DNA of 64,000 nucleotides from a bacterium (GTDB lineage Bacteria > Zhuqueibacterota > Zhuqueibacteria > Residuimicrobiales > Krinioviventaceae): positions 4,768,001 through 4,832,000 of the forward strand of contig OY843751.1 of assembly GCA_963693055.1 (NCBI GenBank). The letters are read 5' to 3'. The position numbers and the translations under genes are program-made. This document shows positions 1 through 64,000 of this stretch, piece after piece. The notes beneath the pieces are model-generated. The model searched no databases, was not told the DNA's origin, and worked only from the letters and a program-made list of their open reading frames with translations. Positions within the stretch are counted from its first letter, which is position 1. Every line of letters begins with the position of its first letter.

Positions 1-588
1 GCCGGTAATCAATTGATCATTTTCAACTCTTATGGAAGAATAGAGCACTTGGCGGTTATACACACCATGTACAAGATCCAATAAAATCTTAGGAGAAACC
101 GGCTCCGGAAAGACGTATTTATGCATGCCCGAACGCTTGGCTGCAGTTAATGAAACCTCTATGTCATAATCCTGTAAATAGACCTGATAAAATCCGGGTT
201 TTGCAATTTCGCGATCATGCGAAAACCGCGAACGGTAGCTTTCATCGGGATTCGATTTCTGTCCCGCCTCCAATTTAGTTTCACCAATATAAGGCATTAA
301 AAGGATATCACCCAACCCTCCTTTACCGGTTCCGCTCAAATGGGTATGGCTGAATCCCATTATGGAACTATCAGAATAATGATATCCTGAACACCAGTCC
401 CATTCCTGGGTGCCGGTATCTGGACTCAGCTTCATCATACCAAAAGGTACAACCGCTCCGGGGAATGTATGTCCATGCGCACTTGTCCCAATCATGGGAT
501 CGACATAATCACAATAATTATTACTTTTAGGTGCTGCCCATAGCAAATGAGTTACGTACAATATGCAGCACAAAAGTTTATATTTCAC
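1..588 (-). CDS. GH92 alpha-1,2-mannosidase-family glycoside hydrolase, N-terminal part (runs off the window edge; absent from the ORF track)
   Basis: Manual translation from GTG at 588 gives VKYKLLCCILYVTHLLWAAP...YVDPMIGTSAHGHTFPGAVVPFGMMKLSPDT...WCSGYHYSDSSIMGFSHTHLSGTG..GLGDILLMP, the typical GH92 N-terminus. The frame is open to base 1 and a purine-rich RBS lies upstream. Confidence 0.9.
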   Translation of the reverse strand, partial: MKYKLLCCILYVTHLLWAAPKSNNYCDYVDPMIGTSAHGHTFPGAVVPFGMMKLSPDTGTQEWDWCSGYHYSDSSIMGFSHTHLSGTGKGGLGDILLMPYIGETKLEAGQKSNPDESYRSRFSHDREIAKPGFYQVYLQDYDIEVSLTAAKRSGMHKYVFPEPVSPKILLDLVHGVYNRQVLYSSIRVENDQLITG

Positions 589-2338
589 GAGTGGGTCCTT
601 CCTTTTTCAGTTCTTTTTTGATTGCTTTACCCAGGGTTTCAATTAAATACGGCTTACGAATATAGGCCCCCGCTCCCAATTGCTGGGCTTTGATCACTCG
701 TTCAGTTTCTGCGTAACCGCTGGTGATGATTGCTTTTTGATCGGGATTAACTTGCAGCAACTGCTCATAGGTTTCCAATCCGTCAATGCCAGGCTCCATT
801 ATCATATCCAGCACAAACAAATCAATTGCATGTTCTTTTAAATACGCTACTGCCTCTTCTCCACTTGGCACGCTCACTACCCTGTAATTCAACTTTTGAA
901 GAATTGTAGATGCTATCTCGCGTTGTTTTTCAAGATCGTCAACAACCATAATCAATTCACCATTCCCCATAATCTTGGCCAGCTTGTTTTCAGGTGTATC
1001 CGGTTGATTTTCAAAATGGGTAGCCGGAAAAAACATGTCAAAAGCCGTTTCTTTATTCCCCAGATTAGAAGCATCAATATAACCGGCATGATCTTTAACA
1101 ACGCCCCATACAACAGCCATCCCAAGCCCTGAACCTCCCAGACCCATAACTTTTTTTGTATAAAAAGGTTCAAATATTCTCTTTAAATTCTCATCACTGA
1201 GCTCCAGGTTATCACTTTTCACCCGTATTACAACATAATCGCCCTCGGGGATACGTTCATACCCAATAAATGCATGATCAACATGTTTATTTACGGTTGT
1301 AATTGTGACCGTGCCCCCATTGCCCATACACTCGTACATAAAAGTGAGCAAATTTCCTATTACTTTATTCACATGTGAGGGAGAACATTTTACAGATAAT
1401 ATTTTATTTACCAGCCTATTGTTCAAATTTATATTTGAATAATACATTTCAAGCTTTTCATGTTCCAGAGAATTTAAATACTCTTCAATAATGGTATTCA
1501 AATTAAACACAGCTGGCATAACCAATCCACGCCGAGCAAGCATCAACAAGTCCTGTACAATTGAAGCTGCTTTTAAACCAGCCTCTTGAATACTCATAAT
1601 AGGTCTTTTGAGATTACTATCTTCTGGTAGTTCCATCAAAACCAGATCCGGATAGCTTACAATGCCCGTTAAAATATTGTTCAGATCGTGCGCTACACCT
1701 CCAGCCAGGGTGCCAATAGCTTCCATCTTTTCGGAACGTGCAAGTTTTTCTTTTAACGCATCTCGCTCCTGCTCTGCCCTGTAAATGTCAGAAGTATCCA
1801 AAGCGAACCCAATAATCCCAACTACATTACCATCCATATCTTTATAGGGCACTTTACTTACAAGCAAGTGTCTTTCACCTCGTGATGTTTTCACAAAAAC
1901 AGTCTGGTTCAACACGGGAATTTTCTTTTCAAAAACAATTTTATCACTCGCAAAAAAAGAATCTGCATCAGAGGGGAACATATCTGCATGGGTCTTGCCG
2001 ATATAATCCTGCACTACTCCACCAAAAGTTTCTGCAAAGCCCTTGTTTAATCTAATGTATTTTTCGTTTACGTCTTTGTAGAATATCATCCCCGGAGAAG
2101 CGTCAACCATGATTTCCAGTTGTTCATTCTTCATTTTGAGAACATTTTGCAGCTGTGCAAGTTGTTCAGTCCGCTCTTCAACATTTTTTTCCATATTGGA
2201 ATAAAGATCAAAATATTTAGATAATGAGGCTTCATTTTCTTTTCGCGTTAATTCCAGGTCATTGGTCAAATGCTTAACTCGGGTTTCAAGCATTTTGATT
2301 TTGGTTTCCAATTCCTCAATATGTTTTGAATCAGACAT
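578..2338 (-). CDS. Cytoplasmic hybrid sensor histidine kinase (coiled coil-PAS-HisKA-HATPase-REC) with degenerate ATP-binding boxes
   Basis: PAS (IFYKD...YIRLN), H-box EKMEAIGTLAGGVAHDLNNIL, F/G2 box IFEPFYTKK..GSGLGM, receiver VVDD...LDMIMEPG...KP. Confidence 0.9.
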   Translation of the reverse strand: MSDSKHIEELETKIKMLETRVKHLTNDLELTRKENEASLSKYFDLYSNMEKNVEERTEQLAQLQNVLKMKNEQLEIMVDASPGMIFYKDVNEKYIRLNKGFAETFGGVVQDYIGKTHADMFPSDADSFFASDKIVFEKKIPVLNQTVFVKTSRGERHLLVSKVPYKDMDGNVVGIIGFALDTSDIYRAEQERDALKEKLARSEKMEAIGTLAGGVAHDLNNILTGIVSYPDLVLMELPEDSNLKRPIMSIQEAGLKAASIVQDLLMLARRGLVMPAVFNLNTIIEEYLNSLEHEKLEMYYSNINLNNRLVNKILSVKCSPSHVNKVIGNLLTFMYECMGNGGTVTITTVNKHVDHAFIGYERIPEGDYVVIRVKSDNLELSDENLKRIFEPFYTKKVMGLGGSGLGMAVVWGVVKDHAGYIDASNLGNKETAFDMFFPATHFENQPDTPENKLAKIMGNGELIMVVDDLEKQREIASTILQKLNYRVVSVPSGEEAVAYLKEHAIDLFVLDMIMEPGIDGLETYEQLLQVNPDQKAIITSGYAETERVIKAQQLGAGAYIRKPYLIETLGKAIKKELKKEGPTREI

Positions 2339-3219
2339 TAAAATACTCCCTGTATTTCCATTGCACGCAGTTCTTTTTTCATATCGCTGATGATATAATC
2401 AAATGCATAAGGCCCAATATTCATAGCCTTGCTGCATTGACGAAACAAATCATCATCAACTTTGGGGGCGTCACAATATCCTACCCGATTGTCCTGCCCT
2501 AAATAATCCGCTAAATATAATGTGTAAACCATTCGCTGCATATATGCCTGTTGCAAAAGCAATGGCTGATGATGGAATCCTATCGCGGCGACAAGCTCTT
2601 CCGGTAGCTGCCAGTTCCGGGTTATGGCCATACCCACTTCAGCATGGTTAATTCCCAAAATCTCATTTTCAACTTTGATAAGATTTATCTTTTCCTGTTC
2701 TGACTTGATCAAGCATTTTTGAAAATCGTTTTGCAAAAACTGATCAATGGCAATAATTCCAATATTTCTCAGTAATCCTGCCGCGTAAACATCGTCACCT
2801 TTTTCTCCAAACTCTCTTCTGTAAATCATTTTACCGAGGATTGCTACACCAACGCTGTTTTTCCACAATTTGTAACGGGAATATCCTTTTATGGACTCAT
2901 CCTTGTCAAATATCTCGCATACTTTTTGGTTCAATGCAAGTTCTTTCACGGCATCGTAACCCACCCATATTACAGCATGTTCTACATCACTAATTTTAGT
3001 GCGTCTGGCATAATGTGCCGAGTTTGCAAGTTTGAGTACTTTGGCAGTCAGGGGCGGATCGATCTGTATAATTTCTTTAAGTTCTTTGGCTGTAGATGCT
3101 GAATCACTGATCGTTTTAATAATGTTTGAAACAACACTCTTGATTGATGAAATATCTGATTCATTGACCAGATTTACAATCTCGTTCAGTTTTTCCTGCT
3201 TGACTTCTGATACTTCCAT
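2338..3219 (-). CDS. HDOD domain protein
   Basis: IIQIDPPLTAKVLKLANSAHY, AAGLLRNIG, GINHAEVG...WQLPEELVAAIGFHH; its stop overlaps the kinase start (TAATG). Confidence 0.9.
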   Translation of the reverse strand: MEVSEVKQEKLNEIVNLVNESDISSIKSVVSNIIKTISDSASTAKELKEIIQIDPPLTAKVLKLANSAHYARRTKISDVEHAVIWVGYDAVKELALNQKVCEIFDKDESIKGYSRYKLWKNSVGVAILGKMIYRREFGEKGDDVYAAGLLRNIGIIAIDQFLQNDFQKCLIKSEQEKINLIKVENEILGINHAEVGMAITRNWQLPEELVAAIGFHHQPLLLQQAYMQRMVYTLYLADYLGQDNRVGYCDAPKVDDDLFRQCSKAMNIGPYAFDYIISDMKKELRAMEIQGVF

Positions 3220-3247
3220 ATAATATAACCTGCCTGCTTGTAATATT

Positions 3248-4618
3248 TTAACGTTTCATCAATTTGTTAATCAATTCCTTGTTCTCATTTTTAACTTTGA
3301 TTTCAACTAAAAATCGGTCTGCCTCTTTAATGAGCGCTTGAACAAGCTCGGGTTTTTCATTATAGAGATCATATTTTTCGGATGGATCGATCAACAAATC
3401 ATACAACTCGTAAGGGTCACATTCCTGCCATGAATAATCGCCCGGACTTTTTCGAAAATGAAGCTTGTATCGTCCTATTCTAATAGCATTCAATTGATCA
3501 TTATAATAGTAATAAATTTTCTCTGTTTTGGATTTCTCATTACCCGCTAATACTCCCATCATGTCATGTCCATCAACAATCCTGTCGGTTGGTACTTGAA
3601 TATCTGCCAGTTTACAACAGGTTGCAAACAGGTCCATGGTTGTACCCATTTCAGTCGTTACTTTGCCTTTAGGTATAAGTGGTGGATATTTGGCAATAAA
3701 GGGAACCCGCATACCTCCCTCCCAGGTGGTTGCTTTATATCCCCGCAGTAGCCCTGAACTACCACCATTTTGCTTCTGAATCATCCAGGGGCCGTTATCG
3801 CTGGTAAAAACAACAAATGTATTGTCTTCTAGTCCGTTACGTTTCAACGCATCCATTACCTGCCCAACACTCCAGTCAATCTCCTCAATTACATCACCAT
3901 ATAATCCGCGTTTTGAAGTATCTTTAAAATAATCTGATACATGCAGTGGTATGTGCGGCATTGAATGCGCCAGATATAAAAAGAAAGGCTTTTCTTTCGC
4001 TCTCTCCATAAATTCTATAGATTCTCTGGTGTAACTCTTTGTCAACAGGTCCTGATTGGCTGGTTGTTCTATAATTTCTTCATTGCGCATAATGGGTATG
4101 GGGGGATCTCCACGCCGCTCAGAATTCATATCATTACTGTATGGAATACCATAATAATAATCAAATCCCCGGCTGGTGGGCAGATATTCTTTATGGTGAC
4201 CCAAATGCCACTTGCCAACACATGCAGTAGCATACCCTTTTTGTTTCAACAGATCTGCCAGGGTAATTTCTGATTGAGGCAAGCCAATATCATGATACGG
4301 AAAGAACACTTTGACCACACCCGTCCGAATGGGCCACCTTCCAGTTAACAGGGCCGCGCGTGAAGGAGAGCAAACAGGATTAGCAGTATAAAACTGGGTC
4401 ATTATTACCCCTTCATCTGCCATCTGGTCAAGATTTGGGGTTCTGATTGTGGGGTGCCCTGTACGTGTTGTATCGCCATACCCCATATCATCTACAAAAA
4501 TGACAACAATATTGGGTAATTTGTTTTTATTTTCCATACATCCTGTGGTAAACTGGCCCAAACATAAAGCACCCATGCCCACAGAAATATTTTTTAAAAA
4601 CTGACGGCGATTTTCCAT
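3248..4618 (-). CDS. Cys-type sulfatase (arylsulfatase A-like), probable Tat-exported lipoprotein
   Basis: NRRQFLK Tat motif, PNIVVIFVDDMGYGD, CSPSRAALLTGR, GKWHLG, FTSDNG. Confidence 0.93.
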   Translation of the reverse strand: MENRRQFLKNISVGMGALCLGQFTTGCMENKNKLPNIVVIFVDDMGYGDTTRTGHPTIRTPNLDQMADEGVIMTQFYTANPVCSPSRAALLTGRWPIRTGVVKVFFPYHDIGLPQSEITLADLLKQKGYATACVGKWHLGHHKEYLPTSRGFDYYYGIPYSNDMNSERRGDPPIPIMRNEEIIEQPANQDLLTKSYTRESIEFMERAKEKPFFLYLAHSMPHIPLHVSDYFKDTSKRGLYGDVIEEIDWSVGQVMDALKRNGLEDNTFVVFTSDNGPWMIQKQNGGSSGLLRGYKATTWEGGMRVPFIAKYPPLIPKGKVTTEMGTTMDLFATCCKLADIQVPTDRIVDGHDMMGVLAGNEKSKTEKIYYYYNDQLNAIRIGRYKLHFRKSPGDYSWQECDPYELYDLLIDPSEKYDLYNEKPELVQALIKEADRFLVEIKVKNENKELINKLMKR

Positions 4619-4670
4619 AAAATCCTCAATAATTTCATTTAATCAGCATGCAATAACAATTCCAGAAACT

Positions 4671-5897
4671 CTATTGCAACAAAACCTGATCCATATGAAC
4701 TGCTTTAATATGATATAATCGACGTAACAGTTCAATACAGGCCCTGCCATTATTAAAAGGACCTTTCCAGGGTGAGACTTTGGGAGATGTTTGTATAGGT
4801 TCAAGACCACGGGTAACTTTCCAATGCCACTCTTTGTTTACCGTATCTATTAAATTTTTTTCAATAAATATCCAGCTGTTTACAGAAGCTTCATAATAAC
4901 GTTTATCCTGTGAGATCATGAATGCATTTAAAAAACCAACGGCAGCCTCTGCCTGGGGCCACCAGTGTTTATCAAAATCCGTAATCTCTTTTTGAGTTGC
5001 CTGATAAAACAATCCATAATCTAAATCTGTACCTTCTTCCAATGTAGTATCAGCAATATTTAAAGCAAGCTGTTCAACCTGCGCAATCACATCTTTATTT
5101 CCCAGAACCTGAGCAGCTTCGCACAAAATCCAGGAACTTTCCATATCCAAACCAAATGATATTTGATTCGATGTTTCATTCCAACTTTTATTAAAATATA
5201 ACCTAAAATGCATGGATTCAGAATTGATGATTTTTTCTAAAAAAAGCTCTATTAACTCTTTTAATCTGTAAAACAAATTACCGTCTTTCCATATTCTACA
5301 CAAACTGGTAAATGCTCCAAGAATATATAAATGTGTCAACAATGAACGGTTCGCCAGTTTGCTATTTTCTCCAGATCTGGAAGCATTTAAAGGCGTCCAG
5401 TCTCTCTTAAATGCTTCACAATACCCTAAATTTTCATCATCATGGCTTTTTTCTTCAATTAAATCAAAAAGATTGGTAGCATATTGTAAAACATTCATAT
5501 CCTGAGTTACTTTATAGTGTTCAACCAGAGCAGAAATTAAAAAAGCCTGACCATATATTTCTTTTTGTGTATCTATGACTTTACCCTCGGCATTCAGCTG
5601 CCAATAAGCGCCACCATATTTTACATCAAGAAAATGTTCAACAATATAATCAAAAGATTTTTGTGCAAACGGCAGGTAAATATCACGTTTTTCATATAGA
5701 CAAATACTGGAAAAAACCCATAGTAATTGAGCGTTTAATACTAAAGACTTGGGTGCCTGAGGAATAGGGAATCCATCATATGTGACTTTGCCTACAAATC
5801 CACCATTTTGAGTATCTAGTGCTGTTGTCCTCCAAAATGGTAAAATATTCTCAAACAAGTTATTGTAAACCCGATGTGAGAATTCTTTAATTTCCAT
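4671..5897 (-). CDS. AGE family / cellobiose 2-epimerase-like protein with substituted catalytic residues
   Basis: NILPFW...D.QNGGF.G, K.IYGQAF, DKHWWPQAEA.VGFLNA, EWHW, W-KGPFNNGRAC. Confidence 0.85.
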   Translation of the reverse strand: MEIKEFSHRVYNNLFENILPFWRTTALDTQNGGFVGKVTYDGFPIPQAPKSLVLNAQLLWVFSSICLYEKRDIYLPFAQKSFDYIVEHFLDVKYGGAYWQLNAEGKVIDTQKEIYGQAFLISALVEHYKVTQDMNVLQYATNLFDLIEEKSHDDENLGYCEAFKRDWTPLNASRSGENSKLANRSLLTHLYILGAFTSLCRIWKDGNLFYRLKELIELFLEKIINSESMHFRLYFNKSWNETSNQISFGLDMESSWILCEAAQVLGNKDVIAQVEQLALNIADTTLEEGTDLDYGLFYQATQKEITDFDKHWWPQAEAAVGFLNAFMISQDKRYYEASVNSWIFIEKNLIDTVNKEWHWKVTRGLEPIQTSPKVSPWKGPFNNGRACIELLRRLYHIKAVHMDQVLLQ

Positions 5898-7689
5898 ATT
5901 CTACTTCCACTCGTGAAAAATCAGTTGTTCCTCTGCATTGAATTTTAAGAAACCTTGAATATACCGGAAACCTGTCAGCCTCATACAATACGGCTGCCGG
6001 TTGTACATTTCGAAAACCCGGAAAATTAAAATCTGACCTTTTTAATTGCAAAGGTATATATTGTTTTCCGTTTTGAGAAACCCAAAAATGTGGATCAAAA
6101 ACCGTATCCGGAAAACAGGTCAACAAGCTTATTGCTTTCATCTGACCGGGTAAATGGTATTCAAGGACCGTTCCTGAATCTGCCCTCAAACAATTTTCAT
6201 CAGGCAGTCCTGTATCACATTGCCTCGATAGCAGATCAAAGGATCCATCTTTAATTATTACATTATCATTTGTATTAAAATGATCAATAAATGTATAAAA
6301 ATCAACCTTTTTCGACAAAACAGGCGCAGATGGGGCAGAGCCTCCGGCTTGATTTACGGCAATTACCCGATAATAATAATGGTTACCGGTCCTAACGGTT
6401 GTATCGTGATAAAGTGGATCAAAATAATTTCCTGTATCCACAACCCTGGCAACTGGGTGCCATCTACCCGTCAATCCATGTGCGCGTTCCAGAACATAAT
6501 ATTCTGCACCCACTGATCCCCGCCAGTTAATAGCAGATACATTTGTTACCGGTAACATTTGGGGAATTCCGGGAGCCCTGAGGTTTTGCTCTTCTTTATC
6601 ATTTATTTGACAGTTGTAATTTATTATCATTCCAGGGATTGTACTTTTTAGATTCTCTTGCACTCTGGTCCCGGTCCAGCAAAATGATCCATTATAAGCA
6701 GACTCTGAACAACAAAAGTGATAGTATCCACCATCTCTGCTGTGAAAATTTAAATTTGAAACAAAAGCACCGCTCGCGTTCATCTCAATAGCCTGCTCAA
6801 GCAATGGCAAACAAGCAGCATTATGACTCTGACATATCAAATACCATGGTTTAATAAAATCTGTGCTATCCATTATAGATTTTATGTCAACTAGATTATT
6901 AACAATCGAATCACAATCCATATTTAGGGTCAAGATATCAATATTTGGCTCAGAAAAAATTGCAGAATGTTTGTCAAAATCAAATAAACCCAAAGCCAGT
7001 AGATGATTGGAATCCATCTTTTTAATAAATCCTGACATTAACCGGGTCCACTCATCAGGAGCGTCAATGTCAGAACAAAGCTCCCATGCTAAAATGGCTT
7101 TATCTTTATTATATTGTTTACCGGTATAAATATTTTTCCTGCTCAGTAAATAGCGAATGGTTTCCTGAAAATCATGAACAACCAGGGGATCACTCCAAAA
7201 AGCATCCACCGGCTTTTCCCGGAATGCTGTATAATCAGCAATCTCGCCCCAACGACGATCATTTCCTGTCAAAGGTATTACAAGATGAATTCCCATCATA
7301 TTAGCATAAAACAATATTTTGTCCAAAGCCTGAAAAGCAGTTTCGTTAAATACACCGGGAGATTCAACATGCACAGGTCGATCTGGCGGATCATCAAGTG
7401 TTCTTACGGTCAGCGGATTCATTCTGACAACATCAATACCCATTTGTTTTACAGTATTCAATGCGTCAAGGATCTCAAAATCAACCGGGAACCGCCATGG
7501 CAACTCTGCACCATAACGATAATTGTTATCAATATAATGCAAATTCGGTATTGTAAATGATACAAAACGGATTTCTTTATCACCCGAGAATAATCTGCCA
7601 CTATCTGCACTTGTGAATGAGTGAAACAAGGTATCCGCAAACAAGATCGAAGGTATGATTAAGAATAAAAAACCGCATTTTATCTTCAT
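5887..7689 (-). CDS. Secreted GH5 (mannanase-like) fold protein with FN3 domain; catalytic glutamates not evident
   Basis: Signal peptide; RFVSFTIPNLH, PGVFNETAFQALD, RKNIYTGKQY.KDKAILAWEL; FN3-like WRGSVGA.YY.LER...YYYRVIAVNQAGGSAPS. Confidence 0.75.
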   Translation of the reverse strand: MKIKCGFLFLIIPSILFADTLFHSFTSADSGRLFSGDKEIRFVSFTIPNLHYIDNNYRYGAELPWRFPVDFEILDALNTVKQMGIDVVRMNPLTVRTLDDPPDRPVHVESPGVFNETAFQALDKILFYANMMGIHLVIPLTGNDRRWGEIADYTAFREKPVDAFWSDPLVVHDFQETIRYLLSRKNIYTGKQYNKDKAILAWELCSDIDAPDEWTRLMSGFIKKMDSNHLLALGLFDFDKHSAIFSEPNIDILTLNMDCDSIVNNLVDIKSIMDSTDFIKPWYLICQSHNAACLPLLEQAIEMNASGAFVSNLNFHSRDGGYYHFCCSESAYNGSFCWTGTRVQENLKSTIPGMIINYNCQINDKEEQNLRAPGIPQMLPVTNVSAINWRGSVGAEYYVLERAHGLTGRWHPVARVVDTGNYFDPLYHDTTVRTGNHYYYRVIAVNQAGGSAPSAPVLSKKVDFYTFIDHFNTNDNVIIKDGSFDLLSRQCDTGLPDENCLRADSGTVLEYHLPGQMKAISLLTCFPDTVFDPHFWVSQNGKQYIPLQLKRSDFNFPGFRNVQPAAVLYEADRFPVYSRFLKIQCRGTTDFSRVEVEYGN

Positions 7690-7957
7690 GGGACTCTCTA
7701 AGAATAGGAAACTATTGTATACCTATTTTCTATTGTACAAATTTTAACTATTGTATAAAGACAGAGTATGCTCTCAAAAATCCATGCGGGAAATGAAAAA
7801 ACAATCAAACAAATCTTGTAAAAGGTAAAATACATTACAATTTTACTCAAGGTACGAAACATGCAAATATAATTCAAGAATTTATACAAATATTATCTAA
7901 AAGTTGAGTTGTATCACTTTACAACTCGAAAAAAAACTGTATTTTCAAAAAAAACAA

Positions 7958-7986
7958 TTGACTAACATAATAATTTTTAATAAGTT
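7958..7986 (+). promoter_or_regulatory. Putative sigma70 promoter
   Basis: TTGACT-17 nt-TAAGTT, ending about 65 nt upstream of the likely ATG at 8051; the same -10 variant recurs at 26117. Confidence 0.45.
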
Positions 7987-8038
7987 GAAAATTATGGGGT
8001 CAAAACTCTAAAAAACATTAACATACAACAAAATCAAG

Positions 8039-9943
8039 ATGGAGGGTATAATGAAACGTGTACTGTTATTGTTACTATTCTTAATTCCATTACAAATCTT
8101 TGCGGTCTCAAACCTAAAGCTGAATGGTTCAGCTTCCACCACAATCACCTCTTTTCCCGCAGATATTGTAATGACTTGCGATCTTGCTTCTAATGGAAAT
8201 TCCGCTCAGGTTGAAGTATACATGGATTTAGAAGGTAACGGGGTATTGAGTGCTACTGATCAAATTATTGATTACTCGGTAATTACTGATGGAATTGGTT
8301 GGATTACATACCCCCCAGATCGTGACGAAGACATCATTGGTGACGAAACCGGTGTAAATGGCAAAATTCAATCTACACTGTCACTGTCTAATGATCTCGA
8401 CATTCTCACAGCAGGACAGTTTATCATCAAAGTTACTGACGCAAATGGTTCTACAGCACAGGCAATTTTAACGGTTAATATCCAACCTAAGCCACCATAC
8501 ATTTCAGGTACCGTTACTGATAAAAACAACGGAACACCTGTTGCATTAGCAATTGTATGGGCAGAAAGTCAATCAGAAGAGTACCCCGATGGCGCAGGCA
8601 TTACCGATGTAAATGGCAACTATTTTATCAACCTTGAACCGGGAACATACAAAGTTGGCGCAACCAGCTTGCTTTCAAGCACCCATCAACCATCAGACTC
8701 TGTCGATGTAACGCTTGGTGCAACAGAAACAAAAACCGTAAACCTTCAGATGCCGCCATATGCGTCTTTTGTTGAAGGATATGTTAAAACAGAAGCCGAC
8801 GTGGGTGTGCCTGACATTATGTTGCTGGTTTACGGAACAGGATTAAACGCTCTTTTTGGTAACTTTACTTATACTGATGCCAATGGTTACTATAAAATTG
8901 GCGTAATGCCAGGTGAAGTTGCAATAGGAGCACCTACATTTTTACAGGAAAACATTTCATCCGATTATTACATTGAACCCTCTGCGGATACACTGAACGT
9001 TAATGAGGGCCAAACAGCAACAAGAAACTTTACAGCCAAAATGTATACCACCTTTATTACCGGTAAATGTACAGTTAACGGCGAACCTTTGGCCGGAGTT
9101 TCCATAGACGCAACTTCAATAAACATGCAAACCTTTGAATTCAATGTTTTCTCAGCAACTACGGGTGCAGATGGTACTTATAAAATGGGTGTAAAGCCGG
9201 GCAACATCCAGGCGCTCATGGCAAGCAAAGACGGATTCACCATGACTGATCCTGCTGAAGGATATTTTAGTCTAAATGTCAGCGAAGGTCAAACCCTGGA
9301 GAATAAAGATTTTGGTTTTACAGCAGAATCTGATGTAAATGCTATTTCCGGCCAGGTAACATTTGAAAACGGTTCCCCGGCTGAAAATGTGTATGTAGTT
9401 GCAATTGATGATTTTGATGAATCCGCAACCAGTTACAGAATTATTTACACAGATGCAAACGGTAACTATAATTTTACAGGTCTTGAAGACGGCTACTGGA
9501 AAGTTGGCGTTTATAAAGACGGTTATTACACAGACCCCTATATGCGTTTTTATGACATATGGTATTCCGGTGAATTGACCGGTGCTGACTTTGTATTGAA
9601 AGAGGGCCGCCCTACAGGTATTGGTGATCTGGCAGATTCCGCTTCTCCGGAAGCTTTTCAACTGTCACAAAACTATCCCAATCCATTCAACATGAGAAGC
9701 GGAGCAACGGCAACACAAATCCATTTTTCTCTCAATACCCACAAAGATGTAGATATTTCAATTTTCAACATCAATGGACAGCTAGTCCATAAAGCACATT
9801 TGGGCCAAATGACATCAGGTATACACAGTTTTCAATGGGACGGACGAGACATGTCTGGCTCTGTTGTACCTTCTGGCACCTATTTCTACCGCTTTAAAGC
9901 AGGAGATCAGGTGCTCACCAAACAAATGATGATCATCAAATAA
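8039..9943 (+). CDS. Secreted protein with repeated carboxypeptidase-regulatory-like (prealbumin fold) domains and a FlgD-Ig/Por-secretion C-terminal tail (start probably 8051)
   Basis: Signal peptide MKRVLLLLLFLIPLQIFA; repeats ISGTV...TD.NG.Y....PG; tail LSQNYPNPFN...WDGRD.SG..VPSGTYFYR. Confidence 0.8.
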   Translation: MEGIMKRVLLLLLFLIPLQIFAVSNLKLNGSASTTITSFPADIVMTCDLASNGNSAQVEVYMDLEGNGVLSATDQIIDYSVITDGIGWITYPPDRDEDIIGDETGVNGKIQSTLSLSNDLDILTAGQFIIKVTDANGSTAQAILTVNIQPKPPYISGTVTDKNNGTPVALAIVWAESQSEEYPDGAGITDVNGNYFINLEPGTYKVGATSLLSSTHQPSDSVDVTLGATETKTVNLQMPPYASFVEGYVKTEADVGVPDIMLLVYGTGLNALFGNFTYTDANGYYKIGVMPGEVAIGAPTFLQENISSDYYIEPSADTLNVNEGQTATRNFTAKMYTTFITGKCTVNGEPLAGVSIDATSINMQTFEFNVFSATTGADGTYKMGVKPGNIQALMASKDGFTMTDPAEGYFSLNVSEGQTLENKDFGFTAESDVNAISGQVTFENGSPAENVYVVAIDDFDESATSYRIIYTDANGNYNFTGLEDGYWKVGVYKDGYYTDPYMRFYDIWYSGELTGADFVLKEGRPTGIGDLADSASPEAFQLSQNYPNPFNMRSGATATQIHFSLNTHKDVDISIFNINGQLVHKAHLGQMTSGIHSFQWDGRDMSGSVVPSGTYFYRFKAGDQVLTKQMMIIK

Positions 9944-9950
9944 ACTCACA

Positions 9951-9975
9951 AGGCCGCGCAAATTCTGCGCGGCCT
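9951..9975 (+). terminator. Hairpin, probable terminator
   Basis: AGGCCGCGCA-aattc-TGCGCGGCCT just after the stop codon. Confidence 0.7.
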
Positions 9976-10310
9976 ATTATATCGCTTTGATACACCTTGT
10001 TAAATCTTGGAACATTTCACAAATTAAAATACGTTTTCCCGGTTACATCACTTGAAACACAGTAAAAATTAAAATGAACATGAACAAGCCAAACACTGGG
10101 AATCAACCGGCCTAATCCATTAATAAACAATCTATTAAAACTAAAAACATATTGTGGCATTTTAAACTGTTTCGTTGTATATTATTATTATCTGTGTAAA
10201 TTTATTTTGGCAAACAAAAACAGTAAAGGGGTCTGGTTTTTGCATTTCGGGAGGTACTGTTTTGTATATTGGCAACTTTTTACAACATATTGAAAACTTG
10301 AGGAAATTGA

Positions 10311-13300
10311 ATGCGGTCATTTATTACAGGTATCCCGATTGTTCTAATAATACTGGTATTGATACCCAATGTTTACGCTGGTAATCCCCCTACCCATACA
10401 ACGCTGTTATATTCCAGCAGTCTTGATAGCGACAATGATCCTGCTGTTGGTCAGATAACTAACAATAGCGGTCAATTTATTACAGGGTCCGGCTGGAAAG
10501 CAACAAACGAAAGCAGTCAGCTCATGATCACCTTGCCTTCAGGGCTTCCCCTGGAAGGTACTTTTTCAGTTCAGGTAACCAATTTCAATCCGGCTGTACA
10601 AAATATTAGCGACAAACAGCAGATCATTAACCTGTATTCTCAAGCAAACGGAAGTAAAGATATTCTGGGCACCCATGGTTCCTGGATCAATATTCGTACC
10701 GGTACCGGTTATTCTGATGGAGCAGGTATGGCCGGTTACAAAATGCTTGCCGCCTATGACGGACAACGACACGAAGATCGCTATATGCATGACGCAACCT
10801 GGAATGTAAACCGGACTTATGAATTTAAACTGGTTTGGAATGAAACCAGTGTCTGGACCATTGTGGATGATGTTGTACAGGGCGAAATGGAAATGACCGG
10901 TTCACCAACTGAGCTTTTCCGTTACATCTTTTTAGGTACCGACAATGTATATGTAGCCCAACCCGGACCTATTTACAAAAATATGCGCATATATTCTTCA
11001 CAAGACCCTTCTAGCGATGTATTGCTCTTTACCGATATAACGAGTCAGGCCGGTGTTGGCGGCGTTGATCCTGAAGGCTATGGCCATGGTGTTAATTTCA
11101 GCGACTTTAATCTGGATGGCTATCTCGATATCATGTCATCCAATGCGGGTGGCCCAACCATGCCTGAAGAATTTTATCTCAATCAGCAAAACAACACCTT
11201 TAGCGAGATTGCTTCATCCAGAAATATCTCTGATGAAGGCCATACGCATGGTATTATCAGTGCCGACTGGGACAATGATGGTGATCTCGATGTATTTATG
11301 ACCAATCAACCCGTAAACGCAACCAATCCACCTCCAGGCAGGAACCGCATGTATCGCAATGACGGGAATGGCAATTTTACAGACGTTTCGGATCTGGTTG
11401 GTATAGAAGAAGAATATTTTTTCAGCCGTGGTGCGGTAGCCTCCGATATTAACAATGACGGCTGGCTTGATCTGTATGTATTGAACTGGGGTGATCCCAA
11501 TGTTTTATACTTAAATGATGGTGACGGTACATTTACGCGAGTAAACCGTGGCACAGACGGCCCCGCAGGTGATGAAAATGGCCGCCAGGGCGTTACTGCC
11601 GCAGATGTTGATAATGATGGCGATATAGACTTTTATGTCTGTCGTCGTGAAGCAGAAAACTGGTTATTCATCAATGACGGTAACGGAAATTTCACCAATG
11701 AAGCTTCCGCCCGTGGTGTAAATGTGGGTGATCGCTCACATGGTGCCGCTTTTGTTGATATTGATAATGATGGTGATCTTGATCTGTTCATCATGAACTA
11801 TGCGCTGGGTGGAACAGCTTCTATCCCCAGAATGAGCGCGTTTTACAATAATGGTAATGGTTACTTTACCGACCAAACCGACAAATACAATATTTATGTC
11901 AGTGGTTATTCATTAATCTTTGGCGATGTAGACAATGATGCCGACCAGGACATGTATCTTATCAGAAATGATGAAAAAGAAGAAGGTACAACTCCCAAGC
12001 TTTATTTAAACGATGGTAACGGCAACCTGACACTTCGAAATATTGCAGGTGCATCTCCAGGAATCTCGGGTGCTCGTGGAGCAGGATTTGGTGATATTGA
12101 TAACGACGGCGATCTTGATGCTTATATTGCAGCCGTTTATACCGATAATGTCTTATTACGTAACGACCTTAGCAGCGACAATCATTATATTGATGTATTG
12201 TGTATTGGCCCTGGTGGTGATTACGGTGGTTATGGCTCCAAAGTCAGTGTGTATGAATCGGGTCATATGGGTGACGTCAACTATTTGCTAGGCTATCAGG
12301 AAGCAGTTACAACCGTTGCTTACATGTGTCAAAATCAAACTGCATTGCATTTTGGTCTTGCACAAAACACAGCCTGTGATATCAAAGTAGAATTTACAAA
12401 CGGACAAATTGCAGAATATTATTCTGTTTCAGCAGACCAGTTCTTTGAGGTAACTGCTAACCCACCGGTACCTACATCCATAGCACGGGTTTCCAATGCT
12501 GTCCTTTCCGGTCCCGCCGGACAAGTACTGGCCGATTCAGCAAAAATTCAGGTAGTAGATGAAAGCGGACGCGGTGTTCCTAACCATACTGTCTCTTTTC
12601 AGATAACAAACGGTGGTGGTACACTGAATGGCTCTACCCGCACCCAGGTTGACACAACAACAGACAACCACGGATATGCAGCAATCGGTTGGAAAATTGG
12701 AACAGATGTAAATATTATTAATACATTATCTGTCAGCGCCCAAAACGAAGGCATTGATCTGATTGGATCACCCATGAATTTCACAGCCAATGTGAATCCT
12801 GGTGCGGATACACTCATTACAAAACATGCCGGTGATTTACAAAACTCGGTCCCGGAAATTCCTCTGCCAGATTCAATCCAGGTACGGATTCATGATACAT
12901 GGGGTAATCCTCATGCCAATGCTAATGTCAACTTTACTGTCATCAGCGGTAACGGAAACATTGATGGATCAGTTTCCAAAGTTGTACAAACCAATGCGGC
13001 AGGTATTGCTTCAGTACAATGGACGCTTGGAGAAGCAGAAGGTGAAAACGCTCACTCTTTAAAAGCCTCTCTGGCTTCAGAACCTCTGACAAGTGTAACC
13101 TTTTTGGCCTCAACTTCTTTGGCTCCTATAAAAACTTTGAAATATATTTCCGGCAATAATCAAACCGGCACAGTAACACAAGACCTTGCAAACCCCTTTG
13201 TTGTGCAGTTATTAGACAGTCTGGGGAATCCCCGTGGTGGATTTGATATACTCTTCAAGGTGACCGGTGGAAGCGGTAATCTTGGCGGTCTAGCAGAACA

Positions 13301-16300
13301 AACCGTTAAAACAGACGTAACCGGTAAAGCCTCAGTCACACTAACCCTGGGACAAGCAGCCGGTACAAACCTCAACACTGTTGAAGCAAGCTATGCGGAA
13401 TTGGATGATAAAATAATTTTCACCGCTTCTGCAACATCAGGCACTGCCAGCAAGATTAACAAAACAAGTGGTGACAACCAGAGCGCAGGTGTAGGGCAAA
13501 CATTGACAAATCCTCTCAAAGTCAGGGTATTGGATGTCTATAATAATCCAGTTTCAGGGCATAATGTAATCTTTACTGTCAATAACAACAAAGGTTTGGT
13601 TAATAACAACTTGTCGGCAACGGTACAAACCGATGCCAGTGGCTATGCAACAGCAGACTTTTCAATGGATAATGAGCCGGGAACGCATTCAGTAACGGTA
13701 ACTTCAACATATAACAGCGTTCCGTTAACAGGATCGCCCATCACATTTACTGCTACTGCTACATCAGAACCAACCACACTCGTCAAAGTATCCGGAGACA
13801 GCACAACCGGTATCGTTGGTCAACCCATAACTTTGCCGCTTCAGGTCAAAGTTACCGATGATAATGGTTTTCCGGTCAGCAACTATCCTGTTACTTTTGT
13901 ATCTGAAAGCGGTGGAGCAACATTTGAAGGCAATCTTCAAATTCAACAAACCACCAACGAACAGGGTATTGCTTCAGTATATCCAACACTGGGTGAACGT
14001 GTTGGGCCGTATGTATATATTTTTACCGCTAAAGCGTTTTTTGAAGGTGGATCTCACCTGAATAGTTCTCCGTTGACATTTCGTTTATCAGCAAAAAGCA
14101 CCCGTGCCGAAAAAATTGAGCTAATTGCCGGCGCAAACCAAAACGGTCAGGCGGGTGAATATCTTGCATCTGCAATTCAAGTGCTGATTACAGACAATGA
14201 GAATAATGTAATAGCCAATCATAATGTAAACTTTACCGTTAAACAGGGCAGTGGTAAATTAGGTACCAGTAAAGCCAATAGCCTTACTATAAAATCCGGG
14301 GCAAACGGTGTTGCCAAAGTTAATTTCATGCTTGGCAGCGAAATTGGCGACAGTGTTCATGTAGTAGAGATCACCTCGGATGATGGCATAGAGGTTCTCG
14401 AAAACTCGCCCCTATATGCTTATGGCAGTGCCGAATACGGGCAACCGAACGCGGATAGTTCAAAGCTTTATATTTCAGATTCCGTTGTACCCGCAGACGG
14501 CACCTCAGAATTGCTGGTATCTGCACAATTAAAAGATTCTCAGGGACTACCGGTTCCCGGTGAAACGGCTGAATTTATGATTACAGGTGATGGAAATACC
14601 ATTACACAATCAGAAGGCCCTTCTGATGAAAATGGTATGGTCAGCGCACGAATCACTTCTACCGTTGCACAAAGTAAAACAGTAACCGCAAAAATAACAG
14701 ACAAAGCAATAACCATTAATGACACCAAAGTTGTTGAATTTACAGCCGGTCCAGCGGATGCTATTGAAATCGCATCTGGTGATGATCAATCCGGTACTAT
14801 CAATTCAGTTTTGCAGCAGCCGCTCATCGTTCAGGTTGTTGATGCAATGGGTAATGCCATATCAAATCATCCGGTACAATTTGCAATCGCCACAGGCAAT
14901 GGATCACTTGATCCCACACAGGTTGAAAACACGAATGACTCGGGTAAAACCCAAACCAACTGGATTTTGGGTCCACAAATTGGCTCTCAAACGGTAACCG
15001 CAACAGCACAAGGTATTGCCCAATCCGTTACCTTTACCGCAACCGCGCAAATGCCTGGTACGGCATACATTACCAAAGTTAAAGGGGATGAACAATTTGC
15101 TTCACCCGGTACAATTTTTAGCGATTCTTTAACAGTCAAGATTGTTGATGAAAACAATAAACCCATCAGCGGCACCCCGGTTAAATTCAGTATAGAACAA
15201 GGTGATGCCTCTTTTACCAGCATTTCATCCATAAACAGCGATAGTTATGGTTTAGCCAGAATTCAACTTTTGGCCGGACAACTGTTGGGTACTGTAACTA
15301 TTAACGCGTCAATCAATGAAACATCAAGCGTAGATTTTCTCTGCTCGGTTTCCTCCTCCCTACCCGATACGCTGATCCACATTCTGGGAGACAATACAGA
15401 AGGTACAGTCGATGCTACCATTTATCCGCTTACTGCCAAAGTGCTTGATAATAACGGAGTAGCTATCTCGGGTGTACCCATAACCTTTGCAAGCTTGACA
15501 GCTGGCGGACAAGTAATAGATGAACAACCCATTCGAACCACCAGTAACGGTCAGGCATCCGCACGGGTAAAACTGGGAACCATAGCAGGTGAATATATTT
15601 TTACCGCATCTAATGCGTCAATCAAAGGCTCGCCTGTCACCTTTACGCTTAAAGCGCTGCCAGACAATGCATCTGACATTGTCGTTAAAAGTGGCAATGA
15701 GCAGACCGGTGAAGCACTTGCAACCCTGGCAGATTCACTTACAGTGCAGGTTGTAGATGAGTATCAAAACGGTGTTGCCGGTGTACAGGTCGTATTTACA
15801 GTAGGTTCCGGTCAGGGCAGCATTCAAGCCGAGTCTCCCTTAATTACCAATAATAATGGCCTGGCTTCCGCAGAATGGACATTGGGCGCATCTGGCACAC
15901 AGCAAGTAAATGTAACCTCTGGTGTGCTTCCTGGTAAATCAGCCCAGTTTACAGCCAATTTAAAAGCGAATAATCTACCGGTCATTCAGGTTGTTACAGA
16001 TACAACTATAACCGAAAACCAGACTTTGATTTTTACTGTACAGGCGAACGATCCTGAAGGTACTGCTGTAACATTGTCTGCATCCAATCTTCCGGCAGGA
16101 GCGGAATTTGATTCACTTGAGACCTGGCAATTCAGTTGGACACCCGGATATAATTCACAGGGAGATTATACCATTCGCTTCACTGCAACGGATGAAAATG
16201 GCGGTACCGCAATTCAAGATGTCGCTCTGCATGTTGCAAACATGAACCGAAAACCGGTTGTACAATCCACAATTCCGGAACAGACAACCCTTTCTCTGAA

Positions 16301-17096
16301 TTTATATGCAGTATCGGCATTTGAAGTCCATGTAACAGATGCTGATAATGATCCGTTAACATTCCTGTGGTTTGTAGACAACAATCCGGTCAGCACACAG
16401 CAAGATTCAAACAGATTGATCATTCAGCCAAACGATTCCTGGCCGCAGCAATTCAAAGTTGATGTAAACATAACCGATGGAATTGATACTACTCATCATG
16501 CATGGTCAATCGATATCAGTAGCAGCATTGAACTTGCCGCATTTGAAGCGTATACTGACAAGGATCTGGTTACCATTACCTGGGAGACAGCAAGTGAGCA
16601 TAATACGGCAGGCTTTAACTTGTATCGTGCTCCGGGTAAACTGGGACCCTATACCAAAATCAATTCAGAGTTAATTCTGCCTGTGCCTGGTGGTGAATAC
16701 GAAATCCAGGACAAGCCCGGTGCAGAGACATTAAACTGGTATTACAAACTTGAAGAGATGGAATATTCTGGTCGCACACAATCATTTGACCCAATACAGA
16801 TACAAATTGCTGTTCCTACAGACAATATATTGCACCAGAATTATCCAAATCCGTTCAACCCAACAACAACACTGCAATACGAGTTGAACAAAACGCAGCA
16901 AATTGATATTTATATCTTTAACATACACGGTCAACTGGTCCGCACAATCTATTCAGGCAAACAAAAAGCCGGATATCATCAAATCATGTGGGACAGTAAA
17001 AACGACAACGGTATTTCTGTCACCTCTGGTATCTATTATTGCTGTATGGTAGGTACGGATTACCGAAATACCATTAAATTAGTTCTATTAAAATAA
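10311..17096 (+). CDS. Giant secreted protein: unknown N-domain, FG-GAP/VCBS beta-propeller with ASPIC/UnbV, ~11 Big_1/invasin-like Ig repeats, cadherin-like Ig, FlgD-Ig/Por tail
   Basis: Repeated D.DNDGD.D...N.G.G.F; LHFGL; repeats of SG.NQ.G.....L..P..V.V.D...N.V....V.F; IELAAFEA...WETASE; QNYPNPFNPTT. Confidence 0.85.
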   Translation: MRSFITGIPIVLIILVLIPNVYAGNPPTHTTLLYSSSLDSDNDPAVGQITNNSGQFITGSGWKATNESSQLMITLPSGLPLEGTFSVQVTNFNPAVQNISDKQQIINLYSQANGSKDILGTHGSWINIRTGTGYSDGAGMAGYKMLAAYDGQRHEDRYMHDATWNVNRTYEFKLVWNETSVWTIVDDVVQGEMEMTGSPTELFRYIFLGTDNVYVAQPGPIYKNMRIYSSQDPSSDVLLFTDITSQAGVGGVDPEGYGHGVNFSDFNLDGYLDIMSSNAGGPTMPEEFYLNQQNNTFSEIASSRNISDEGHTHGIISADWDNDGDLDVFMTNQPVNATNPPPGRNRMYRNDGNGNFTDVSDLVGIEEEYFFSRGAVASDINNDGWLDLYVLNWGDPNVLYLNDGDGTFTRVNRGTDGPAGDENGRQGVTAADVDNDGDIDFYVCRREAENWLFINDGNGNFTNEASARGVNVGDRSHGAAFVDIDNDGDLDLFIMNYALGGTASIPRMSAFYNNGNGYFTDQTDKYNIYVSGYSLIFGDVDNDADQDMYLIRNDEKEEGTTPKLYLNDGNGNLTLRNIAGASPGISGARGAGFGDIDNDGDLDAYIAAVYTDNVLLRNDLSSDNHYIDVLCIGPGGDYGGYGSKVSVYESGHMGDVNYLLGYQEAVTTVAYMCQNQTALHFGLAQNTACDIKVEFTNGQIAEYYSVSADQFFEVTANPPVPTSIARVSNAVLSGPAGQVLADSAKIQVVDESGRGVPNHTVSFQITNGGGTLNGSTRTQVDTTTDNHGYAAIGWKIGTDVNIINTLSVSAQNEGIDLIGSPMNFTANVNPGADTLITKHAGDLQNSVPEIPLPDSIQVRIHDTWGNPHANANVNFTVISGNGNIDGSVSKVVQTNAAGIASVQWTLGEAEGENAHSLKASLASEPLTSVTFLASTSLAPIKTLKYISGNNQTGTVTQDLANPFVVQLLDSLGNPRGGFDILFKVTGGSGNLGGLAEQTVKTDVTGKASVTLTLGQAAGTNLNTVEASYAELDDKIIFTASATSGTASKINKTSGDNQSAGVGQTLTNPLKVRVLDVYNNPVSGHNVIFTVNNNKGLVNNNLSATVQTDASGYATADFSMDNEPGTHSVTVTSTYNSVPLTGSPITFTATATSEPTTLVKVSGDSTTGIVGQPITLPLQVKVTDDNGFPVSNYPVTFVSESGGATFEGNLQIQQTTNEQGIASVYPTLGERVGPYVYIFTAKAFFEGGSHLNSSPLTFRLSAKSTRAEKIELIAGANQNGQAGEYLASAIQVLITDNENNVIANHNVNFTVKQGSGKLGTSKANSLTIKSGANGVAKVNFMLGSEIGDSVHVVEITSDDGIEVLENSPLYAYGSAEYGQPNADSSKLYISDSVVPADGTSELLVSAQLKDSQGLPVPGETAEFMITGDGNTITQSEGPSDENGMVSARITSTVAQSKTVTAKITDKAITINDTKVVEFTAGPADAIEIASGDDQSGTINSVLQQPLIVQVVDAMGNAISNHPVQFAIATGNGSLDPTQVENTNDSGKTQTNWILGPQIGSQTVTATAQGIAQSVTFTATAQMPGTAYITKVKGDEQFASPGTIFSDSLTVKIVDENNKPISGTPVKFSIEQGDASFTSISSINSDSYGLARIQLLAGQLLGTVTINASINETSSVDFLCSVSSSLPDTLIHILGDNTEGTVDATIYPLTAKVLDNNGVAISGVPITFASLTAGGQVIDEQPIRTTSNGQASARVKLGTIAGEYIFTASNASIKGSPVTFTLKALPDNASDIVVKSGNEQTGEALATLADSLTVQVVDEYQNGVAGVQVVFTVGSGQGSIQAESPLITNNNGLASAEWTLGASGTQQVNVTSGVLPGKSAQFTANLKANNLPVIQVVTDTTITENQTLIFTVQANDPEGTAVTLSASNLPAGAEFDSLETWQFSWTPGYNSQGDYTIRFTATDENGGTAIQDVALHVANMNRKPVVQSTIPEQTTLSLNLYAVSAFEVHVTDADNDPLTFLWFVDNNPVSTQQDSNRLIIQPNDSWPQQFKVDVNITDGIDTTHHAWSIDISSSIELAAFEAYTDKDLVTITWETASEHNTAGFNLYRAPGKLGPYTKINSELILPVPGGEYEIQDKPGAETLNWYYKLEEMEYSGRTQSFDPIQIQIAVPTDNILHQNYPNPFNPTTTLQYELNKTQQIDIYIFNIHGQLVRTIYSGKQKAGYHQIMWDSKNDNGISVTSGIYYCCMVGTDYRNTIKLVLLK

Positions 17097-17131
17097 GTCA
17101 CTGTTTTGAAAAAAAAACTAAATTCCTTATA

Positions 17132-20100
17132 TTGCCATGTAAGCGTGGTATAAACAAAATGTTAGCGGGTATGCTCATGTATAAAAAAACATTTAGGTTA
17201 TTCTCAGTTGCTTTGGTCTTTCTTTGTGCATCTATAGCTACAGCACAAGTCCCACCCACCCATACATCTGTTCTCTATCAGGATGATCTGGTCAGCGCGG
17301 GTCAAAAAGATATTGGCTATATTACAAACAGCAACGGTTCATTTCAAGCCGATGGGTGGAAAACTACCGGCCCCAGCAGCAAACTGGTTATAGAATTGAA
17401 TGAATTTTTACCGCATGAAGGTACAATGCAGGTAAAGATCAAGAATCTGAACCCGGCCACTCAGGTGAATAACGATTGGAGTTTAATATCCTTATGGTCC
17501 AGAGCGAATGGAAGCTGGCGCGATATGAACAGTACTCCCGGTTCTTATGTACTATTGAAAACTGAACCGGATGCACAATACATATCTGGCGGTAATGTAG
17601 CTTGGAAGCTGGTAGAAACTCCGTTTTATGGTGGAGATACCGGCAACCCCAATGCCATGAACATCTCTAATACAACCATGCAAACATGGGATGCTACCAT
17701 GGAGCATACATTCAAGATCATCTGGAACCCTCAATACCTTTGGATCATTATTGATGGTGAAATGGTAAAAAGAAAAGCATACAAAGACCAGATTGAAAAC
17801 TTTGAATACATTTTCCTGGGTTCAGACAATGAATACGGTTCTATGGCTGGTCCAACATTTACCGACTTGCAGATCCTGGTACCTTCAAGCAGTTTCAGTT
17901 TTGAAAATGTCACCAAATCTGCTGATCTGGCTTCAGATATGATTTTTGGCGAACAAGGGGTTTCTCTTGTTGATCTGAACAATGACGGGCTGGATGATAT
18001 TTATCTTAATTACTGTAACACTGCAGATGGTATTCCCAATGCTCTTTACTTAAACAGCAATTCACAACTCTTTACCGAAGATGCCAGTTCAGCGGGTTTA
18101 GACAATACTAACTGTTCAAATTCTTCGACTTTTGCAGATTTTGATGGTGATGGCGACCTTGACCTATTTATCGCCAAAGTAAATTCACCAAATAAATTAT
18201 ATATCAATAATGGCAGCGGAATATTCAGTGATCAATCCACATCCAGAGGTATCAGCTCACTGAACTATAGCACCGTAAATGCCATGGCTATTGATATTGA
18301 AAATGATGGCGACCTTGATATTTTTGCAGTAAGCAGCACCCAGAATCATGAATTATATGTAAACCAGGGCAACGGCACATTTGCACTCGAAACCCGCGGC
18401 ACCAACAATCCCACAGGCGCGGTTATGGGCGCGGTTGCCGGTGATGTTAACAACGATGGATTTGTAGACATTTTTATTGCACAGCGTAGTGCAGCGTGTG
18501 GATTACTCATTAATGATGGCACAGGTAATTTCTCTAACGAAGCAGCAAGCAGAAATGCCAACCAATCAATCAAAGCCAATAATCCCACAATGATGGATTA
18601 TGACAATGATGGTGACCTTGACATCTTTCTGGCACCTTCCAGTACATCAACAACCCCTGATCCCAGGGTACTGGTACTTAAAAACAATGGTAACGGTGTA
18701 TTTACCGATATTTCCAACACAGCAAACATCAATATTGAAGCTTATGGCCTGGTATCAGGAGATATTGACAATGATGGTTATGAGGATTTGTATGCTGTAC
18801 GCAGTAACCGTCGCGATGTTGTTGATGACCATTCTTCACGTATCTATATCAACAATGGTGATGATACATTTACCGCACTGACAGGTACAGGCGCAGAAGC
18901 AATCTTTTCAGACGGCCGCGCCGGAATCATGATCGATTACGACAATGATGGTTTATTGGATCTTTATGGTGTTTCCAAAGGAAACCTTTATAATGGTTCA
19001 AGTTACGATACAATTGACTTTGGTCGTAACCAATTATTAAAAAATACAACAGAAACACCCAACAACTGGCTCAAAGTTGTTGTAAATGATATAGCTGGTA
19101 ATCCCGATGGGATGGGTGCCAAAATTTGGGTTTACGAAGCAGGACGCAATTTCAGCAATGACTATCTGATCGGATATCGTGATGTTTATGCGATGCAGGG
19201 ATATACCTCACAGGGTTCAATGACTCAACATTTTGGTGTGGGATCAAACACTCAGGTTGATGTAAAAATACAAATGCCGGGCGAAGAAGCCAAAACTATA
19301 AATAATGTAGTTGTAAACCGCACAGTCGAGTTTAATCCTTCACTAGTGGTACCGCACCATATTAATGTATCCGGTCACGATCAGACAGGTACCGCAGGAA
19401 ACACTCTTGCAAATCCATTACAGGTATATGTCTATGCAGAAGATTCTACTCCCGCACCGGGCATTACCGTACAATTTGATGTAACCGCCGGTGGTGGTAC
19501 ATTAGACGGAAATACAGAAACCCAGATTATCACCACTACAGATGAAAACGGACTTGCACAAGTAACCTGGAAAATGGGAACAACTGCCGGTCAGGAAAAC
19601 ACTGTACGTGTAACTTCAGAATATAACGGTTCAGCGCTTGAAGGTTCTCCTTTTGACGCCAGCATTACACCGGTGGCAGGCGATCCTGCTAAACTGGTAA
19701 AATCATCTGGAGACGTACAAACCGGATATATTTTACAGTTTCTGGACAATCCAATCATTGCTCAGGTAACGGATGCATTTAATAATCCGGTATCAGGACA
19801 TGATGTAATTTTTACAGTATCAACAGGTGGTGGCTCGGTTGATCAATCCGGCACAACCACATTCCAGGCACAGACCGATCAGGATGGTCTAGCACAGGTT
19901 AACTGGCTTTTGGGTGAAACCATTGGCACACAAACTTTGAATGCAACATCCACTTTTGACAGCAATCCATTAACAAACAGTCCACTGTCTTTTAGTGCTA
20001 CCGGTTTAGCCCCGCAGCAAAAGCTGCAATATCAATCGGGTAATTACCAGACCAAATTGATCAACAGTGCTCTTGATCCTTTTACAGTCAAAGTTGTAGA

Positions 20101-23100
20101 TTTTACAGATGCTCCTATTGCAAATGAAGAGATAGAGTTCAAAGTTATTTCAGGTAATGGTACATTTGGCGAAGAATCTTCTGTTAATGTACTTACCAAC
20201 GCACAGGGAATTGCAAGCGCAACAGCAACCCTGGGATCAACAGCAGGTGATACCATCTATGTATTCCATGCCATTTCTCCGGGTGCGTCTGGTTCACCGG
20301 TAATTTTCAAAGCTTCTGCAACTCCTGGCAGTGCGGCTAAACTCGCCGAAGTTACAAATACCAATTACCAATCAGGACCGGTTAACAGAACGCTCGAAAA
20401 TGATATTGCTGTATTGGTTACCGACGCAAGCGACAACCCGGTCCCCGGCTATACTGTAACTTTTACCGTTTCCAAAGGTGGCGGCAAGGTTGATGGAGCA
20501 ACATATGCAAATGTAACATCTGACGAAAACGGAAAAGCATCGGCAGCATTTAAACTGGGAACAGCGGTTGGTGAAAACATTGCCATAGCCAGTGCGGATG
20601 CGTTAGAAGGTTCTCCCATCACATTTTTTGCAGATGGTGAAACTTCTACACCGGCACGTATAGATATTGTCTCCGGTAACAATCAATCAGGGAATCTGGG
20701 TCAGCAACTGGCTCAACCCTTTGTTGTAGTTGTACGGGATTCATTCTTTAATGCAATCAACAATCACACCGTACAATATTCTGTAACTGAAGGTGATGGA
20801 AACATAGAGGGACAGACTGTTGCAAATAAACAAACAAATGAAATTGGCAGAACATCCGCGTATCTGACTCTGGGCACAACTGCCTATACCAATATTGTTC
20901 AGGTATCAGCATTTCAAAATGATAACCCGCTTATCAACAGTCCGGTTACATTTGTAGCATCAACAGGTCCCGGAGATCCCAAATACCTGGTTTACGAAAG
21001 CGGTAACAACCAGATTGGCCGGATTAGCGCACAATTACCAGCACCATTCAAGGTCAAAGTTACGGATGAAAACGGTATACCCGTCAAAGGCCACGAAGTA
21101 CAGTTTATCAGCTATACCACGGGTGCACATTTTTCTGGCAGCAATATGATGACAGCCCAAACAGATGCAGATGGATTTGCCACTGCAACGCCTACATTGG
21201 GAAGCAATTATTCCACATATGAATTTGAAGCGGTTGCAAAGTTTAACAACGTCTCACTTGGCGGCTCTCCATTGGTGTTTGAGGCCTATGGACGCAAAAG
21301 TACCGCGACTCAAATTGAAAATCTGTCTACTGGCTCATTAACTGGTACAGCAGGATTAGTATTGGGTGATTCATTAAAAATTCGCGTCAAAGATGGCAAT
21401 GGTAACCCTGTTGCCAATCATCCGGTAGAATTTCAGGTCACATCAGGCAGCGGCAGCTTTTTGAACGATCATCACAGCAGCGTTTCTATAAATTCAAATT
21501 CAAGTGGTATTGCAAGTGTTGGTGTTACCTTGCGTCAAACTCCGGGAACCGTTACCATAACCGCAATATCAGACAATGGACTTGCTAACGGCGACCTTGA
21601 TGGTTCCCCAATCAATTATACAATTACTGCCGTAACCGGTGCTCCTGATCCGGACAATTGTACTATTCAATCCACAGACAATGTACTTGCAGATGGTCAA
21701 ACGCCATCACAGATAACGGTTACACTCAAAGATGCTTTTGAGAATCCGGTTTCCGGAAAAACAGTTATGCTTGAAAGTGCGGGTATCGAAGTAACTAAAA
21801 ACCAACCTCAAACGGCAACAAATGCAGGCGGACAAACATCAGGATCAATCGTTTCTGAAAATGTAGGTCAGGTTTACGTTTGGGCAGTGGTTGATGATCA
21901 AATCGTAAAAAGAGATACAATTACATTTGTTACAGGCAGTCCCGCAATTATTAGCACTATTGGCTCGGGTCAGTTTGCTGTAGCCGGCAAAACCTTAAAC
22001 AATACAGTAGGTGTATGGGTACAGGATGAATACAATCATCCTATTCCCGGTGTCAGCACAACATTTACTGTTGTTGACGGAGGCGGTTCCGTTACAGAAA
22101 GCCAACCCGTAACCACAAACAGCGAAGGTAAAGCTCTGGTTCATTGGCAATTGGGATCAGCAATCGGATTACAACATCTGAATGCAGCAGTTGATGGCGT
22201 TGTAGAAACATATGAAATCACTGCAATAGCAACTGCACCTACTTTGGCCAATATTACCAAAGTTGCAGGAGATTCGGCAATTGGGCTTGTTAATCAGGAA
22301 TACCACTTTACCGCAGCGGTTATTGATACAAATGACAATCCTATTGTGAATTACAATGTCAGTTTCGAACTGTTGCTGGGAACCGGAGAAGGACAGGGCA
22401 ATTTTACAACCGCAACTACTGTTGCCACAAACAATGAAGGTAAAGCAACCGTTACCTTTGAATCCGGAACGCTAACGGGCCTGCATAAAATCAAGGCCAC
22501 AGCAACCGATTATGGACATGTTGTTTTTGATTTTATAGTTGAAGAACAACGTTCTATTACCATGGAAAAGCTGGAAGGTGACGGCAACACGGTAAGACCA
22601 AACACAGATATTGATCTTTCAGTTAAAATCACAAATGCTTTCAACCAACCCGTTTCGGATGAAAGCATTAAATTCCAGGTTGTTGAAGGTTTAGGAGTAC
22701 TCAAAGACATTCAACCCGTTGCTACAAGTGACAAAGGTATTGCATATTCTACCTGGAGCGTGTCTACATTGGCCGGTACACATAAAGTCAAAGTAACACC
22801 GGTAGATGCAGTGGGTGATTCTGTTAATTTCACTGCAATAGTTGTCAACGCAGCTCCGGTACTGATGGATATGCCGGAAACGGTGAATATCAACTGGGGT
22901 GAGATCTATGAACTCACAATTACAGCTGAAGATCCTGACGAAGACAATGTCCGTTTTGGTATAAGAGGCTTGCCGCTTAACGCTGAATTTGATTCTACCG
23001 GCACCCAAAAATTCACCTGGGAGCCCAGTGCAGCGCAGGAAGGCGAACACGAGGTTATCTTTATTGCCGCTGATCCTTACGGTTTATCAGACAGCACCAA

Positions 23101-23977
23101 AGTCACTTTTAATATTATGGTTGAGAACCGTTGTCCGATTATCAGTAGTTTTGAACCCGCTGATACAACCAGCTTTGATGTGAAACAAGACAGTAACCGG
23201 ATCATCTTTAAAGTTTCAGCAATGGACCCGGATTTTGACGTACTGACTTTTGAATGGAGAGTAAACGATGTTTACAACGGGGCAGATACAACATTGACCG
23301 TTCCATTCAGCAAAGATTTCTTCCCCAGTCCGAACAATACGGTCCAGGTTTTAATATCTGACGGATCTTGTCAAAAATCGATTACCTGGAAAGTGGTACT
23401 AACCGCTATCGAATTAAATACATTTGAGGCAATCTCTCAAAAAGGCGGCATAGAACTGTTCTGGGAAACTTCATCAGAAACACAGAATGCCGGTTTTTAT
23501 GTTATTCGCAGCACCATGGAACACGGTACCTATCAACGTATCAATAACGAGATCATTAGTCCATCATTTAATGGTGAATATAGTTTTGTGGATACAGATG
23601 CTAAAGCAGGTATCACCTATTATTACAAATTACAGGATATTGACATCTATGGTTCTTTGAACGAACACGGACCGGTTACGGCCAAAGCAGCACTTCCGGA
23701 TAAATTTGCACTGTCGCAAAACTATCCAAATCCGTTCAACCCAAGCACCACTATCAGCTTTGAGCTGCCTGAACCGGCTGACGTCAAAATTGTGATATTC
23801 AACACCAATGGTCAATTGGTAAAGACCCTGGTAGATTCTCGTCTTGAACCGGGCTATCATAACATTCTCTGGAATGCTAAAAATGATCAGGGAATCTCGT
23901 TACCATCCGGTATCTATTTTTACAAGATGCAGGCTAAAGATTTCACACTGGCCAAAAAACTTTTATTATTGAAATAA
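17132..23977 (+). CDS. Second giant secreted paralog with the same architecture (start probably 17171 or 17177)
   Basis: Same domain order; shared mature N-terminus PPTHT..LY; QHFGVG; ~11 Ig repeats; LSQNYPNPFNPSTT tail. Confidence 0.85.
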   Translation: MPCKRGINKMLAGMLMYKKTFRLFSVALVFLCASIATAQVPPTHTSVLYQDDLVSAGQKDIGYITNSNGSFQADGWKTTGPSSKLVIELNEFLPHEGTMQVKIKNLNPATQVNNDWSLISLWSRANGSWRDMNSTPGSYVLLKTEPDAQYISGGNVAWKLVETPFYGGDTGNPNAMNISNTTMQTWDATMEHTFKIIWNPQYLWIIIDGEMVKRKAYKDQIENFEYIFLGSDNEYGSMAGPTFTDLQILVPSSSFSFENVTKSADLASDMIFGEQGVSLVDLNNDGLDDIYLNYCNTADGIPNALYLNSNSQLFTEDASSAGLDNTNCSNSSTFADFDGDGDLDLFIAKVNSPNKLYINNGSGIFSDQSTSRGISSLNYSTVNAMAIDIENDGDLDIFAVSSTQNHELYVNQGNGTFALETRGTNNPTGAVMGAVAGDVNNDGFVDIFIAQRSAACGLLINDGTGNFSNEAASRNANQSIKANNPTMMDYDNDGDLDIFLAPSSTSTTPDPRVLVLKNNGNGVFTDISNTANINIEAYGLVSGDIDNDGYEDLYAVRSNRRDVVDDHSSRIYINNGDDTFTALTGTGAEAIFSDGRAGIMIDYDNDGLLDLYGVSKGNLYNGSSYDTIDFGRNQLLKNTTETPNNWLKVVVNDIAGNPDGMGAKIWVYEAGRNFSNDYLIGYRDVYAMQGYTSQGSMTQHFGVGSNTQVDVKIQMPGEEAKTINNVVVNRTVEFNPSLVVPHHINVSGHDQTGTAGNTLANPLQVYVYAEDSTPAPGITVQFDVTAGGGTLDGNTETQIITTTDENGLAQVTWKMGTTAGQENTVRVTSEYNGSALEGSPFDASITPVAGDPAKLVKSSGDVQTGYILQFLDNPIIAQVTDAFNNPVSGHDVIFTVSTGGGSVDQSGTTTFQAQTDQDGLAQVNWLLGETIGTQTLNATSTFDSNPLTNSPLSFSATGLAPQQKLQYQSGNYQTKLINSALDPFTVKVVDFTDAPIANEEIEFKVISGNGTFGEESSVNVLTNAQGIASATATLGSTAGDTIYVFHAISPGASGSPVIFKASATPGSAAKLAEVTNTNYQSGPVNRTLENDIAVLVTDASDNPVPGYTVTFTVSKGGGKVDGATYANVTSDENGKASAAFKLGTAVGENIAIASADALEGSPITFFADGETSTPARIDIVSGNNQSGNLGQQLAQPFVVVVRDSFFNAINNHTVQYSVTEGDGNIEGQTVANKQTNEIGRTSAYLTLGTTAYTNIVQVSAFQNDNPLINSPVTFVASTGPGDPKYLVYESGNNQIGRISAQLPAPFKVKVTDENGIPVKGHEVQFISYTTGAHFSGSNMMTAQTDADGFATATPTLGSNYSTYEFEAVAKFNNVSLGGSPLVFEAYGRKSTATQIENLSTGSLTGTAGLVLGDSLKIRVKDGNGNPVANHPVEFQVTSGSGSFLNDHHSSVSINSNSSGIASVGVTLRQTPGTVTITAISDNGLANGDLDGSPINYTITAVTGAPDPDNCTIQSTDNVLADGQTPSQITVTLKDAFENPVSGKTVMLESAGIEVTKNQPQTATNAGGQTSGSIVSENVGQVYVWAVVDDQIVKRDTITFVTGSPAIISTIGSGQFAVAGKTLNNTVGVWVQDEYNHPIPGVSTTFTVVDGGGSVTESQPVTTNSEGKALVHWQLGSAIGLQHLNAAVDGVVETYEITAIATAPTLANITKVAGDSAIGLVNQEYHFTAAVIDTNDNPIVNYNVSFELLLGTGEGQGNFTTATTVATNNEGKATVTFESGTLTGLHKIKATATDYGHVVFDFIVEEQRSITMEKLEGDGNTVRPNTDIDLSVKITNAFNQPVSDESIKFQVVEGLGVLKDIQPVATSDKGIAYSTWSVSTLAGTHKVKVTPVDAVGDSVNFTAIVVNAAPVLMDMPETVNINWGEIYELTITAEDPDEDNVRFGIRGLPLNAEFDSTGTQKFTWEPSAAQEGEHEVIFIAADPYGLSDSTKVTFNIMVENRCPIISSFEPADTTSFDVKQDSNRIIFKVSAMDPDFDVLTFEWRVNDVYNGADTTLTVPFSKDFFPSPNNTVQVLISDGSCQKSITWKVVLTAIELNTFEAISQKGGIELFWETSSETQNAGFYVIRSTMEHGTYQRINNEIISPSFNGEYSFVDTDAKAGITYYYKLQDIDIYGSLNEHGPVTAKAALPDKFALSQNYPNPFNPSTTISFELPEPADVKIVIFNTNGQLVKTLVDSRLEPGYHNILWNAKNDQGISLPSGIYFYKMQAKDFTLAKKLLLLK

Positions 23978-23987
23978 ATATCGTACC

Positions 23988-24022
23988 TTTAACCCGGCAA
24001 TTTTTACGATTGCCGGGTTAAA
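23988..24022 (+). terminator. Hairpin after the giant-protein pair
   Basis: TTTAACCCGGCAAT...ATTGCCGGGTTAAA inverted repeat. Confidence 0.7.
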
Positions 24023-24050
24023 TAATCCTCCAAACAAATAAAGACAGCGT

Positions 24051-24917
24051 ATGAAATATATCATTCTGGCAATGCGCCCAAAACAATGGATAAAGAATAT
24101 TCTTGTCTTTGCAGGCGTCATCTTTGCTGAAGATCTTTTCAACCTTCAATTAATTCAGGATTCCATTTTTGCATTTATCATATTTTGTATGATCTCCAGC
24201 AGTACATACTTGATAAATGACATTGTAGACAGGAAAAAAGATGCAATGCACCCCAAGAAAAAGAACCGTCCCATTGCATCGGGTAAAGTTTCTGTTCAGC
24301 TTGCGCTTATCCTGGCAATTGTTCTCATCATAACCAGCCAATTTTTTGCATATCGTTTGCAATTGTCTTTTGGCATTATTATCTCGCTCTATTTCGTTAC
24401 CACACTGCTCTACTCGATGGTTCTCAAGCGCATCATTATACTGGATGTAATGATTATTGCTTCTGGTTTTATTTTCAGAGCGGTTGGCGGTACCTTTGCA
24501 ATCAATGAGCATGTATCATCCTGGTTAATTATTTGTACCATGTTTTTGGCTCTATTCTTTGCACTCAATAAAAGACGGGCAGAGCTGATCTCTCTGGGTG
24601 ATAATGCGGGTTCTGTTCGCAAAACATTGTCCGGTTATAGCTTGACATTTCTCGACCAGATGATAAACGTGGTCACCGCTACCTGTCTGGTCACCTATGC
24701 ATTGTACACATTGGATGCAGAAACGGTTGAAAAATTTGGTTCACGCAATCTTGTATTCACATTACCGTTTGTTATATATGGTCTATTTCGATATCTGTAC
24801 CTGGCCTATCATTTAAACCTGGGTGAAACCCCGGAAACCACCCTGGTACGAGATAAACCCATATTGATTTGTATGGCAATGTATGCCATTTCAATTATAG
24901 TTATTATTTATTTATAA
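24051..24917 (+). CDS. Decaprenyl-phosphate phosphoribosyltransferase-like UbiA family protein
   Basis: MRPKQWIKN, YLINDIVD...D.MHPKKKNRPIASG, KRRAEL; multiple TM segments. Confidence 0.88.
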   Translation: MKYIILAMRPKQWIKNILVFAGVIFAEDLFNLQLIQDSIFAFIIFCMISSSTYLINDIVDRKKDAMHPKKKNRPIASGKVSVQLALILAIVLIITSQFFAYRLQLSFGIIISLYFVTTLLYSMVLKRIIILDVMIIASGFIFRAVGGTFAINEHVSSWLIICTMFLALFFALNKRRAELISLGDNAGSVRKTLSGYSLTFLDQMINVVTATCLVTYALYTLDAETVEKFGSRNLVFTLPFVIYGLFRYLYLAYHLNLGETPETTLVRDKPILICMAMYAISIIVIIYL

Positions 24918-24941
24918 GCATTATAATATTAAGGGAGTAAT

Positions 24942-25979
24942 ATGAAAGTATTAGTAACAGGTGGAAGCGGATTTTTAGGCATCAATATGATTCGTTATCT
25001 GATGTCTAAAGGGATCACCGATATTGTATCTCTGGATATTGTAGATTTTGATTATCCTGAAAAAGATAAAATCACAGAGATTAAAGGTGATATTCGAGAT
25101 GAAGAAGCTGTAAAAAAAGCAATGCAGGGAGTTAGCTGGGTTATTCATACTGCAGCAGCTTTACCACTCTATACTGAACAAGAGATCATGACCATTGATG
25201 TGGATGGCACTCGTATGCTGCTTAAACATGCTCAGGAAAATAATGTTGAACGTTTTGTTCACACTTCTTCAACTGCGGTTTACGGTATACCTGACCATCA
25301 TCCCCTTTACGAAGACGATAAACTGGATGGTGTAGGCCCTTATGGTATTGCAAAGATTGAAGCTGAAAAAGTTTGCCTGGAGTACCGTAAAAAAGGCATG
25401 TGCGTTCCCATTATTCGTCCCAAATCATTTATAGGACCAGAAAGATTGGGCGTTTTTGCAATCTTTTATGAATGGGCAAGAGATGGCAAAAATTTCCCAA
25501 TGATTGGAAATGGCAAAAACCGTTATCAGCTATTGGATGTTGAAGATCTTTGCACGTCTATCTATTTATGCCTCACACTTGATAAAGAAACCGTTAACGA
25601 TACATTCAATATAGGCGCCAAAGAATTCACCACCATGAAAGAAGACTATCAGGCAGTTTTAGACAAGGCCGGATTTGGTAAAAAAATCATTCCGTTTCCG
25701 GATGGCCCTGTCATCTTTATGCTGAGATTGCTTGAAGCATTAAAACTGTCACCTCTTTACAAATGGATCTATGAAACCGCATCCAAAGATTCGTTTGTTT
25801 CTGTAGAAAAAGCAGAAAAAACGCTGGGTTTTGTATCACAATTTTCCAACAAAGACGCCCTGCTCCGCAACTACCAATGGTATCTGGAAAAATACGATCC
25901 GAACCTGAAAATTACCGGTGTTTCTCACAGAGTACCATGGAAACAGGGAATTCTAAAGGTGGCAAAAGCATTTTTCTAA
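24942..25979 (+). CDS. NAD-dependent epimerase/dehydratase (extended SDR)
   Basis: VLVTGGSGFLG, HTSSTAVYG, YGIAK. Confidence 0.9.
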   Translation: MKVLVTGGSGFLGINMIRYLMSKGITDIVSLDIVDFDYPEKDKITEIKGDIRDEEAVKKAMQGVSWVIHTAAALPLYTEQEIMTIDVDGTRMLLKHAQENNVERFVHTSSTAVYGIPDHHPLYEDDKLDGVGPYGIAKIEAEKVCLEYRKKGMCVPIIRPKSFIGPERLGVFAIFYEWARDGKNFPMIGNGKNRYQLLDVEDLCTSIYLCLTLDKETVNDTFNIGAKEFTTMKEDYQAVLDKAGFGKKIIPFPDGPVIFMLRLLEALKLSPLYKWIYETASKDSFVSVEKAEKTLGFVSQFSNKDALLRNYQWYLEKYDPNLKITGVSHRVPWKQGILKVAKAFF

Positions 25980-26002
25980 AACTAGTTTTATTTCAATTTA
26001 CT

Positions 26003-26040
26003 GCCCCAATACATATATGGAACTGTATTGGGGTATTTTT
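26003..26040 (+). terminator. Rho-independent terminator
   Basis: GCCCCAATACA...TGTATTGGGGT followed by a T-run. Confidence 0.7.
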
Positions 26041-26093
26041 GTTAAATACAGAGTTAAAAGCTGAATTTAAACAAAATTAACAGGATTATTATC

Positions 26094-26122
26094 TTGCCTG
26101 ATCGATGTTTATTTTGTAAGTT
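26094..26122 (+). promoter_or_regulatory. Putative sigma70 promoter
   Basis: TTGCCT-17 nt-TAAGTT upstream of the TPR gene. Confidence 0.4.
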
Positions 26123-26157
26123 GCTGTATTATTTTTGTCAACGGAGTTATTAACATT

Positions 26158-28386
26158 ATGCGCAAATACTATATAATCCTCGGACTAGTGATATTGCTAT
26201 CTGCTTGTACAAGTTATCGCAAGACTAACGAGGAAAAAGTACGTAAAAAGCTGGAATATTCCGTTGCGCAATATAATAAAATGGCTTTGGCTAAAGCAGA
26301 CAGCCAAAGATATGATCTAGCCATAGATATTCTACGTGAAGCACTTTATCTGACTCCCTGGGATCCCGAGCTTTTTCTCAACCTCGGTTCCATGTTTTAT
26401 TATAACGACCAGCTAGACTCGGCAGAATTCATGTTCAAACGAGCTACATTGATGCGCCCTTCATTTGCAATGGCGTACACAAACCTGTCCAAAGTTTATA
26501 TAAAACAGAAAAAATACAAACAAGCACTGGATGCGGTTGATAATGCAATAGAACAAGACCCTGAATTTTCAGAAGCCTGGTTAACCAAATCAGAGATCTA
26601 TCTGGAGAATAACCTCATTGATGATGCCGTAACATTACTTAAGGAACAAACTGAAAAAGAACCAGACATTTCAGAATACCATTCACAATTAGGTTATATT
26701 TATCAAAAAACCGGATTAATCGATGATGCTATAAACGAATATCTTTATGCATTGAATATAGATCCGGGTGCTTCTTCCATTTATTTCAACCTGGGAAATG
26801 CTTTTTTTCAACAATGCCGGTTAGGTGACGCGCAATCAGCTTTTCTACAAGCGATAGAGTTAGACACCACCATAGAAACGACATATAACAATTACAGCCT
26901 GGTGTTGATCAATATGGAACAATATCGGGATGCCATAAGAACTTTGAACAAAGCTTTAGAGAAAAATCCCAAATCCTCTGTTGTCTTGTTTAATCTTTCC
27001 ATTGCTATGGACCGTGTAAAAAACTATGACAAGGCATTGGAATATATCAACAAGGCTATAGAGAGAGACAGTTCGCGAATTGTCTTTTATGTTCATAAAG
27101 GTAACATGTTGAAAAAAACCAACAAACTTGAAGAAGCCTTGAAAGAATATGAAAATGCTTTAAATATTGACAGCAATTCTACAACCGCCTATAATAACCT
27201 GGGCAACACCCTGATGTTATTAGGAAGAATTGACGAAGCAAATCTGGCATACCAGAAATCCATAGAACTATATACGGAACCATCCAGTCAGCCAAACACC
27301 TCTTCACTTGATCATGTTGACAAGGGAATTACCATGGTAGTCGGCTGGTGCAGTGATCCCTATCGCATTTATAAAGAATATGCCATGCTTTACAATAATC
27401 TGGGTAAAGCAAGAATTCTTTCAGGACAAATATCTCAGGCCAAACAAGCTTTTAAAATTGCAATTAATTATAATCCAGATTTTGTTGAGGGCTATCAAAA
27501 CCTTGCCGCTGTCTATTTTCAATTGGACCAGAAAGCACTTGGTAAAGATGCATTATCAATGTCGCGCATAAAAGCAGGAGATCTCTGGTATGATCAGCAG
27601 CTATACCAGGCTGCTCGGGAACAGTATCTTGATGCGCAAAAGATAGATCCAACACTCCCCCTGGCTCTTGCAAAAATGGCTTTACTAAACAAACGATTGG
27701 GACAAGATATCTCTGCAATTCAATACAAAAATGCCAAAAAAGCGATTTACGAAGATACAGATATGTATGTCACTCTTGCAGAATACTGCCAGCTTGATGA
27801 AAATCCAGAGGATGCATTAAAATACTATAAAAAAGCCATAGAACTGTCACCCGCATCTTTAACCGCATTAAGTAAAGCAGCAGATTTTTGTGAAACGAGT
27901 TATCCTGAATTGGCAAAACAATACAAAGCGGATGTACACTTTCTCAAAGGCAAGGCACTAAACTTTGCTAATCTGGATGATGCCGCCGTAGAACAGTATA
28001 AACAGGCAGTAGCGTTAGATTCCACACACATAAATTCATCACTTGCGTTGGCAGTACTTTATATGAAAAAGAACCATATGGAACGTGCCAAGGACCAATA
28101 CAACCGGGTATTAAGAATTGATCCTGAAAATTCGAAAGCAATGCTGGGACTGGGAACATTATATGGCAACCAACAGCAATTTGACAAAGCGATTGCTTAT
28201 CTTCAGCAAACGCTTATACAAGACTCTACAAATGCCCAGGCCCATTATACACTGGGTGTGAATTACTATTTCTTGAATGATCTTGATAATGCACTCGAAC
28301 ATACGCAAAAAGCTCAGAAACTGGGTATAGAAATAAATAATGAATTTTTGCAGAAACTCTTGGATGATAAAGAAACAAAAAGGTAA
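26158..28386 (+). CDS. Multi-TPR lipoprotein
   Basis: Lipobox LSAC; many repeats of AY.NLG......G...A...Y..A..LDP. Confidence 0.88.
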   Translation: MRKYYIILGLVILLSACTSYRKTNEEKVRKKLEYSVAQYNKMALAKADSQRYDLAIDILREALYLTPWDPELFLNLGSMFYYNDQLDSAEFMFKRATLMRPSFAMAYTNLSKVYIKQKKYKQALDAVDNAIEQDPEFSEAWLTKSEIYLENNLIDDAVTLLKEQTEKEPDISEYHSQLGYIYQKTGLIDDAINEYLYALNIDPGASSIYFNLGNAFFQQCRLGDAQSAFLQAIELDTTIETTYNNYSLVLINMEQYRDAIRTLNKALEKNPKSSVVLFNLSIAMDRVKNYDKALEYINKAIERDSSRIVFYVHKGNMLKKTNKLEEALKEYENALNIDSNSTTAYNNLGNTLMLLGRIDEANLAYQKSIELYTEPSSQPNTSSLDHVDKGITMVVGWCSDPYRIYKEYAMLYNNLGKARILSGQISQAKQAFKIAINYNPDFVEGYQNLAAVYFQLDQKALGKDALSMSRIKAGDLWYDQQLYQAAREQYLDAQKIDPTLPLALAKMALLNKRLGQDISAIQYKNAKKAIYEDTDMYVTLAEYCQLDENPEDALKYYKKAIELSPASLTALSKAADFCETSYPELAKQYKADVHFLKGKALNFANLDDAAVEQYKQAVALDSTHINSSLALAVLYMKKNHMERAKDQYNRVLRIDPENSKAMLGLGTLYGNQQQFDKAIAYLQQTLIQDSTNAQAHYTLGVNYYFLNDLDNALEHTQKAQKLGIEINNEFLQKLLDDKETKR

Positions 28387-30623
28387 TGTACTCAATGAAA
28401 CGATATTTTATATATCTACTAGCTATTCTACTCCTGATCATAAATTGCGGTCCGGGAGAGCAGCCCATCACACTCATCAGCCCAAGCCAGATTTGTACAA
28501 TTGTACTGGATCTGGGGAATTATGACGATGCCGTAAAAGCAAGCCAGGTTATAGATCATAACAATATCACCCTTGACAGTCTTGATCAGGCAATAGCCAT
28601 TCACGCTTATGCTGCCCGTGAACTACAACAATATCTGGCTAAAATGCTGGAATTGAGTACGCAAGAGATCCCCATTGTAGACGACAATGATATACCGGAT
28701 GGTCCCATTATTTTTATTGGTACTCCTCGCTCCGGAGGAAAACGCGAGGCGGTATACAAAAAATTGAGAAAACGCTGGAAAAAAACCAAATCCAAATCTC
28801 CGCAATGTTTTCGTCAGGATACTTTTTGGTTCAAAGAATCACAAGACTTTTTGGTGTTGAGCGGCCGCACCCCAACTGCAGTCCTCTATTCAGTATATGA
28901 TTTTCTGGACAGGTTGGGTGTTCGCTGGATTTCCCCACAAGCCAGTGGAGAAATTGTGCCTAAACAGGGTGGTCTGATCCTTCAACCCATTGCCAGGTAT
29001 TTTACACCGCAAATGAAGCTTCGTGGTTTTCTTTATGATTATTTGGGAGAGGTGCCTGCGTCTCAACAACTCACACCCGAATTTTTGACCTGGATGGGTA
29101 GAAACAGATTAAACCTGGCCAAATACAGCGACTCTACCAGATATCTGTACAACAAACTGGGAATCAAAACTACCAACGGCGATGTCGAGCTATTGAAAAT
29201 GGCACTAAATCCTGATGCGCCCTATCCGTATAAGCATAAAAGTTTTGAAAATCCGGGAGCAACAGAGCCAGATCCATATCCGTTATCATCACAATTTACA
29301 GGAGACCGGAATAAAGACAATATCCTGTCTTATTTTGAAGCTCACCCGGAATGGTACCTTGTATCGTCTCAGGAACCGGCATTGTGTGTTTCTCAGAATA
29401 CATTCATGTCAGAAATATTAAAACAAATCAAAGACCGTCTTTCAAATCAATGGAAAAATATTGATTATTTAGAATTGTACAATATTAGTCAACTACCTTG
29501 GTGCTCTTGTAACGAATGCAGCAATCTGGGTAATGATACCAATAAATGGTTATACATGCTGCAAATTGTAAACACAGAAATTCAAAAATCATCCACCCCC
29601 AAAAAAATCATTGGCCTGAATGACAAATATACAGTTGTTCCCCCTGAGCAAGAGTTGCAGGGATTTGATTATGATAACATCCAGGTTTTCATCAGTCCCC
29701 ACCACCGGTGTTACAATCACACCCTTTACGACGAAAAATGCAAAGTAAATTATAATATTGTCGAATCGTTACATAGCTGGCAAAACCAAAACAGCAATTA
29801 TGAAAACAGTATAAATGTTTGCGAATTATATAATAACAGAGATTTTCAAAATCTGCCTTTATTATTTACAACAGTCATGAACCTTGATATGCCCTTGTAT
29901 CATAAACTCGGGGTTAAAGGCATGGCCACTGAAAATCCTTGGGTGACCAATGGTGGTGCTAATAATTTCATGAACTATCAATTAGCACGACAAGCATGGC
30001 GTCAGCATGTGGATCTCGACTCTTTAAAAATAGAGTACATCGTAAACCAGTATCCGGGTGCATATCAGTTGATGCAGGAATATTATAATAAAATTGAAGA
30101 AGCCATGGCAAATATTGCCGTATGGAAATGGGACCTTGCAGATCAGGTTAACCATGTAATTCTGGATTCTACCGCTAAAACCCTGTTACCCCTGGAAAAT
30201 TTTGCCGATCATTTCACGCTCGATGAAACAACTTCCAATCCTCAAACAGGAACTAATTGGGAGCGGACATATCAATTGATTTATGAGGTTCAATATATCC
30301 TGTATGAAGCACTAACAGGAGATATTCCTCCGCAAACCCAAAAAAGATTGCTTGAATTGAATCAACAAAAAAAATATTCAGAATTAATGGTGAACCTGTA
30401 CGATAATGTGATACGGTCCATGACCCTGGGACAGGATGAACCGGAAATGAAAATTGAATCCCTAATCCGGTTGGAAGAAATAGAGAATGAGTTAAAAGAT
30501 TTTACCATTACAGAACCAGCCTTTGGCATAAAAAATGGACTAGAAGCATCTGGTATTCAAAAAGCTGTTAATCAACTGGTAATGGATAATCAATCTGTAA
30601 TCAATAAGTACAAAACACCATAG
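28386..30623 (+). CDS. DUF4838-like exported protein (GH20/GH67-like N-domain plus putative TIM barrel)
   Basis: AARELQQYL, AVLYSVYDFLDRLGVRW, WMGRNRLN, AHPEWY, LC.S, WCSCNEC; translationally coupled to the TPR gene. Confidence 0.65.
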   Translation: MYSMKRYFIYLLAILLLIINCGPGEQPITLISPSQICTIVLDLGNYDDAVKASQVIDHNNITLDSLDQAIAIHAYAARELQQYLAKMLELSTQEIPIVDDNDIPDGPIIFIGTPRSGGKREAVYKKLRKRWKKTKSKSPQCFRQDTFWFKESQDFLVLSGRTPTAVLYSVYDFLDRLGVRWISPQASGEIVPKQGGLILQPIARYFTPQMKLRGFLYDYLGEVPASQQLTPEFLTWMGRNRLNLAKYSDSTRYLYNKLGIKTTNGDVELLKMALNPDAPYPYKHKSFENPGATEPDPYPLSSQFTGDRNKDNILSYFEAHPEWYLVSSQEPALCVSQNTFMSEILKQIKDRLSNQWKNIDYLELYNISQLPWCSCNECSNLGNDTNKWLYMLQIVNTEIQKSSTPKKIIGLNDKYTVVPPEQELQGFDYDNIQVFISPHHRCYNHTLYDEKCKVNYNIVESLHSWQNQNSNYENSINVCELYNNRDFQNLPLLFTTVMNLDMPLYHKLGVKGMATENPWVTNGGANNFMNYQLARQAWRQHVDLDSLKIEYIVNQYPGAYQLMQEYYNKIEEAMANIAVWKWDLADQVNHVILDSTAKTLLPLENFADHFTLDETTSNPQTGTNWERTYQLIYEVQYILYEALTGDIPPQTQKRLLELNQQKKYSELMVNLYDNVIRSMTLGQDEPEMKIESLIRLEEIENELKDFTITEPAFGIKNGLEASGIQKAVNQLVMDNQSVINKYKTP

Positions 30624-30684
30624 TTTCTTGTAAACATATTCAAGGATCCATTCGTCTAAATATTGATAACCAAATTCAAGGACT

Positions 30685-31605
30685 ATGAAACAGCTTTATA
30701 CATATATATTCATTCTATCGCTGGTACTGACATCATGTACTTTTGCCCCAATATTTGTTTATGAATGGGGTCCGGATGAGACTTATAACTTGCCCGGCTC
30801 TTATAACCAGCTCAATACGGTTTTAACCGATTCTTCTGGCAGGCAATGGACACTCTATGCCTCTAACGCATATGGCTTTTGGGAATTCTGGATGTCCTGG
30901 GCGGATAAAGATGGAGACTGGTCAAGACCGGTTTATACGGGTATTCCTTCAAATCCCAATTATTATTATGAATGGGACATTGTAGAGCCCAACAAGTTTA
31001 ATATAAAGCGTACCTGGAATGGCGGTCGGGAAACATTTTACCAAAGAATGATGTATGATACCAAAGTAAAAGACTATATCATAAATAAATACGATATATT
31101 TTATGACACCGATGCCGATGGCTTGACCGATTATTCAGAATACGTCTTGTTAACCGACCCCCTTGATAACGATACAGATGGCGATGGTAAAGCAGATGGC
31201 TTTGATTCCAATCCACTTGCAGGCCCCCCTGCCGATTCTTTGTCTGAACATGTCAGACTGCATAAATATATTATTGAAAGACAATTATATCTATTCGATA
31301 CCAAACGCCTGGTTATTGTTGAACAGTTTGAAAATACTCCAATGGAATACAATCGTCGGGATGGTCTTGTACTGAGTCTCTCGTCAGATGAATGCGACAA
31401 TTACCTGGATGAATTTGGATATGGAACCCCCATCATGACCGCATCAATTAAGGATACACTGAGCTATTATCTTGTTAATTATCAGCTTTATATCGATCCG
31501 GATACCGCCTTTGGGTTTGACGCTCTTTATAGATGGAGTGATAAATATAATCAATTTGTTCGCAGAAAAACCCTCTATAACTGGGAATCCGTACCGAGTC
31601 GTTAA
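30685..31605 (+). CDS. Lipoprotein with thrombospondin type 3-like Ca-binding motifs
   Basis: Lipobox LTSC; DTDADGLTDYSE...TDPLDNDTDGDGKADGFDSNPL. Confidence 0.7.
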   Translation: MKQLYTYIFILSLVLTSCTFAPIFVYEWGPDETYNLPGSYNQLNTVLTDSSGRQWTLYASNAYGFWEFWMSWADKDGDWSRPVYTGIPSNPNYYYEWDIVEPNKFNIKRTWNGGRETFYQRMMYDTKVKDYIINKYDIFYDTDADGLTDYSEYVLLTDPLDNDTDGDGKADGFDSNPLAGPPADSLSEHVRLHKYIIERQLYLFDTKRLVIVEQFENTPMEYNRRDGLVLSLSSDECDNYLDEFGYGTPIMTASIKDTLSYYLVNYQLYIDPDTAFGFDALYRWSDKYNQFVRRKTLYNWESVPSR

Positions 31606-32729
31606 TCTATTTTCCCAAGCCCGATCATTTTTTCAAATCTTGTGTCATAGTGCTCAATGATATTTTGCCAATCATATGGTTCGGCAATCTCTCTATAGGT
31701 ATTTTTTCTTAAAGTTTCAACATTCTCCATTGCATTTTTGACTCTTTTGAACAGATTCTGGTTATCCGCATATATTATTTCATTACGGAATAATTCCGGG
31801 ACCAATTCCGGATATGAAAGCCGGTCAGGCAATAGCGGAAAACAACCACAATAGACCGCCTCCATTACACTGGCGCCAAAAAAGTCATGAAAAGAAGTAA
31901 CCGGAAGAATATCGGCACGCCATAACCAGTACGCGTAATTCTCGAAAGACTCTGCAAACCCCATATGCACAATTTTATCTCGTAACCGGTCTTTGACCTT
32001 GTTGAATATTTCAGGATTCTTGCTAAAATTCTCTCCAAGTACTGCAACATTAAAATCCAAACCTGCTTTATTCAAATCAAATAAACACTCAAAAAATCCA
32101 TCCGGATTTTTATCAAATTCCCATCGATGGTTCCACAAGATCAAAGGTTTGTCTTTACTTAACCCATCAGGTTTGAATGCATCAAATTTTTGCAGATCAA
32201 GCCCCAAAGACAATACCTCTGCTTTTTCTTTGATCTCATCAATACTGCGCAGTTCATTATAATCCGGAAAATGCTTTAAAAATCCAGGCAATTCAGCTAA
32301 AAAACTGTCACAATTGAACCGCGAATTAAAAAATACCCTGTCAGCAGCAAGTGCTGAAGCATAATTGATGAACCCATAATGCCGGTCTCGTTTGTATTTC
32401 ACATCCCGGTCATCGGGAGACCACGGGTAAACCAACTGGTTCTCATGACAATATAATGCAACCGGAATATGGGATGTTTGTTTGCGGGTCAGCGCTAAAA
32501 AGGTTGAAAGGTCCAGCATGTCTGTTGCTAAAATGAGATCAGGTTTCAACTTTTGTTCTATAAATTGACGCGCCAGCGTAACCGCACCGCCGTGCATTCG
32601 CCATTTCCAGAACTGTCCTTTCATAGACAGAATCTCAATCTTGTGCGAACTGTAATGCTGCAATCCTTTGGCCCAGTCTGCATGAGATCCGGTAAAATAG
32701 GGTTCAATTAATAAAATATCCAAAATCAA
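31602..32729 (-). CDS. DUF3524/GTDC1 (QTMAN-like) GT-B glycosyltransferase
   Basis: EPYFTGSH..W, WKWRMHGGA, HENQL.YP, FNSRFN, LWNHRWEFDKNP, FFG.SVMEAV.CGC.PLLP.RLSYPE. Confidence 0.85.
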   Translation of the reverse strand: MILDILLIEPYFTGSHADWAKGLQHYSSHKIEILSMKGQFWKWRMHGGAVTLARQFIEQKLKPDLILATDMLDLSTFLALTRKQTSHIPVALYCHENQLVYPWSPDDRDVKYKRDRHYGFINYASALAADRVFFNSRFNCDSFLAELPGFLKHFPDYNELRSIDEIKEKAEVLSLGLDLQKFDAFKPDGLSKDKPLILWNHRWEFDKNPDGFFECLFDLNKAGLDFNVAVLGENFSKNPEIFNKVKDRLRDKIVHMGFAESFENYAYWLWRADILPVTSFHDFFGASVMEAVYCGCFPLLPDRLSYPELVPELFRNEIIYADNQNLFKRVKNAMENVETLRKNTYREIAEPYDWQNIIEHYDTRFEKMIGLGKID

Positions 32730-32987
32730 TCCTTAATAAATTTTAAAATCAATAGTAAGGTATATAACATAGAGCATTAAAAACAAAAATCAAAGTCTGA
32801 TTTATTTTTTTTTATTATCTGGCAATTTTTAATTCCAGATAATACGTATCAACCCAATTGATTACGAATACAGGAATAAGAATTCCACCCTTCGTGTTAT
32901 AAAAGCCGAATTCGGAGGTGCTATTTTCAAAATGAAATATTTTACAGAAATAACTGTTTATTGACAGATTATTTTTCTCCAAAGCAC

Positions 32988-33001
32988 TTGAACCGGTTCA
33001 A
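32988..33001. promoter_or_regulatory. Perfect 14-bp palindrome, putative operator upstream of pnt
   Basis: TTGAACCGGTTCAA, located downstream of a TTGACA at 32961. Confidence 0.45.
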
Positions 33002-33058
33002 ATTCTTTATAAACAATTCATACAGAATCATAAACCTTAGATTCGACAAGGAGTTATA

Positions 33059-34210
33059 ATGAAAATCGCAGTCCCCAAAGAGATCATTGCCGGCGAAGAG
33101 CGGGTAGCCCTTGTTCCCGCTGTTGTCGGAAAACTGGTAAAATCGGAATACAATGTTGCTGTCGAAACCGGAGCCGGTACAGCATCCGGTTATACGGACG
33201 AGCAATATAAAGAAGCGGGAGCTTCTATTGCCAACTCTGTTTCCGAGGTATATAACGGGGCCAATGTTGTTCTCAAAGTTCGTCCTCCGGTAGAACACCC
33301 CACGGAAAAGAAACACGAAGCCGAGCTCATGCCGGATGGCTCTTTGCTGATCAGCTTTTTAGAAATACTTAGAAACCCCGCAATTGCTGAAACATTGGCA
33401 AAAAACAAGGTCAATTCTCTGAGCATGGATACGGTTCCCCGTATCAGCCGCGCCCAAAGCATGGATGCACTGTCTTCTCAGGCATCTGCCGCCGGCTATA
33501 AAGCCGTATTGATCGCTGCTGAAAACTCGCACAAATTCTTTCCCATGCTTACCACTGCCGCAGGTACCATCCCTCCTGCCAAAGTTTTTGTCATTGGTGC
33601 AGGTGTTGCCGGTTTGCAGGCCATTGCCACAGCAAAGCGCCTGGGCGCCACCGTAGAAGGATTTGATATTCGCCCCGCAGCCAAAGGTGAAGTGGAAAGT
33701 CTGGGTGCCAAATTCGTAGAGGTAGACCTGGGTGAATCTACAGAAGCAGGCGGCGGTTACGCCAAAGAAGTGTCCGAAGAAGCAAAAAAGAAAGAACACG
33801 AAGCAGTACATAAACATGTAGCCATGTCCGACATTGTTATTACCACTGCTGCGGTGCCCGGTAAAAAAGCGCCCCTGCTGGTTACTGCAGATATGGTTAA
33901 AGATATGAAACCCGGCAGCGTCATTGTTGATATGGCAGTTGAACAAGGCGGCAATGTTGAAGGCTCAAAACCCGGTGAAATAGTTGAATTAAATGGTGTT
34001 AATATCATTGGGCCGGTAAACCTGCCAAGTAAAATGTCAATTCATACCAGCATGATGTATGCTAAAAATATCACATCGTTGTTGAACCTGCTTCTCAAGG
34101 AAGGTGAGGTTGTATTTGACTTTGAAGATGAGATCATCAAAGACAGTTGTATAACCCACAACGGTGAGATTGTTCACGAAAAAACCAGACAGTTATTATC
34201 AAATGCATAA
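33059..34210 (+). CDS. pntAA: NAD(P) transhydrogenase subunit alpha, part 1 (domain I)
   Basis: VPKEI.AGE.RVALVP, PRISRAQSMDALSSQ, GAGVAGLQAIATA, GGYAKE. Confidence 0.95.
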   Translation: MKIAVPKEIIAGEERVALVPAVVGKLVKSEYNVAVETGAGTASGYTDEQYKEAGASIANSVSEVYNGANVVLKVRPPVEHPTEKKHEAELMPDGSLLISFLEILRNPAIAETLAKNKVNSLSMDTVPRISRAQSMDALSSQASAAGYKAVLIAAENSHKFFPMLTTAAGTIPPAKVFVIGAGVAGLQAIATAKRLGATVEGFDIRPAAKGEVESLGAKFVEVDLGESTEAGGGYAKEVSEEAKKKEHEAVHKHVAMSDIVITTAAVPGKKAPLLVTADMVKDMKPGSVIVDMAVEQGGNVEGSKPGEIVELNGVNIIGPVNLPSKMSIHTSMMYAKNITSLLNLLLKEGEVVFDFEDEIIKDSCITHNGEIVHEKTRQLLSNA

Positions 34211-34224
34211 GAAAGGAAAGTTGT

Positions 34225-34509
34225 ATGCCTGAACAATTATTAATGGGTATAACCGTTTTTGTGTTAGCCATGTTTGTCGGCTTTGAAGTTATAACCAAAG
34301 TGCCGCCAACGTTGCATACACCACTCATGTCTGGTGCAAATGCAATTTCCGGTATTGCCATAATTGGTGCGCTGTTGGTTACAGGCCGCACAGATTTTTA
34401 TCTTGAACTTGTACTAGGTGTAGTTGCTGTTGTTTTTGCCACCATAAATGTTGTGGGTGGTTTTCTTGTTACAGACCGAATGTTGCAAATGTTTAAAAAG
34501 AAAAAGTGA
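34225..34509 (+). CDS. pntAB: NAD(P) transhydrogenase subunit alpha, part 2 (membrane)
   Basis: KVPPTLHTPLMSGANAISG, NVVGGFLVTDRML. Confidence 0.95.
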   Translation: MPEQLLMGITVFVLAMFVGFEVITKVPPTLHTPLMSGANAISGIAIIGALLVTGRTDFYLELVLGVVAVVFATINVVGGFLVTDRMLQMFKKKK

Positions 34510-34519
34510 GAAATAAATT

Positions 34520-35920
34520 ATGGATGGTTTATCAACGTTTATTACCCTGTCCTATTTGTTATCAGCCGCGCTGTTTATATTAGGACTCAAGTATATGAGT
34601 TCTCCGGCAAGTGCCCGCCGGGGAAACCTGTTGGCCGCAATTGCCATGTTTATTGCGATTGTTGTAACTTTGCTCGATCGACAAATCCTTAGCTACTCCT
34701 GGATCATTGTCGGTATTATTATCGGTTCCGTCATTGGAGCTGTTGCCGCCCGTCTTGTAAAAATGACAGCAATGCCTGAAATGGTTGGTATTTTTAATGG
34801 ATTTGGCGGTGGCGCCTCTGCACTGGTTGCGATTGCAGAATTTATTCGCTTAACCGCAGAGCCTAACCCTGTGATCCCTATGGATATTTCAATCACCACA
34901 ATCCTGGGTGTTATAATTGGTGGTATTACTTTTAGCGGCAGCTTTATTGCCTGGGGTAAACTGGCAGGCTTTATCTCCGGTTCTCCTATTACTTTTCCAT
35001 TACAAAAAGTAGTCAGCTCGCTGGTAATGGCTGCAGCAGTGGTTATTTCTGTTTATATCATTGGCTGGGTACCCGACATTGTATTGTTCTATGTGATCAT
35101 TGGTTTATCATTACTCTATGGTGTTCTGCTGGTAATCCCAATCGGTGGTGCAGATATGCCGGTTGTGGTTTCGCTGTTAAACTCTTTTTCAGGTCTGGCA
35201 GCTTGTGCCGCCGGATTTGTAGTGGGCAACAATATTCTCATCATTGCGGGTTCTCTTGTTGGCTCCGCAGGTTTAATATTAACCCAGATCATGTGTAAAG
35301 CCATGAACCGTTCACTTACCAATGTTCTCTTTAGTGCATTTGGTACAGGCGACATGGCCGCAGGCAGCACAGAAGCAGGCGGCGACAAATCGGCTCACTC
35401 GGTTGATGCTGAAGAAGCGTCTATGGTTATTGGTTATGCCCAGTCCGTTATCATTGTTCCGGGTTATGGTATGGCCGCTGCTCAGGCACAACATGCTGTA
35501 CGTGAACTTACAGAGCTGCTTGAAAGCCGGGGAGTTGAAGTAAAATTTGCTGTGCACCCCGTTGCCGGACGTATGCCTGGCCATATGAACGTATTACTGG
35601 CAGAAGCAAATGTTCCTTATAATTTGCTGCACGATATGGATGATATCAATCCTGAATTCCCACATACAGATGTTGTATTGGTTATTGGCGCGAATGATGT
35701 TATTAATCCCGCCGCGCGAGAAGACAAGTCCAGTCCCATATATGGAATGCCAATTCTGGATGTTGACAAGGCCCGTAATGTGATCATAATCAAACGTAGT
35801 TTGAATCCGGGATTTGCCGGTATCGACAATGAACTATTTTACGATTCCAAAACGCTCATGTTTTTTGGAGGTGCACGTCAGGCAGTTCAGGAAATTGTAA
35901 GCGAAGTAAAAAAATTATAA
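34520..35920 (+). CDS. pntB: NAD(P) transhydrogenase subunit beta
   Basis: MTAMPEMV, IGGADMPVVVSLLNS.SG, HPVAGRMPGHMNVLLAEA, GANDVINPAA. Confidence 0.96.
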   Translation: MDGLSTFITLSYLLSAALFILGLKYMSSPASARRGNLLAAIAMFIAIVVTLLDRQILSYSWIIVGIIIGSVIGAVAARLVKMTAMPEMVGIFNGFGGGASALVAIAEFIRLTAEPNPVIPMDISITTILGVIIGGITFSGSFIAWGKLAGFISGSPITFPLQKVVSSLVMAAAVVISVYIIGWVPDIVLFYVIIGLSLLYGVLLVIPIGGADMPVVVSLLNSFSGLAACAAGFVVGNNILIIAGSLVGSAGLILTQIMCKAMNRSLTNVLFSAFGTGDMAAGSTEAGGDKSAHSVDAEEASMVIGYAQSVIIVPGYGMAAAQAQHAVRELTELLESRGVEVKFAVHPVAGRMPGHMNVLLAEANVPYNLLHDMDDINPEFPHTDVVLVIGANDVINPAAREDKSSPIYGMPILDVDKARNVIIIKRSLNPGFAGIDNELFYDSKTLMFFGGARQAVQEIVSEVKKL

Positions 35921-35943
35921 AACCTCAACATACCCAACTCGAG

Positions 35944-35972
35944 AAAAAAGCCGGCCCTGCCCGGCTTTTTTT
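35944..35972 (+). terminator. Rho-independent terminator
   Basis: AAAAAAGCCGG-ccctgc-CCGGCTTTTTT. Confidence 0.8.
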
Positions 35973-36120
35973 CTGCCACCATTCCGCCAAAATGGCGCAC
36001 GTCATTTTGACAAAAATACGACTATCTGGCACAATATCTGCCAACCCATACAAGCCCCCAAGAAAGCATCACTTAGCACAAGTCGTTGTTTACATAAATC
36101 TTATGTATGCATTATATTTT

Positions 36121-36137
36121 TTGGCACGCAAGTTGTA
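36121..36137 (+). promoter_or_regulatory. Putative sigma54 (-24/-12) promoter of hsp20
   Basis: TTGGCACG-CAAG-TTGTA with correct -24/-12 spacing (GT instead of GC at -12); palindromes lie 80-140 bp upstream. Confidence 0.55.
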
Positions 36138-36191
36138 TAATAGCCGAGTAGAAAACGAAACATATATAAAATTAATATAAAGGAGAACATT

Positions 36192-36629
36192 ATGTATCTA
36201 GTAAGACGTAACAACCCGGCAAGCAATTTCCCACATAGTTTTGATCGTTTCTTTGAAGATTTTTGGAATGCACCCGCAGCACGTGATTATGATCAGGATT
36301 CTGTTGTATGGTCACCTCGCGTAGATGTTAAAGAAACCAAAGATGCTTATGAAGTATTGGCAGACTTGCCAGGATTGCAAAAAGAAGATATTTCTATTTC
36401 ACTGCACAACGATGTTTTAACTCTGAAAGGTGAGCGGAAATACAAAGATGAGAAAGAAGATGAAAACAGCTATTACGCTGAACGTTCTTATGGAAGCTTT
36501 TGCAGATCGTTCCAATTGCCCGCAAAAGTGAATACAGATAGTGTAAATGCAGAATACAAAGATGGTGTTTTGCACTTGTCAATCCCCAAAGCTGAAGAAG
36601 CTAAACCCCGCGATATTCAAATCAAATAG
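36192..36629 (+). CDS. Small heat shock protein (Hsp20/alpha-crystallin)
   Basis: WSPRVDVKET, DLPG, ERSYGSFCRSFQLP, AEYKDGVL.L.IPK, C-terminal IQI. Confidence 0.95.
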   Translation: MYLVRRNNPASNFPHSFDRFFEDFWNAPAARDYDQDSVVWSPRVDVKETKDAYEVLADLPGLQKEDISISLHNDVLTLKGERKYKDEKEDENSYYAERSYGSFCRSFQLPAKVNTDSVNAEYKDGVLHLSIPKAEEAKPRDIQIK

Positions 36630-36633
36630 CCTC

Positions 36634-36659
36634 AAGCCCCCGAAAGGGGGCTTTTTTTT
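36634..36659 (+). terminator. Rho-independent terminator
   Basis: AAGCCCCC-GAAA-GGGGGCTTTTTTTT. Confidence 0.9.
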
Positions 36660-36840
36660 GCACAAATTCTAAATTAATTCATTTTTTTTGAATCTTTTTG
36701 ATTTTAAATCCATCAAACAATTGAAATCTGTAAAAATATTCACAGCTTTATAGAAACGTGTGTTTTTTTAACGATTTTATATTATATTCATGTATTCTGG
36801 GTCATGAATCACAAAACTATCAGAAAGAATCGGAACAAAA

Positions 36841-38277
36841 ATGAAGAAAAAAGCATTAACATCCCTATCGATCTTGCTGACAATTATCATTGTCATTACA
36901 ATCCCGGTAATCTGGTTGCTAAATCCATCAACAGATAAAAAAGATGCCTGGGCCAATGTACCGAAAAAATTACCACAAACCAATCATGCCGATCTTTTGA
37001 AAGGACCCTTTAAAGACGGGCCCTCTGTAACCCGGGCGTGTTTGGAGTGTCATCCTGATGCCGGCGATCAGGTTATCCACTCTGCTCATTTTACATGGGA
37101 AAGCCCGGCAATAAAACTACCCGGTAGAGATGAGCCGGTTGTTTTGGGCAAAAAGCACGCAATGAATAACTTTTGCATTGGCATTACTTCAAACTGGCCC
37201 CCTTGCACCGCCTGCCATACCGGTTACGGCTGGGAGGACGATTCTTTTGACTTTACCAATCAGGAACTCATCGATTGCCTGGTCTGTCACGACCATTCAG
37301 GCCAGTATGTAAAAAGCAAAGGCGGGTACCCGGCACCGGATGTAGATCTTGTTGCTGTAGCCAAAAGTGTGGGTCCCACAACCCGAGACAACTGTGGCGG
37401 TTGTCACTTTAGAGGTGGTGGTGGTAATGCAGTAAAACATGGTGATTTGGATGAAAGTCTCTACAATCCCAGCGAGAATATCGATATCCACATGGGAAAA
37501 CATAACTTTTTATGTACCGATTGTCACCAGACCGAAAACCATAATATTAGAGGCCGATCCATATCTGTAAGTGCTGACAATGAGAATCAGGTTTATTGTA
37601 CAGATTGCCATGACCAAAAGACGCACAAAGATGAACGCATTAATACACATACAGCTTCGGTTGCCTGCCAGACTTGTCACATTCCTCATGCCGCAGTCAA
37701 AGAAGCAACCAAAATGCATTGGGACTGGTCTGAAGCAGGTAAAGATTTACCAGAAAATCCTCATGAATATTTAAAGATCAAAGGTCGTTTTGTATATGAA
37801 AAAAACATTCAACCCGATTATTTCTGGTTTAATGGAAATGCCAAACATTACGTAATGGGAGACAAAATAGATCCCACTCAACCCACATTGATGAACGAAC
37901 CGGATGGCAGCATCAAAGATCCCAATGCCAAAATCTGGCCGTTTAAACTACATACCGCTAAACAAATTTATGACCCGGTTAACAATTATTTACTGGTCCC
38001 CAAAACTTTTGGTAAGGGCGGTTTCTGGACTGAATTTGACTGGCAAAAAGCCGCAGAACTGGGTTCCGAAGCAACAGGTCTTGATTACAGCGGCCAATTT
38101 GGATTTACCAATACGGTCATGTTCTGGCCCATAACCCATATGGTGGCATCAAAAGACAAGGCATTGCAATGTATTGATTGTCACGGAGAAAGTGAAAATA
38201 CAAGAATGAACTGGTCTGCGTTGGGTTACGATGGCGACCCCATGTTGACTGGTGGAAGAAAAAATAAAAATCTATAA
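36841..38277 (+). CDS. Octaheme c-type cytochrome, tetrathionate reductase (OTR) family
   Basis: Eight CxxCH motifs; GKKH.MNNFC, CHTGYGW, GGGGNAVKHGDLD, WDWSEAG, WPITHMV; N-terminal TM anchor. Confidence 0.9.
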   Translation: MKKKALTSLSILLTIIIVITIPVIWLLNPSTDKKDAWANVPKKLPQTNHADLLKGPFKDGPSVTRACLECHPDAGDQVIHSAHFTWESPAIKLPGRDEPVVLGKKHAMNNFCIGITSNWPPCTACHTGYGWEDDSFDFTNQELIDCLVCHDHSGQYVKSKGGYPAPDVDLVAVAKSVGPTTRDNCGGCHFRGGGGNAVKHGDLDESLYNPSENIDIHMGKHNFLCTDCHQTENHNIRGRSISVSADNENQVYCTDCHDQKTHKDERINTHTASVACQTCHIPHAAVKEATKMHWDWSEAGKDLPENPHEYLKIKGRFVYEKNIQPDYFWFNGNAKHYVMGDKIDPTQPTLMNEPDGSIKDPNAKIWPFKLHTAKQIYDPVNNYLLVPKTFGKGGFWTEFDWQKAAELGSEATGLDYSGQFGFTNTVMFWPITHMVASKDKALQCIDCHGESENTRMNWSALGYDGDPMLTGGRKNKNL

Positions 38278-38294
38278 ACTATAAAGGATTCGCA

Positions 38295-40928
38295 ATGCTA
38301 AGCAAACGCTTTATATTTTTCACAGTCTTATTCACACTACTGACAGGCCAGGTTTTTTCCGAATCCCTTCACCCGGATGTAAAGTTGCTTGACCAAAACG
38401 GGAACCCTGTAATTTCCAGTGATTTACCTGTATCAACCATAAAAACCTGTGGAACCTGTCACGATGCTGAATACATTGCATCAAACAGCTATCACAGTAC
38501 TGTTGGTTTTGATAAAAATGCTGACGATGAAACTATTGATCCCGGCTTCTTTAACAATTGGGACCCTGTCATCTACCATCGTATGATGAATGATGAACTC
38601 AAAAATGGTAACCTGGGGCTTGCAAACTGGGTCATGACCTATGGTAAAAGACACGTAGGTGGCGGCCCGGCTGAATTCAACCAGTCAATGAAAAAATTGA
38701 ACGCACCCAATGCTCAATCAAGCAACACTGAAAGTCACTGGCTCAATCCCGAAACCAAAACAATAGAACCCTGGAATTGGCAAAACTCGGGAATTGTTGA
38801 AATGAACTGTTTTCTATGCCATACTCCAAATCCAGACAACCAGGCAAGAATGGATGCGCTTGAACAAGGTCACTTTAAATGGGCAAACACGGCAACATTA
38901 ACAGGTATTGCGATTAAAAATGGTGACCATTATCGCTACAATACCAACAGTATAAATCCGGATGGCACGGTAAAACGATCTGTTTTTCAGGTTACCGATC
39001 CATCGAATGAAAATTGCGGTCTCTGTCATGGACTGGTTAAAGACGATGAATCTCACCCTGTTGTGCTTACCGAATGTACTCCAGAAAATTGGTCTACTAT
39101 GACTACCGGACAGATTTTCTCACCGCAACGGATATCTGACAGTGGTTTGAATCTTGAAAATAAATCAGAGCTGGCTTATGCCTGGGATGTGCATGCGGAA
39201 AGACTTGTAAATTGTGTGGATTGCCATTTTTCAATCAACAATCCCATCTATTATCAGGAATCTGCACTTACACGGCCCGCACACCTGAATTTTGATGCAC
39301 GCCGGATGGATATTGATGATTACCTGTTAAGACCCAGTCACGACTTTGCATTCGGACCCGGCAACCATAATCCTGAAAGCAATACTTTTAGCAACAATAT
39401 GAGAAGATGCGAGTCTTGCCATAATATTGAGGCAACACACGATTGGTTACCATACAAAGAAAGACATATGCAAACCATGACTTGTGAATCCTGCCACATC
39501 CCTCATATTCGTTCAACTGCCAAACAAACTGTTGACTGGACAATGATCCACCCCGATGGTACACCAAGAACCGAATGCAGAGGTACAGATGCATCGGCCC
39601 CTAACAGCAACACATTGTTAAAAGGATACCAGCCCGTACTTTTGGGACGCATTGAACCGGATGGAAGCTCACGTCTTGCCCCCTATAACCTGATCACCTC
39701 TTGGTTTTGGGTACAGGGTGAAAAAGAAGCGCCTGTATTGTTGAGCGACCTGAAAAAAACGCTGTTAAATGGCAATGATTTTGATCCTCAGGTTGTTAAG
39801 TACCTGGATGCGAATCAAAATGGGTCTCTTGAAGACAGTGAAATGGTGTTAAACTCGGCTGAAAAAATAGATTTTATCAAATCCCGACTTTCATCTATAG
39901 GCTTGATAAATGTTGCAATCAAAGGTGAGGTGAATCCTTACGGACTACACCACAACGTTACGCATGGTGACTGGACAACCCGTACATGTGAATCCTGTCA
40001 CAGTAACAAATCTAAAATTTCTCAGCCCATGGTTCTTGCAAGCAGCTTTCCCCCGGTTGTTCCGCAAATGATAAATCGTGGTTCAATAATCCCCAAAGGC
40101 AAAGTAATCACAAAAAATAAAGTGCTGGTCTTTAAACCAGCGCCGGACAGAAATGGATACTATATTTTGGGTCACGACAAAAGTCTGGTTGCGCAAATAA
40201 TTGGCGCCTTGATATTTATATCAGTTATTATAGGAATAACCATTCATGCAACTTTGCGTGTAATTGCAACGGCAAAACACAAACATGAAAAAGGTCCCTT
40301 TAAAAGTATTTACATGTACACGGTATATGAAAGATTCTGGCATTGGATGCAGGCAATAGCCATTATTGGTTTAATTTTTACTGGCTTGACTATCCATTCT
40401 CCATTGATATTCAAGTTTATGCCCTTCCATGTTGCGGTAATTATTCACAATGTACTGGGTTTTATTTTACTGGGTAATGCATTTTTAGCTGCTTTTTATC
40501 ATTTTTCAAGTGGTAAAATCAAAAACTATTTGCCCGAACCTAAAGGGTTTTTCAGTCAGGCTATAGATCAGACCCTGTTCTACATCAAGGGCATTTTCAA
40601 AGGTCAGCCTCACCCCTTTGAAAAAGATGTTGATAAAAAACTGAATCCGTTACAAAAGATAACCTATCTTATTATATTAAATGCATTGCTGCCAATTCAA
40701 ATCATTACCGGCATTCTGATATGGGGAGCACAAAGATGGCCGGCATTGGCAGAATCGTTGGGTGGCCTGCTAATATTGGTTCCTATACATTCACTTGTTG
40801 CATGGTTCTTTGCTGCTTTTCTCATGCTGCATATATATTTAACCACTACCGGTTACACAGCTACATCTGCTATTCAGGCGATGATAATCGGATGGGAAAA
40901 AGTTCATACAAATCATAATGGAGATTAA
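38295..40928 (+). CDS. Heptaheme cytochrome c fused to a C-terminal membrane cytochrome b
   Basis: Seven CxxCH motifs (CGTCH, CFLCH, CGLCH, CVDCH, three CESCH); C-terminal YERFWHW, IHN..G, KLNPLQKITY, IHS...LHIY. Confidence 0.85.
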   Translation: MLSKRFIFFTVLFTLLTGQVFSESLHPDVKLLDQNGNPVISSDLPVSTIKTCGTCHDAEYIASNSYHSTVGFDKNADDETIDPGFFNNWDPVIYHRMMNDELKNGNLGLANWVMTYGKRHVGGGPAEFNQSMKKLNAPNAQSSNTESHWLNPETKTIEPWNWQNSGIVEMNCFLCHTPNPDNQARMDALEQGHFKWANTATLTGIAIKNGDHYRYNTNSINPDGTVKRSVFQVTDPSNENCGLCHGLVKDDESHPVVLTECTPENWSTMTTGQIFSPQRISDSGLNLENKSELAYAWDVHAERLVNCVDCHFSINNPIYYQESALTRPAHLNFDARRMDIDDYLLRPSHDFAFGPGNHNPESNTFSNNMRRCESCHNIEATHDWLPYKERHMQTMTCESCHIPHIRSTAKQTVDWTMIHPDGTPRTECRGTDASAPNSNTLLKGYQPVLLGRIEPDGSSRLAPYNLITSWFWVQGEKEAPVLLSDLKKTLLNGNDFDPQVVKYLDANQNGSLEDSEMVLNSAEKIDFIKSRLSSIGLINVAIKGEVNPYGLHHNVTHGDWTTRTCESCHSNKSKISQPMVLASSFPPVVPQMINRGSIIPKGKVITKNKVLVFKPAPDRNGYYILGHDKSLVAQIIGALIFISVIIGITIHATLRVIATAKHKHEKGPFKSIYMYTVYERFWHWMQAIAIIGLIFTGLTIHSPLIFKFMPFHVAVIIHNVLGFILLGNAFLAAFYHFSSGKIKNYLPEPKGFFSQAIDQTLFYIKGIFKGQPHPFEKDVDKKLNPLQKITYLIILNALLPIQIITGILIWGAQRWPALAESLGGLLILVPIHSLVAWFFAAFLMLHIYLTTTGYTATSAIQAMIIGWEKVHTNHNGD

Positions 40929-40934
40929 TAATAA

Positions 40935-41465
40935 ATGAAAACCAACCAAATTGAAAACGGAAAACCGTATATGAATCCCTATCTTGCAGGCACCCTGCTT
41001 GGGATCGTACTCTTTTTAGCGTTTTTCATTACAGGGAACGGATTGGGTGCATCGGGTGGTATTAATAGAATCCTACTCTATCTGGAAGACGCGGTAGCTC
41101 CAGCTCATGTAGACCGTGTACCCTATCTTTTAAGCATGGCCGGTGGAGATAAAAACCCACTAGATCACTGGATCGTCTTTTTAACCATAGGCACCTTGCT
41201 GGGAGGTTTTATATCCGGTTTAATCCATAAACGGGTAAAGTTGAAAACAGCCAAAGGCCCCAATATCACCAACTGGCAGCGCTGGGTTTTAGCGTTTGCG
41301 GGAGGTATATTTATGGGGTATGGCGCCAGAATGGCCAGAGGTTGTACTTCGGGTCAGGCACTCTCCGGAGGAGCGGTCTTGTCCGCCGGAAGCTGGGCGT
41401 TCATGTTTGCGGTTTTTGCAGGCGGTTACGCGGCTGCATGGTTTGTTAGAAAAATCTGGAATTAA
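40935..41465 (+). CDS. YeeE/YedE thiosulfate/sulfur transporter family protein
   Basis: YMNPYLAG, GLGASG, YGARMARGCTSGQALSG. Confidence 0.88.
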   Translation: MKTNQIENGKPYMNPYLAGTLLGIVLFLAFFITGNGLGASGGINRILLYLEDAVAPAHVDRVPYLLSMAGGDKNPLDHWIVFLTIGTLLGGFISGLIHKRVKLKTAKGPNITNWQRWVLAFAGGIFMGYGARMARGCTSGQALSGGAVLSAGSWAFMFAVFAGGYAAAWFVRKIWN

Positions 41466-41483
41466 AAAAGGACGGATAATAAA

Positions 41484-42710
41484 ATGGCACCTTTCCCTAT
41501 AGATGCAATTCTTGGTAAATTTGGAGCTTATCTGATCTATCTGCTGATCGGAGTAGGATTTGGCTCTGTATTAGAAATGGCAGGTTTTGCCCACTCGCCC
41601 AAACTTGCCGCTCAATTTTATCTCAAAGATATGACGGTCTTAAAAGTCATGTTTACGGCTATTATCGTTGCAATGACACTCATATTCCTCTCATCAGGGT
41701 TAATGCTGCTCGACTTTGACAAGCTGTGGGTAAACCCCACCTACCTCTGGCCCGGCATTATAGGTGGTTTGATTATGGGTGTGGGTTTTATTATTGGTGG
41801 TTTTTGCCCGGGAACTTCATTGGTTGCGTTAGCAACATTAAGAGTAGATGGCTTCTTTTTTGTACTGGGTGCAACCACCGGAATCTTTATCTTTGGAGAA
41901 ACTGTTAGCAATTACACAGGCTTTTGGACATCTTCCTACCTGGGACGCATAATTCTGCCAGAAGTCTTTCATGTACATACAGGTGTAATAGTCTTGCTTG
42001 TTATACTCATGGCTCTTTTTATGTTTAAAGGTGGAGAGATGTTAGAGGCCGCCATTGGTAAGAAAAAGGTCTCTAAATCAAAGTGGAAAATTGCCGGTGC
42101 CTCGGCTTTGGTGATTTTGTCATTACTGGGTATAGTAATTGGACAACCATCTGTGCAGGACAAGTGGGAAATGGTCTCCAAAACTAAACAGGTGCTTTTG
42201 GATGATCGCCAGGTCCAGGTTCATCCCGGTGAGTTGCTTGACCTGATGTACGATGACAGCAAAAATCTGGTATTGCTTGATGTTCGGCCGGAAAAAGACT
42301 ATAATATATTCCACATAAAAAACGCAAAAATGGTTGAATTGGATGATATCCCTCAATACGCTTCAGAGCTGCTGCATGAACCGGCAAATACAGTTATTGT
42401 AGCCATTTGTAATAATGAAAAACTATCTACTACAGCATGGAAATGGTTAACCGCGCTTAATGTTCCCAATGTTTACATTCTTGAAGGTGGTATCAACAAC
42501 TGGCTAGACATTTTCGGTCACGAAGGTCATGAAAGCTGTTATACAGTTAAAGATAAAGACGATACTTCTTTGCGGCATATTTTCAATTCAGCACTAGGGT
42601 CACGTTACGATGCGGCAGAACCGGAACCGGAACATCAGGAATCAAAACTTTTATTTGAACCCAAAGTAAAAATCGCCACCCAGGTAAGACGTCAAGGTGG
42701 CTGTGGATAA
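41484..42710 (+). CDS. YeeE/YedE domain fused to rhodanese, with a C-terminal GGCG
   Basis: GFG.VLE.AGF, DMTVLKVMFTA, GGFCPGTS; LLDVR...Y...HI..A, AICNN, YILEGGINNW; ends RQGGCG. Confidence 0.85.
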   Translation: MAPFPIDAILGKFGAYLIYLLIGVGFGSVLEMAGFAHSPKLAAQFYLKDMTVLKVMFTAIIVAMTLIFLSSGLMLLDFDKLWVNPTYLWPGIIGGLIMGVGFIIGGFCPGTSLVALATLRVDGFFFVLGATTGIFIFGETVSNYTGFWTSSYLGRIILPEVFHVHTGVIVLLVILMALFMFKGGEMLEAAIGKKKVSKSKWKIAGASALVILSLLGIVIGQPSVQDKWEMVSKTKQVLLDDRQVQVHPGELLDLMYDDSKNLVLLDVRPEKDYNIFHIKNAKMVELDDIPQYASELLHEPANTVIVAICNNEKLSTTAWKWLTALNVPNVYILEGGINNWLDIFGHEGHESCYTVKDKDDTSLRHIFNSALGSRYDAAEPEPEHQESKLLFEPKVKIATQVRRQGGCG

Positions 42711-42740
42711 AAAAAAAGCCCTTTAAAAGGGCTTTTTTTT
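42709..42740. terminator. Bidirectional terminator
   Basis: A-run-GCCCTT-ta-AAAGGGC-T-run between convergent genes. Confidence 0.85.
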
Positions 42741-43332
42741 ATTTCAAAGGCTGTACAGGAATTCCCCTCCTGAACACTCTGATTTTTCCATTATCAAAAT
42801 TTAATTTTAGTGACAAAAGCAGCATTTGCGCCAGAGGATCTTTATCTGCATTATACGCATTCACCATAACACCAAAACGTACAGATTTCGATTGTCCCGA
42901 TTCTATCAGCAGATCAACATCTGCCTGGGTATCAAAATTTTGTTCAGTTAATGATTTTATTAACCGGGGATTTTGCTGAATTTCATTTATTGATGGTTTT
43001 ACCAGAAAAGCTTTGCTTGACAAATTTATATCCAGAATTTTTTGTCCCGCTAAAGGAATCAAAAATCCTGCGCCATCAGACATCTTTTCTATAGATTTTA
43101 ATGAAAAACTGGCCGGTCCCTGATTTGTGATGCTGGTTTCATATATGGCTAAAAATGCCCACGATTGGGTAGCCTCATCGTAAACCGGTGTCATCAAAGT
43201 ATTACGTTCTTCAAGTTCAATATCAGACAATGCTAATTGAAAAGCCTGGTTTGCCTTAAACAGCCCCATTACTGCTATTCCCAGGGCTATAATTGCAATG
43301 GCATATAAAGTAATCGTTTTCCACTTCATCAA
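42739..43332 (-). CDS. Hypothetical membrane-anchored protein
   Basis: 197-aa ORF with one N-terminal hydrophobic segment and a GGAG RBS; no family recognised. Confidence 0.6.
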   Translation of the reverse strand: MMKWKTITLYAIAIIALGIAVMGLFKANQAFQLALSDIELEERNTLMTPVYDEATQSWAFLAIYETSITNQGPASFSLKSIEKMSDGAGFLIPLAGQKILDINLSSKAFLVKPSINEIQQNPRLIKSLTEQNFDTQADVDLLIESGQSKSVRFGVMVNAYNADKDPLAQMLLLSLKLNFDNGKIRVFRRGIPVQPLK

Positions 43333-43382
43333 TAAATCTCCATTTAAAATTTTAATAATATAGGAAAACGAAAAATAAATTC

Positions 43383-44210
43383 CTATTTTATTAATAATAT
43401 TTTATGAAATGCAAACATCTGCCCCAAATTGACGCGCACGTAATACACACCAGATGGAACAGAATTCCCGTTCATATCAATCCCAGACCATAAATATTCA
43501 TACGAACCCATTTCAAGCTTTCCAAAATCATTAAATGATATTTTATTACTCAAAATATCAAAAATTTCAAGATGGACATTTCCACTTTTGGTAATATCAA
43601 AATGTATCCGCGTTGAATTGTTAAAAGGATTCGGATAGTTCTTAACAACCAGATTCTGGTTAATCGGATATTCCGGTTCTTCAATTTTTGTATCAATATT
43701 CCGTACAACTGCACGGAGGAGAAAATCCAGGTCTTCTCTCAGCCACCAGCTTCAGCAGTCGGTATCGTATGAATGCAGGCTTATGGGTTCCTGATCATCA
43801 ACACCAATTGCAAAAAAGTTGTTTGGATTTTGTGACAATACAAAAAAGAAATCATCATCAACATTTAGGTCCAAAGCACCGAGATCATATTCGTTCCACC
43901 CTGCATGCCCACCAGATATTACAAACGGCTCAACAAGATCATTTCCATCCCAGGGTTTACCATCCAAATCAGCAGGTAATATTGACAACTTGAATGCCGT
44001 AGTCTCATTTACTTTGGGCATATAATATTTAATTTTCATCAATTTTGCAGGGTATTGAGAGGGAGAGAATTTTGTAACTACATAGATACCATTTTGTCCC
44101 ATTATAAAAGTATCGTGCGCAATTCCATTATCATAATACAACTCTTCATCAGCAAAAGTAACCGCAAAAAGGGTCAAAACCCATAGACACAAAATTTTAG
44201 TTATTTTCAT
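43383..44210 (-). CDS. Secreted FlgD-Ig/Por-tail protein with an in-frame TGA at codon 153 (Cys-TGA); candidate selenoprotein, 275 aa
   Basis: The ORF track stops at TGA 43752-43754. The same frame continues SWWLREDLDFLLRAVVRNIDTKIEEPEYPINQNLVVKNYPNPFNNSTRIHF...WSGIDMNGNSVPSGVYYVRV...HKILLIK to TAG at 43383-43385. Confidence 0.75.
43707..43751 (-). promoter_or_regulatory. Candidate bacterial SECIS hairpin immediately 3' of the UGA
   Basis: mRNA: UGA AGCUG-G-UGG-CU-GAGAGAA-[GACCUGGA]-UUUUCUC-CU-CCG-UG-CAGUU. The upper stem starts 11 nt after UGA and the loop begins with G (manual folding). Confidence 0.5.
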
Positions 44211-44235
44211 CCAGGCCTCTTAAAAAAATCAGATA

Positions 44236-44274
44236 TAAACACCAAAGGCCCCATAAAGGGGCCTTTGGTGTTTA
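44236..44274 (-). terminator. 17-bp hairpin after the PorV-family gene
   Basis: TAAACACCAAAGGCCCC-ataaa-GGGGCCTTTGGTGTTTA. Confidence 0.8.
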
Positions 44275-44295
44275 ACAACTCATTCGAAAATGAGA

Positions 44296-45315
44296 TTATT
44301 TCATATAGATGCTCCAGGAGATTCTATGTACAGAGCCAAAAAGTTCACCAAAGTCACCGTAGGAGTAATCAAATTTTACACCATAGTTACCCAGGGGTTT
44401 ATTGACACCAACACCAAAAGTCAATCCTTCTTCATCATAGTTAAATTTGTAACCACCGCGCAGGAACAGCATATTACTCATACCATATTCAGCACCAAGG
44501 TGAATACGTTCAGAGTAATCTCTGGGGTGAATTGCATCTACTGCAACTGTCAGTTTATGCATATCACTATCTGCGAACAAGGTCATTACATCCATTGCCA
44601 TACCAATATTGAACATCAAAGGCAATTCAAAGCGTTCAAACACATAACGACCCTGGCGGGAAAAGTTGCGGATTGACATAGCAACGCGCAAATCTTTCCA
44701 ACCTGTGTAATACAGGGTACCAAAATCAAATGCATTTACAGTTTGTTCATTTTGTACAACGGTTTCACCATAGACTTCATGCAAGATCAAGCTTTCATAC
44801 AAGTCCTGTTTAACCATTTTAATCTGGGCACCGATAGAGAATTGGTTACTGATACGACGTCCATAAGACAATCCTACAGCATATTCACCAACTTCAAAAT
44901 CACCAAGGTCTTCATAACCCTGATTTCTCAGTATAGGATCAGCTCCATCATACGGACGTGTTTCTGTCATTGTACCATAGTCCATATAGATCAAGCTAAC
45001 ACCAAAAGTACCCCAGTTTTTAAAACCGTAAGCAATACCACCGGCATAATGTTTAATGTCGGCAATCCAATTGGTTTGGTTCATTGCAACTTCAAAGCCA
45101 TCAACAAAAGCGAGACCCGCCAGATTCGAAAACATAGATGTAGCATCATCAGTTACGGCTGCACTGGCACTGCCCATTGCAGAAGCACGACCACCTACAT
45201 CAATTTTTAAAAACGGCATACCCGTTTGACCTAATTTATCAATAGCTTGTGACGCAGGACTGAGTCCCAATATTAATAGCGCCGTCACCAGCAAATAAAA
45301 AACAGTTTTTTTCAT
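44296..45315 (-). CDS. PorV/PorQ family outer-membrane beta-barrel
   Basis: KLGQTGMPFLKIDVGGRASAMGSA...D.TSMFSNLAGLA, HPRDYSERIHLGAEY, LRGGYKFNYDE, DYSY...G.VHRIS. Confidence 0.85.
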   Translation of the reverse strand: MKKTVFYLLVTALLILGLSPASQAIDKLGQTGMPFLKIDVGGRASAMGSASAAVTDDATSMFSNLAGLAFVDGFEVAMNQTNWIADIKHYAGGIAYGFKNWGTFGVSLIYMDYGTMTETRPYDGADPILRNQGYEDLGDFEVGEYAVGLSYGRRISNQFSIGAQIKMVKQDLYESLILHEVYGETVVQNEQTVNAFDFGTLYYTGWKDLRVAMSIRNFSRQGRYVFERFELPLMFNIGMAMDVMTLFADSDMHKLTVAVDAIHPRDYSERIHLGAEYGMSNMLFLRGGYKFNYDEEGLTFGVGVNKPLGNYGVKFDYSYGDFGELFGSVHRISWSIYMK

Positions 45316-45351
45316 TTCATTTCCTCCTTATTCATGCCTTTTACCCAAAGG

Positions 45352-47409
45352 TTATTTAACCACTACAAATTTGCCAATTGCAGTTTCACCCGTGGGGCTG
45401 CCTTGAGGACCATCTAATTCTTCAACAACAAACAGATAGATACCGCTCACAATTCTCATTGAAGAGAAAGTGTCCTGACGGGTCCATTCTTCGTCACCTG
45501 TTCCTTCGTTATGATACAGAGTCTGTACCAGGTCACCTGTCATTGTGTAGATATGGATATTACAATAAGCAGGTGTATTGAGGAATTTAATTTGATCTTC
45601 TTCATATTTGTAGCGGGAAAGGGCATTAAAAGGATTAGGTACAACAACTACATTGTCTTTCCAGTTTGCATCCGGTGAACGTGTAGGTGCAACAGCTTCA
45701 TCAACTCGATTATCTCCGGATTTCAACTGACCGGAACGGTTCAGCAGCATACTGCTTTCGGTTCCATCATTGGTGTACGCGGTTACATAATACCAATAGT
45801 TTTGTCCACGGATCACATCCGTATCAATATAACTATGAGTTGACGCACCAACATCTGCAAGTAAAACAAATGTTGTATCAGTTGGTATAGCCAATTCCGC
45901 TGGGCGGTAATAGTTACGATAGATTTTGAATCCGGCAAGTCCCGGGAAGCCATCAGCTTCTGTTCCCCAATCAATTTCAATTTGATCAGGAACTGAGGTC
46001 AATGTTAATGAGGGAGATGGTGGTGTAGCAGGAACCATCAACTCACCAGTACCCTTGAGAACGTTACTGTTTTCCCAGATTCTTTTCAGCATTCCGGCCT
46101 TTTTAAAAACAGAATCTTTACCGGTATCAATGATCATGTCTTTTTGTACCTGGCTCAGAAAACTACCTTGAACTCCTAGATCCATTACATCATAAGGCAT
46201 TTCAACATTAAGCTGACTAGAGTATCCGGCTTTATAAGCACGACCGGCATCAATAGCCAGACGATGGTTTATAGAACCACCAATGTAAGCAACAACAATA
46301 CGCACATCTTCACCTGGAGCCATCTGGTAAGGACCAAAATGGAAAGAACCGGGTTTTGCTTGTTCTTCTACAGGATTACTCACATGTGCTGCCCAACTGT
46401 CAATCAAGCTGCGATACATACCGCTTGCATCTGTCTGCAGACTGGGGTTAGCTGTATTCCAGGGGCCAGACATGAATTCGTAAATTTCATCATGGGTTGC
46501 TTCACTCAATGAAGGAAGTAACTCACGCTGTGACCAACCGGCTTTATGTGGTTGTGCAGGATCGTCAGTATCATCAGTAGTGCTTTTATCCGCATGAAGT
46601 ACCTGCATACCCATATATTGTGGTTTTTCAAAGTTACCCCAGATCAGATCAGGGTTAGCTTTGTCATCTTCAGGAATTTCAGGTTCATCTGCTTCCCACA
46701 TATAATAGAGACGCAGCGAATCCTGGCCACTTGCGTAACCAGCGCCATAATAATCTGACCACAAGTTACCAGGATAATGATCACCTGTCATCATTTCGGT
46801 TACAATACTAAAATAAACATCATTTTTAGCTTCGTTAGATGCGTTTTCAAAAATCCATTCATAAACAACAAAGTCGTCATATTCTTGATTGGCACACGCG
46901 TAAACCCAACGTTCTACATCAATACCGGTCCAGGTATTCCACTTGCCATAGACCATACCGTCTGCAGGAATATTTTCATCAACCGGGTCGGTTTTGTACT
47001 GAGCGTCAGTCCAGTCACGGCCATCAATCATTCTGATGGGGGGTGCGTATTTGAAAACACGTTTAAAAGCACCACTAACGGGCACAATAACGTTTTCAAT
47101 TTCGGTAAATTTACTTTGTATACCCTGGGCAATTTTATGTTCCCAAGGTACACCATTACCGTCCGTCCAACTCATTTTAACACCAACATTGATACCATTA
47201 ACAGATGAAACTTCTCTGGCATCACTGTCAAGATTTTCATTCCAGGTTTGGGGGTATTGCATTGACATTGCACTGATCGTCTCTCCCGGTGTCACCTGGA
47301 TATCACCGAATCGCAACTGTCTGGTAGACGACTGACCCAATAGTGTTGAATTTATGAGCAACAGCAGAACAAGAACAAATAATCCGCCGTACTTGAAAAG
47401 TTTTTTCAT
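45352..47409 (-). CDS. Secreted protein with an FN3-like domain and a variant secretion tail
   Basis: Signal peptide; PATPPSPSL, GFKIYR, YWYYVTAY; tail VVVVPNPF...IKFLN.P..C.I.IYT.TGDLV...SGIYLFVVE...GKFVVVK. Confidence 0.75.
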   Translation of the reverse strand: MKKLFKYGGLFVLVLLLLINSTLLGQSSTRQLRFGDIQVTPGETISAMSMQYPQTWNENLDSDAREVSSVNGINVGVKMSWTDGNGVPWEHKIAQGIQSKFTEIENVIVPVSGAFKRVFKYAPPIRMIDGRDWTDAQYKTDPVDENIPADGMVYGKWNTWTGIDVERWVYACANQEYDDFVVYEWIFENASNEAKNDVYFSIVTEMMTGDHYPGNLWSDYYGAGYASGQDSLRLYYMWEADEPEIPEDDKANPDLIWGNFEKPQYMGMQVLHADKSTTDDTDDPAQPHKAGWSQRELLPSLSEATHDEIYEFMSGPWNTANPSLQTDASGMYRSLIDSWAAHVSNPVEEQAKPGSFHFGPYQMAPGEDVRIVVAYIGGSINHRLAIDAGRAYKAGYSSQLNVEMPYDVMDLGVQGSFLSQVQKDMIIDTGKDSVFKKAGMLKRIWENSNVLKGTGELMVPATPPSPSLTLTSVPDQIEIDWGTEADGFPGLAGFKIYRNYYRPAELAIPTDTTFVLLADVGASTHSYIDTDVIRGQNYWYYVTAYTNDGTESSMLLNRSGQLKSGDNRVDEAVAPTRSPDANWKDNVVVVPNPFNALSRYKYEEDQIKFLNTPAYCNIHIYTMTGDLVQTLYHNEGTGDEEWTRQDTFSSMRIVSGIYLFVVEELDGPQGSPTGETAIGKFVVVK

Positions 47410-47473
47410 ATTTATTTCCTCCTAAACAGAGTCCACAAGTTTGATTCCGTTGAAATAACTTGTATTAATGATA

Positions 47474-50400
47474 TCAATAGAAATTAATTTTGATACCGAA
47501 AAAGATATCACGTTTTTCCAGGAATGTCCATGGAGTAAACGACGGCATTACGATATAATCTTTGCCGTTGCTGTCTGTTGGGTAATCTCCGGGACGATCG
47601 CCACCTTCAATGTCCAATGAATTCATATAAGCTCTGAATTCACCATTCCACCATTTGTGATCGTTCCATGCCCAGTTTCCATTAACACCTGTGAGAACTC
47701 TGTTATCACCATAAGAATAATCATCGGGATAGGTCATATTCTTGTTATTAAATACGTTAAAAACATCTACGTAAAATACGGTTTCCATGCCCCATTTATG
47801 GAACAGACGTTTGGTGAAACGCATATCTGTTCTTTGGTAGGGACGCCAGCGGATATTGTCTTCTACATATGGAATACCTTTGGGATTCCAGGTGAATACT
47901 TCACCCGCACGCCAATAGTACAAGAAATTCAGGTTCATGTCAGCAAAAACCGGGTAACCTGCAAGCCTGTAACCAAAATCAGCTGGTGTATGGAAATCTA
48001 CATTAACTTTCCAAACCGGGCGAGCAACAGGTTGTGTAATATCAGTATTCCATAATTGATCACCACTATTGGGATCTTCACGGTAATACTCGGTACCGTA
48101 ACGACCGCGGCTTGAGATCATGTATTCATAACTGGTAAAACCGGTTACAAATGTTCCACGACGCAATTCAGCCATCAACTCGACACCACGAATATCGCGG
48201 TACTGGTTGTTTTCCGGGAAACGTACATCCGAACCTTCCATAGGATAGTAACGGATTTCGTTATATTCGTCAGACACGTCTTTATAATAACCGGTAGCGG
48301 TCAACTGGAACATGTCCATTAAATTATGAGCATAGCCCACTTCGTACATGATGGTTTTGGGAGGAACTAAACTGGGGTTACCCAGGTTTGAAATTCTCCA
48401 GCCATCAGTTGTACGTTGGCGATAATAGTACAAATCATACGCACTGGGCCATTTGTAAAAGTGGCCATAGTTAAAAAAGATTTTTGCGTCGTTTGAAATT
48501 GGATGAGAGATACCAACACGCGGGCTTATACGCGCCTGCGTAATACCTTCCCAATTCAACATATCCAGACTGTCAGACTTGCCTGCCTGCAGAAATCTGG
48601 TATAGGGAGATGCGTTGGGATCATTAGGATCAGTATTATTGATCATTTCACCGCGTTTTTGTACGTCCATACGCAGACCCAGGTTTGCAATCATACCCTG
48701 GAATTCAAGTTTATCTTGAACAAACAAGGCACCTGACCAGGGTTTTGCTTTGGCAAAGTACCAGCTACCACCGTTAACGGAGGGATCGATTTCGCCATAT
48801 TCACCATGAATTTTATCATGTTGTAATTCAAAACCGGCTTTAATCTGGTTAAAACGGTTAACCTGACTGGTAACAGCGGCTTTTAATACATATTTACGGA
48901 ATACAGAATTGTTTTCACGCAGGTTACAAGATTCCATACGGTATTCACCAGTCACATCACGCCAGTTCACAGGACCATAGCCCCATGGACCTTCATCGTA
49001 CCAGTAATCACCAATTTTAACACGTGCGTAATTCTGCCAGTTTTCCCAATCATAATCACCATTGTCAATATGTTCCTGGATTTCATCAGCAGTACCTAAA
49101 CGGCCATACTGTAAATGGGTTGCGTTCCATTCATTACCCTGGATTTTAATGGTGTTACGATGATACATATCATGACCTTCTTCAGTCAGCAGATGGCTGA
49201 ATGTAACTTCATAAAATGTTGAAGGAGATAATACGTGCGTAAACTGGAAGCCCATTGAAACACGTTCCTGAACTGCGGTAACGTTACAATAGGGGTACCA
49301 CATTTTGTTTGCGGCAGACATACTGTTGGGAACATCACTTTCAAAACCAGAGCTATTGCTGGAGAAAGCATTGTTGGTAATTTCAATACCAATACCGCCA
49401 CCCTGGCTACCATTTGTACCACTCTGTTTTCCATATAAAAAGTTGAGGTTCAACTTCATAGATTCATTTAAATTTGTGGTTAATTTAAGGTTCGTCAGGC
49501 GATCACGATAATGATCTTGAGGAAAAACACGTGCGTAATATGTTTTTTCTTCTCTATGAGAAGCAAAGAATTTAACACCATTTAAAAATGGAATTGGGCC
49601 GCCAAAAGTAAAGGACCCGACAAAATCACCTTCATCACCATATTCGTACACGTCATCTTCATCGGGATCAATGCCGGTAACATCGGCATTTACCTTACCT
49701 TGTTCTGCAAGGCTCAACAACAATTCTAAATTATCTTTGGATCTGTGGCGCCACAAGTACAGTGCCAGATTTTCATAAGGTTCACCATAGTGGGGATCAC
49801 CAGGTTGCAGGGTACCATTGGTTCCCAAAACCCATTTGGATGAATCCCACCAGTTAGACAATTCAGCACCGCTTGCGTCAACGGGAATACCATTTGCGCT
49901 TACTTCAACACCTGAATATTTGAACCAGCCGGGGAAAAACTGACTTGCTGTACCCACTTCCCCCATGCCACCTTCACGGTAATATCCGGTCCACGCACCG
50001 TCTTTGGCGTAAAGAAACGGGCGTACCAAAGGCGAATCTTTACCATAGATCATGGGACCAAAACCCTTTAAAGCAGCTGGGCTGTATTTAAAATCAATAC
50101 TTCCGGTGTAACGGTCGCCACCTTCTTTGGTAACAACATTGATCAATCCTGAACGAACATTACCATATTCAGCATTGAAACCACCGGTAATAACCTGAAT
50201 TTCCTGCACAGCGTCCATATTAATCTTCATATAAGGACGATTGCGGATTTCATCAGTCATTGCCATACCATCGGTGATCATAGCACCATTGGTATAATCC
50301 TGACCGCGGAAACGCGGGTGAGATGCATTCGCACCAAAACCGGAAATACCAACCTGCGCATGCATTACATTTGCAAGGTCTTTGTATGCAGCATTTTCAA

Positions 50401-50827
50401 GTTGTTCGGGGGAAATAATTTGTTGGGTGCTGGAAACATCGAGGGGAACAATTGCGCGTTCTGCAACTACTGTAACTTCCTGAGAAGCTTCCAGAACTTT
50501 TTCTTCGAGTTTAAAATCTGCGACCGTTGTGCGGTCAACGTTTACACCTACTCCTGTAAGTTTAAGAGGTGTGTAACCAATCATTGTAGCGGTTAATGCA
50601 TATTGTCCTGGACGGATATTAATAATAAAATAATAACCATCAAGGTCTGTTGCAGCACCCATCTGGGTACCTTCAATCACAACATTAACGCCAGGGAGTG
50701 GCTCCCCTGTTTTTGCGTCTGTTACTCTACCTGATATTTTACCGGTTGTTGCCGAAAAACCCGTACCGGCAATTAACAGGCCTAGTATAAATACACAGGC
50801 GAGTTTAAATATTACACTTCTCTGCAT
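47474..50827 (-). CDS. TonB-dependent receptor with an N-terminal carboxypeptidase-regulatory-like domain
   Basis: TTGKISGRVTDAKTGEPLPG.NV, EIQVITGGFNAEYG...SGLINVVTKEG, FVQDKLE, SPRVGISHPI, FFNYGHFY, YEVG, aromatic C-terminus. Confidence 0.9.
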   Translation of the reverse strand: MQRSVIFKLACVFILGLLIAGTGFSATTGKISGRVTDAKTGEPLPGVNVVIEGTQMGAATDLDGYYFIINIRPGQYALTATMIGYTPLKLTGVGVNVDRTTVADFKLEEKVLEASQEVTVVAERAIVPLDVSSTQQIISPEQLENAAYKDLANVMHAQVGISGFGANASHPRFRGQDYTNGAMITDGMAMTDEIRNRPYMKINMDAVQEIQVITGGFNAEYGNVRSGLINVVTKEGGDRYTGSIDFKYSPAALKGFGPMIYGKDSPLVRPFLYAKDGAWTGYYREGGMGEVGTASQFFPGWFKYSGVEVSANGIPVDASGAELSNWWDSSKWVLGTNGTLQPGDPHYGEPYENLALYLWRHRSKDNLELLLSLAEQGKVNADVTGIDPDEDDVYEYGDEGDFVGSFTFGGPIPFLNGVKFFASHREEKTYYARVFPQDHYRDRLTNLKLTTNLNESMKLNLNFLYGKQSGTNGSQGGGIGIEITNNAFSSNSSGFESDVPNSMSAANKMWYPYCNVTAVQERVSMGFQFTHVLSPSTFYEVTFSHLLTEEGHDMYHRNTIKIQGNEWNATHLQYGRLGTADEIQEHIDNGDYDWENWQNYARVKIGDYWYDEGPWGYGPVNWRDVTGEYRMESCNLRENNSVFRKYVLKAAVTSQVNRFNQIKAGFELQHDKIHGEYGEIDPSVNGGSWYFAKAKPWSGALFVQDKLEFQGMIANLGLRMDVQKRGEMINNTDPNDPNASPYTRFLQAGKSDSLDMLNWEGITQARISPRVGISHPISNDAKIFFNYGHFYKWPSAYDLYYYRQRTTDGWRISNLGNPSLVPPKTIMYEVGYAHNLMDMFQLTATGYYKDVSDEYNEIRYYPMEGSDVRFPENNQYRDIRGVELMAELRRGTFVTGFTSYEYMISSRGRYGTEYYREDPNSGDQLWNTDITQPVARPVWKVNVDFHTPADFGYRLAGYPVFADMNLNFLYYWRAGEVFTWNPKGIPYVEDNIRWRPYQRTDMRFTKRLFHKWGMETVFYVDVFNVFNNKNMTYPDDYSYGDNRVLTGVNGNWAWNDHKWWNGEFRAYMNSLDIEGGDRPGDYPTDSNGKDYIVMPSFTPWTFLEKRDIFFGIKINFY

Positions 50828-50944
50828 GGAATAACCTCCTTTACCCTAATTAATAGCAGAAGGAATTAATAAATCTACCCAATTAATAACCTTTTACCAA
50901 AAGACTACCCTTCTTTTAGTAAAAATAGTTGTTGCTAAAAAACT

Positions 50945-50962
50945 GGCTGCAACACCTCCTTT
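50945..50962 (-). promoter_or_regulatory. Extended Shine-Dalgarno-like element (long complement of the 16S rRNA 3' end) in the TBDR leader
   Basis: mRNA strand AAAGGAGGTGTTGCAGCC, about 120-135 nt upstream of the ATG; the gene has its own AAAGGAGG RBS. Confidence 0.5.
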
Positions 50963-51526
50963 CACTCACTTTAAAACCGTTAATTGTTAATGTATCTATC
51001 AATAATTAATAATTATAAACTTAATGATTTCATTCATATATTTTACAATAGTTTACAATTCAAAAAAGAGCAAAAAAATATACTTTTTAATTGTATTACT
51101 AAAAATCTTATCAGAAAAAAATTGATTAAATATTGTCGATAAAGCTTGCGCTCTGTTGAATGTTATAGGAAAGATATGGTAGCAAGTTCTTAACATTTGT
51201 CCTCGTGGTTTAACATAGCTTAATATTTAAAATACTAAGCCACGTAACAAGTTGATAATGTTAATAGTTAAATTATTTGAATATATACAATTGCATTATT
51301 TTATATCAAATTAATATTGTTACTTTATTTAGCAACTCTGAAAAAAAATCTACAAATCTTTACATACAAATTTTAACATATTCTAATATAAAACTTATCT
51401 GTATATGGTGCAATGTTTTTTTCGTCAATCCTATTTTTTTTGTAAAACAATGTAAACTGAATTCTATTACATTAAACCTATAAAAAACATTACACTAGAA
51501 AGAATTTTTATCATTTTGATATTTTT

Positions 51527-53086
51527 TTATTTAAAAGTGGGGTTATATTCACCTCTTTTTTTGAAACCTTTGAATTGTCTCATGCGACTAAAACGCGGAT
51601 AGCTCTCAAAAATATCACCATTGCCAGTCACCCGAGGATCTCCCTGTACTTTTAACAATTCAAACAAACGGGTTTTTAATTCAGAAAGCGTAACCTGATA
51701 TTCTGCTACCTGTGCCAAATTCTCAATACAATCCGGATCTTTTTCCAGGTCAAACAATTCACTTTCAGGTCGTTTGGCCATAGCCATTTCGAAATATTTT
51801 TTATATCCTTTTTTATCCTGATTGTCAATCAAAAGTGTTTTGGATGGGCATCCATCAATATCATGAAAGCCTTCAGGATCGCCGGAGCCAAAAGGATCGC
51901 CCGCCGGCCAACGGTCTGGCTTAAAATTGTGGATATATAAATATTTTCCTGTATTGATTGCCCGACTGGGATACCCAAAATTCTCAGGTCGGGCATGGGT
52001 ATGTCTTTCACGACCGGTAAGTACATAATCCCTTTCTGCATCTATTGTTCCGGATTTATCAGAATACAGTAACGGCACAAGGCTCTTGCCAATCATATCC
52101 GGATGGGGTTGTACACCTGCCACTTCAAGGAATGTGGGTGCATAATCAATAAAACTCACCAAATCTGAAATTTTTCGATTTTTTTTAATCTTTTTAGGCC
52201 AGCGCATGGCCAATGGCAAGTGGGTTCCATGGTCATATAAATTTGCTTTGGCCCGGGGGAATGGCATTCCATTGTCAGCAGTTACTACAACCAGGGTATT
52301 CTCCAACTCGCCATTTTTCTCCAAAAGTTCAAGAATACGGGCCAGGTGCATATCAAACCATTCTATCTCTGTAGCAAAATCCAGCATATCGCTGCGGATT
52401 TCGAGTACATCCGGTAAATATTTGGGGACATCAACATCATCGGGATTTTTCCCTTGTTGTATGCCCGCACCTTTTAAATAAGAACGATGCGGTTCATGCG
52501 CGCCATACCAAAAGAAAAAAGGTTTTGATGCATCACGTTTTTCAAAAAACAATTTAAAATTTGAAGCATAGTCAGTGTTACTGATCCCCTTGGGTGCTTC
52601 CATCTTCTTTTCATTATATTCCGGCCCCACAGGATTCCGGCTCCAGCCTGCGTCTTTCCAGTTACCCGGTGCCCACGGTTTACCGGTGTAACCCAACTGG
52701 TACCCTGATTCTTCAAGCATGTCTGTAAATACAGTGAATTTCTTGGGAAAGAGACTGGCGTGTGTACCGGCTTCTTCAAGCTGCCAGATATTTCGACTGG
52801 TAAGGATTGATGCACGTGAAGGACTGCATTGCGGAGCAACCGCATAAGCCCGTTCAAAAAGAACACCTTCTTTAGCTACGCGGTCAAATGCAGGAGTCTT
52901 TACATATTTACATCCCGATATGCCCGTGTATTTCCAGGTCTGGTCATCTGATATTGCAAACAAAATATTGGGGGGCGACACTTTTGGAGCAGTGCAACTG
53001 TTCAAAGATAGAATGGAAAATCCTGCTAAACCTGTCCCCATTCGTTTTAAAAATTCACGTCTTTGAATTGTTTGCATATCAGACAC
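51527..53086 (-). CDS. Cys-type sulfatase (sulfamidase-like), probable Tat lipoprotein
   Basis: QRREFLK, PNILFAISDD, CSPSRASILT, HEPHR, TADNGMPFPRAKANLYD.G, GRERH. Confidence 0.92.
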   Translation of the reverse strand: MSDMQTIQRREFLKRMGTGLAGFSILSLNSCTAPKVSPPNILFAISDDQTWKYTGISGCKYVKTPAFDRVAKEGVLFERAYAVAPQCSPSRASILTSRNIWQLEEAGTHASLFPKKFTVFTDMLEESGYQLGYTGKPWAPGNWKDAGWSRNPVGPEYNEKKMEAPKGISNTDYASNFKLFFEKRDASKPFFFWYGAHEPHRSYLKGAGIQQGKNPDDVDVPKYLPDVLEIRSDMLDFATEIEWFDMHLARILELLEKNGELENTLVVVTADNGMPFPRAKANLYDHGTHLPLAMRWPKKIKKNRKISDLVSFIDYAPTFLEVAGVQPHPDMIGKSLVPLLYSDKSGTIDAERDYVLTGRERHTHARPENFGYPSRAINTGKYLYIHNFKPDRWPAGDPFGSGDPEGFHDIDGCPSKTLLIDNQDKKGYKKYFEMAMAKRPESELFDLEKDPDCIENLAQVAEYQVTLSELKTRLFELLKVQGDPRVTGNGDIFESYPRFSRMRQFKGFKKRGEYNPTFK

Positions 53087-53094
53087 CTCCTGAT

Positions 53095-53670
53095 TTATTC
53101 TAATAAATTTGCCTTCTTGTACTTCTTGATTGAAGCTTGCGTACCTTTATCTAAAATATAGGTCAAAGCTTGAGAAGATTTTTCAATAACAAGGGGAAGA
53201 TCTTCTTTTTCATTGGGTTTAAAACCACCCAACACATATGCGGAAACATCTTCACCCTCCGCGGGACGAGAAACACCAATTCTGAACCGATAAAAATCAC
53301 GGGTACCCAGCCGTTGCGCAATGGATTTTAATCCATTGTGTCCGCCCAGCCCGCCACCTTTTTTAACATCCAGGTAGCCAAAATCCAGTTCAATATCATC
53401 ATAAACCACCAACAGTTCTTCCGGTTTAATTTTGAAAAAATGCAAGAGCTCTTGAACGGACTCACCGCTTTTGTTCATATAGGTCAACGGTTTCAGGAAA
53501 TAAACCCGTTCCCCGTTAAACACCTGCACCGCGTACACTCCTCTGAACTTTTTAACCCAGCTAAGCTGTTGTAAAAACTGGCAACATTCCGATATCATCC
53601 AACCCATATTATGACGAGTACCGGAATATTTTTCGCCGGGATTTCCTAAAAACGTTACAAATCTGAACAT
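53095..53670 (-). CDS. pth: Peptidyl-tRNA hydrolase
   Basis: LGNPG.KY..TRHN.G, KPLTYMN.SG, DDIEL, GGHNGLKSI, RFRIGV. Confidence 0.95.
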   Translation of the reverse strand: MFRFVTFLGNPGEKYSGTRHNMGWMISECCQFLQQLSWVKKFRGVYAVQVFNGERVYFLKPLTYMNKSGESVQELLHFFKIKPEELLVVYDDIELDFGYLDVKKGGGLGGHNGLKSIAQRLGTRDFYRFRIGVSRPAEGEDVSAYVLGGFKPNEKEDLPLVIEKSSQALTYILDKGTQASIKKYKKANLLE

Positions 53671-53704
53671 AAAAAATCTTTCATTTTAGTTTAATTTATT
53701 TACA

Positions 53705-54421
53705 TCAAAAAGCAAAAGAAAAATGAACCATTAAAGGTTGAGTTGATTCAGGCGCCTTGCACTCCAAAAGTTCTGAAAATCCTTTTCCAATTAATGTGCC
53801 CAAAACAGCCCCGGCAACAACATCCGAGAACCAGTGCCAGTTTGAATGAATGCGCTGCAACCCGGTCACCGTTGCCATGGTATACGCAGGCACTCCCACA
53901 TCCGCTCCATATAGTTCATACATGACAGAAGCCACAACAAAAGAGCTCGATGTATGTCCCGATGGAAACGAATATTTGTTCTGCTTGCCCGGTCGTTCAC
54001 GTTTTACCAGGGATTTTACCGCAAATGCTAAAACTCCATTTACGATAAATGCTTCATTGTAAACCTGAAGATAATCTTTAAACTCTACCTTGGGGCGGTT
54101 ACTGCTCCAATACTCTGCTGTAATAAAAGCATTTCCAATGATCCAGTTCCAACCATTGCCATACATATCGGCTACATGTGATACCAGCCCTGGCATTAAA
54201 TTACCCTGAAAGCTATTTTTCACACTATGGTCAAAGAAAGTAGCACCGGCTATACCTCCGGCAGCCAGTAAATAGTATGGATCGTTAAAACTGTTATGTA
54301 CTCCATCCCCTAAACGATGAATATAATCTTCGGTCCTGCTTGCAAACGAGGCAGACATGCATTGTGTGACAATGAATAATAATAGAAAATATACAGAATA
54401 TCTGCATAATGAGCAATTCAT
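53705..54421 (-). CDS. PAP2 family phosphatase
   Basis: K..VKRERP, SFPSGHTS, RI.SNWHWFSDV. Confidence 0.88.
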   Translation of the reverse strand: MNCSLCRYSVYFLLLFIVTQCMSASFASRTEDYIHRLGDGVHNSFNDPYYLLAAGGIAGATFFDHSVKNSFQGNLMPGLVSHVADMYGNGWNWIIGNAFITAEYWSSNRPKVEFKDYLQVYNEAFIVNGVLAFAVKSLVKRERPGKQNKYSFPSGHTSSSFVVASVMYELYGADVGVPAYTMATVTGLQRIHSNWHWFSDVVAGAVLGTLIGKGFSELLECKAPESTQPLMVHFSFAF

Positions 54422-54424
54422 AAT

Positions 54425-55411
54425 TTATCCAAAAGGTTGAATTACAGTGATATTATTGAAAACGGTTTGTATATCAGATAAATTTGAGGATTGAAACAAC
54501 AATTTCACATTAGGGCCCGCATCAATGGTTATATATACCGGTATTCCCTGCGATCTCATTTGCCAAACCTTGTGAAATACAGCAACGGTTTCCGGCTGCC
54601 AATACAATACCGGCGGCCAGGTGTCGATCATGGTTGCATGCATTGCCAGCGCATTTGATTCGCTTGACCTTCCCAACAAATCAAAATCCTGTGTTTTTAA
54701 TGCGGCCAAAATCGCATCCAAATCTTTTTCAACCCGTTTGGGCCAGTTTTGATAAAAAACAGACGTGTCTACGGTTCGGTTCATAGCGACACGGGAGCTG
54801 ACAGGTTTTTCCGATTCGGTTACATGCACAATACCAATGCAAAAGCCCGGCCATTCAAATGGCAGCCGTTTGGCAAAACTGTCCATACCATCGTCAAGCT
54901 CCCCCCGCTCCCATAAAACAAATCCCTGATAAATGGAGCGACAGGCGCTGCCGCTCCCCATTCTGGCAAGAACAGATAACTGGTCATTGCTCAATACGTT
55001 ACCCAAAAAATCATTGATGGCCATAACCAGGGCAGCATATCCCGAAGCGGACGATGCAAGTCCCGCCGCAGTGGGAATATTGTTTTCCGTTTCTATTGAA
55101 AAAAATTGATCCACAGGTCTAAACATGTCTAAAAACGCAATTAAGCGTTTTACAAAAACAGATTCAGAATCTATCAATTTTTTGTTCAACAAAACCTTAT
55201 CCGCTTTACTATTTAGAGAAATTGCAGTGCGTGTTCCCAGGCAACCCAAAGAAACGGACAAGCTCGAGGTTGCTGGTAAATTCAATATTTTATCACGCTT
55301 ACCCCAATATTTACACAAGGCAATATTAGAGGGCGCAAAAGCTGATCCTGTTTCTTTTACAGGCTCAATGACACTCGGCAGGAATTGTTTAACAATATCA
55401 AATGTATTCAA
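54425..55411 (-). CDS. mvaD: Diphosphomevalonate decarboxylase
   Basis: APSNIALCKYWGKRD..LNLP.TSSLS, PTAAGLASSASG, AR.GSGSACRS, TIDAGPNVK. Confidence 0.95.
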   Translation of the reverse strand: MNTFDIVKQFLPSVIEPVKETGSAFAPSNIALCKYWGKRDKILNLPATSSLSVSLGCLGTRTAISLNSKADKVLLNKKLIDSESVFVKRLIAFLDMFRPVDQFFSIETENNIPTAAGLASSASGYAALVMAINDFLGNVLSNDQLSVLARMGSGSACRSIYQGFVLWERGELDDGMDSFAKRLPFEWPGFCIGIVHVTESEKPVSSRVAMNRTVDTSVFYQNWPKRVEKDLDAILAALKTQDFDLLGRSSESNALAMHATMIDTWPPVLYWQPETVAVFHKVWQMRSQGIPVYITIDAGPNVKLLFQSSNLSDIQTVFNNITVIQPFG

Positions 55412-56324
55412 CGCGCAATCCTTCTCTGCTTATTGACAGCGGCAATGTCTGGTAGCCAGTAGGTTTACCTGTACCTACTGCCACAACACAATCCCCCAGG
55501 CCTGAACCGGAAATCTTTGAGCCCAATATACCATCCTCTGAACGGAACGCACAATTAATTTCAGCCAGCAATTTATTACTTACACCAATGGCATCCATTA
55601 ATCCCTGGTTCACATTCAGGATCTCGCCAAAGGATTTCCAATCTTGCCTTTTTATTGCTTGCACAGCACGCTCAACACTTGTGTCCATAAGATCAAAAAT
55701 ACTTTTATACAATTCCGGTTGAGCATTGCACCCCTTGTTCACAATATCAATTACTTTAACGGTAGGTAATTTACTTCCAGAATAAATCACGGTTATGGGG
55801 AAAATCTCATTCAGGGATTCTAACTCCAGAGGAACCATACGATAACTCGCAACACCACCAAACACACTGGCAGCCAGGTCAGCACCGGAACCAGTACCTT
55901 GAACCGTATGTATGACTTTTAATCCCTGGTCAAAGATTTCTCTCTTTATGATCTCTTTACCCGTGAGTTGACAAATTCCTCCAAGCATAGCAGCAGTTAC
56001 CGCTGCGGAAGATCCCAGCCCAACCTGGTCTGAAAAATCTGTAGTTATTAAAAGATCAAATCCAAACTCGAGTTTCTGACCGAATTGTCGTATAGCTTCC
56101 AACACAAACCTGAATTTGGGATGGTCACTCAACATTTCAAGGGAACTATTGTATTCTCCAAGATCTGATTTTATATGGATTTTTGAATCATTGCGCTTTG
56201 AGAAATCAAGATACATCCGTTGATCTACAGCACAAACCAATGCGCGCCTGCCACGTAGCACGGCATGCTCTCCTAAAAGAAATAATTTACCAGGGGCAGA
56301 TACCCTAAATGATTCTTGCACCAT
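55398..56324 (-). CDS. Phosphomevalonate kinase (GHMP); start reassigned to ATG 56324
   Basis: MVQESFRVSAPGKLFLLGEHAVL, GLGSSAAVT, SGADLAASVFGG, KISGSGLGDC; GAGG RBS before 56324. Confidence 0.8.
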   Translation of the reverse strand: MVQESFRVSAPGKLFLLGEHAVLRGRRALVCAVDQRMYLDFSKRNDSKIHIKSDLGEYNSSLEMLSDHPKFRFVLEAIRQFGQKLEFGFDLLITTDFSDQVGLGSSAAVTAAMLGGICQLTGKEIIKREIFDQGLKVIHTVQGTGSGADLAASVFGGVASYRMVPLELESLNEIFPITVIYSGSKLPTVKVIDIVNKGCNAQPELYKSIFDLMDTSVERAVQAIKRQDWKSFGEILNVNQGLMDAIGVSNKLLAEINCAFRSEDGILGSKISGSGLGDCVVAVGTGKPTGYQTLPLSISREGLRVEYI

Positions 56325-57303
56325 TTTCCTCAACGCTAATAGGATATACAGAATACCCAAATTCATCAACAATTTCCGGATCAACCTTTCCGGCGAACAT
56401 AACAATACCCGCATTCTCACCTCTTACCGCACCTGCGCCACATGTTTTTGCCGCGCCACCCATATTTTCAATAATAGATATAAATTTTTGAACTTTTTCA
56501 GGTACCACTCCAATTTGGGTCAACAATGTATGGTTACTGCGAACAGACTGTAAAAATCTATTTTCATTCTGCAATTCCAAAGATGATTGCATTGTTTCAG
56601 TGACATCTTTAAACTCAGACCAGATACTGCTGTTCGCAAAATTTTCTCTTACCATATTTACACATTCACCGGTCCCTGAAACCGGTTTTCCGGTATAGGC
56701 AACATTCAACGCCCAAACAGGTGATTGTATTTTTTGTGCCTGCTTGTTCCGATATTTTACACATCCACCATGCAGAGCAATATATGGATCAACACCACTG
56801 GAACGGCCATGCAACAGATTTTCTGCTTCCAATGCAAGATTATAAAACGGTCCATCATCTTTAACATGTAAATGTGTGGCCATGGCCAATAGTGAGCTTA
56901 CAATAACAGATGCCGAAGATCCCATACCACCCCCAATTGGTAGTTGAGATGTAACTGTTAAATCGAATCCTTGTTCCGGAATTAAATTGTAATTTTCTGT
57001 TAAACTTGTGATCAAATAAACAAACAAATGAACAGGATCAGTTAAAACCTGGCTAATTTGAATTTGTCCATCTATATAATTTTTATATTTTATTAACAAT
57101 TCATTTCTGATCTCTGGCAATTCCGCAATAGCAACACTTTTGTTAATACCAAGATCAGGTAACTGAACTAAAATATCTTTAATTTTTAATGGTTTAACCT
57201 GGCATGTAGAAAACCGGTCAACAGCCATAACCAGGGCCGGGTTTCCATAAACTACCGCATGCTCTCCACTGATAATGATTTTACCGGGAGCAACAGCCCT
57301 CAC
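56305..57303 (-). CDS. mvk: Mevalonate kinase
   Basis: APGKIIISGEHAVVYG.PAL, PIGGGMGSSAS, AE...HG.SSGVD, AAK.CGAG. Confidence 0.88.
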   Translation of the reverse strand: MRAVAPGKIIISGEHAVVYGNPALVMAVDRFSTCQVKPLKIKDILVQLPDLGINKSVAIAELPEIRNELLIKYKNYIDGQIQISQVLTDPVHLFVYLITSLTENYNLIPEQGFDLTVTSQLPIGGGMGSSASVIVSSLLAMATHLHVKDDGPFYNLALEAENLLHGRSSGVDPYIALHGGCVKYRNKQAQKIQSPVWALNVAYTGKPVSGTGECVNMVRENFANSSIWSEFKDVTETMQSSLELQNENRFLQSVRSNHTLLTQIGVVPEKVQKFISIIENMGGAAKTCGAGAVRGENAGIVMFAGKVDPEIVDEFGYSVYPISVEENGARII

Positions 57304-58469
57304 TCTATCTCCTGATAGATGCGTTTCTGGTTCTGAATACCTGCCAATCGAAAGCGACCGGTATTGTGTTTTTTAATTTCAATATCTTTATCAGATTTGG
57401 TATAGGCATTATAAAATTTAGAGTATTCCGTATATGTCAGAGATTTTCGATTGTTTAAAAAGTCCTGACGTTCTTTTGTATGCAAATATTTTTCATAACC
57501 GGTCAAAATCTCACCACTGAAAAACTCGCCTACACATCCGGAACCATAACTGAACAAACCAATGGTTTTTCCGGTCAAATCGTTAGAGCTATTATCAAGC
57601 AGAGACAATAATCCTAAAAATAAAGAGGCTGCATAGGTATTGCCAACTATCCGGTTATAGACCAAAGATCTTTCAATCTGGGCCATAATCTCTTCTTCTG
57701 TCATTTCTTTTTCGCAAAATGATTTTGCAAGATGGAAATGCGCCTTTTCTCCCATGCGGGAAAAAGGTAAATGATAACAAAAATAATCACAATCGGGATA
57801 AGTTCTACCGGATTCTCGGCTATATTGCTGCCAAGATTCTGACAATGCTTTTAAATACATTTTAATAGAAAATTTGCCATCTACCAGCGCTTCATCGCGA
57901 TAGTTGGGACGCCAAAAATCCATAACATCTTCTGTAAACATGCCAGATTCCGGGTGAAACATTAAAATACGCGGATTTGCTGAAATCACCAAAGCTACTG
58001 CACCTGCACCCTGTGTGGGTTCACCTGCCGAACCCAGACCGTATCTGGCAATATCAGATGCAACTATCAATATCTTTTTGTCTGGCTTGGCATAAATATA
58101 AGGTATTGCCATTTGAATTGCGGCTGCTCCACTATAACAGGCCTGTTTGAGCTCAAACACTCTGCAATTTTTATTTAAATTTAACAATTGATGTAAATAT
58201 ACGCCTGCGGCTTTAGATTGGTCGATTCCTGATTCTGTGGCAAACATGACGGTATCTATTTTTTCCTTGTCAATACCTTCAAGTGCCTTGAACGCGGCAT
58301 TTGCGGCCAGAGTTACTACATCTTCATCGGGAGGTGGTGTAGACATTTTTTCCTGTCCTATTCCACTGTAATATTTAGATACCGGTATATTGCGCTCGTT
58401 TGCAATTTCTTCCAGATCCAGATAATAATGCGATGTAGCAAAATCAATTGATTCGATTCCAACTTTCAT
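57300..58469 (-). CDS. mvaS: Hydroxymethylglutaryl-CoA synthase
   Basis: ATESGIDQSKA, ELKQACY, DIARYG...GEPTQGAGAVA, DFWRP, GNTY, FSYGSG. Confidence 0.96.
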   Translation of the reverse strand: MKVGIESIDFATSHYYLDLEEIANERNIPVSKYYSGIGQEKMSTPPPDEDVVTLAANAAFKALEGIDKEKIDTVMFATESGIDQSKAAGVYLHQLLNLNKNCRVFELKQACYSGAAAIQMAIPYIYAKPDKKILIVASDIARYGLGSAGEPTQGAGAVALVISANPRILMFHPESGMFTEDVMDFWRPNYRDEALVDGKFSIKMYLKALSESWQQYSRESGRTYPDCDYFCYHLPFSRMGEKAHFHLAKSFCEKEMTEEEIMAQIERSLVYNRIVGNTYAASLFLGLLSLLDNSSNDLTGKTIGLFSYGSGCVGEFFSGEILTGYEKYLHTKERQDFLNNRKSLTYTEYSKFYNAYTKSDKDIEIKKHNTGRFRLAGIQNQKRIYQEIE

Positions 58470-58481
58470 AAATAACCTTTT

Positions 58482-59519
58482 TCAGATAATATTGTTCCAG
58501 TTTATAATTAATGAAAAATTACGATGTAATGCTTTAATATTTTTCATGCTCAGCAAAAACATTGCTGTAACAAATTCTTTTTTTAAACGTTCAATCACCT
58601 CAATAACCTTTTCGGGTGATTCCATTGCAGGTTTTAAAAAAGGCTTGGCAATACCACATAATGTAGCTCCAAGCACCACCGATTTTACCATATCGATACC
58701 GTTTCGAACACCACCTGAGGATGTCAATGTAATGCTATTGTGGTATTTTGACAAATTCTTGAGAGCTATAGGAGTAGGAATTCCCCAATCCTGAAACAGC
58801 TCGCCCAAACCTTTGCCATCATTATTTCGATAGTCCTCAATACGGCTCCATGAAGTACCACCGGATCCGGCAACATCAATATACCGAATTCCTGCTTCAA
58901 TTAATAATTCAGTATCTATCTCTGATATACCCGAGCCAACCTCCTTAACGATTAGCGGTACAGACAAATTTTTGACAGTATCTGACATTTTATCTTTCAA
59001 ACCGGAAAAATCGGTATCCCCTTCCGGTTGAATTGCTTCCTGTAATGGATTCAGATGAAAATACAGCGCATCAGCATCCAATATTTCTATTGCACGTTTA
59101 CAATGCATCAGATCAAATCCATAATTGAACTGCACCGCACCTAAATTTGCAAATAACAAGGCATTAGGAGCAAAGGATCGCAGATCAAAACTTTTTTCAG
59201 CCTTAACATTTTTAAACATTACCCGTTGTGACCCCACGCCCATAGCCACACCGGTTTCCTGGGCTGCAATCGCACAATTTTTATTTATTGTTCTCACCAA
59301 CTCATGATCTCCACCCGTCATGGACGAAATCAATAGTGGAAAGGAAAGACGCTTGCCCATATAGAGAACAGAGGGATCAACTTCTTTAATAGAAATTTCT
59401 GGCAATGCCCGATGAGTCAACCGGATAGTATCAAAATAGTTTTTACCCCTGTCTATATGTTCTTTATCATTTACTATATTGATGTGTTGAACTTTGCGCT
59501 CGTTGGTGAGGTCGCTCAT
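58482..59519 (-). CDS. fni: Type 2 (FMN-dependent) isopentenyl-diphosphate isomerase
   Basis: RK..HI, SSMTGG, GVGSQR, HLNPLQE.IQPEGD, KEVGSG, G.GGTSW, WGIPT. Confidence 0.95.
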   Translation of the reverse strand: MSDLTNERKVQHINIVNDKEHIDRGKNYFDTIRLTHRALPEISIKEVDPSVLYMGKRLSFPLLISSMTGGDHELVRTINKNCAIAAQETGVAMGVGSQRVMFKNVKAEKSFDLRSFAPNALLFANLGAVQFNYGFDLMHCKRAIEILDADALYFHLNPLQEAIQPEGDTDFSGLKDKMSDTVKNLSVPLIVKEVGSGISEIDTELLIEAGIRYIDVAGSGGTSWSRIEDYRNNDGKGLGELFQDWGIPTPIALKNLSKYHNSITLTSSGGVRNGIDMVKSVVLGATLCGIAKPFLKPAMESPEKVIEVIERLKKEFVTAMFLLSMKNIKALHRNFSLIINWNNII

Positions 59520-60553
59520 TATCTCTCCATAGACTCATGCGTTTGCATCAGCTCTCCGGGGTTTGTCAATGCTGCAAGTAAAGACAATTCTCCACATAAT
59601 ACGGTGGCAGCGGCAATGACTGCAAGGCGTTTTGCATTTTCACCGGGTTCTCTTTTTTTAGTACAGCCCAACAATTCAAGATTTTTGTTTACAAATGTTA
59701 AATCCTTACCATTGCCTACCGTGCCCACAATTAAATGGGGCAAAGTTACTGAAAAATACAGGTCTTCATTCCGCTGTTGTGCAAAAACAAATCCCTGAGA
59801 ACCTTCCACAATATTGGCTGCATCCTGACCTGTTGCCAGATAAAATGCCAGTAACATATTGGCAAAATGGGCATTAGCACTGCGCAGTCCACCGGCCAAC
59901 ATTGATCCCATTAAATTCTTTTTTAAATTCAGATCAACTATCTTTTCAGGTGTCGTTTTCAGGTAACGGGTGCAGAGCTTTCTTGGAATTGTTACCTCTG
60001 CAATAACATTACGGCCACGCCCCAATATTCCATTCACAGCAGACACTTTTTTATCTGAACATAAATTACCTGAAACAGAAACATATTCCAGTTCCTTAAA
60101 TTCGTTCAACAACCATTCCAAAAAAGCATCGGCAGCTTTGGTCACCATATTATGACCGGAAGCGTCACCGGATTGAATTTCAAGACGGATATATAATAAA
60201 TTTGCAGTTAATTGATGATGAATATCCAAAAATGCTGCAAATCTGCTTGTAGATTCTACAACTGTTTTAACCCGCTCACGATTCGTATGCAAAAACTGCA
60301 CTACATTTAACGCATATAACGCATCAGGAGCTTCTACCAATACAGACCTTGTCATCCGGTCGTCAACTACAACAGCCTGAATACCACCCGAACGTAACGT
60401 AACACGGGCACCACGATTTGTTGAAGGCCATAAAGGAGATTCAAAAGTGGCCATGGGGACCACAATTTCTTCATTCACTATCGGCCCTTTAATTAAAACA
60501 GGACCTATGGTCTGCATTGGAATTTGTGCAAATTGTTCGGGATGTTCTCCCAT
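59519..60553 (-). CDS. mvaA: Hydroxymethylglutaryl-CoA reductase, short class-I-like bacterial type
   Basis: VPMATFE, GDASGHNM, SGNLCSDKK, GRG, NAHFAN, ATGQDAA, GTVG.G, GELSLLAA. Confidence 0.92.
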   Translation of the reverse strand: MGEHPEQFAQIPMQTIGPVLIKGPIVNEEIVVPMATFESPLWPSTNRGARVTLRSGGIQAVVVDDRMTRSVLVEAPDALYALNVVQFLHTNRERVKTVVESTSRFAAFLDIHHQLTANLLYIRLEIQSGDASGHNMVTKAADAFLEWLLNEFKELEYVSVSGNLCSDKKVSAVNGILGRGRNVIAEVTIPRKLCTRYLKTTPEKIVDLNLKKNLMGSMLAGGLRSANAHFANMLLAFYLATGQDAANIVEGSQGFVFAQQRNEDLYFSVTLPHLIVGTVGNGKDLTFVNKNLELLGCTKKREPGENAKRLAVIAAATVLCGELSLLAALTNPGELMQTHESMER

Positions 60554-60676
60554 GAATTGATTACTCGCTTTTGTTTCGAATTAATCTACTAATTTAGAGT
60601 TTTTTTTAATTTATCCAAGATTTAATCTGTATATACAGCAAGAATATTCGAACAAAATCCCCCATAAAAAAATTCT

Positions 60677-61795
60677 TTATTTTACATTTTTTTCATAAAA
60701 ACGATAAGTTTTATACCGCTTTGCATCCAGATCCTCCAGGGATCCTATCATTCGTTTATTGGTTTCAACAATAATTGAGCACTCGGATTGTGGAAAACCC
60801 ATTTTTCGGCCCTGTTCAATGGAATTCAAATAAAATACTATTTCCAGCCCACGGTGCCTATATTCAGGTAATACCCCCATTGCAATAGTTCGTAAATTTT
60901 TAATGCGTTTCATCTCATTCAACATTTTAAATATTCCAAAAGGTAAAAGGCGTCCATTGGCTTTTTGAATGGCCGGATTAGCATCTTTTAGGGTCAACGC
61001 AAAACCCACACACTCGTCACCAACATACGCAAAATAGCTCAACTCTTCAACCGCAACATATTTCAATTCTCCTGCCATATAATGCAACTGTGCATCTGTA
61101 AGCGGTACATGTCCCCAGTTTTCCATCCAGGCATAATTAAAAATTTTGCCAACCTTGAGTATAGCATCATCCAACTCTTTAATCGACAGATTTTCAAGCC
61201 GAATATTGTTCTGCTTAATCACCCGGTCTCTGATTTTATAAAAAGAAGGTTTTATCTCTACATCTGCATTTACCATAAAAGCATACCAGTCAATGGCTTT
61301 ACTCATACCATTGCCCTGTACAAGGTCATTATAGTATGGCGGATTATAAGACAGCATTATTACCGGCATGGAATCAAAGCCTTCATACAACATGGCACAC
61401 ATATCATACAAGGTAAAACTGATAGGACCTACCATTTTGCTTTTACCTTGCTCAGCCAGCCATGCTGAAGCATTATCCAGCAATGCGTCAGCAACCTGCT
61501 GATCGTTTATACATTCAAAAAAACCGAAAAAACCTGTTTCGTGGTCATGATATTTTTCATATTGCCCACTGATATGAGCAGAAATACGCCCCACAATTTC
61601 TCCATCTCGCCAGGCAAGAAAATATTCAGCTCTGCCAAATTCAAAAAATACACCTTTTTCTTTGTTCAAAAACTTGAGCTGATCAGAAAGTAAAGGGGGA
61701 ACCCAATAAGGATCATTCTTGTAGAGCGAAAAAGGGAATTTAATAAATTTTTTCAAATCTTGCTTACTAACCACCCTGGTAACCAGTATTTGCAT
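60677..61795 (-). CDS. YghO-like tandem GNAT protein (family that includes bacterial ceramide synthase)
   Basis: FIKFP..LY.NDPYWVPPL, GRISA, GFFGFFEC, GP, GF...P....YNPPYY, NWGHVP, GVLPEYR.RG, YKTYR.Y. Confidence 0.75.
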   Translation of the reverse strand: MQILVTRVVSKQDLKKFIKFPFSLYKNDPYWVPPLLSDQLKFLNKEKGVFFEFGRAEYFLAWRDGEIVGRISAHISGQYEKYHDHETGFFGFFECINDQQVADALLDNASAWLAEQGKSKMVGPISFTLYDMCAMLYEGFDSMPVIMLSYNPPYYNDLVQGNGMSKAIDWYAFMVNADVEIKPSFYKIRDRVIKQNNIRLENLSIKELDDAILKVGKIFNYAWMENWGHVPLTDAQLHYMAGELKYVAVEELSYFAYVGDECVGFALTLKDANPAIQKANGRLLPFGIFKMLNEMKRIKNLRTIAMGVLPEYRHRGLEIVFYLNSIEQGRKMGFPQSECSIIVETNKRMIGSLEDLDAKRYKTYRFYEKNVK

Positions 61796-61911
61796 AACTT
61801 GCTCCGTTTTTCACATGTTGAACAATTAATGTATTTTTTTATTGAATTTTATTTGTATATTTATTATATTTTAAGGTTTTGATGTTTAACATATAAAGAG
61901 CGAGAGGTCCA

Positions 61912-62166
61912 ATGGCACATCATAAATCAGCAATTAAACGCATTCAAACCAATGCGCGTGATAACTTGAAGAATAAAGTTTACATGTCTTCATTAAAGAC
62001 ACAGGTTAAAAAAGTTAGATCAGCAACTACTAAAGAAGAAGCTGAAACTCAGTTTCGCATTGCTTCTTCCAAACTCGACAAGCTGGTAAACAAGGGCATT
62101 ATCCATCGCAATAAAGCTGCAAACCAGAAATCACGCCTTGCTGCGGTTGTCAACACTATTGAATAG
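61912..62166 (+). CDS. rpsT: 30S ribosomal protein S20
   Basis: MAHHKSAIKR...N...S.LKT..KK...LDK.V.KGIIHRNKAAN.KSRL. Confidence 0.97.
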   Translation: MAHHKSAIKRIQTNARDNLKNKVYMSSLKTQVKKVRSATTKEEAETQFRIASSKLDKLVNKGIIHRNKAANQKSRLAAVVNTIE

Positions 62167-62192
62167 TATTCAAAAAAAAATTGACAAAAAAT

Positions 62193-62222
62193 AAACCGGG
62201 TCAATTTGCAACCCGGTTTTTT
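62193..62222. terminator. Terminator between convergent rpsT and guaB
   Basis: AAACCGGGT...ACCCGGTTTTTT. Confidence 0.8.
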
Positions 62223-62241
62223 AGTTTATATACTCGTTTAA

Positions 62242-63717
<1,476 letters not shown>

Positions 63718-63763
63718 TTATTCTCCAAAAATATATCTATTCCAAATGATTACCTATAATTGC

Positions 63764-63813
63764 ATAAAAGCTTATGATGTCAACATAGTTATCCTGTCAT
63801 CATAAGCTTTTAT
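63764..63813. repeat. 16-bp perfect inverted repeat upstream of guaB
   Basis: ATAAAAGCTTATGATG (63764-63779) and CATCATAAGCTTTTAT (63798-63813). Confidence 0.75.
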
Positions 63814-63939
63814 CAGATTATCCAAATTTTTTCAATCAAACATTTCTCCGGATAATGTATCTAAAAGTTTAACAATTTTTTAATTAAGAATCAACTGTTT
63901 TTTCAAATGATTAATACAGTTTTAGGTAATCCTGATGTA

Positions 63940-63999
63940 TCACATTTCCCCAAAGGTCTGAAATTCCGCATACAATTTAAGAATTGCCGGAACATAACC
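63940..63999 (-). CDS. Possible C-terminal end of an upstream gene (partial)
   Basis: Reads GYVPAILKLYAEFQTFGEM-stop from the window edge; too short to assign. Confidence 0.3.
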   Translation of the reverse strand, partial: GYVPAILKLYAEFQTFGEM

Positions 64000-64000
64000 T

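Follow-up and report, generated by a model that had tools for sequence, protein, structure and literature searches.

In mammalian thioredoxin reductase, the C-terminal sequence Gly-Cys-Sec-Gly carries a vicinal Cys-Sec pair that is able to form an eight-membered selenenyl-sulfide. The closest bacterial systems are the CU selenoproteins. The CU/CC families described by Haft and Gwadz (10.1101/2022.07.06.499078) include extracytoplasmic ones, and Table 1 of PMC13188914 lists among them SaoL (NF040728), SaoB (NF040727), SaoC (NF040734), HgcA (NF040863), KCU-star (NF033934), and MbdU (NF045648). In these families the UGA aligns with Cys, CU alleles stand beside CC alleles, and database entries are truncated at the UGA. 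The bacterial SECIS (bSECIS) consensus of the Escherichia coli fdhF type, as given in the same source, requires a G in the first two loop positions and a spacing of 16-37 nt (PMC13188914). In the KSB1 lineage, selABD have been noted in a passage that does not name the selenoproteins (PMC9012183).

Here we analyse a gene in a 64,000-nt stretch of DNA (the window) that shares all three of these features with the CU selenoproteins and, with SaoB and SaoC, an extracytoplasmic location, which here is predicted. It differs from them in that it represents a new family without homology to theirs, has a different fold and a T9SS-type tail, can dispense with the first Cys, and is linked to a TonB receptor and a PorV-family gene. 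The initial annotation knew of no characterised family with this architecture, and we found none among the 119 entries of PMC13188914 Table 1, through which the families of Haft and Tolstoy 2025 were also compared, in NCBIfam 20.0, or in Pfam. NCBIfam release 20.0, searched at E<=1, gave tail-related matches only, for three members, and none to the catalogued CU families. T9SS, FlgD, sorting domain, and KSB1 do not occur in the main texts of deep-Sep (PMC12013277) and BSepDB (PMC13326102), and the available parts of their supplements hold nothing relevant on these terms. A full-text literature search returned no description of a selenoprotein T9SS cargo, of KSB1 selenocysteine, or of a two-hairpin SECIS for SelB.

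We propose that the gene encodes one protein of 275 residues, in which the UGA very likely specifies selenocysteine and which is predicted to be exported. On balance, we favour a role at the cell surface as a redox accessory to the neighbouring TonB-dependent uptake cassette. The features on which this proposal draws are collected in Table 1.

Table 1. Positions of the selenoprotein gene, its parts and its neighbours in the window, and of candidate redoxin loci elsewhere (L numbers)
Feature	Position	Strand	Basis or remark
Whole gene, 275 aa including the very likely Sec153	43383..44210	(-)	ORF and homologue comparison
Cys152 (TGC) and very likely Sec153 (TGA)	43752..43757	(-)	predicted beta-hairpin turn, strands 127-130 / 135-138
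Hairpin 1 (hairpin of the initial annotation)	43719..43740; conserved register 43738-43719	(-)	folding and alignment
Hairpin 2, loop AGUU, best candidate SelB-binding element	43700..43717	(-)	folding and alignment
Predicted signal peptide (basic N-end, hydrophobic core, TFA/DEE cleavage)	44151..44210	(-)	read from sequence
Beta-sandwich domain, predicted fold like Cwp84 lectin-like domain	43695..44150	(-)	structure model
T9SS type A-like C-terminal sorting domain (NYPNPFN...KILLIK)	43386..43640	(-)	PF18962, TIGR04183 just over cut-off
TonB-dependent receptor, co-occurring clade, Cys514 and Cys634	47474..50827	(-)	profile match and receptor alignment
685-aa exported-type protein, no known family, cassette gene 2	45352..47409	(-)	profile search
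PorV/PorQ family outer-membrane barrel, cassette gene 3	44296..45315	(-)	NF033709, 203 bits (cut-off 90)
17-pair inverted repeat with T-rich tail, between PorV-family gene and selenoprotein gene	44236..44274	(-)	terminator-like; single copy in genome
LVIVD/Ig/redoxin candidate locus	L107:1822-4023	(+)	
LVIVD/Ig/redoxin candidate locus	L109:6035-7456 and on	(-)	
LVIVD/Ig/redoxin candidate locus	L110:8319-9752 and on	(+)	

An in-frame UGA within a conserved coding sequence

The frame 44210-43383 (-) contains a single TGA (43754-43752), placed right after the TGC codon of Cys152. As the initial annotation had described, a 152-aa open reading frame ends in Cys-TGA and the same frame stays open beyond it, for 122 codons up to a TAG. 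Its second half has no usable start, because the first in-frame ATG, GTG, or TTG falls 67 codons past the TGA, inside the tail. The secretion tail noted past the TGA is likewise intact (PF18962, 28.3 bits, cut-off 27; TIGR04183, 23.5 bits, cut-off 23). Genome-wide, 4 of 1415 TGA-closed frames of at least 150 codons stay open for at least 120 further codons whose first 60 include no start codon, and in one of these four, the gene studied here, the TGA follows a Cys codon. TGA closes 605 of the 2970 frames of at least 300 codons in the source genome (G000). Within the window, its use as an ordinary stop had been claimed for pntAB, the TonB-dependent receptor, and mvaS; this is correct for the receptor, mvaS, and the small pntA subunit, but TAA closes the large pntA subunit and pntB. 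Two contigs from what is likely the source sample cover the stretch and show 0 differences from it, but do not count as independent support.

The genome-wide TGA scan missed SelD itself and therefore does not amount to a census of the selenoproteome. A HesB-like candidate selenoprotein at G000:C1:5135530 (-), which we take to belong to the HesB-like family, reads LGFG-TGA-GGP and has an ordinary GUA-loop hairpin at +22. Two other in-frame TGAs, at G000:C1:3240300 (+) and 1719311 (+), have coding-like flanks with no Cys motif and no good hairpin, and they probably mark broken genes.

A profile search of 167 genomes of the phylum gave matches in 37 genomes; 30 loci were inspected in addition to those of the first homologue search, and the remaining weak matches have no internal TGA. 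The stand-alone form, composed of leader, domain, and tail (about 275-290 aa), was found at 13 loci in 12 of the 167 genomes, and widening the profile in a second search brought this subfamily no further members. The initial annotation had asked whether the homologous column holds TGA or Cys, and this is what the 13 loci hold: eight have TGA (G000, G001, G009, G034, G036, G054, G063, and G123, from five families), five have Cys, and no other residue occurs. The Cys alleles are those of G011, G044, G049, and G076 and a paralogue in G000 (G000:C1:2356259-2357080 (-), L111), a genome that holds both a Sec and a Cys-Cys copy. Pairwise domain identity among the TGA members is 0.30-0.93, and the coding sequence is conserved on both sides of the in-frame UGA. 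Pattern scans of genomes and metagenome contigs gave 2 and 3 loci, of which L046, L047, and L050 duplicate G011/G049; because these scans required Cys-Cys and so returned Cys alleles only, they are uninformative on the frequency of TGA. The conserved alternation of TGA and Cys at one column in five families indicates that the stop-like codon very likely encodes selenocysteine.

The residue next to the UGA is less constant than the CU pair of the initial annotation implied. The Sec itself is invariant, but Cys precedes it in six of the eight TGA alleles, whereas G123 has Ala and G063 has Thr (CYCTU) at that position. Of the 83 cluster representatives, 14 stop exactly ahead of the column, nine of them with DC, three with DG, one with GA, and one with ST; four of the 14 are TGA genes already in the set, and the other 10 are known from their protein ends only. 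The resolving Cys is missing from 2/8 TGA alleles and 5/14 truncated representatives. Because some alleles do without the vicinal Cys (AU, CxCxU, and the DG-ended representatives), the family is defined by Sec and not by the CU pair. Extra cysteines are also found at the site, in the CYCTU of G063 (L106:8257-9117) and the DCDCC of L048 (L048:3117).

The same column bears on the alternatives to Sec, namely a nonsense mutation or pseudogene (GGA for Gly turned into TGA), a code change in which TGA stands for Trp or Gly, or an error of assembly. Gly at this position, which the initial annotation had named among the outcomes that would speak against Sec, is the commonest residue in distant, Cys-less domains (68 of 202 domain-bearing proteins, followed by gaps, Thr, Ser, and Ala) but never occurs in the close subfamily. 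Like this prevalence of Gly, the atypical SECIS geometry described below is compatible with a non-Sec reading. Against it, TGA stands at the same column in eight genomes from five families with their tails intact, the five sister loci have Cys and not Trp or Gly, the RNA structure is kept with TGA only, and TGA is a normal stop in the genome. Assembly error, nonsense mutation, and genome-wide TGA recoding were ruled out on the homologue column, the use of TGA as a stop, and the agreement of the contigs, and we regard any reading other than Sec as highly improbable.

The domain without Cys occurs in longer multidomain proteins and in distant relatives, with named members including Bathyarchaeia and Anaerolineae. 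In a quick-search tree, built without the motif columns and with four truncated duplicates omitted, one side (SH-aLRT 93) holds the Sec, truncated, and Cys-Cys rows plus one long-branch Cys-less row, and Sec and Cys rows are interspersed. Because the distant domains are Cys-less and the Sec and Cys rows intermingle, we infer that Sec/Cys arose at a turn within a common extracellular module and that Sec and Cys have since replaced each other more than once.

Selenocysteine machinery and RNA structure behind the UGA

The initial annotation had called for a search for the sel genes, and G000 indeed carries tRNA-Sec, selA, selB, and selD, the last with its own in-frame TGA. selA is present in 130 of the 167 genomes, including all eight TGA genomes and the Cys genomes, and because of this wide distribution discriminates little. 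Of the other 11 family genomes, 10 have tRNA-Sec and selB over the cut-off; G009 (73% complete) gave no hits for either. A search for selD in 41 genomes at E<=1e-50 gave no match in G034 (98% complete) or G009 (73%). The sequence behind the UGA of SelD is strongly conserved at synonymous sites (L004:1531-1590 and 28 others: L059, L070-L099). However, SelD does not settle the SECIS type of the lineage, because a tandem fold and a long-hairpin fold are both compatible with its 29 distinct sequences, two of which break the distal hairpin.

For the selenoprotein gene itself, the initial annotation had folded a hairpin with a G-initial loop and assigned it fdhF-type geometry. The hairpin (hairpin 1; stem from +12, loop GACCUGGA) is the minimum free energy (MFE) fold of this allele, but taken alone it is not unusual (z -0.6, against z -4.5 for hairpin 2), and the G at the start of its loop is not conserved. 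The geometry turned out not to be of the simple fdhF type, because covariation and the GU loop belong to the second hairpin, 41-44 nt past the UGA. This hairpin 2 has a 7-bp stem (-10.2 kcal/mol) and the loop AGUU (GGUC in G054), with G at loop position 2 followed by U. The bSECIS rule, that is, both the loop G and the 16-37 nt spacing in the same hairpin, does not hold across the alleles; it applies solely to the MFE register of hairpin 1 in this allele, and in most alleles the loop of hairpin 1 has no leading G. The element thus resembles a bSECIS in being formed by coding-region hairpins right after the UGA and in the 4-nt loop of hairpin 2, but differs in its two tandem hairpins, in the distance of the G-U loop, and in the lack of a conserved leading G in the hairpin that stands at the usual distance. 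Rfam gave no match over the hairpins.

Two abutting tandem hairpins follow every TGA allele and are decayed in the Cys alleles. The two-hairpin structure pairs 95% of 120 cells, and hairpin 2 pairs 100%; none of 500 shuffles reached the pairing or covariation score and slid controls were 46-57% paired, in a test biased in favour of the structure, which was derived from the same sequences. Hairpin 2 shows C-G, G-C, U-A, and U-G at one pair of third-codon, synonymous positions. Its pairs are complete (7/7) in 8/8 TGA alleles, and 2-5 of 7 remain in eight Cys rows (one a duplicate). Compared with uniform synonymous recoding, hairpin 2 is stable at p 0-0.038 in TGA alleles and p 0.16-1.0 in Cys alleles, and hairpin 1 at p 0.026-0.14. 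L048, which encodes CGWWVWEDVDLLLRAVV with Cys and hence nearly the same peptide, has lost both hairpins; it scores 22 bits versus 65-83.

An alternative long hairpin with hairpin 1 on top is possible (89% paired) and dominates in free G123, but it is occluded when the first 12 nt are kept open, as in the ribosome. The pair probabilities of hairpin 2 are 0.76-1.0 in seven of the eight alleles, whether free or with the first 12 nt open. Three neighbouring redoxin genes have an AGUUG or AGGUU loop, of the same A-G-(G)-U-U type as in hairpin 2, on a hairpin 16 nt past their TGA. Read-through with Sec is thus supported by three lines of sequence evidence: the conservation of TGA or Cys, the Sec machinery, and an RNA structure specific to TGA. 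We are close to certain that SelB.GTP.Sec-tRNA would bind these hairpins, most likely through the A-G-U-U loop of hairpin 2, and insert Sec. Folding of hairpin 1 would bring the loop of hairpin 2 closer to the UGA.

Domain fold and predicted export

A similar hydrophobic leader opens every full-length relative. The domain was modelled with Cys in place of Sec (pLDDT 95.3, pTM 0.90), and the model matches the lectin-like domain of Clostridioides difficile Cwp84 (PDB 4ci7) with Z 15.9 and rmsd 2.4 Å over 144 aligned residues (Foldseek E 2.3e-4). The two share the predicted beta-sandwich and an extracellular location, in our case predicted; the new family differs in its 12% identity, in having no protease domain, and in bearing Sec/Cys on a hairpin. 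A PDB sequence search gave 0 hits, the domain had no match in Pfam or NCBIfam, and a plasmid search gave tail matches only. In the ESM Atlas, the Cys paralogue matched unnamed clusters best (0.90), with DUF7451 (0.87) as a lead only.

According to the model, two strands of the sandwich lie past the UGA, and because these strands and the tail follow the UGA, a terminated product lacks part of the sandwich together with the tail. We therefore consider it very probable that selenium supply would gate the folded, exported protein, with termination at the UGA dropping the last two strands and the tail.

The tail of the paralogue scores 44 bits. SprA and PorU were found over the cut-off in the genome, and a PorV/PorQ-family barrel adjoins the gene. 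The protein thereby resembles the type A cargo of the Bacteroidota T9SS, which has a signal peptide and a C-terminal sorting domain. In contrast to that system, the motor-ring genes GldM and GldN were not matched: their models, which lacked a valid positive control, had no match in the genome. The route may therefore, on present evidence, differ from a canonical T9SS. Export as such is predicted from the SprA, PorU, and PorV-family genes. The signal peptide would probably lead the protein to the periplasm and the tail to the SprA translocon and PorV, with PorU cleaving or anchoring it, a route in which we have good confidence. Two giant proteins encoded in tandem (2261 and 2272 aa; window 10311-23977 (+)) also carry a sorting tail of this kind.

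Genomic neighbours and possible function

All eight TGA genes are located behind a cassette for a TonB receptor, a 685-aa (CTD) protein, and a PorV-family protein. The cassette lies ahead in G000, G001, G034, G036, G063, and G123 and across a contig break in G009; in G054, according to our own reading of the sequence, a TonB-like gene stands between the cassette and the TGA gene. The Cys alleles of G076 and L049 also follow the cassette. G000 contains about ten such cassettes, and only one receptor clade goes with the family. This clade (E<=1e-20) occurs in 12 of the 167 genomes, 10 of them shared with the 12 family genomes and three of these unlinked (G011, G044, and G049); the hypergeometric probability of 1e-12 ignores kinship and cassette transfer. 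The two family genomes without the receptor clade carry the second cassette gene. A receptor Cys pair is present in 12 of 13 aligned receptors versus 0 of 12 other G000 paralogues. The inverted repeat ahead of the selenoprotein gene may attenuate or stabilise the transcript.

Behind the gene, window 42739-43332 (-) encodes a 197-aa protein with an N-terminal membrane anchor, which is single-copy and has no Pfam or NCBIfam family; in G034, a homologue lies behind a second receptor, one of related type. An operon that converges on the cassette (window 36841-42710 (+)) encodes a multiheme cytochrome c, a cytochrome c/b fusion, YeeE/YedE, and a YeeE-rhodanese, ends in RRQGGCG, and is syntenic in G001. 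It looks like an operon of sulfur/thiosulfate metabolism.

The TGA genes mostly neighbour genes of sugar utilisation (sulfatase, GH28, arabinofuranosidase, DHDPS-family aldolase, LacI). A FecCD-type ABC transporter and MetE are encoded after the AU allele of G123 (L105:9202-14732), which suggests a cobalamin-related operon. The sugar-utilisation neighbours, the lectin/CBM-like fold, and the use of the Cys-less domain as a common accessory module of exported proteins would all suit a surface glycan-binding subunit of a polysaccharide-uptake locus, in which Sec/Cys, instead of turning over, joins the protein covalently or structurally to a partner, itself, or a substrate. However, fold alone does not show function, and Sec is costly and usually the catalytic nucleophile. 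The authors of the Cwp84 structure, moreover, consider carbohydrate binding by that domain unproven (PMC4089489). We judge such a binding subunit improbable.

The initial annotation had inferred a part in extracellular redox chemistry or soft-metal binding, and the genomic context points to one TonB-dependent importer. Three Cys alleles adjoin a gene for LVIVD repeats, Ig, an AhpC/TSA redoxin with the active site W-TGA-P-x-C, and a sorting tail, and this protein is a candidate second exported selenoprotein. All seven of the strongest phylum hits of this UPxC redoxin carry TGA, and five of the seven lie in family genomes; it was not found in G000 or G001. Together with the receptor Cys pair, the single-Sec alleles, and the usual role of Sec as catalytic nucleophile, these neighbours underlie a redox reading that we rate at even chances. 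Carried by an exposed hairpin on the lectin-like scaffold, the selenolate might cycle with the neighbouring Cys through a vicinal selenenyl-sulfide and reduce or protect thiols or disulfides of the importer, for which the conserved Cys pair is a candidate, or of its cargo, and the exported redoxin would re-reduce it where present; we see this cycle as just as likely to be right as wrong. The likeness to thioredoxin reductase is confined to the vicinal pair, which here sits on an internal hairpin and not on a C-terminal arm, in an unrelated fold with no flavin domain.

Two observations sit less well with an importer accessory. G066 (97% complete) and G122 (85%) lack a family gene although their receptors carry the Cys pair, and G000 and G001 have no UPxC redoxin. 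Furthermore, two Cys alleles lie in ars operons, in the order ArsR-ArsP-gene in G000 and ArsP-gene-LMWPc(ArsC-like)-efflux in G011, which better fits metal(loid) binding. The main rival is accordingly a Sec/Cys site that traps a soft metal(loid), such as As(III), Sb(III), Hg(II), or Cu(I), and scavenges or presents the ion at the surface. Both ars-linked copies are CC alleles, and G063 (CxCxU) and L048 (DCDCC) have extra thiols; CU/CC are also proposed metal ligands in SaoB, SaoC, SaoL, and HgcA (10.1101/2022.07.06.499078; PMC13188914). Yet none of the eight Sec alleles lies in an ars operon, their neighbours being sugar-utilisation genes instead, and single-Sec alleles (AU, GU) could not chelate alone. 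We consider a metal trap rather unlikely, and stay with the surface redox accessory as the preferred reading. Its most specific form is a dedicated redox partner of one TonB importer, acting on the extracellular Cys pair of the receptor, with selenium-gated export and a new tandem-hairpin SECIS class whose SelB loop lies more than 40 nt from the UGA. We hold this form to be rather unlikely.

The family is real and uncatalogued, and it very likely contains Sec. Both its fold and its location would be new among bacterial selenoproteins, its SECIS atypical, and its partner system specific; its function is an inference. The bacterial selenoproteome would gain a jelly-roll fold of lectin-like type and a site outside the outer membrane that is reached with a T9SS-type tail, neither of which appears among the 119 families of Table 1 in the 2026 catalogue (PMC13188914). 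Sec members sit in databases as hypothetical proteins of ~150 aa, truncated and without the secretion tail, and consensus predictors with a 37-nt limit would miss this SECIS variant. For the uncultured phylum, in which the Sec machinery is widespread, the family would provide a first concrete use of that machinery, and it would tie selenium chemistry to a specific nutrient importer.
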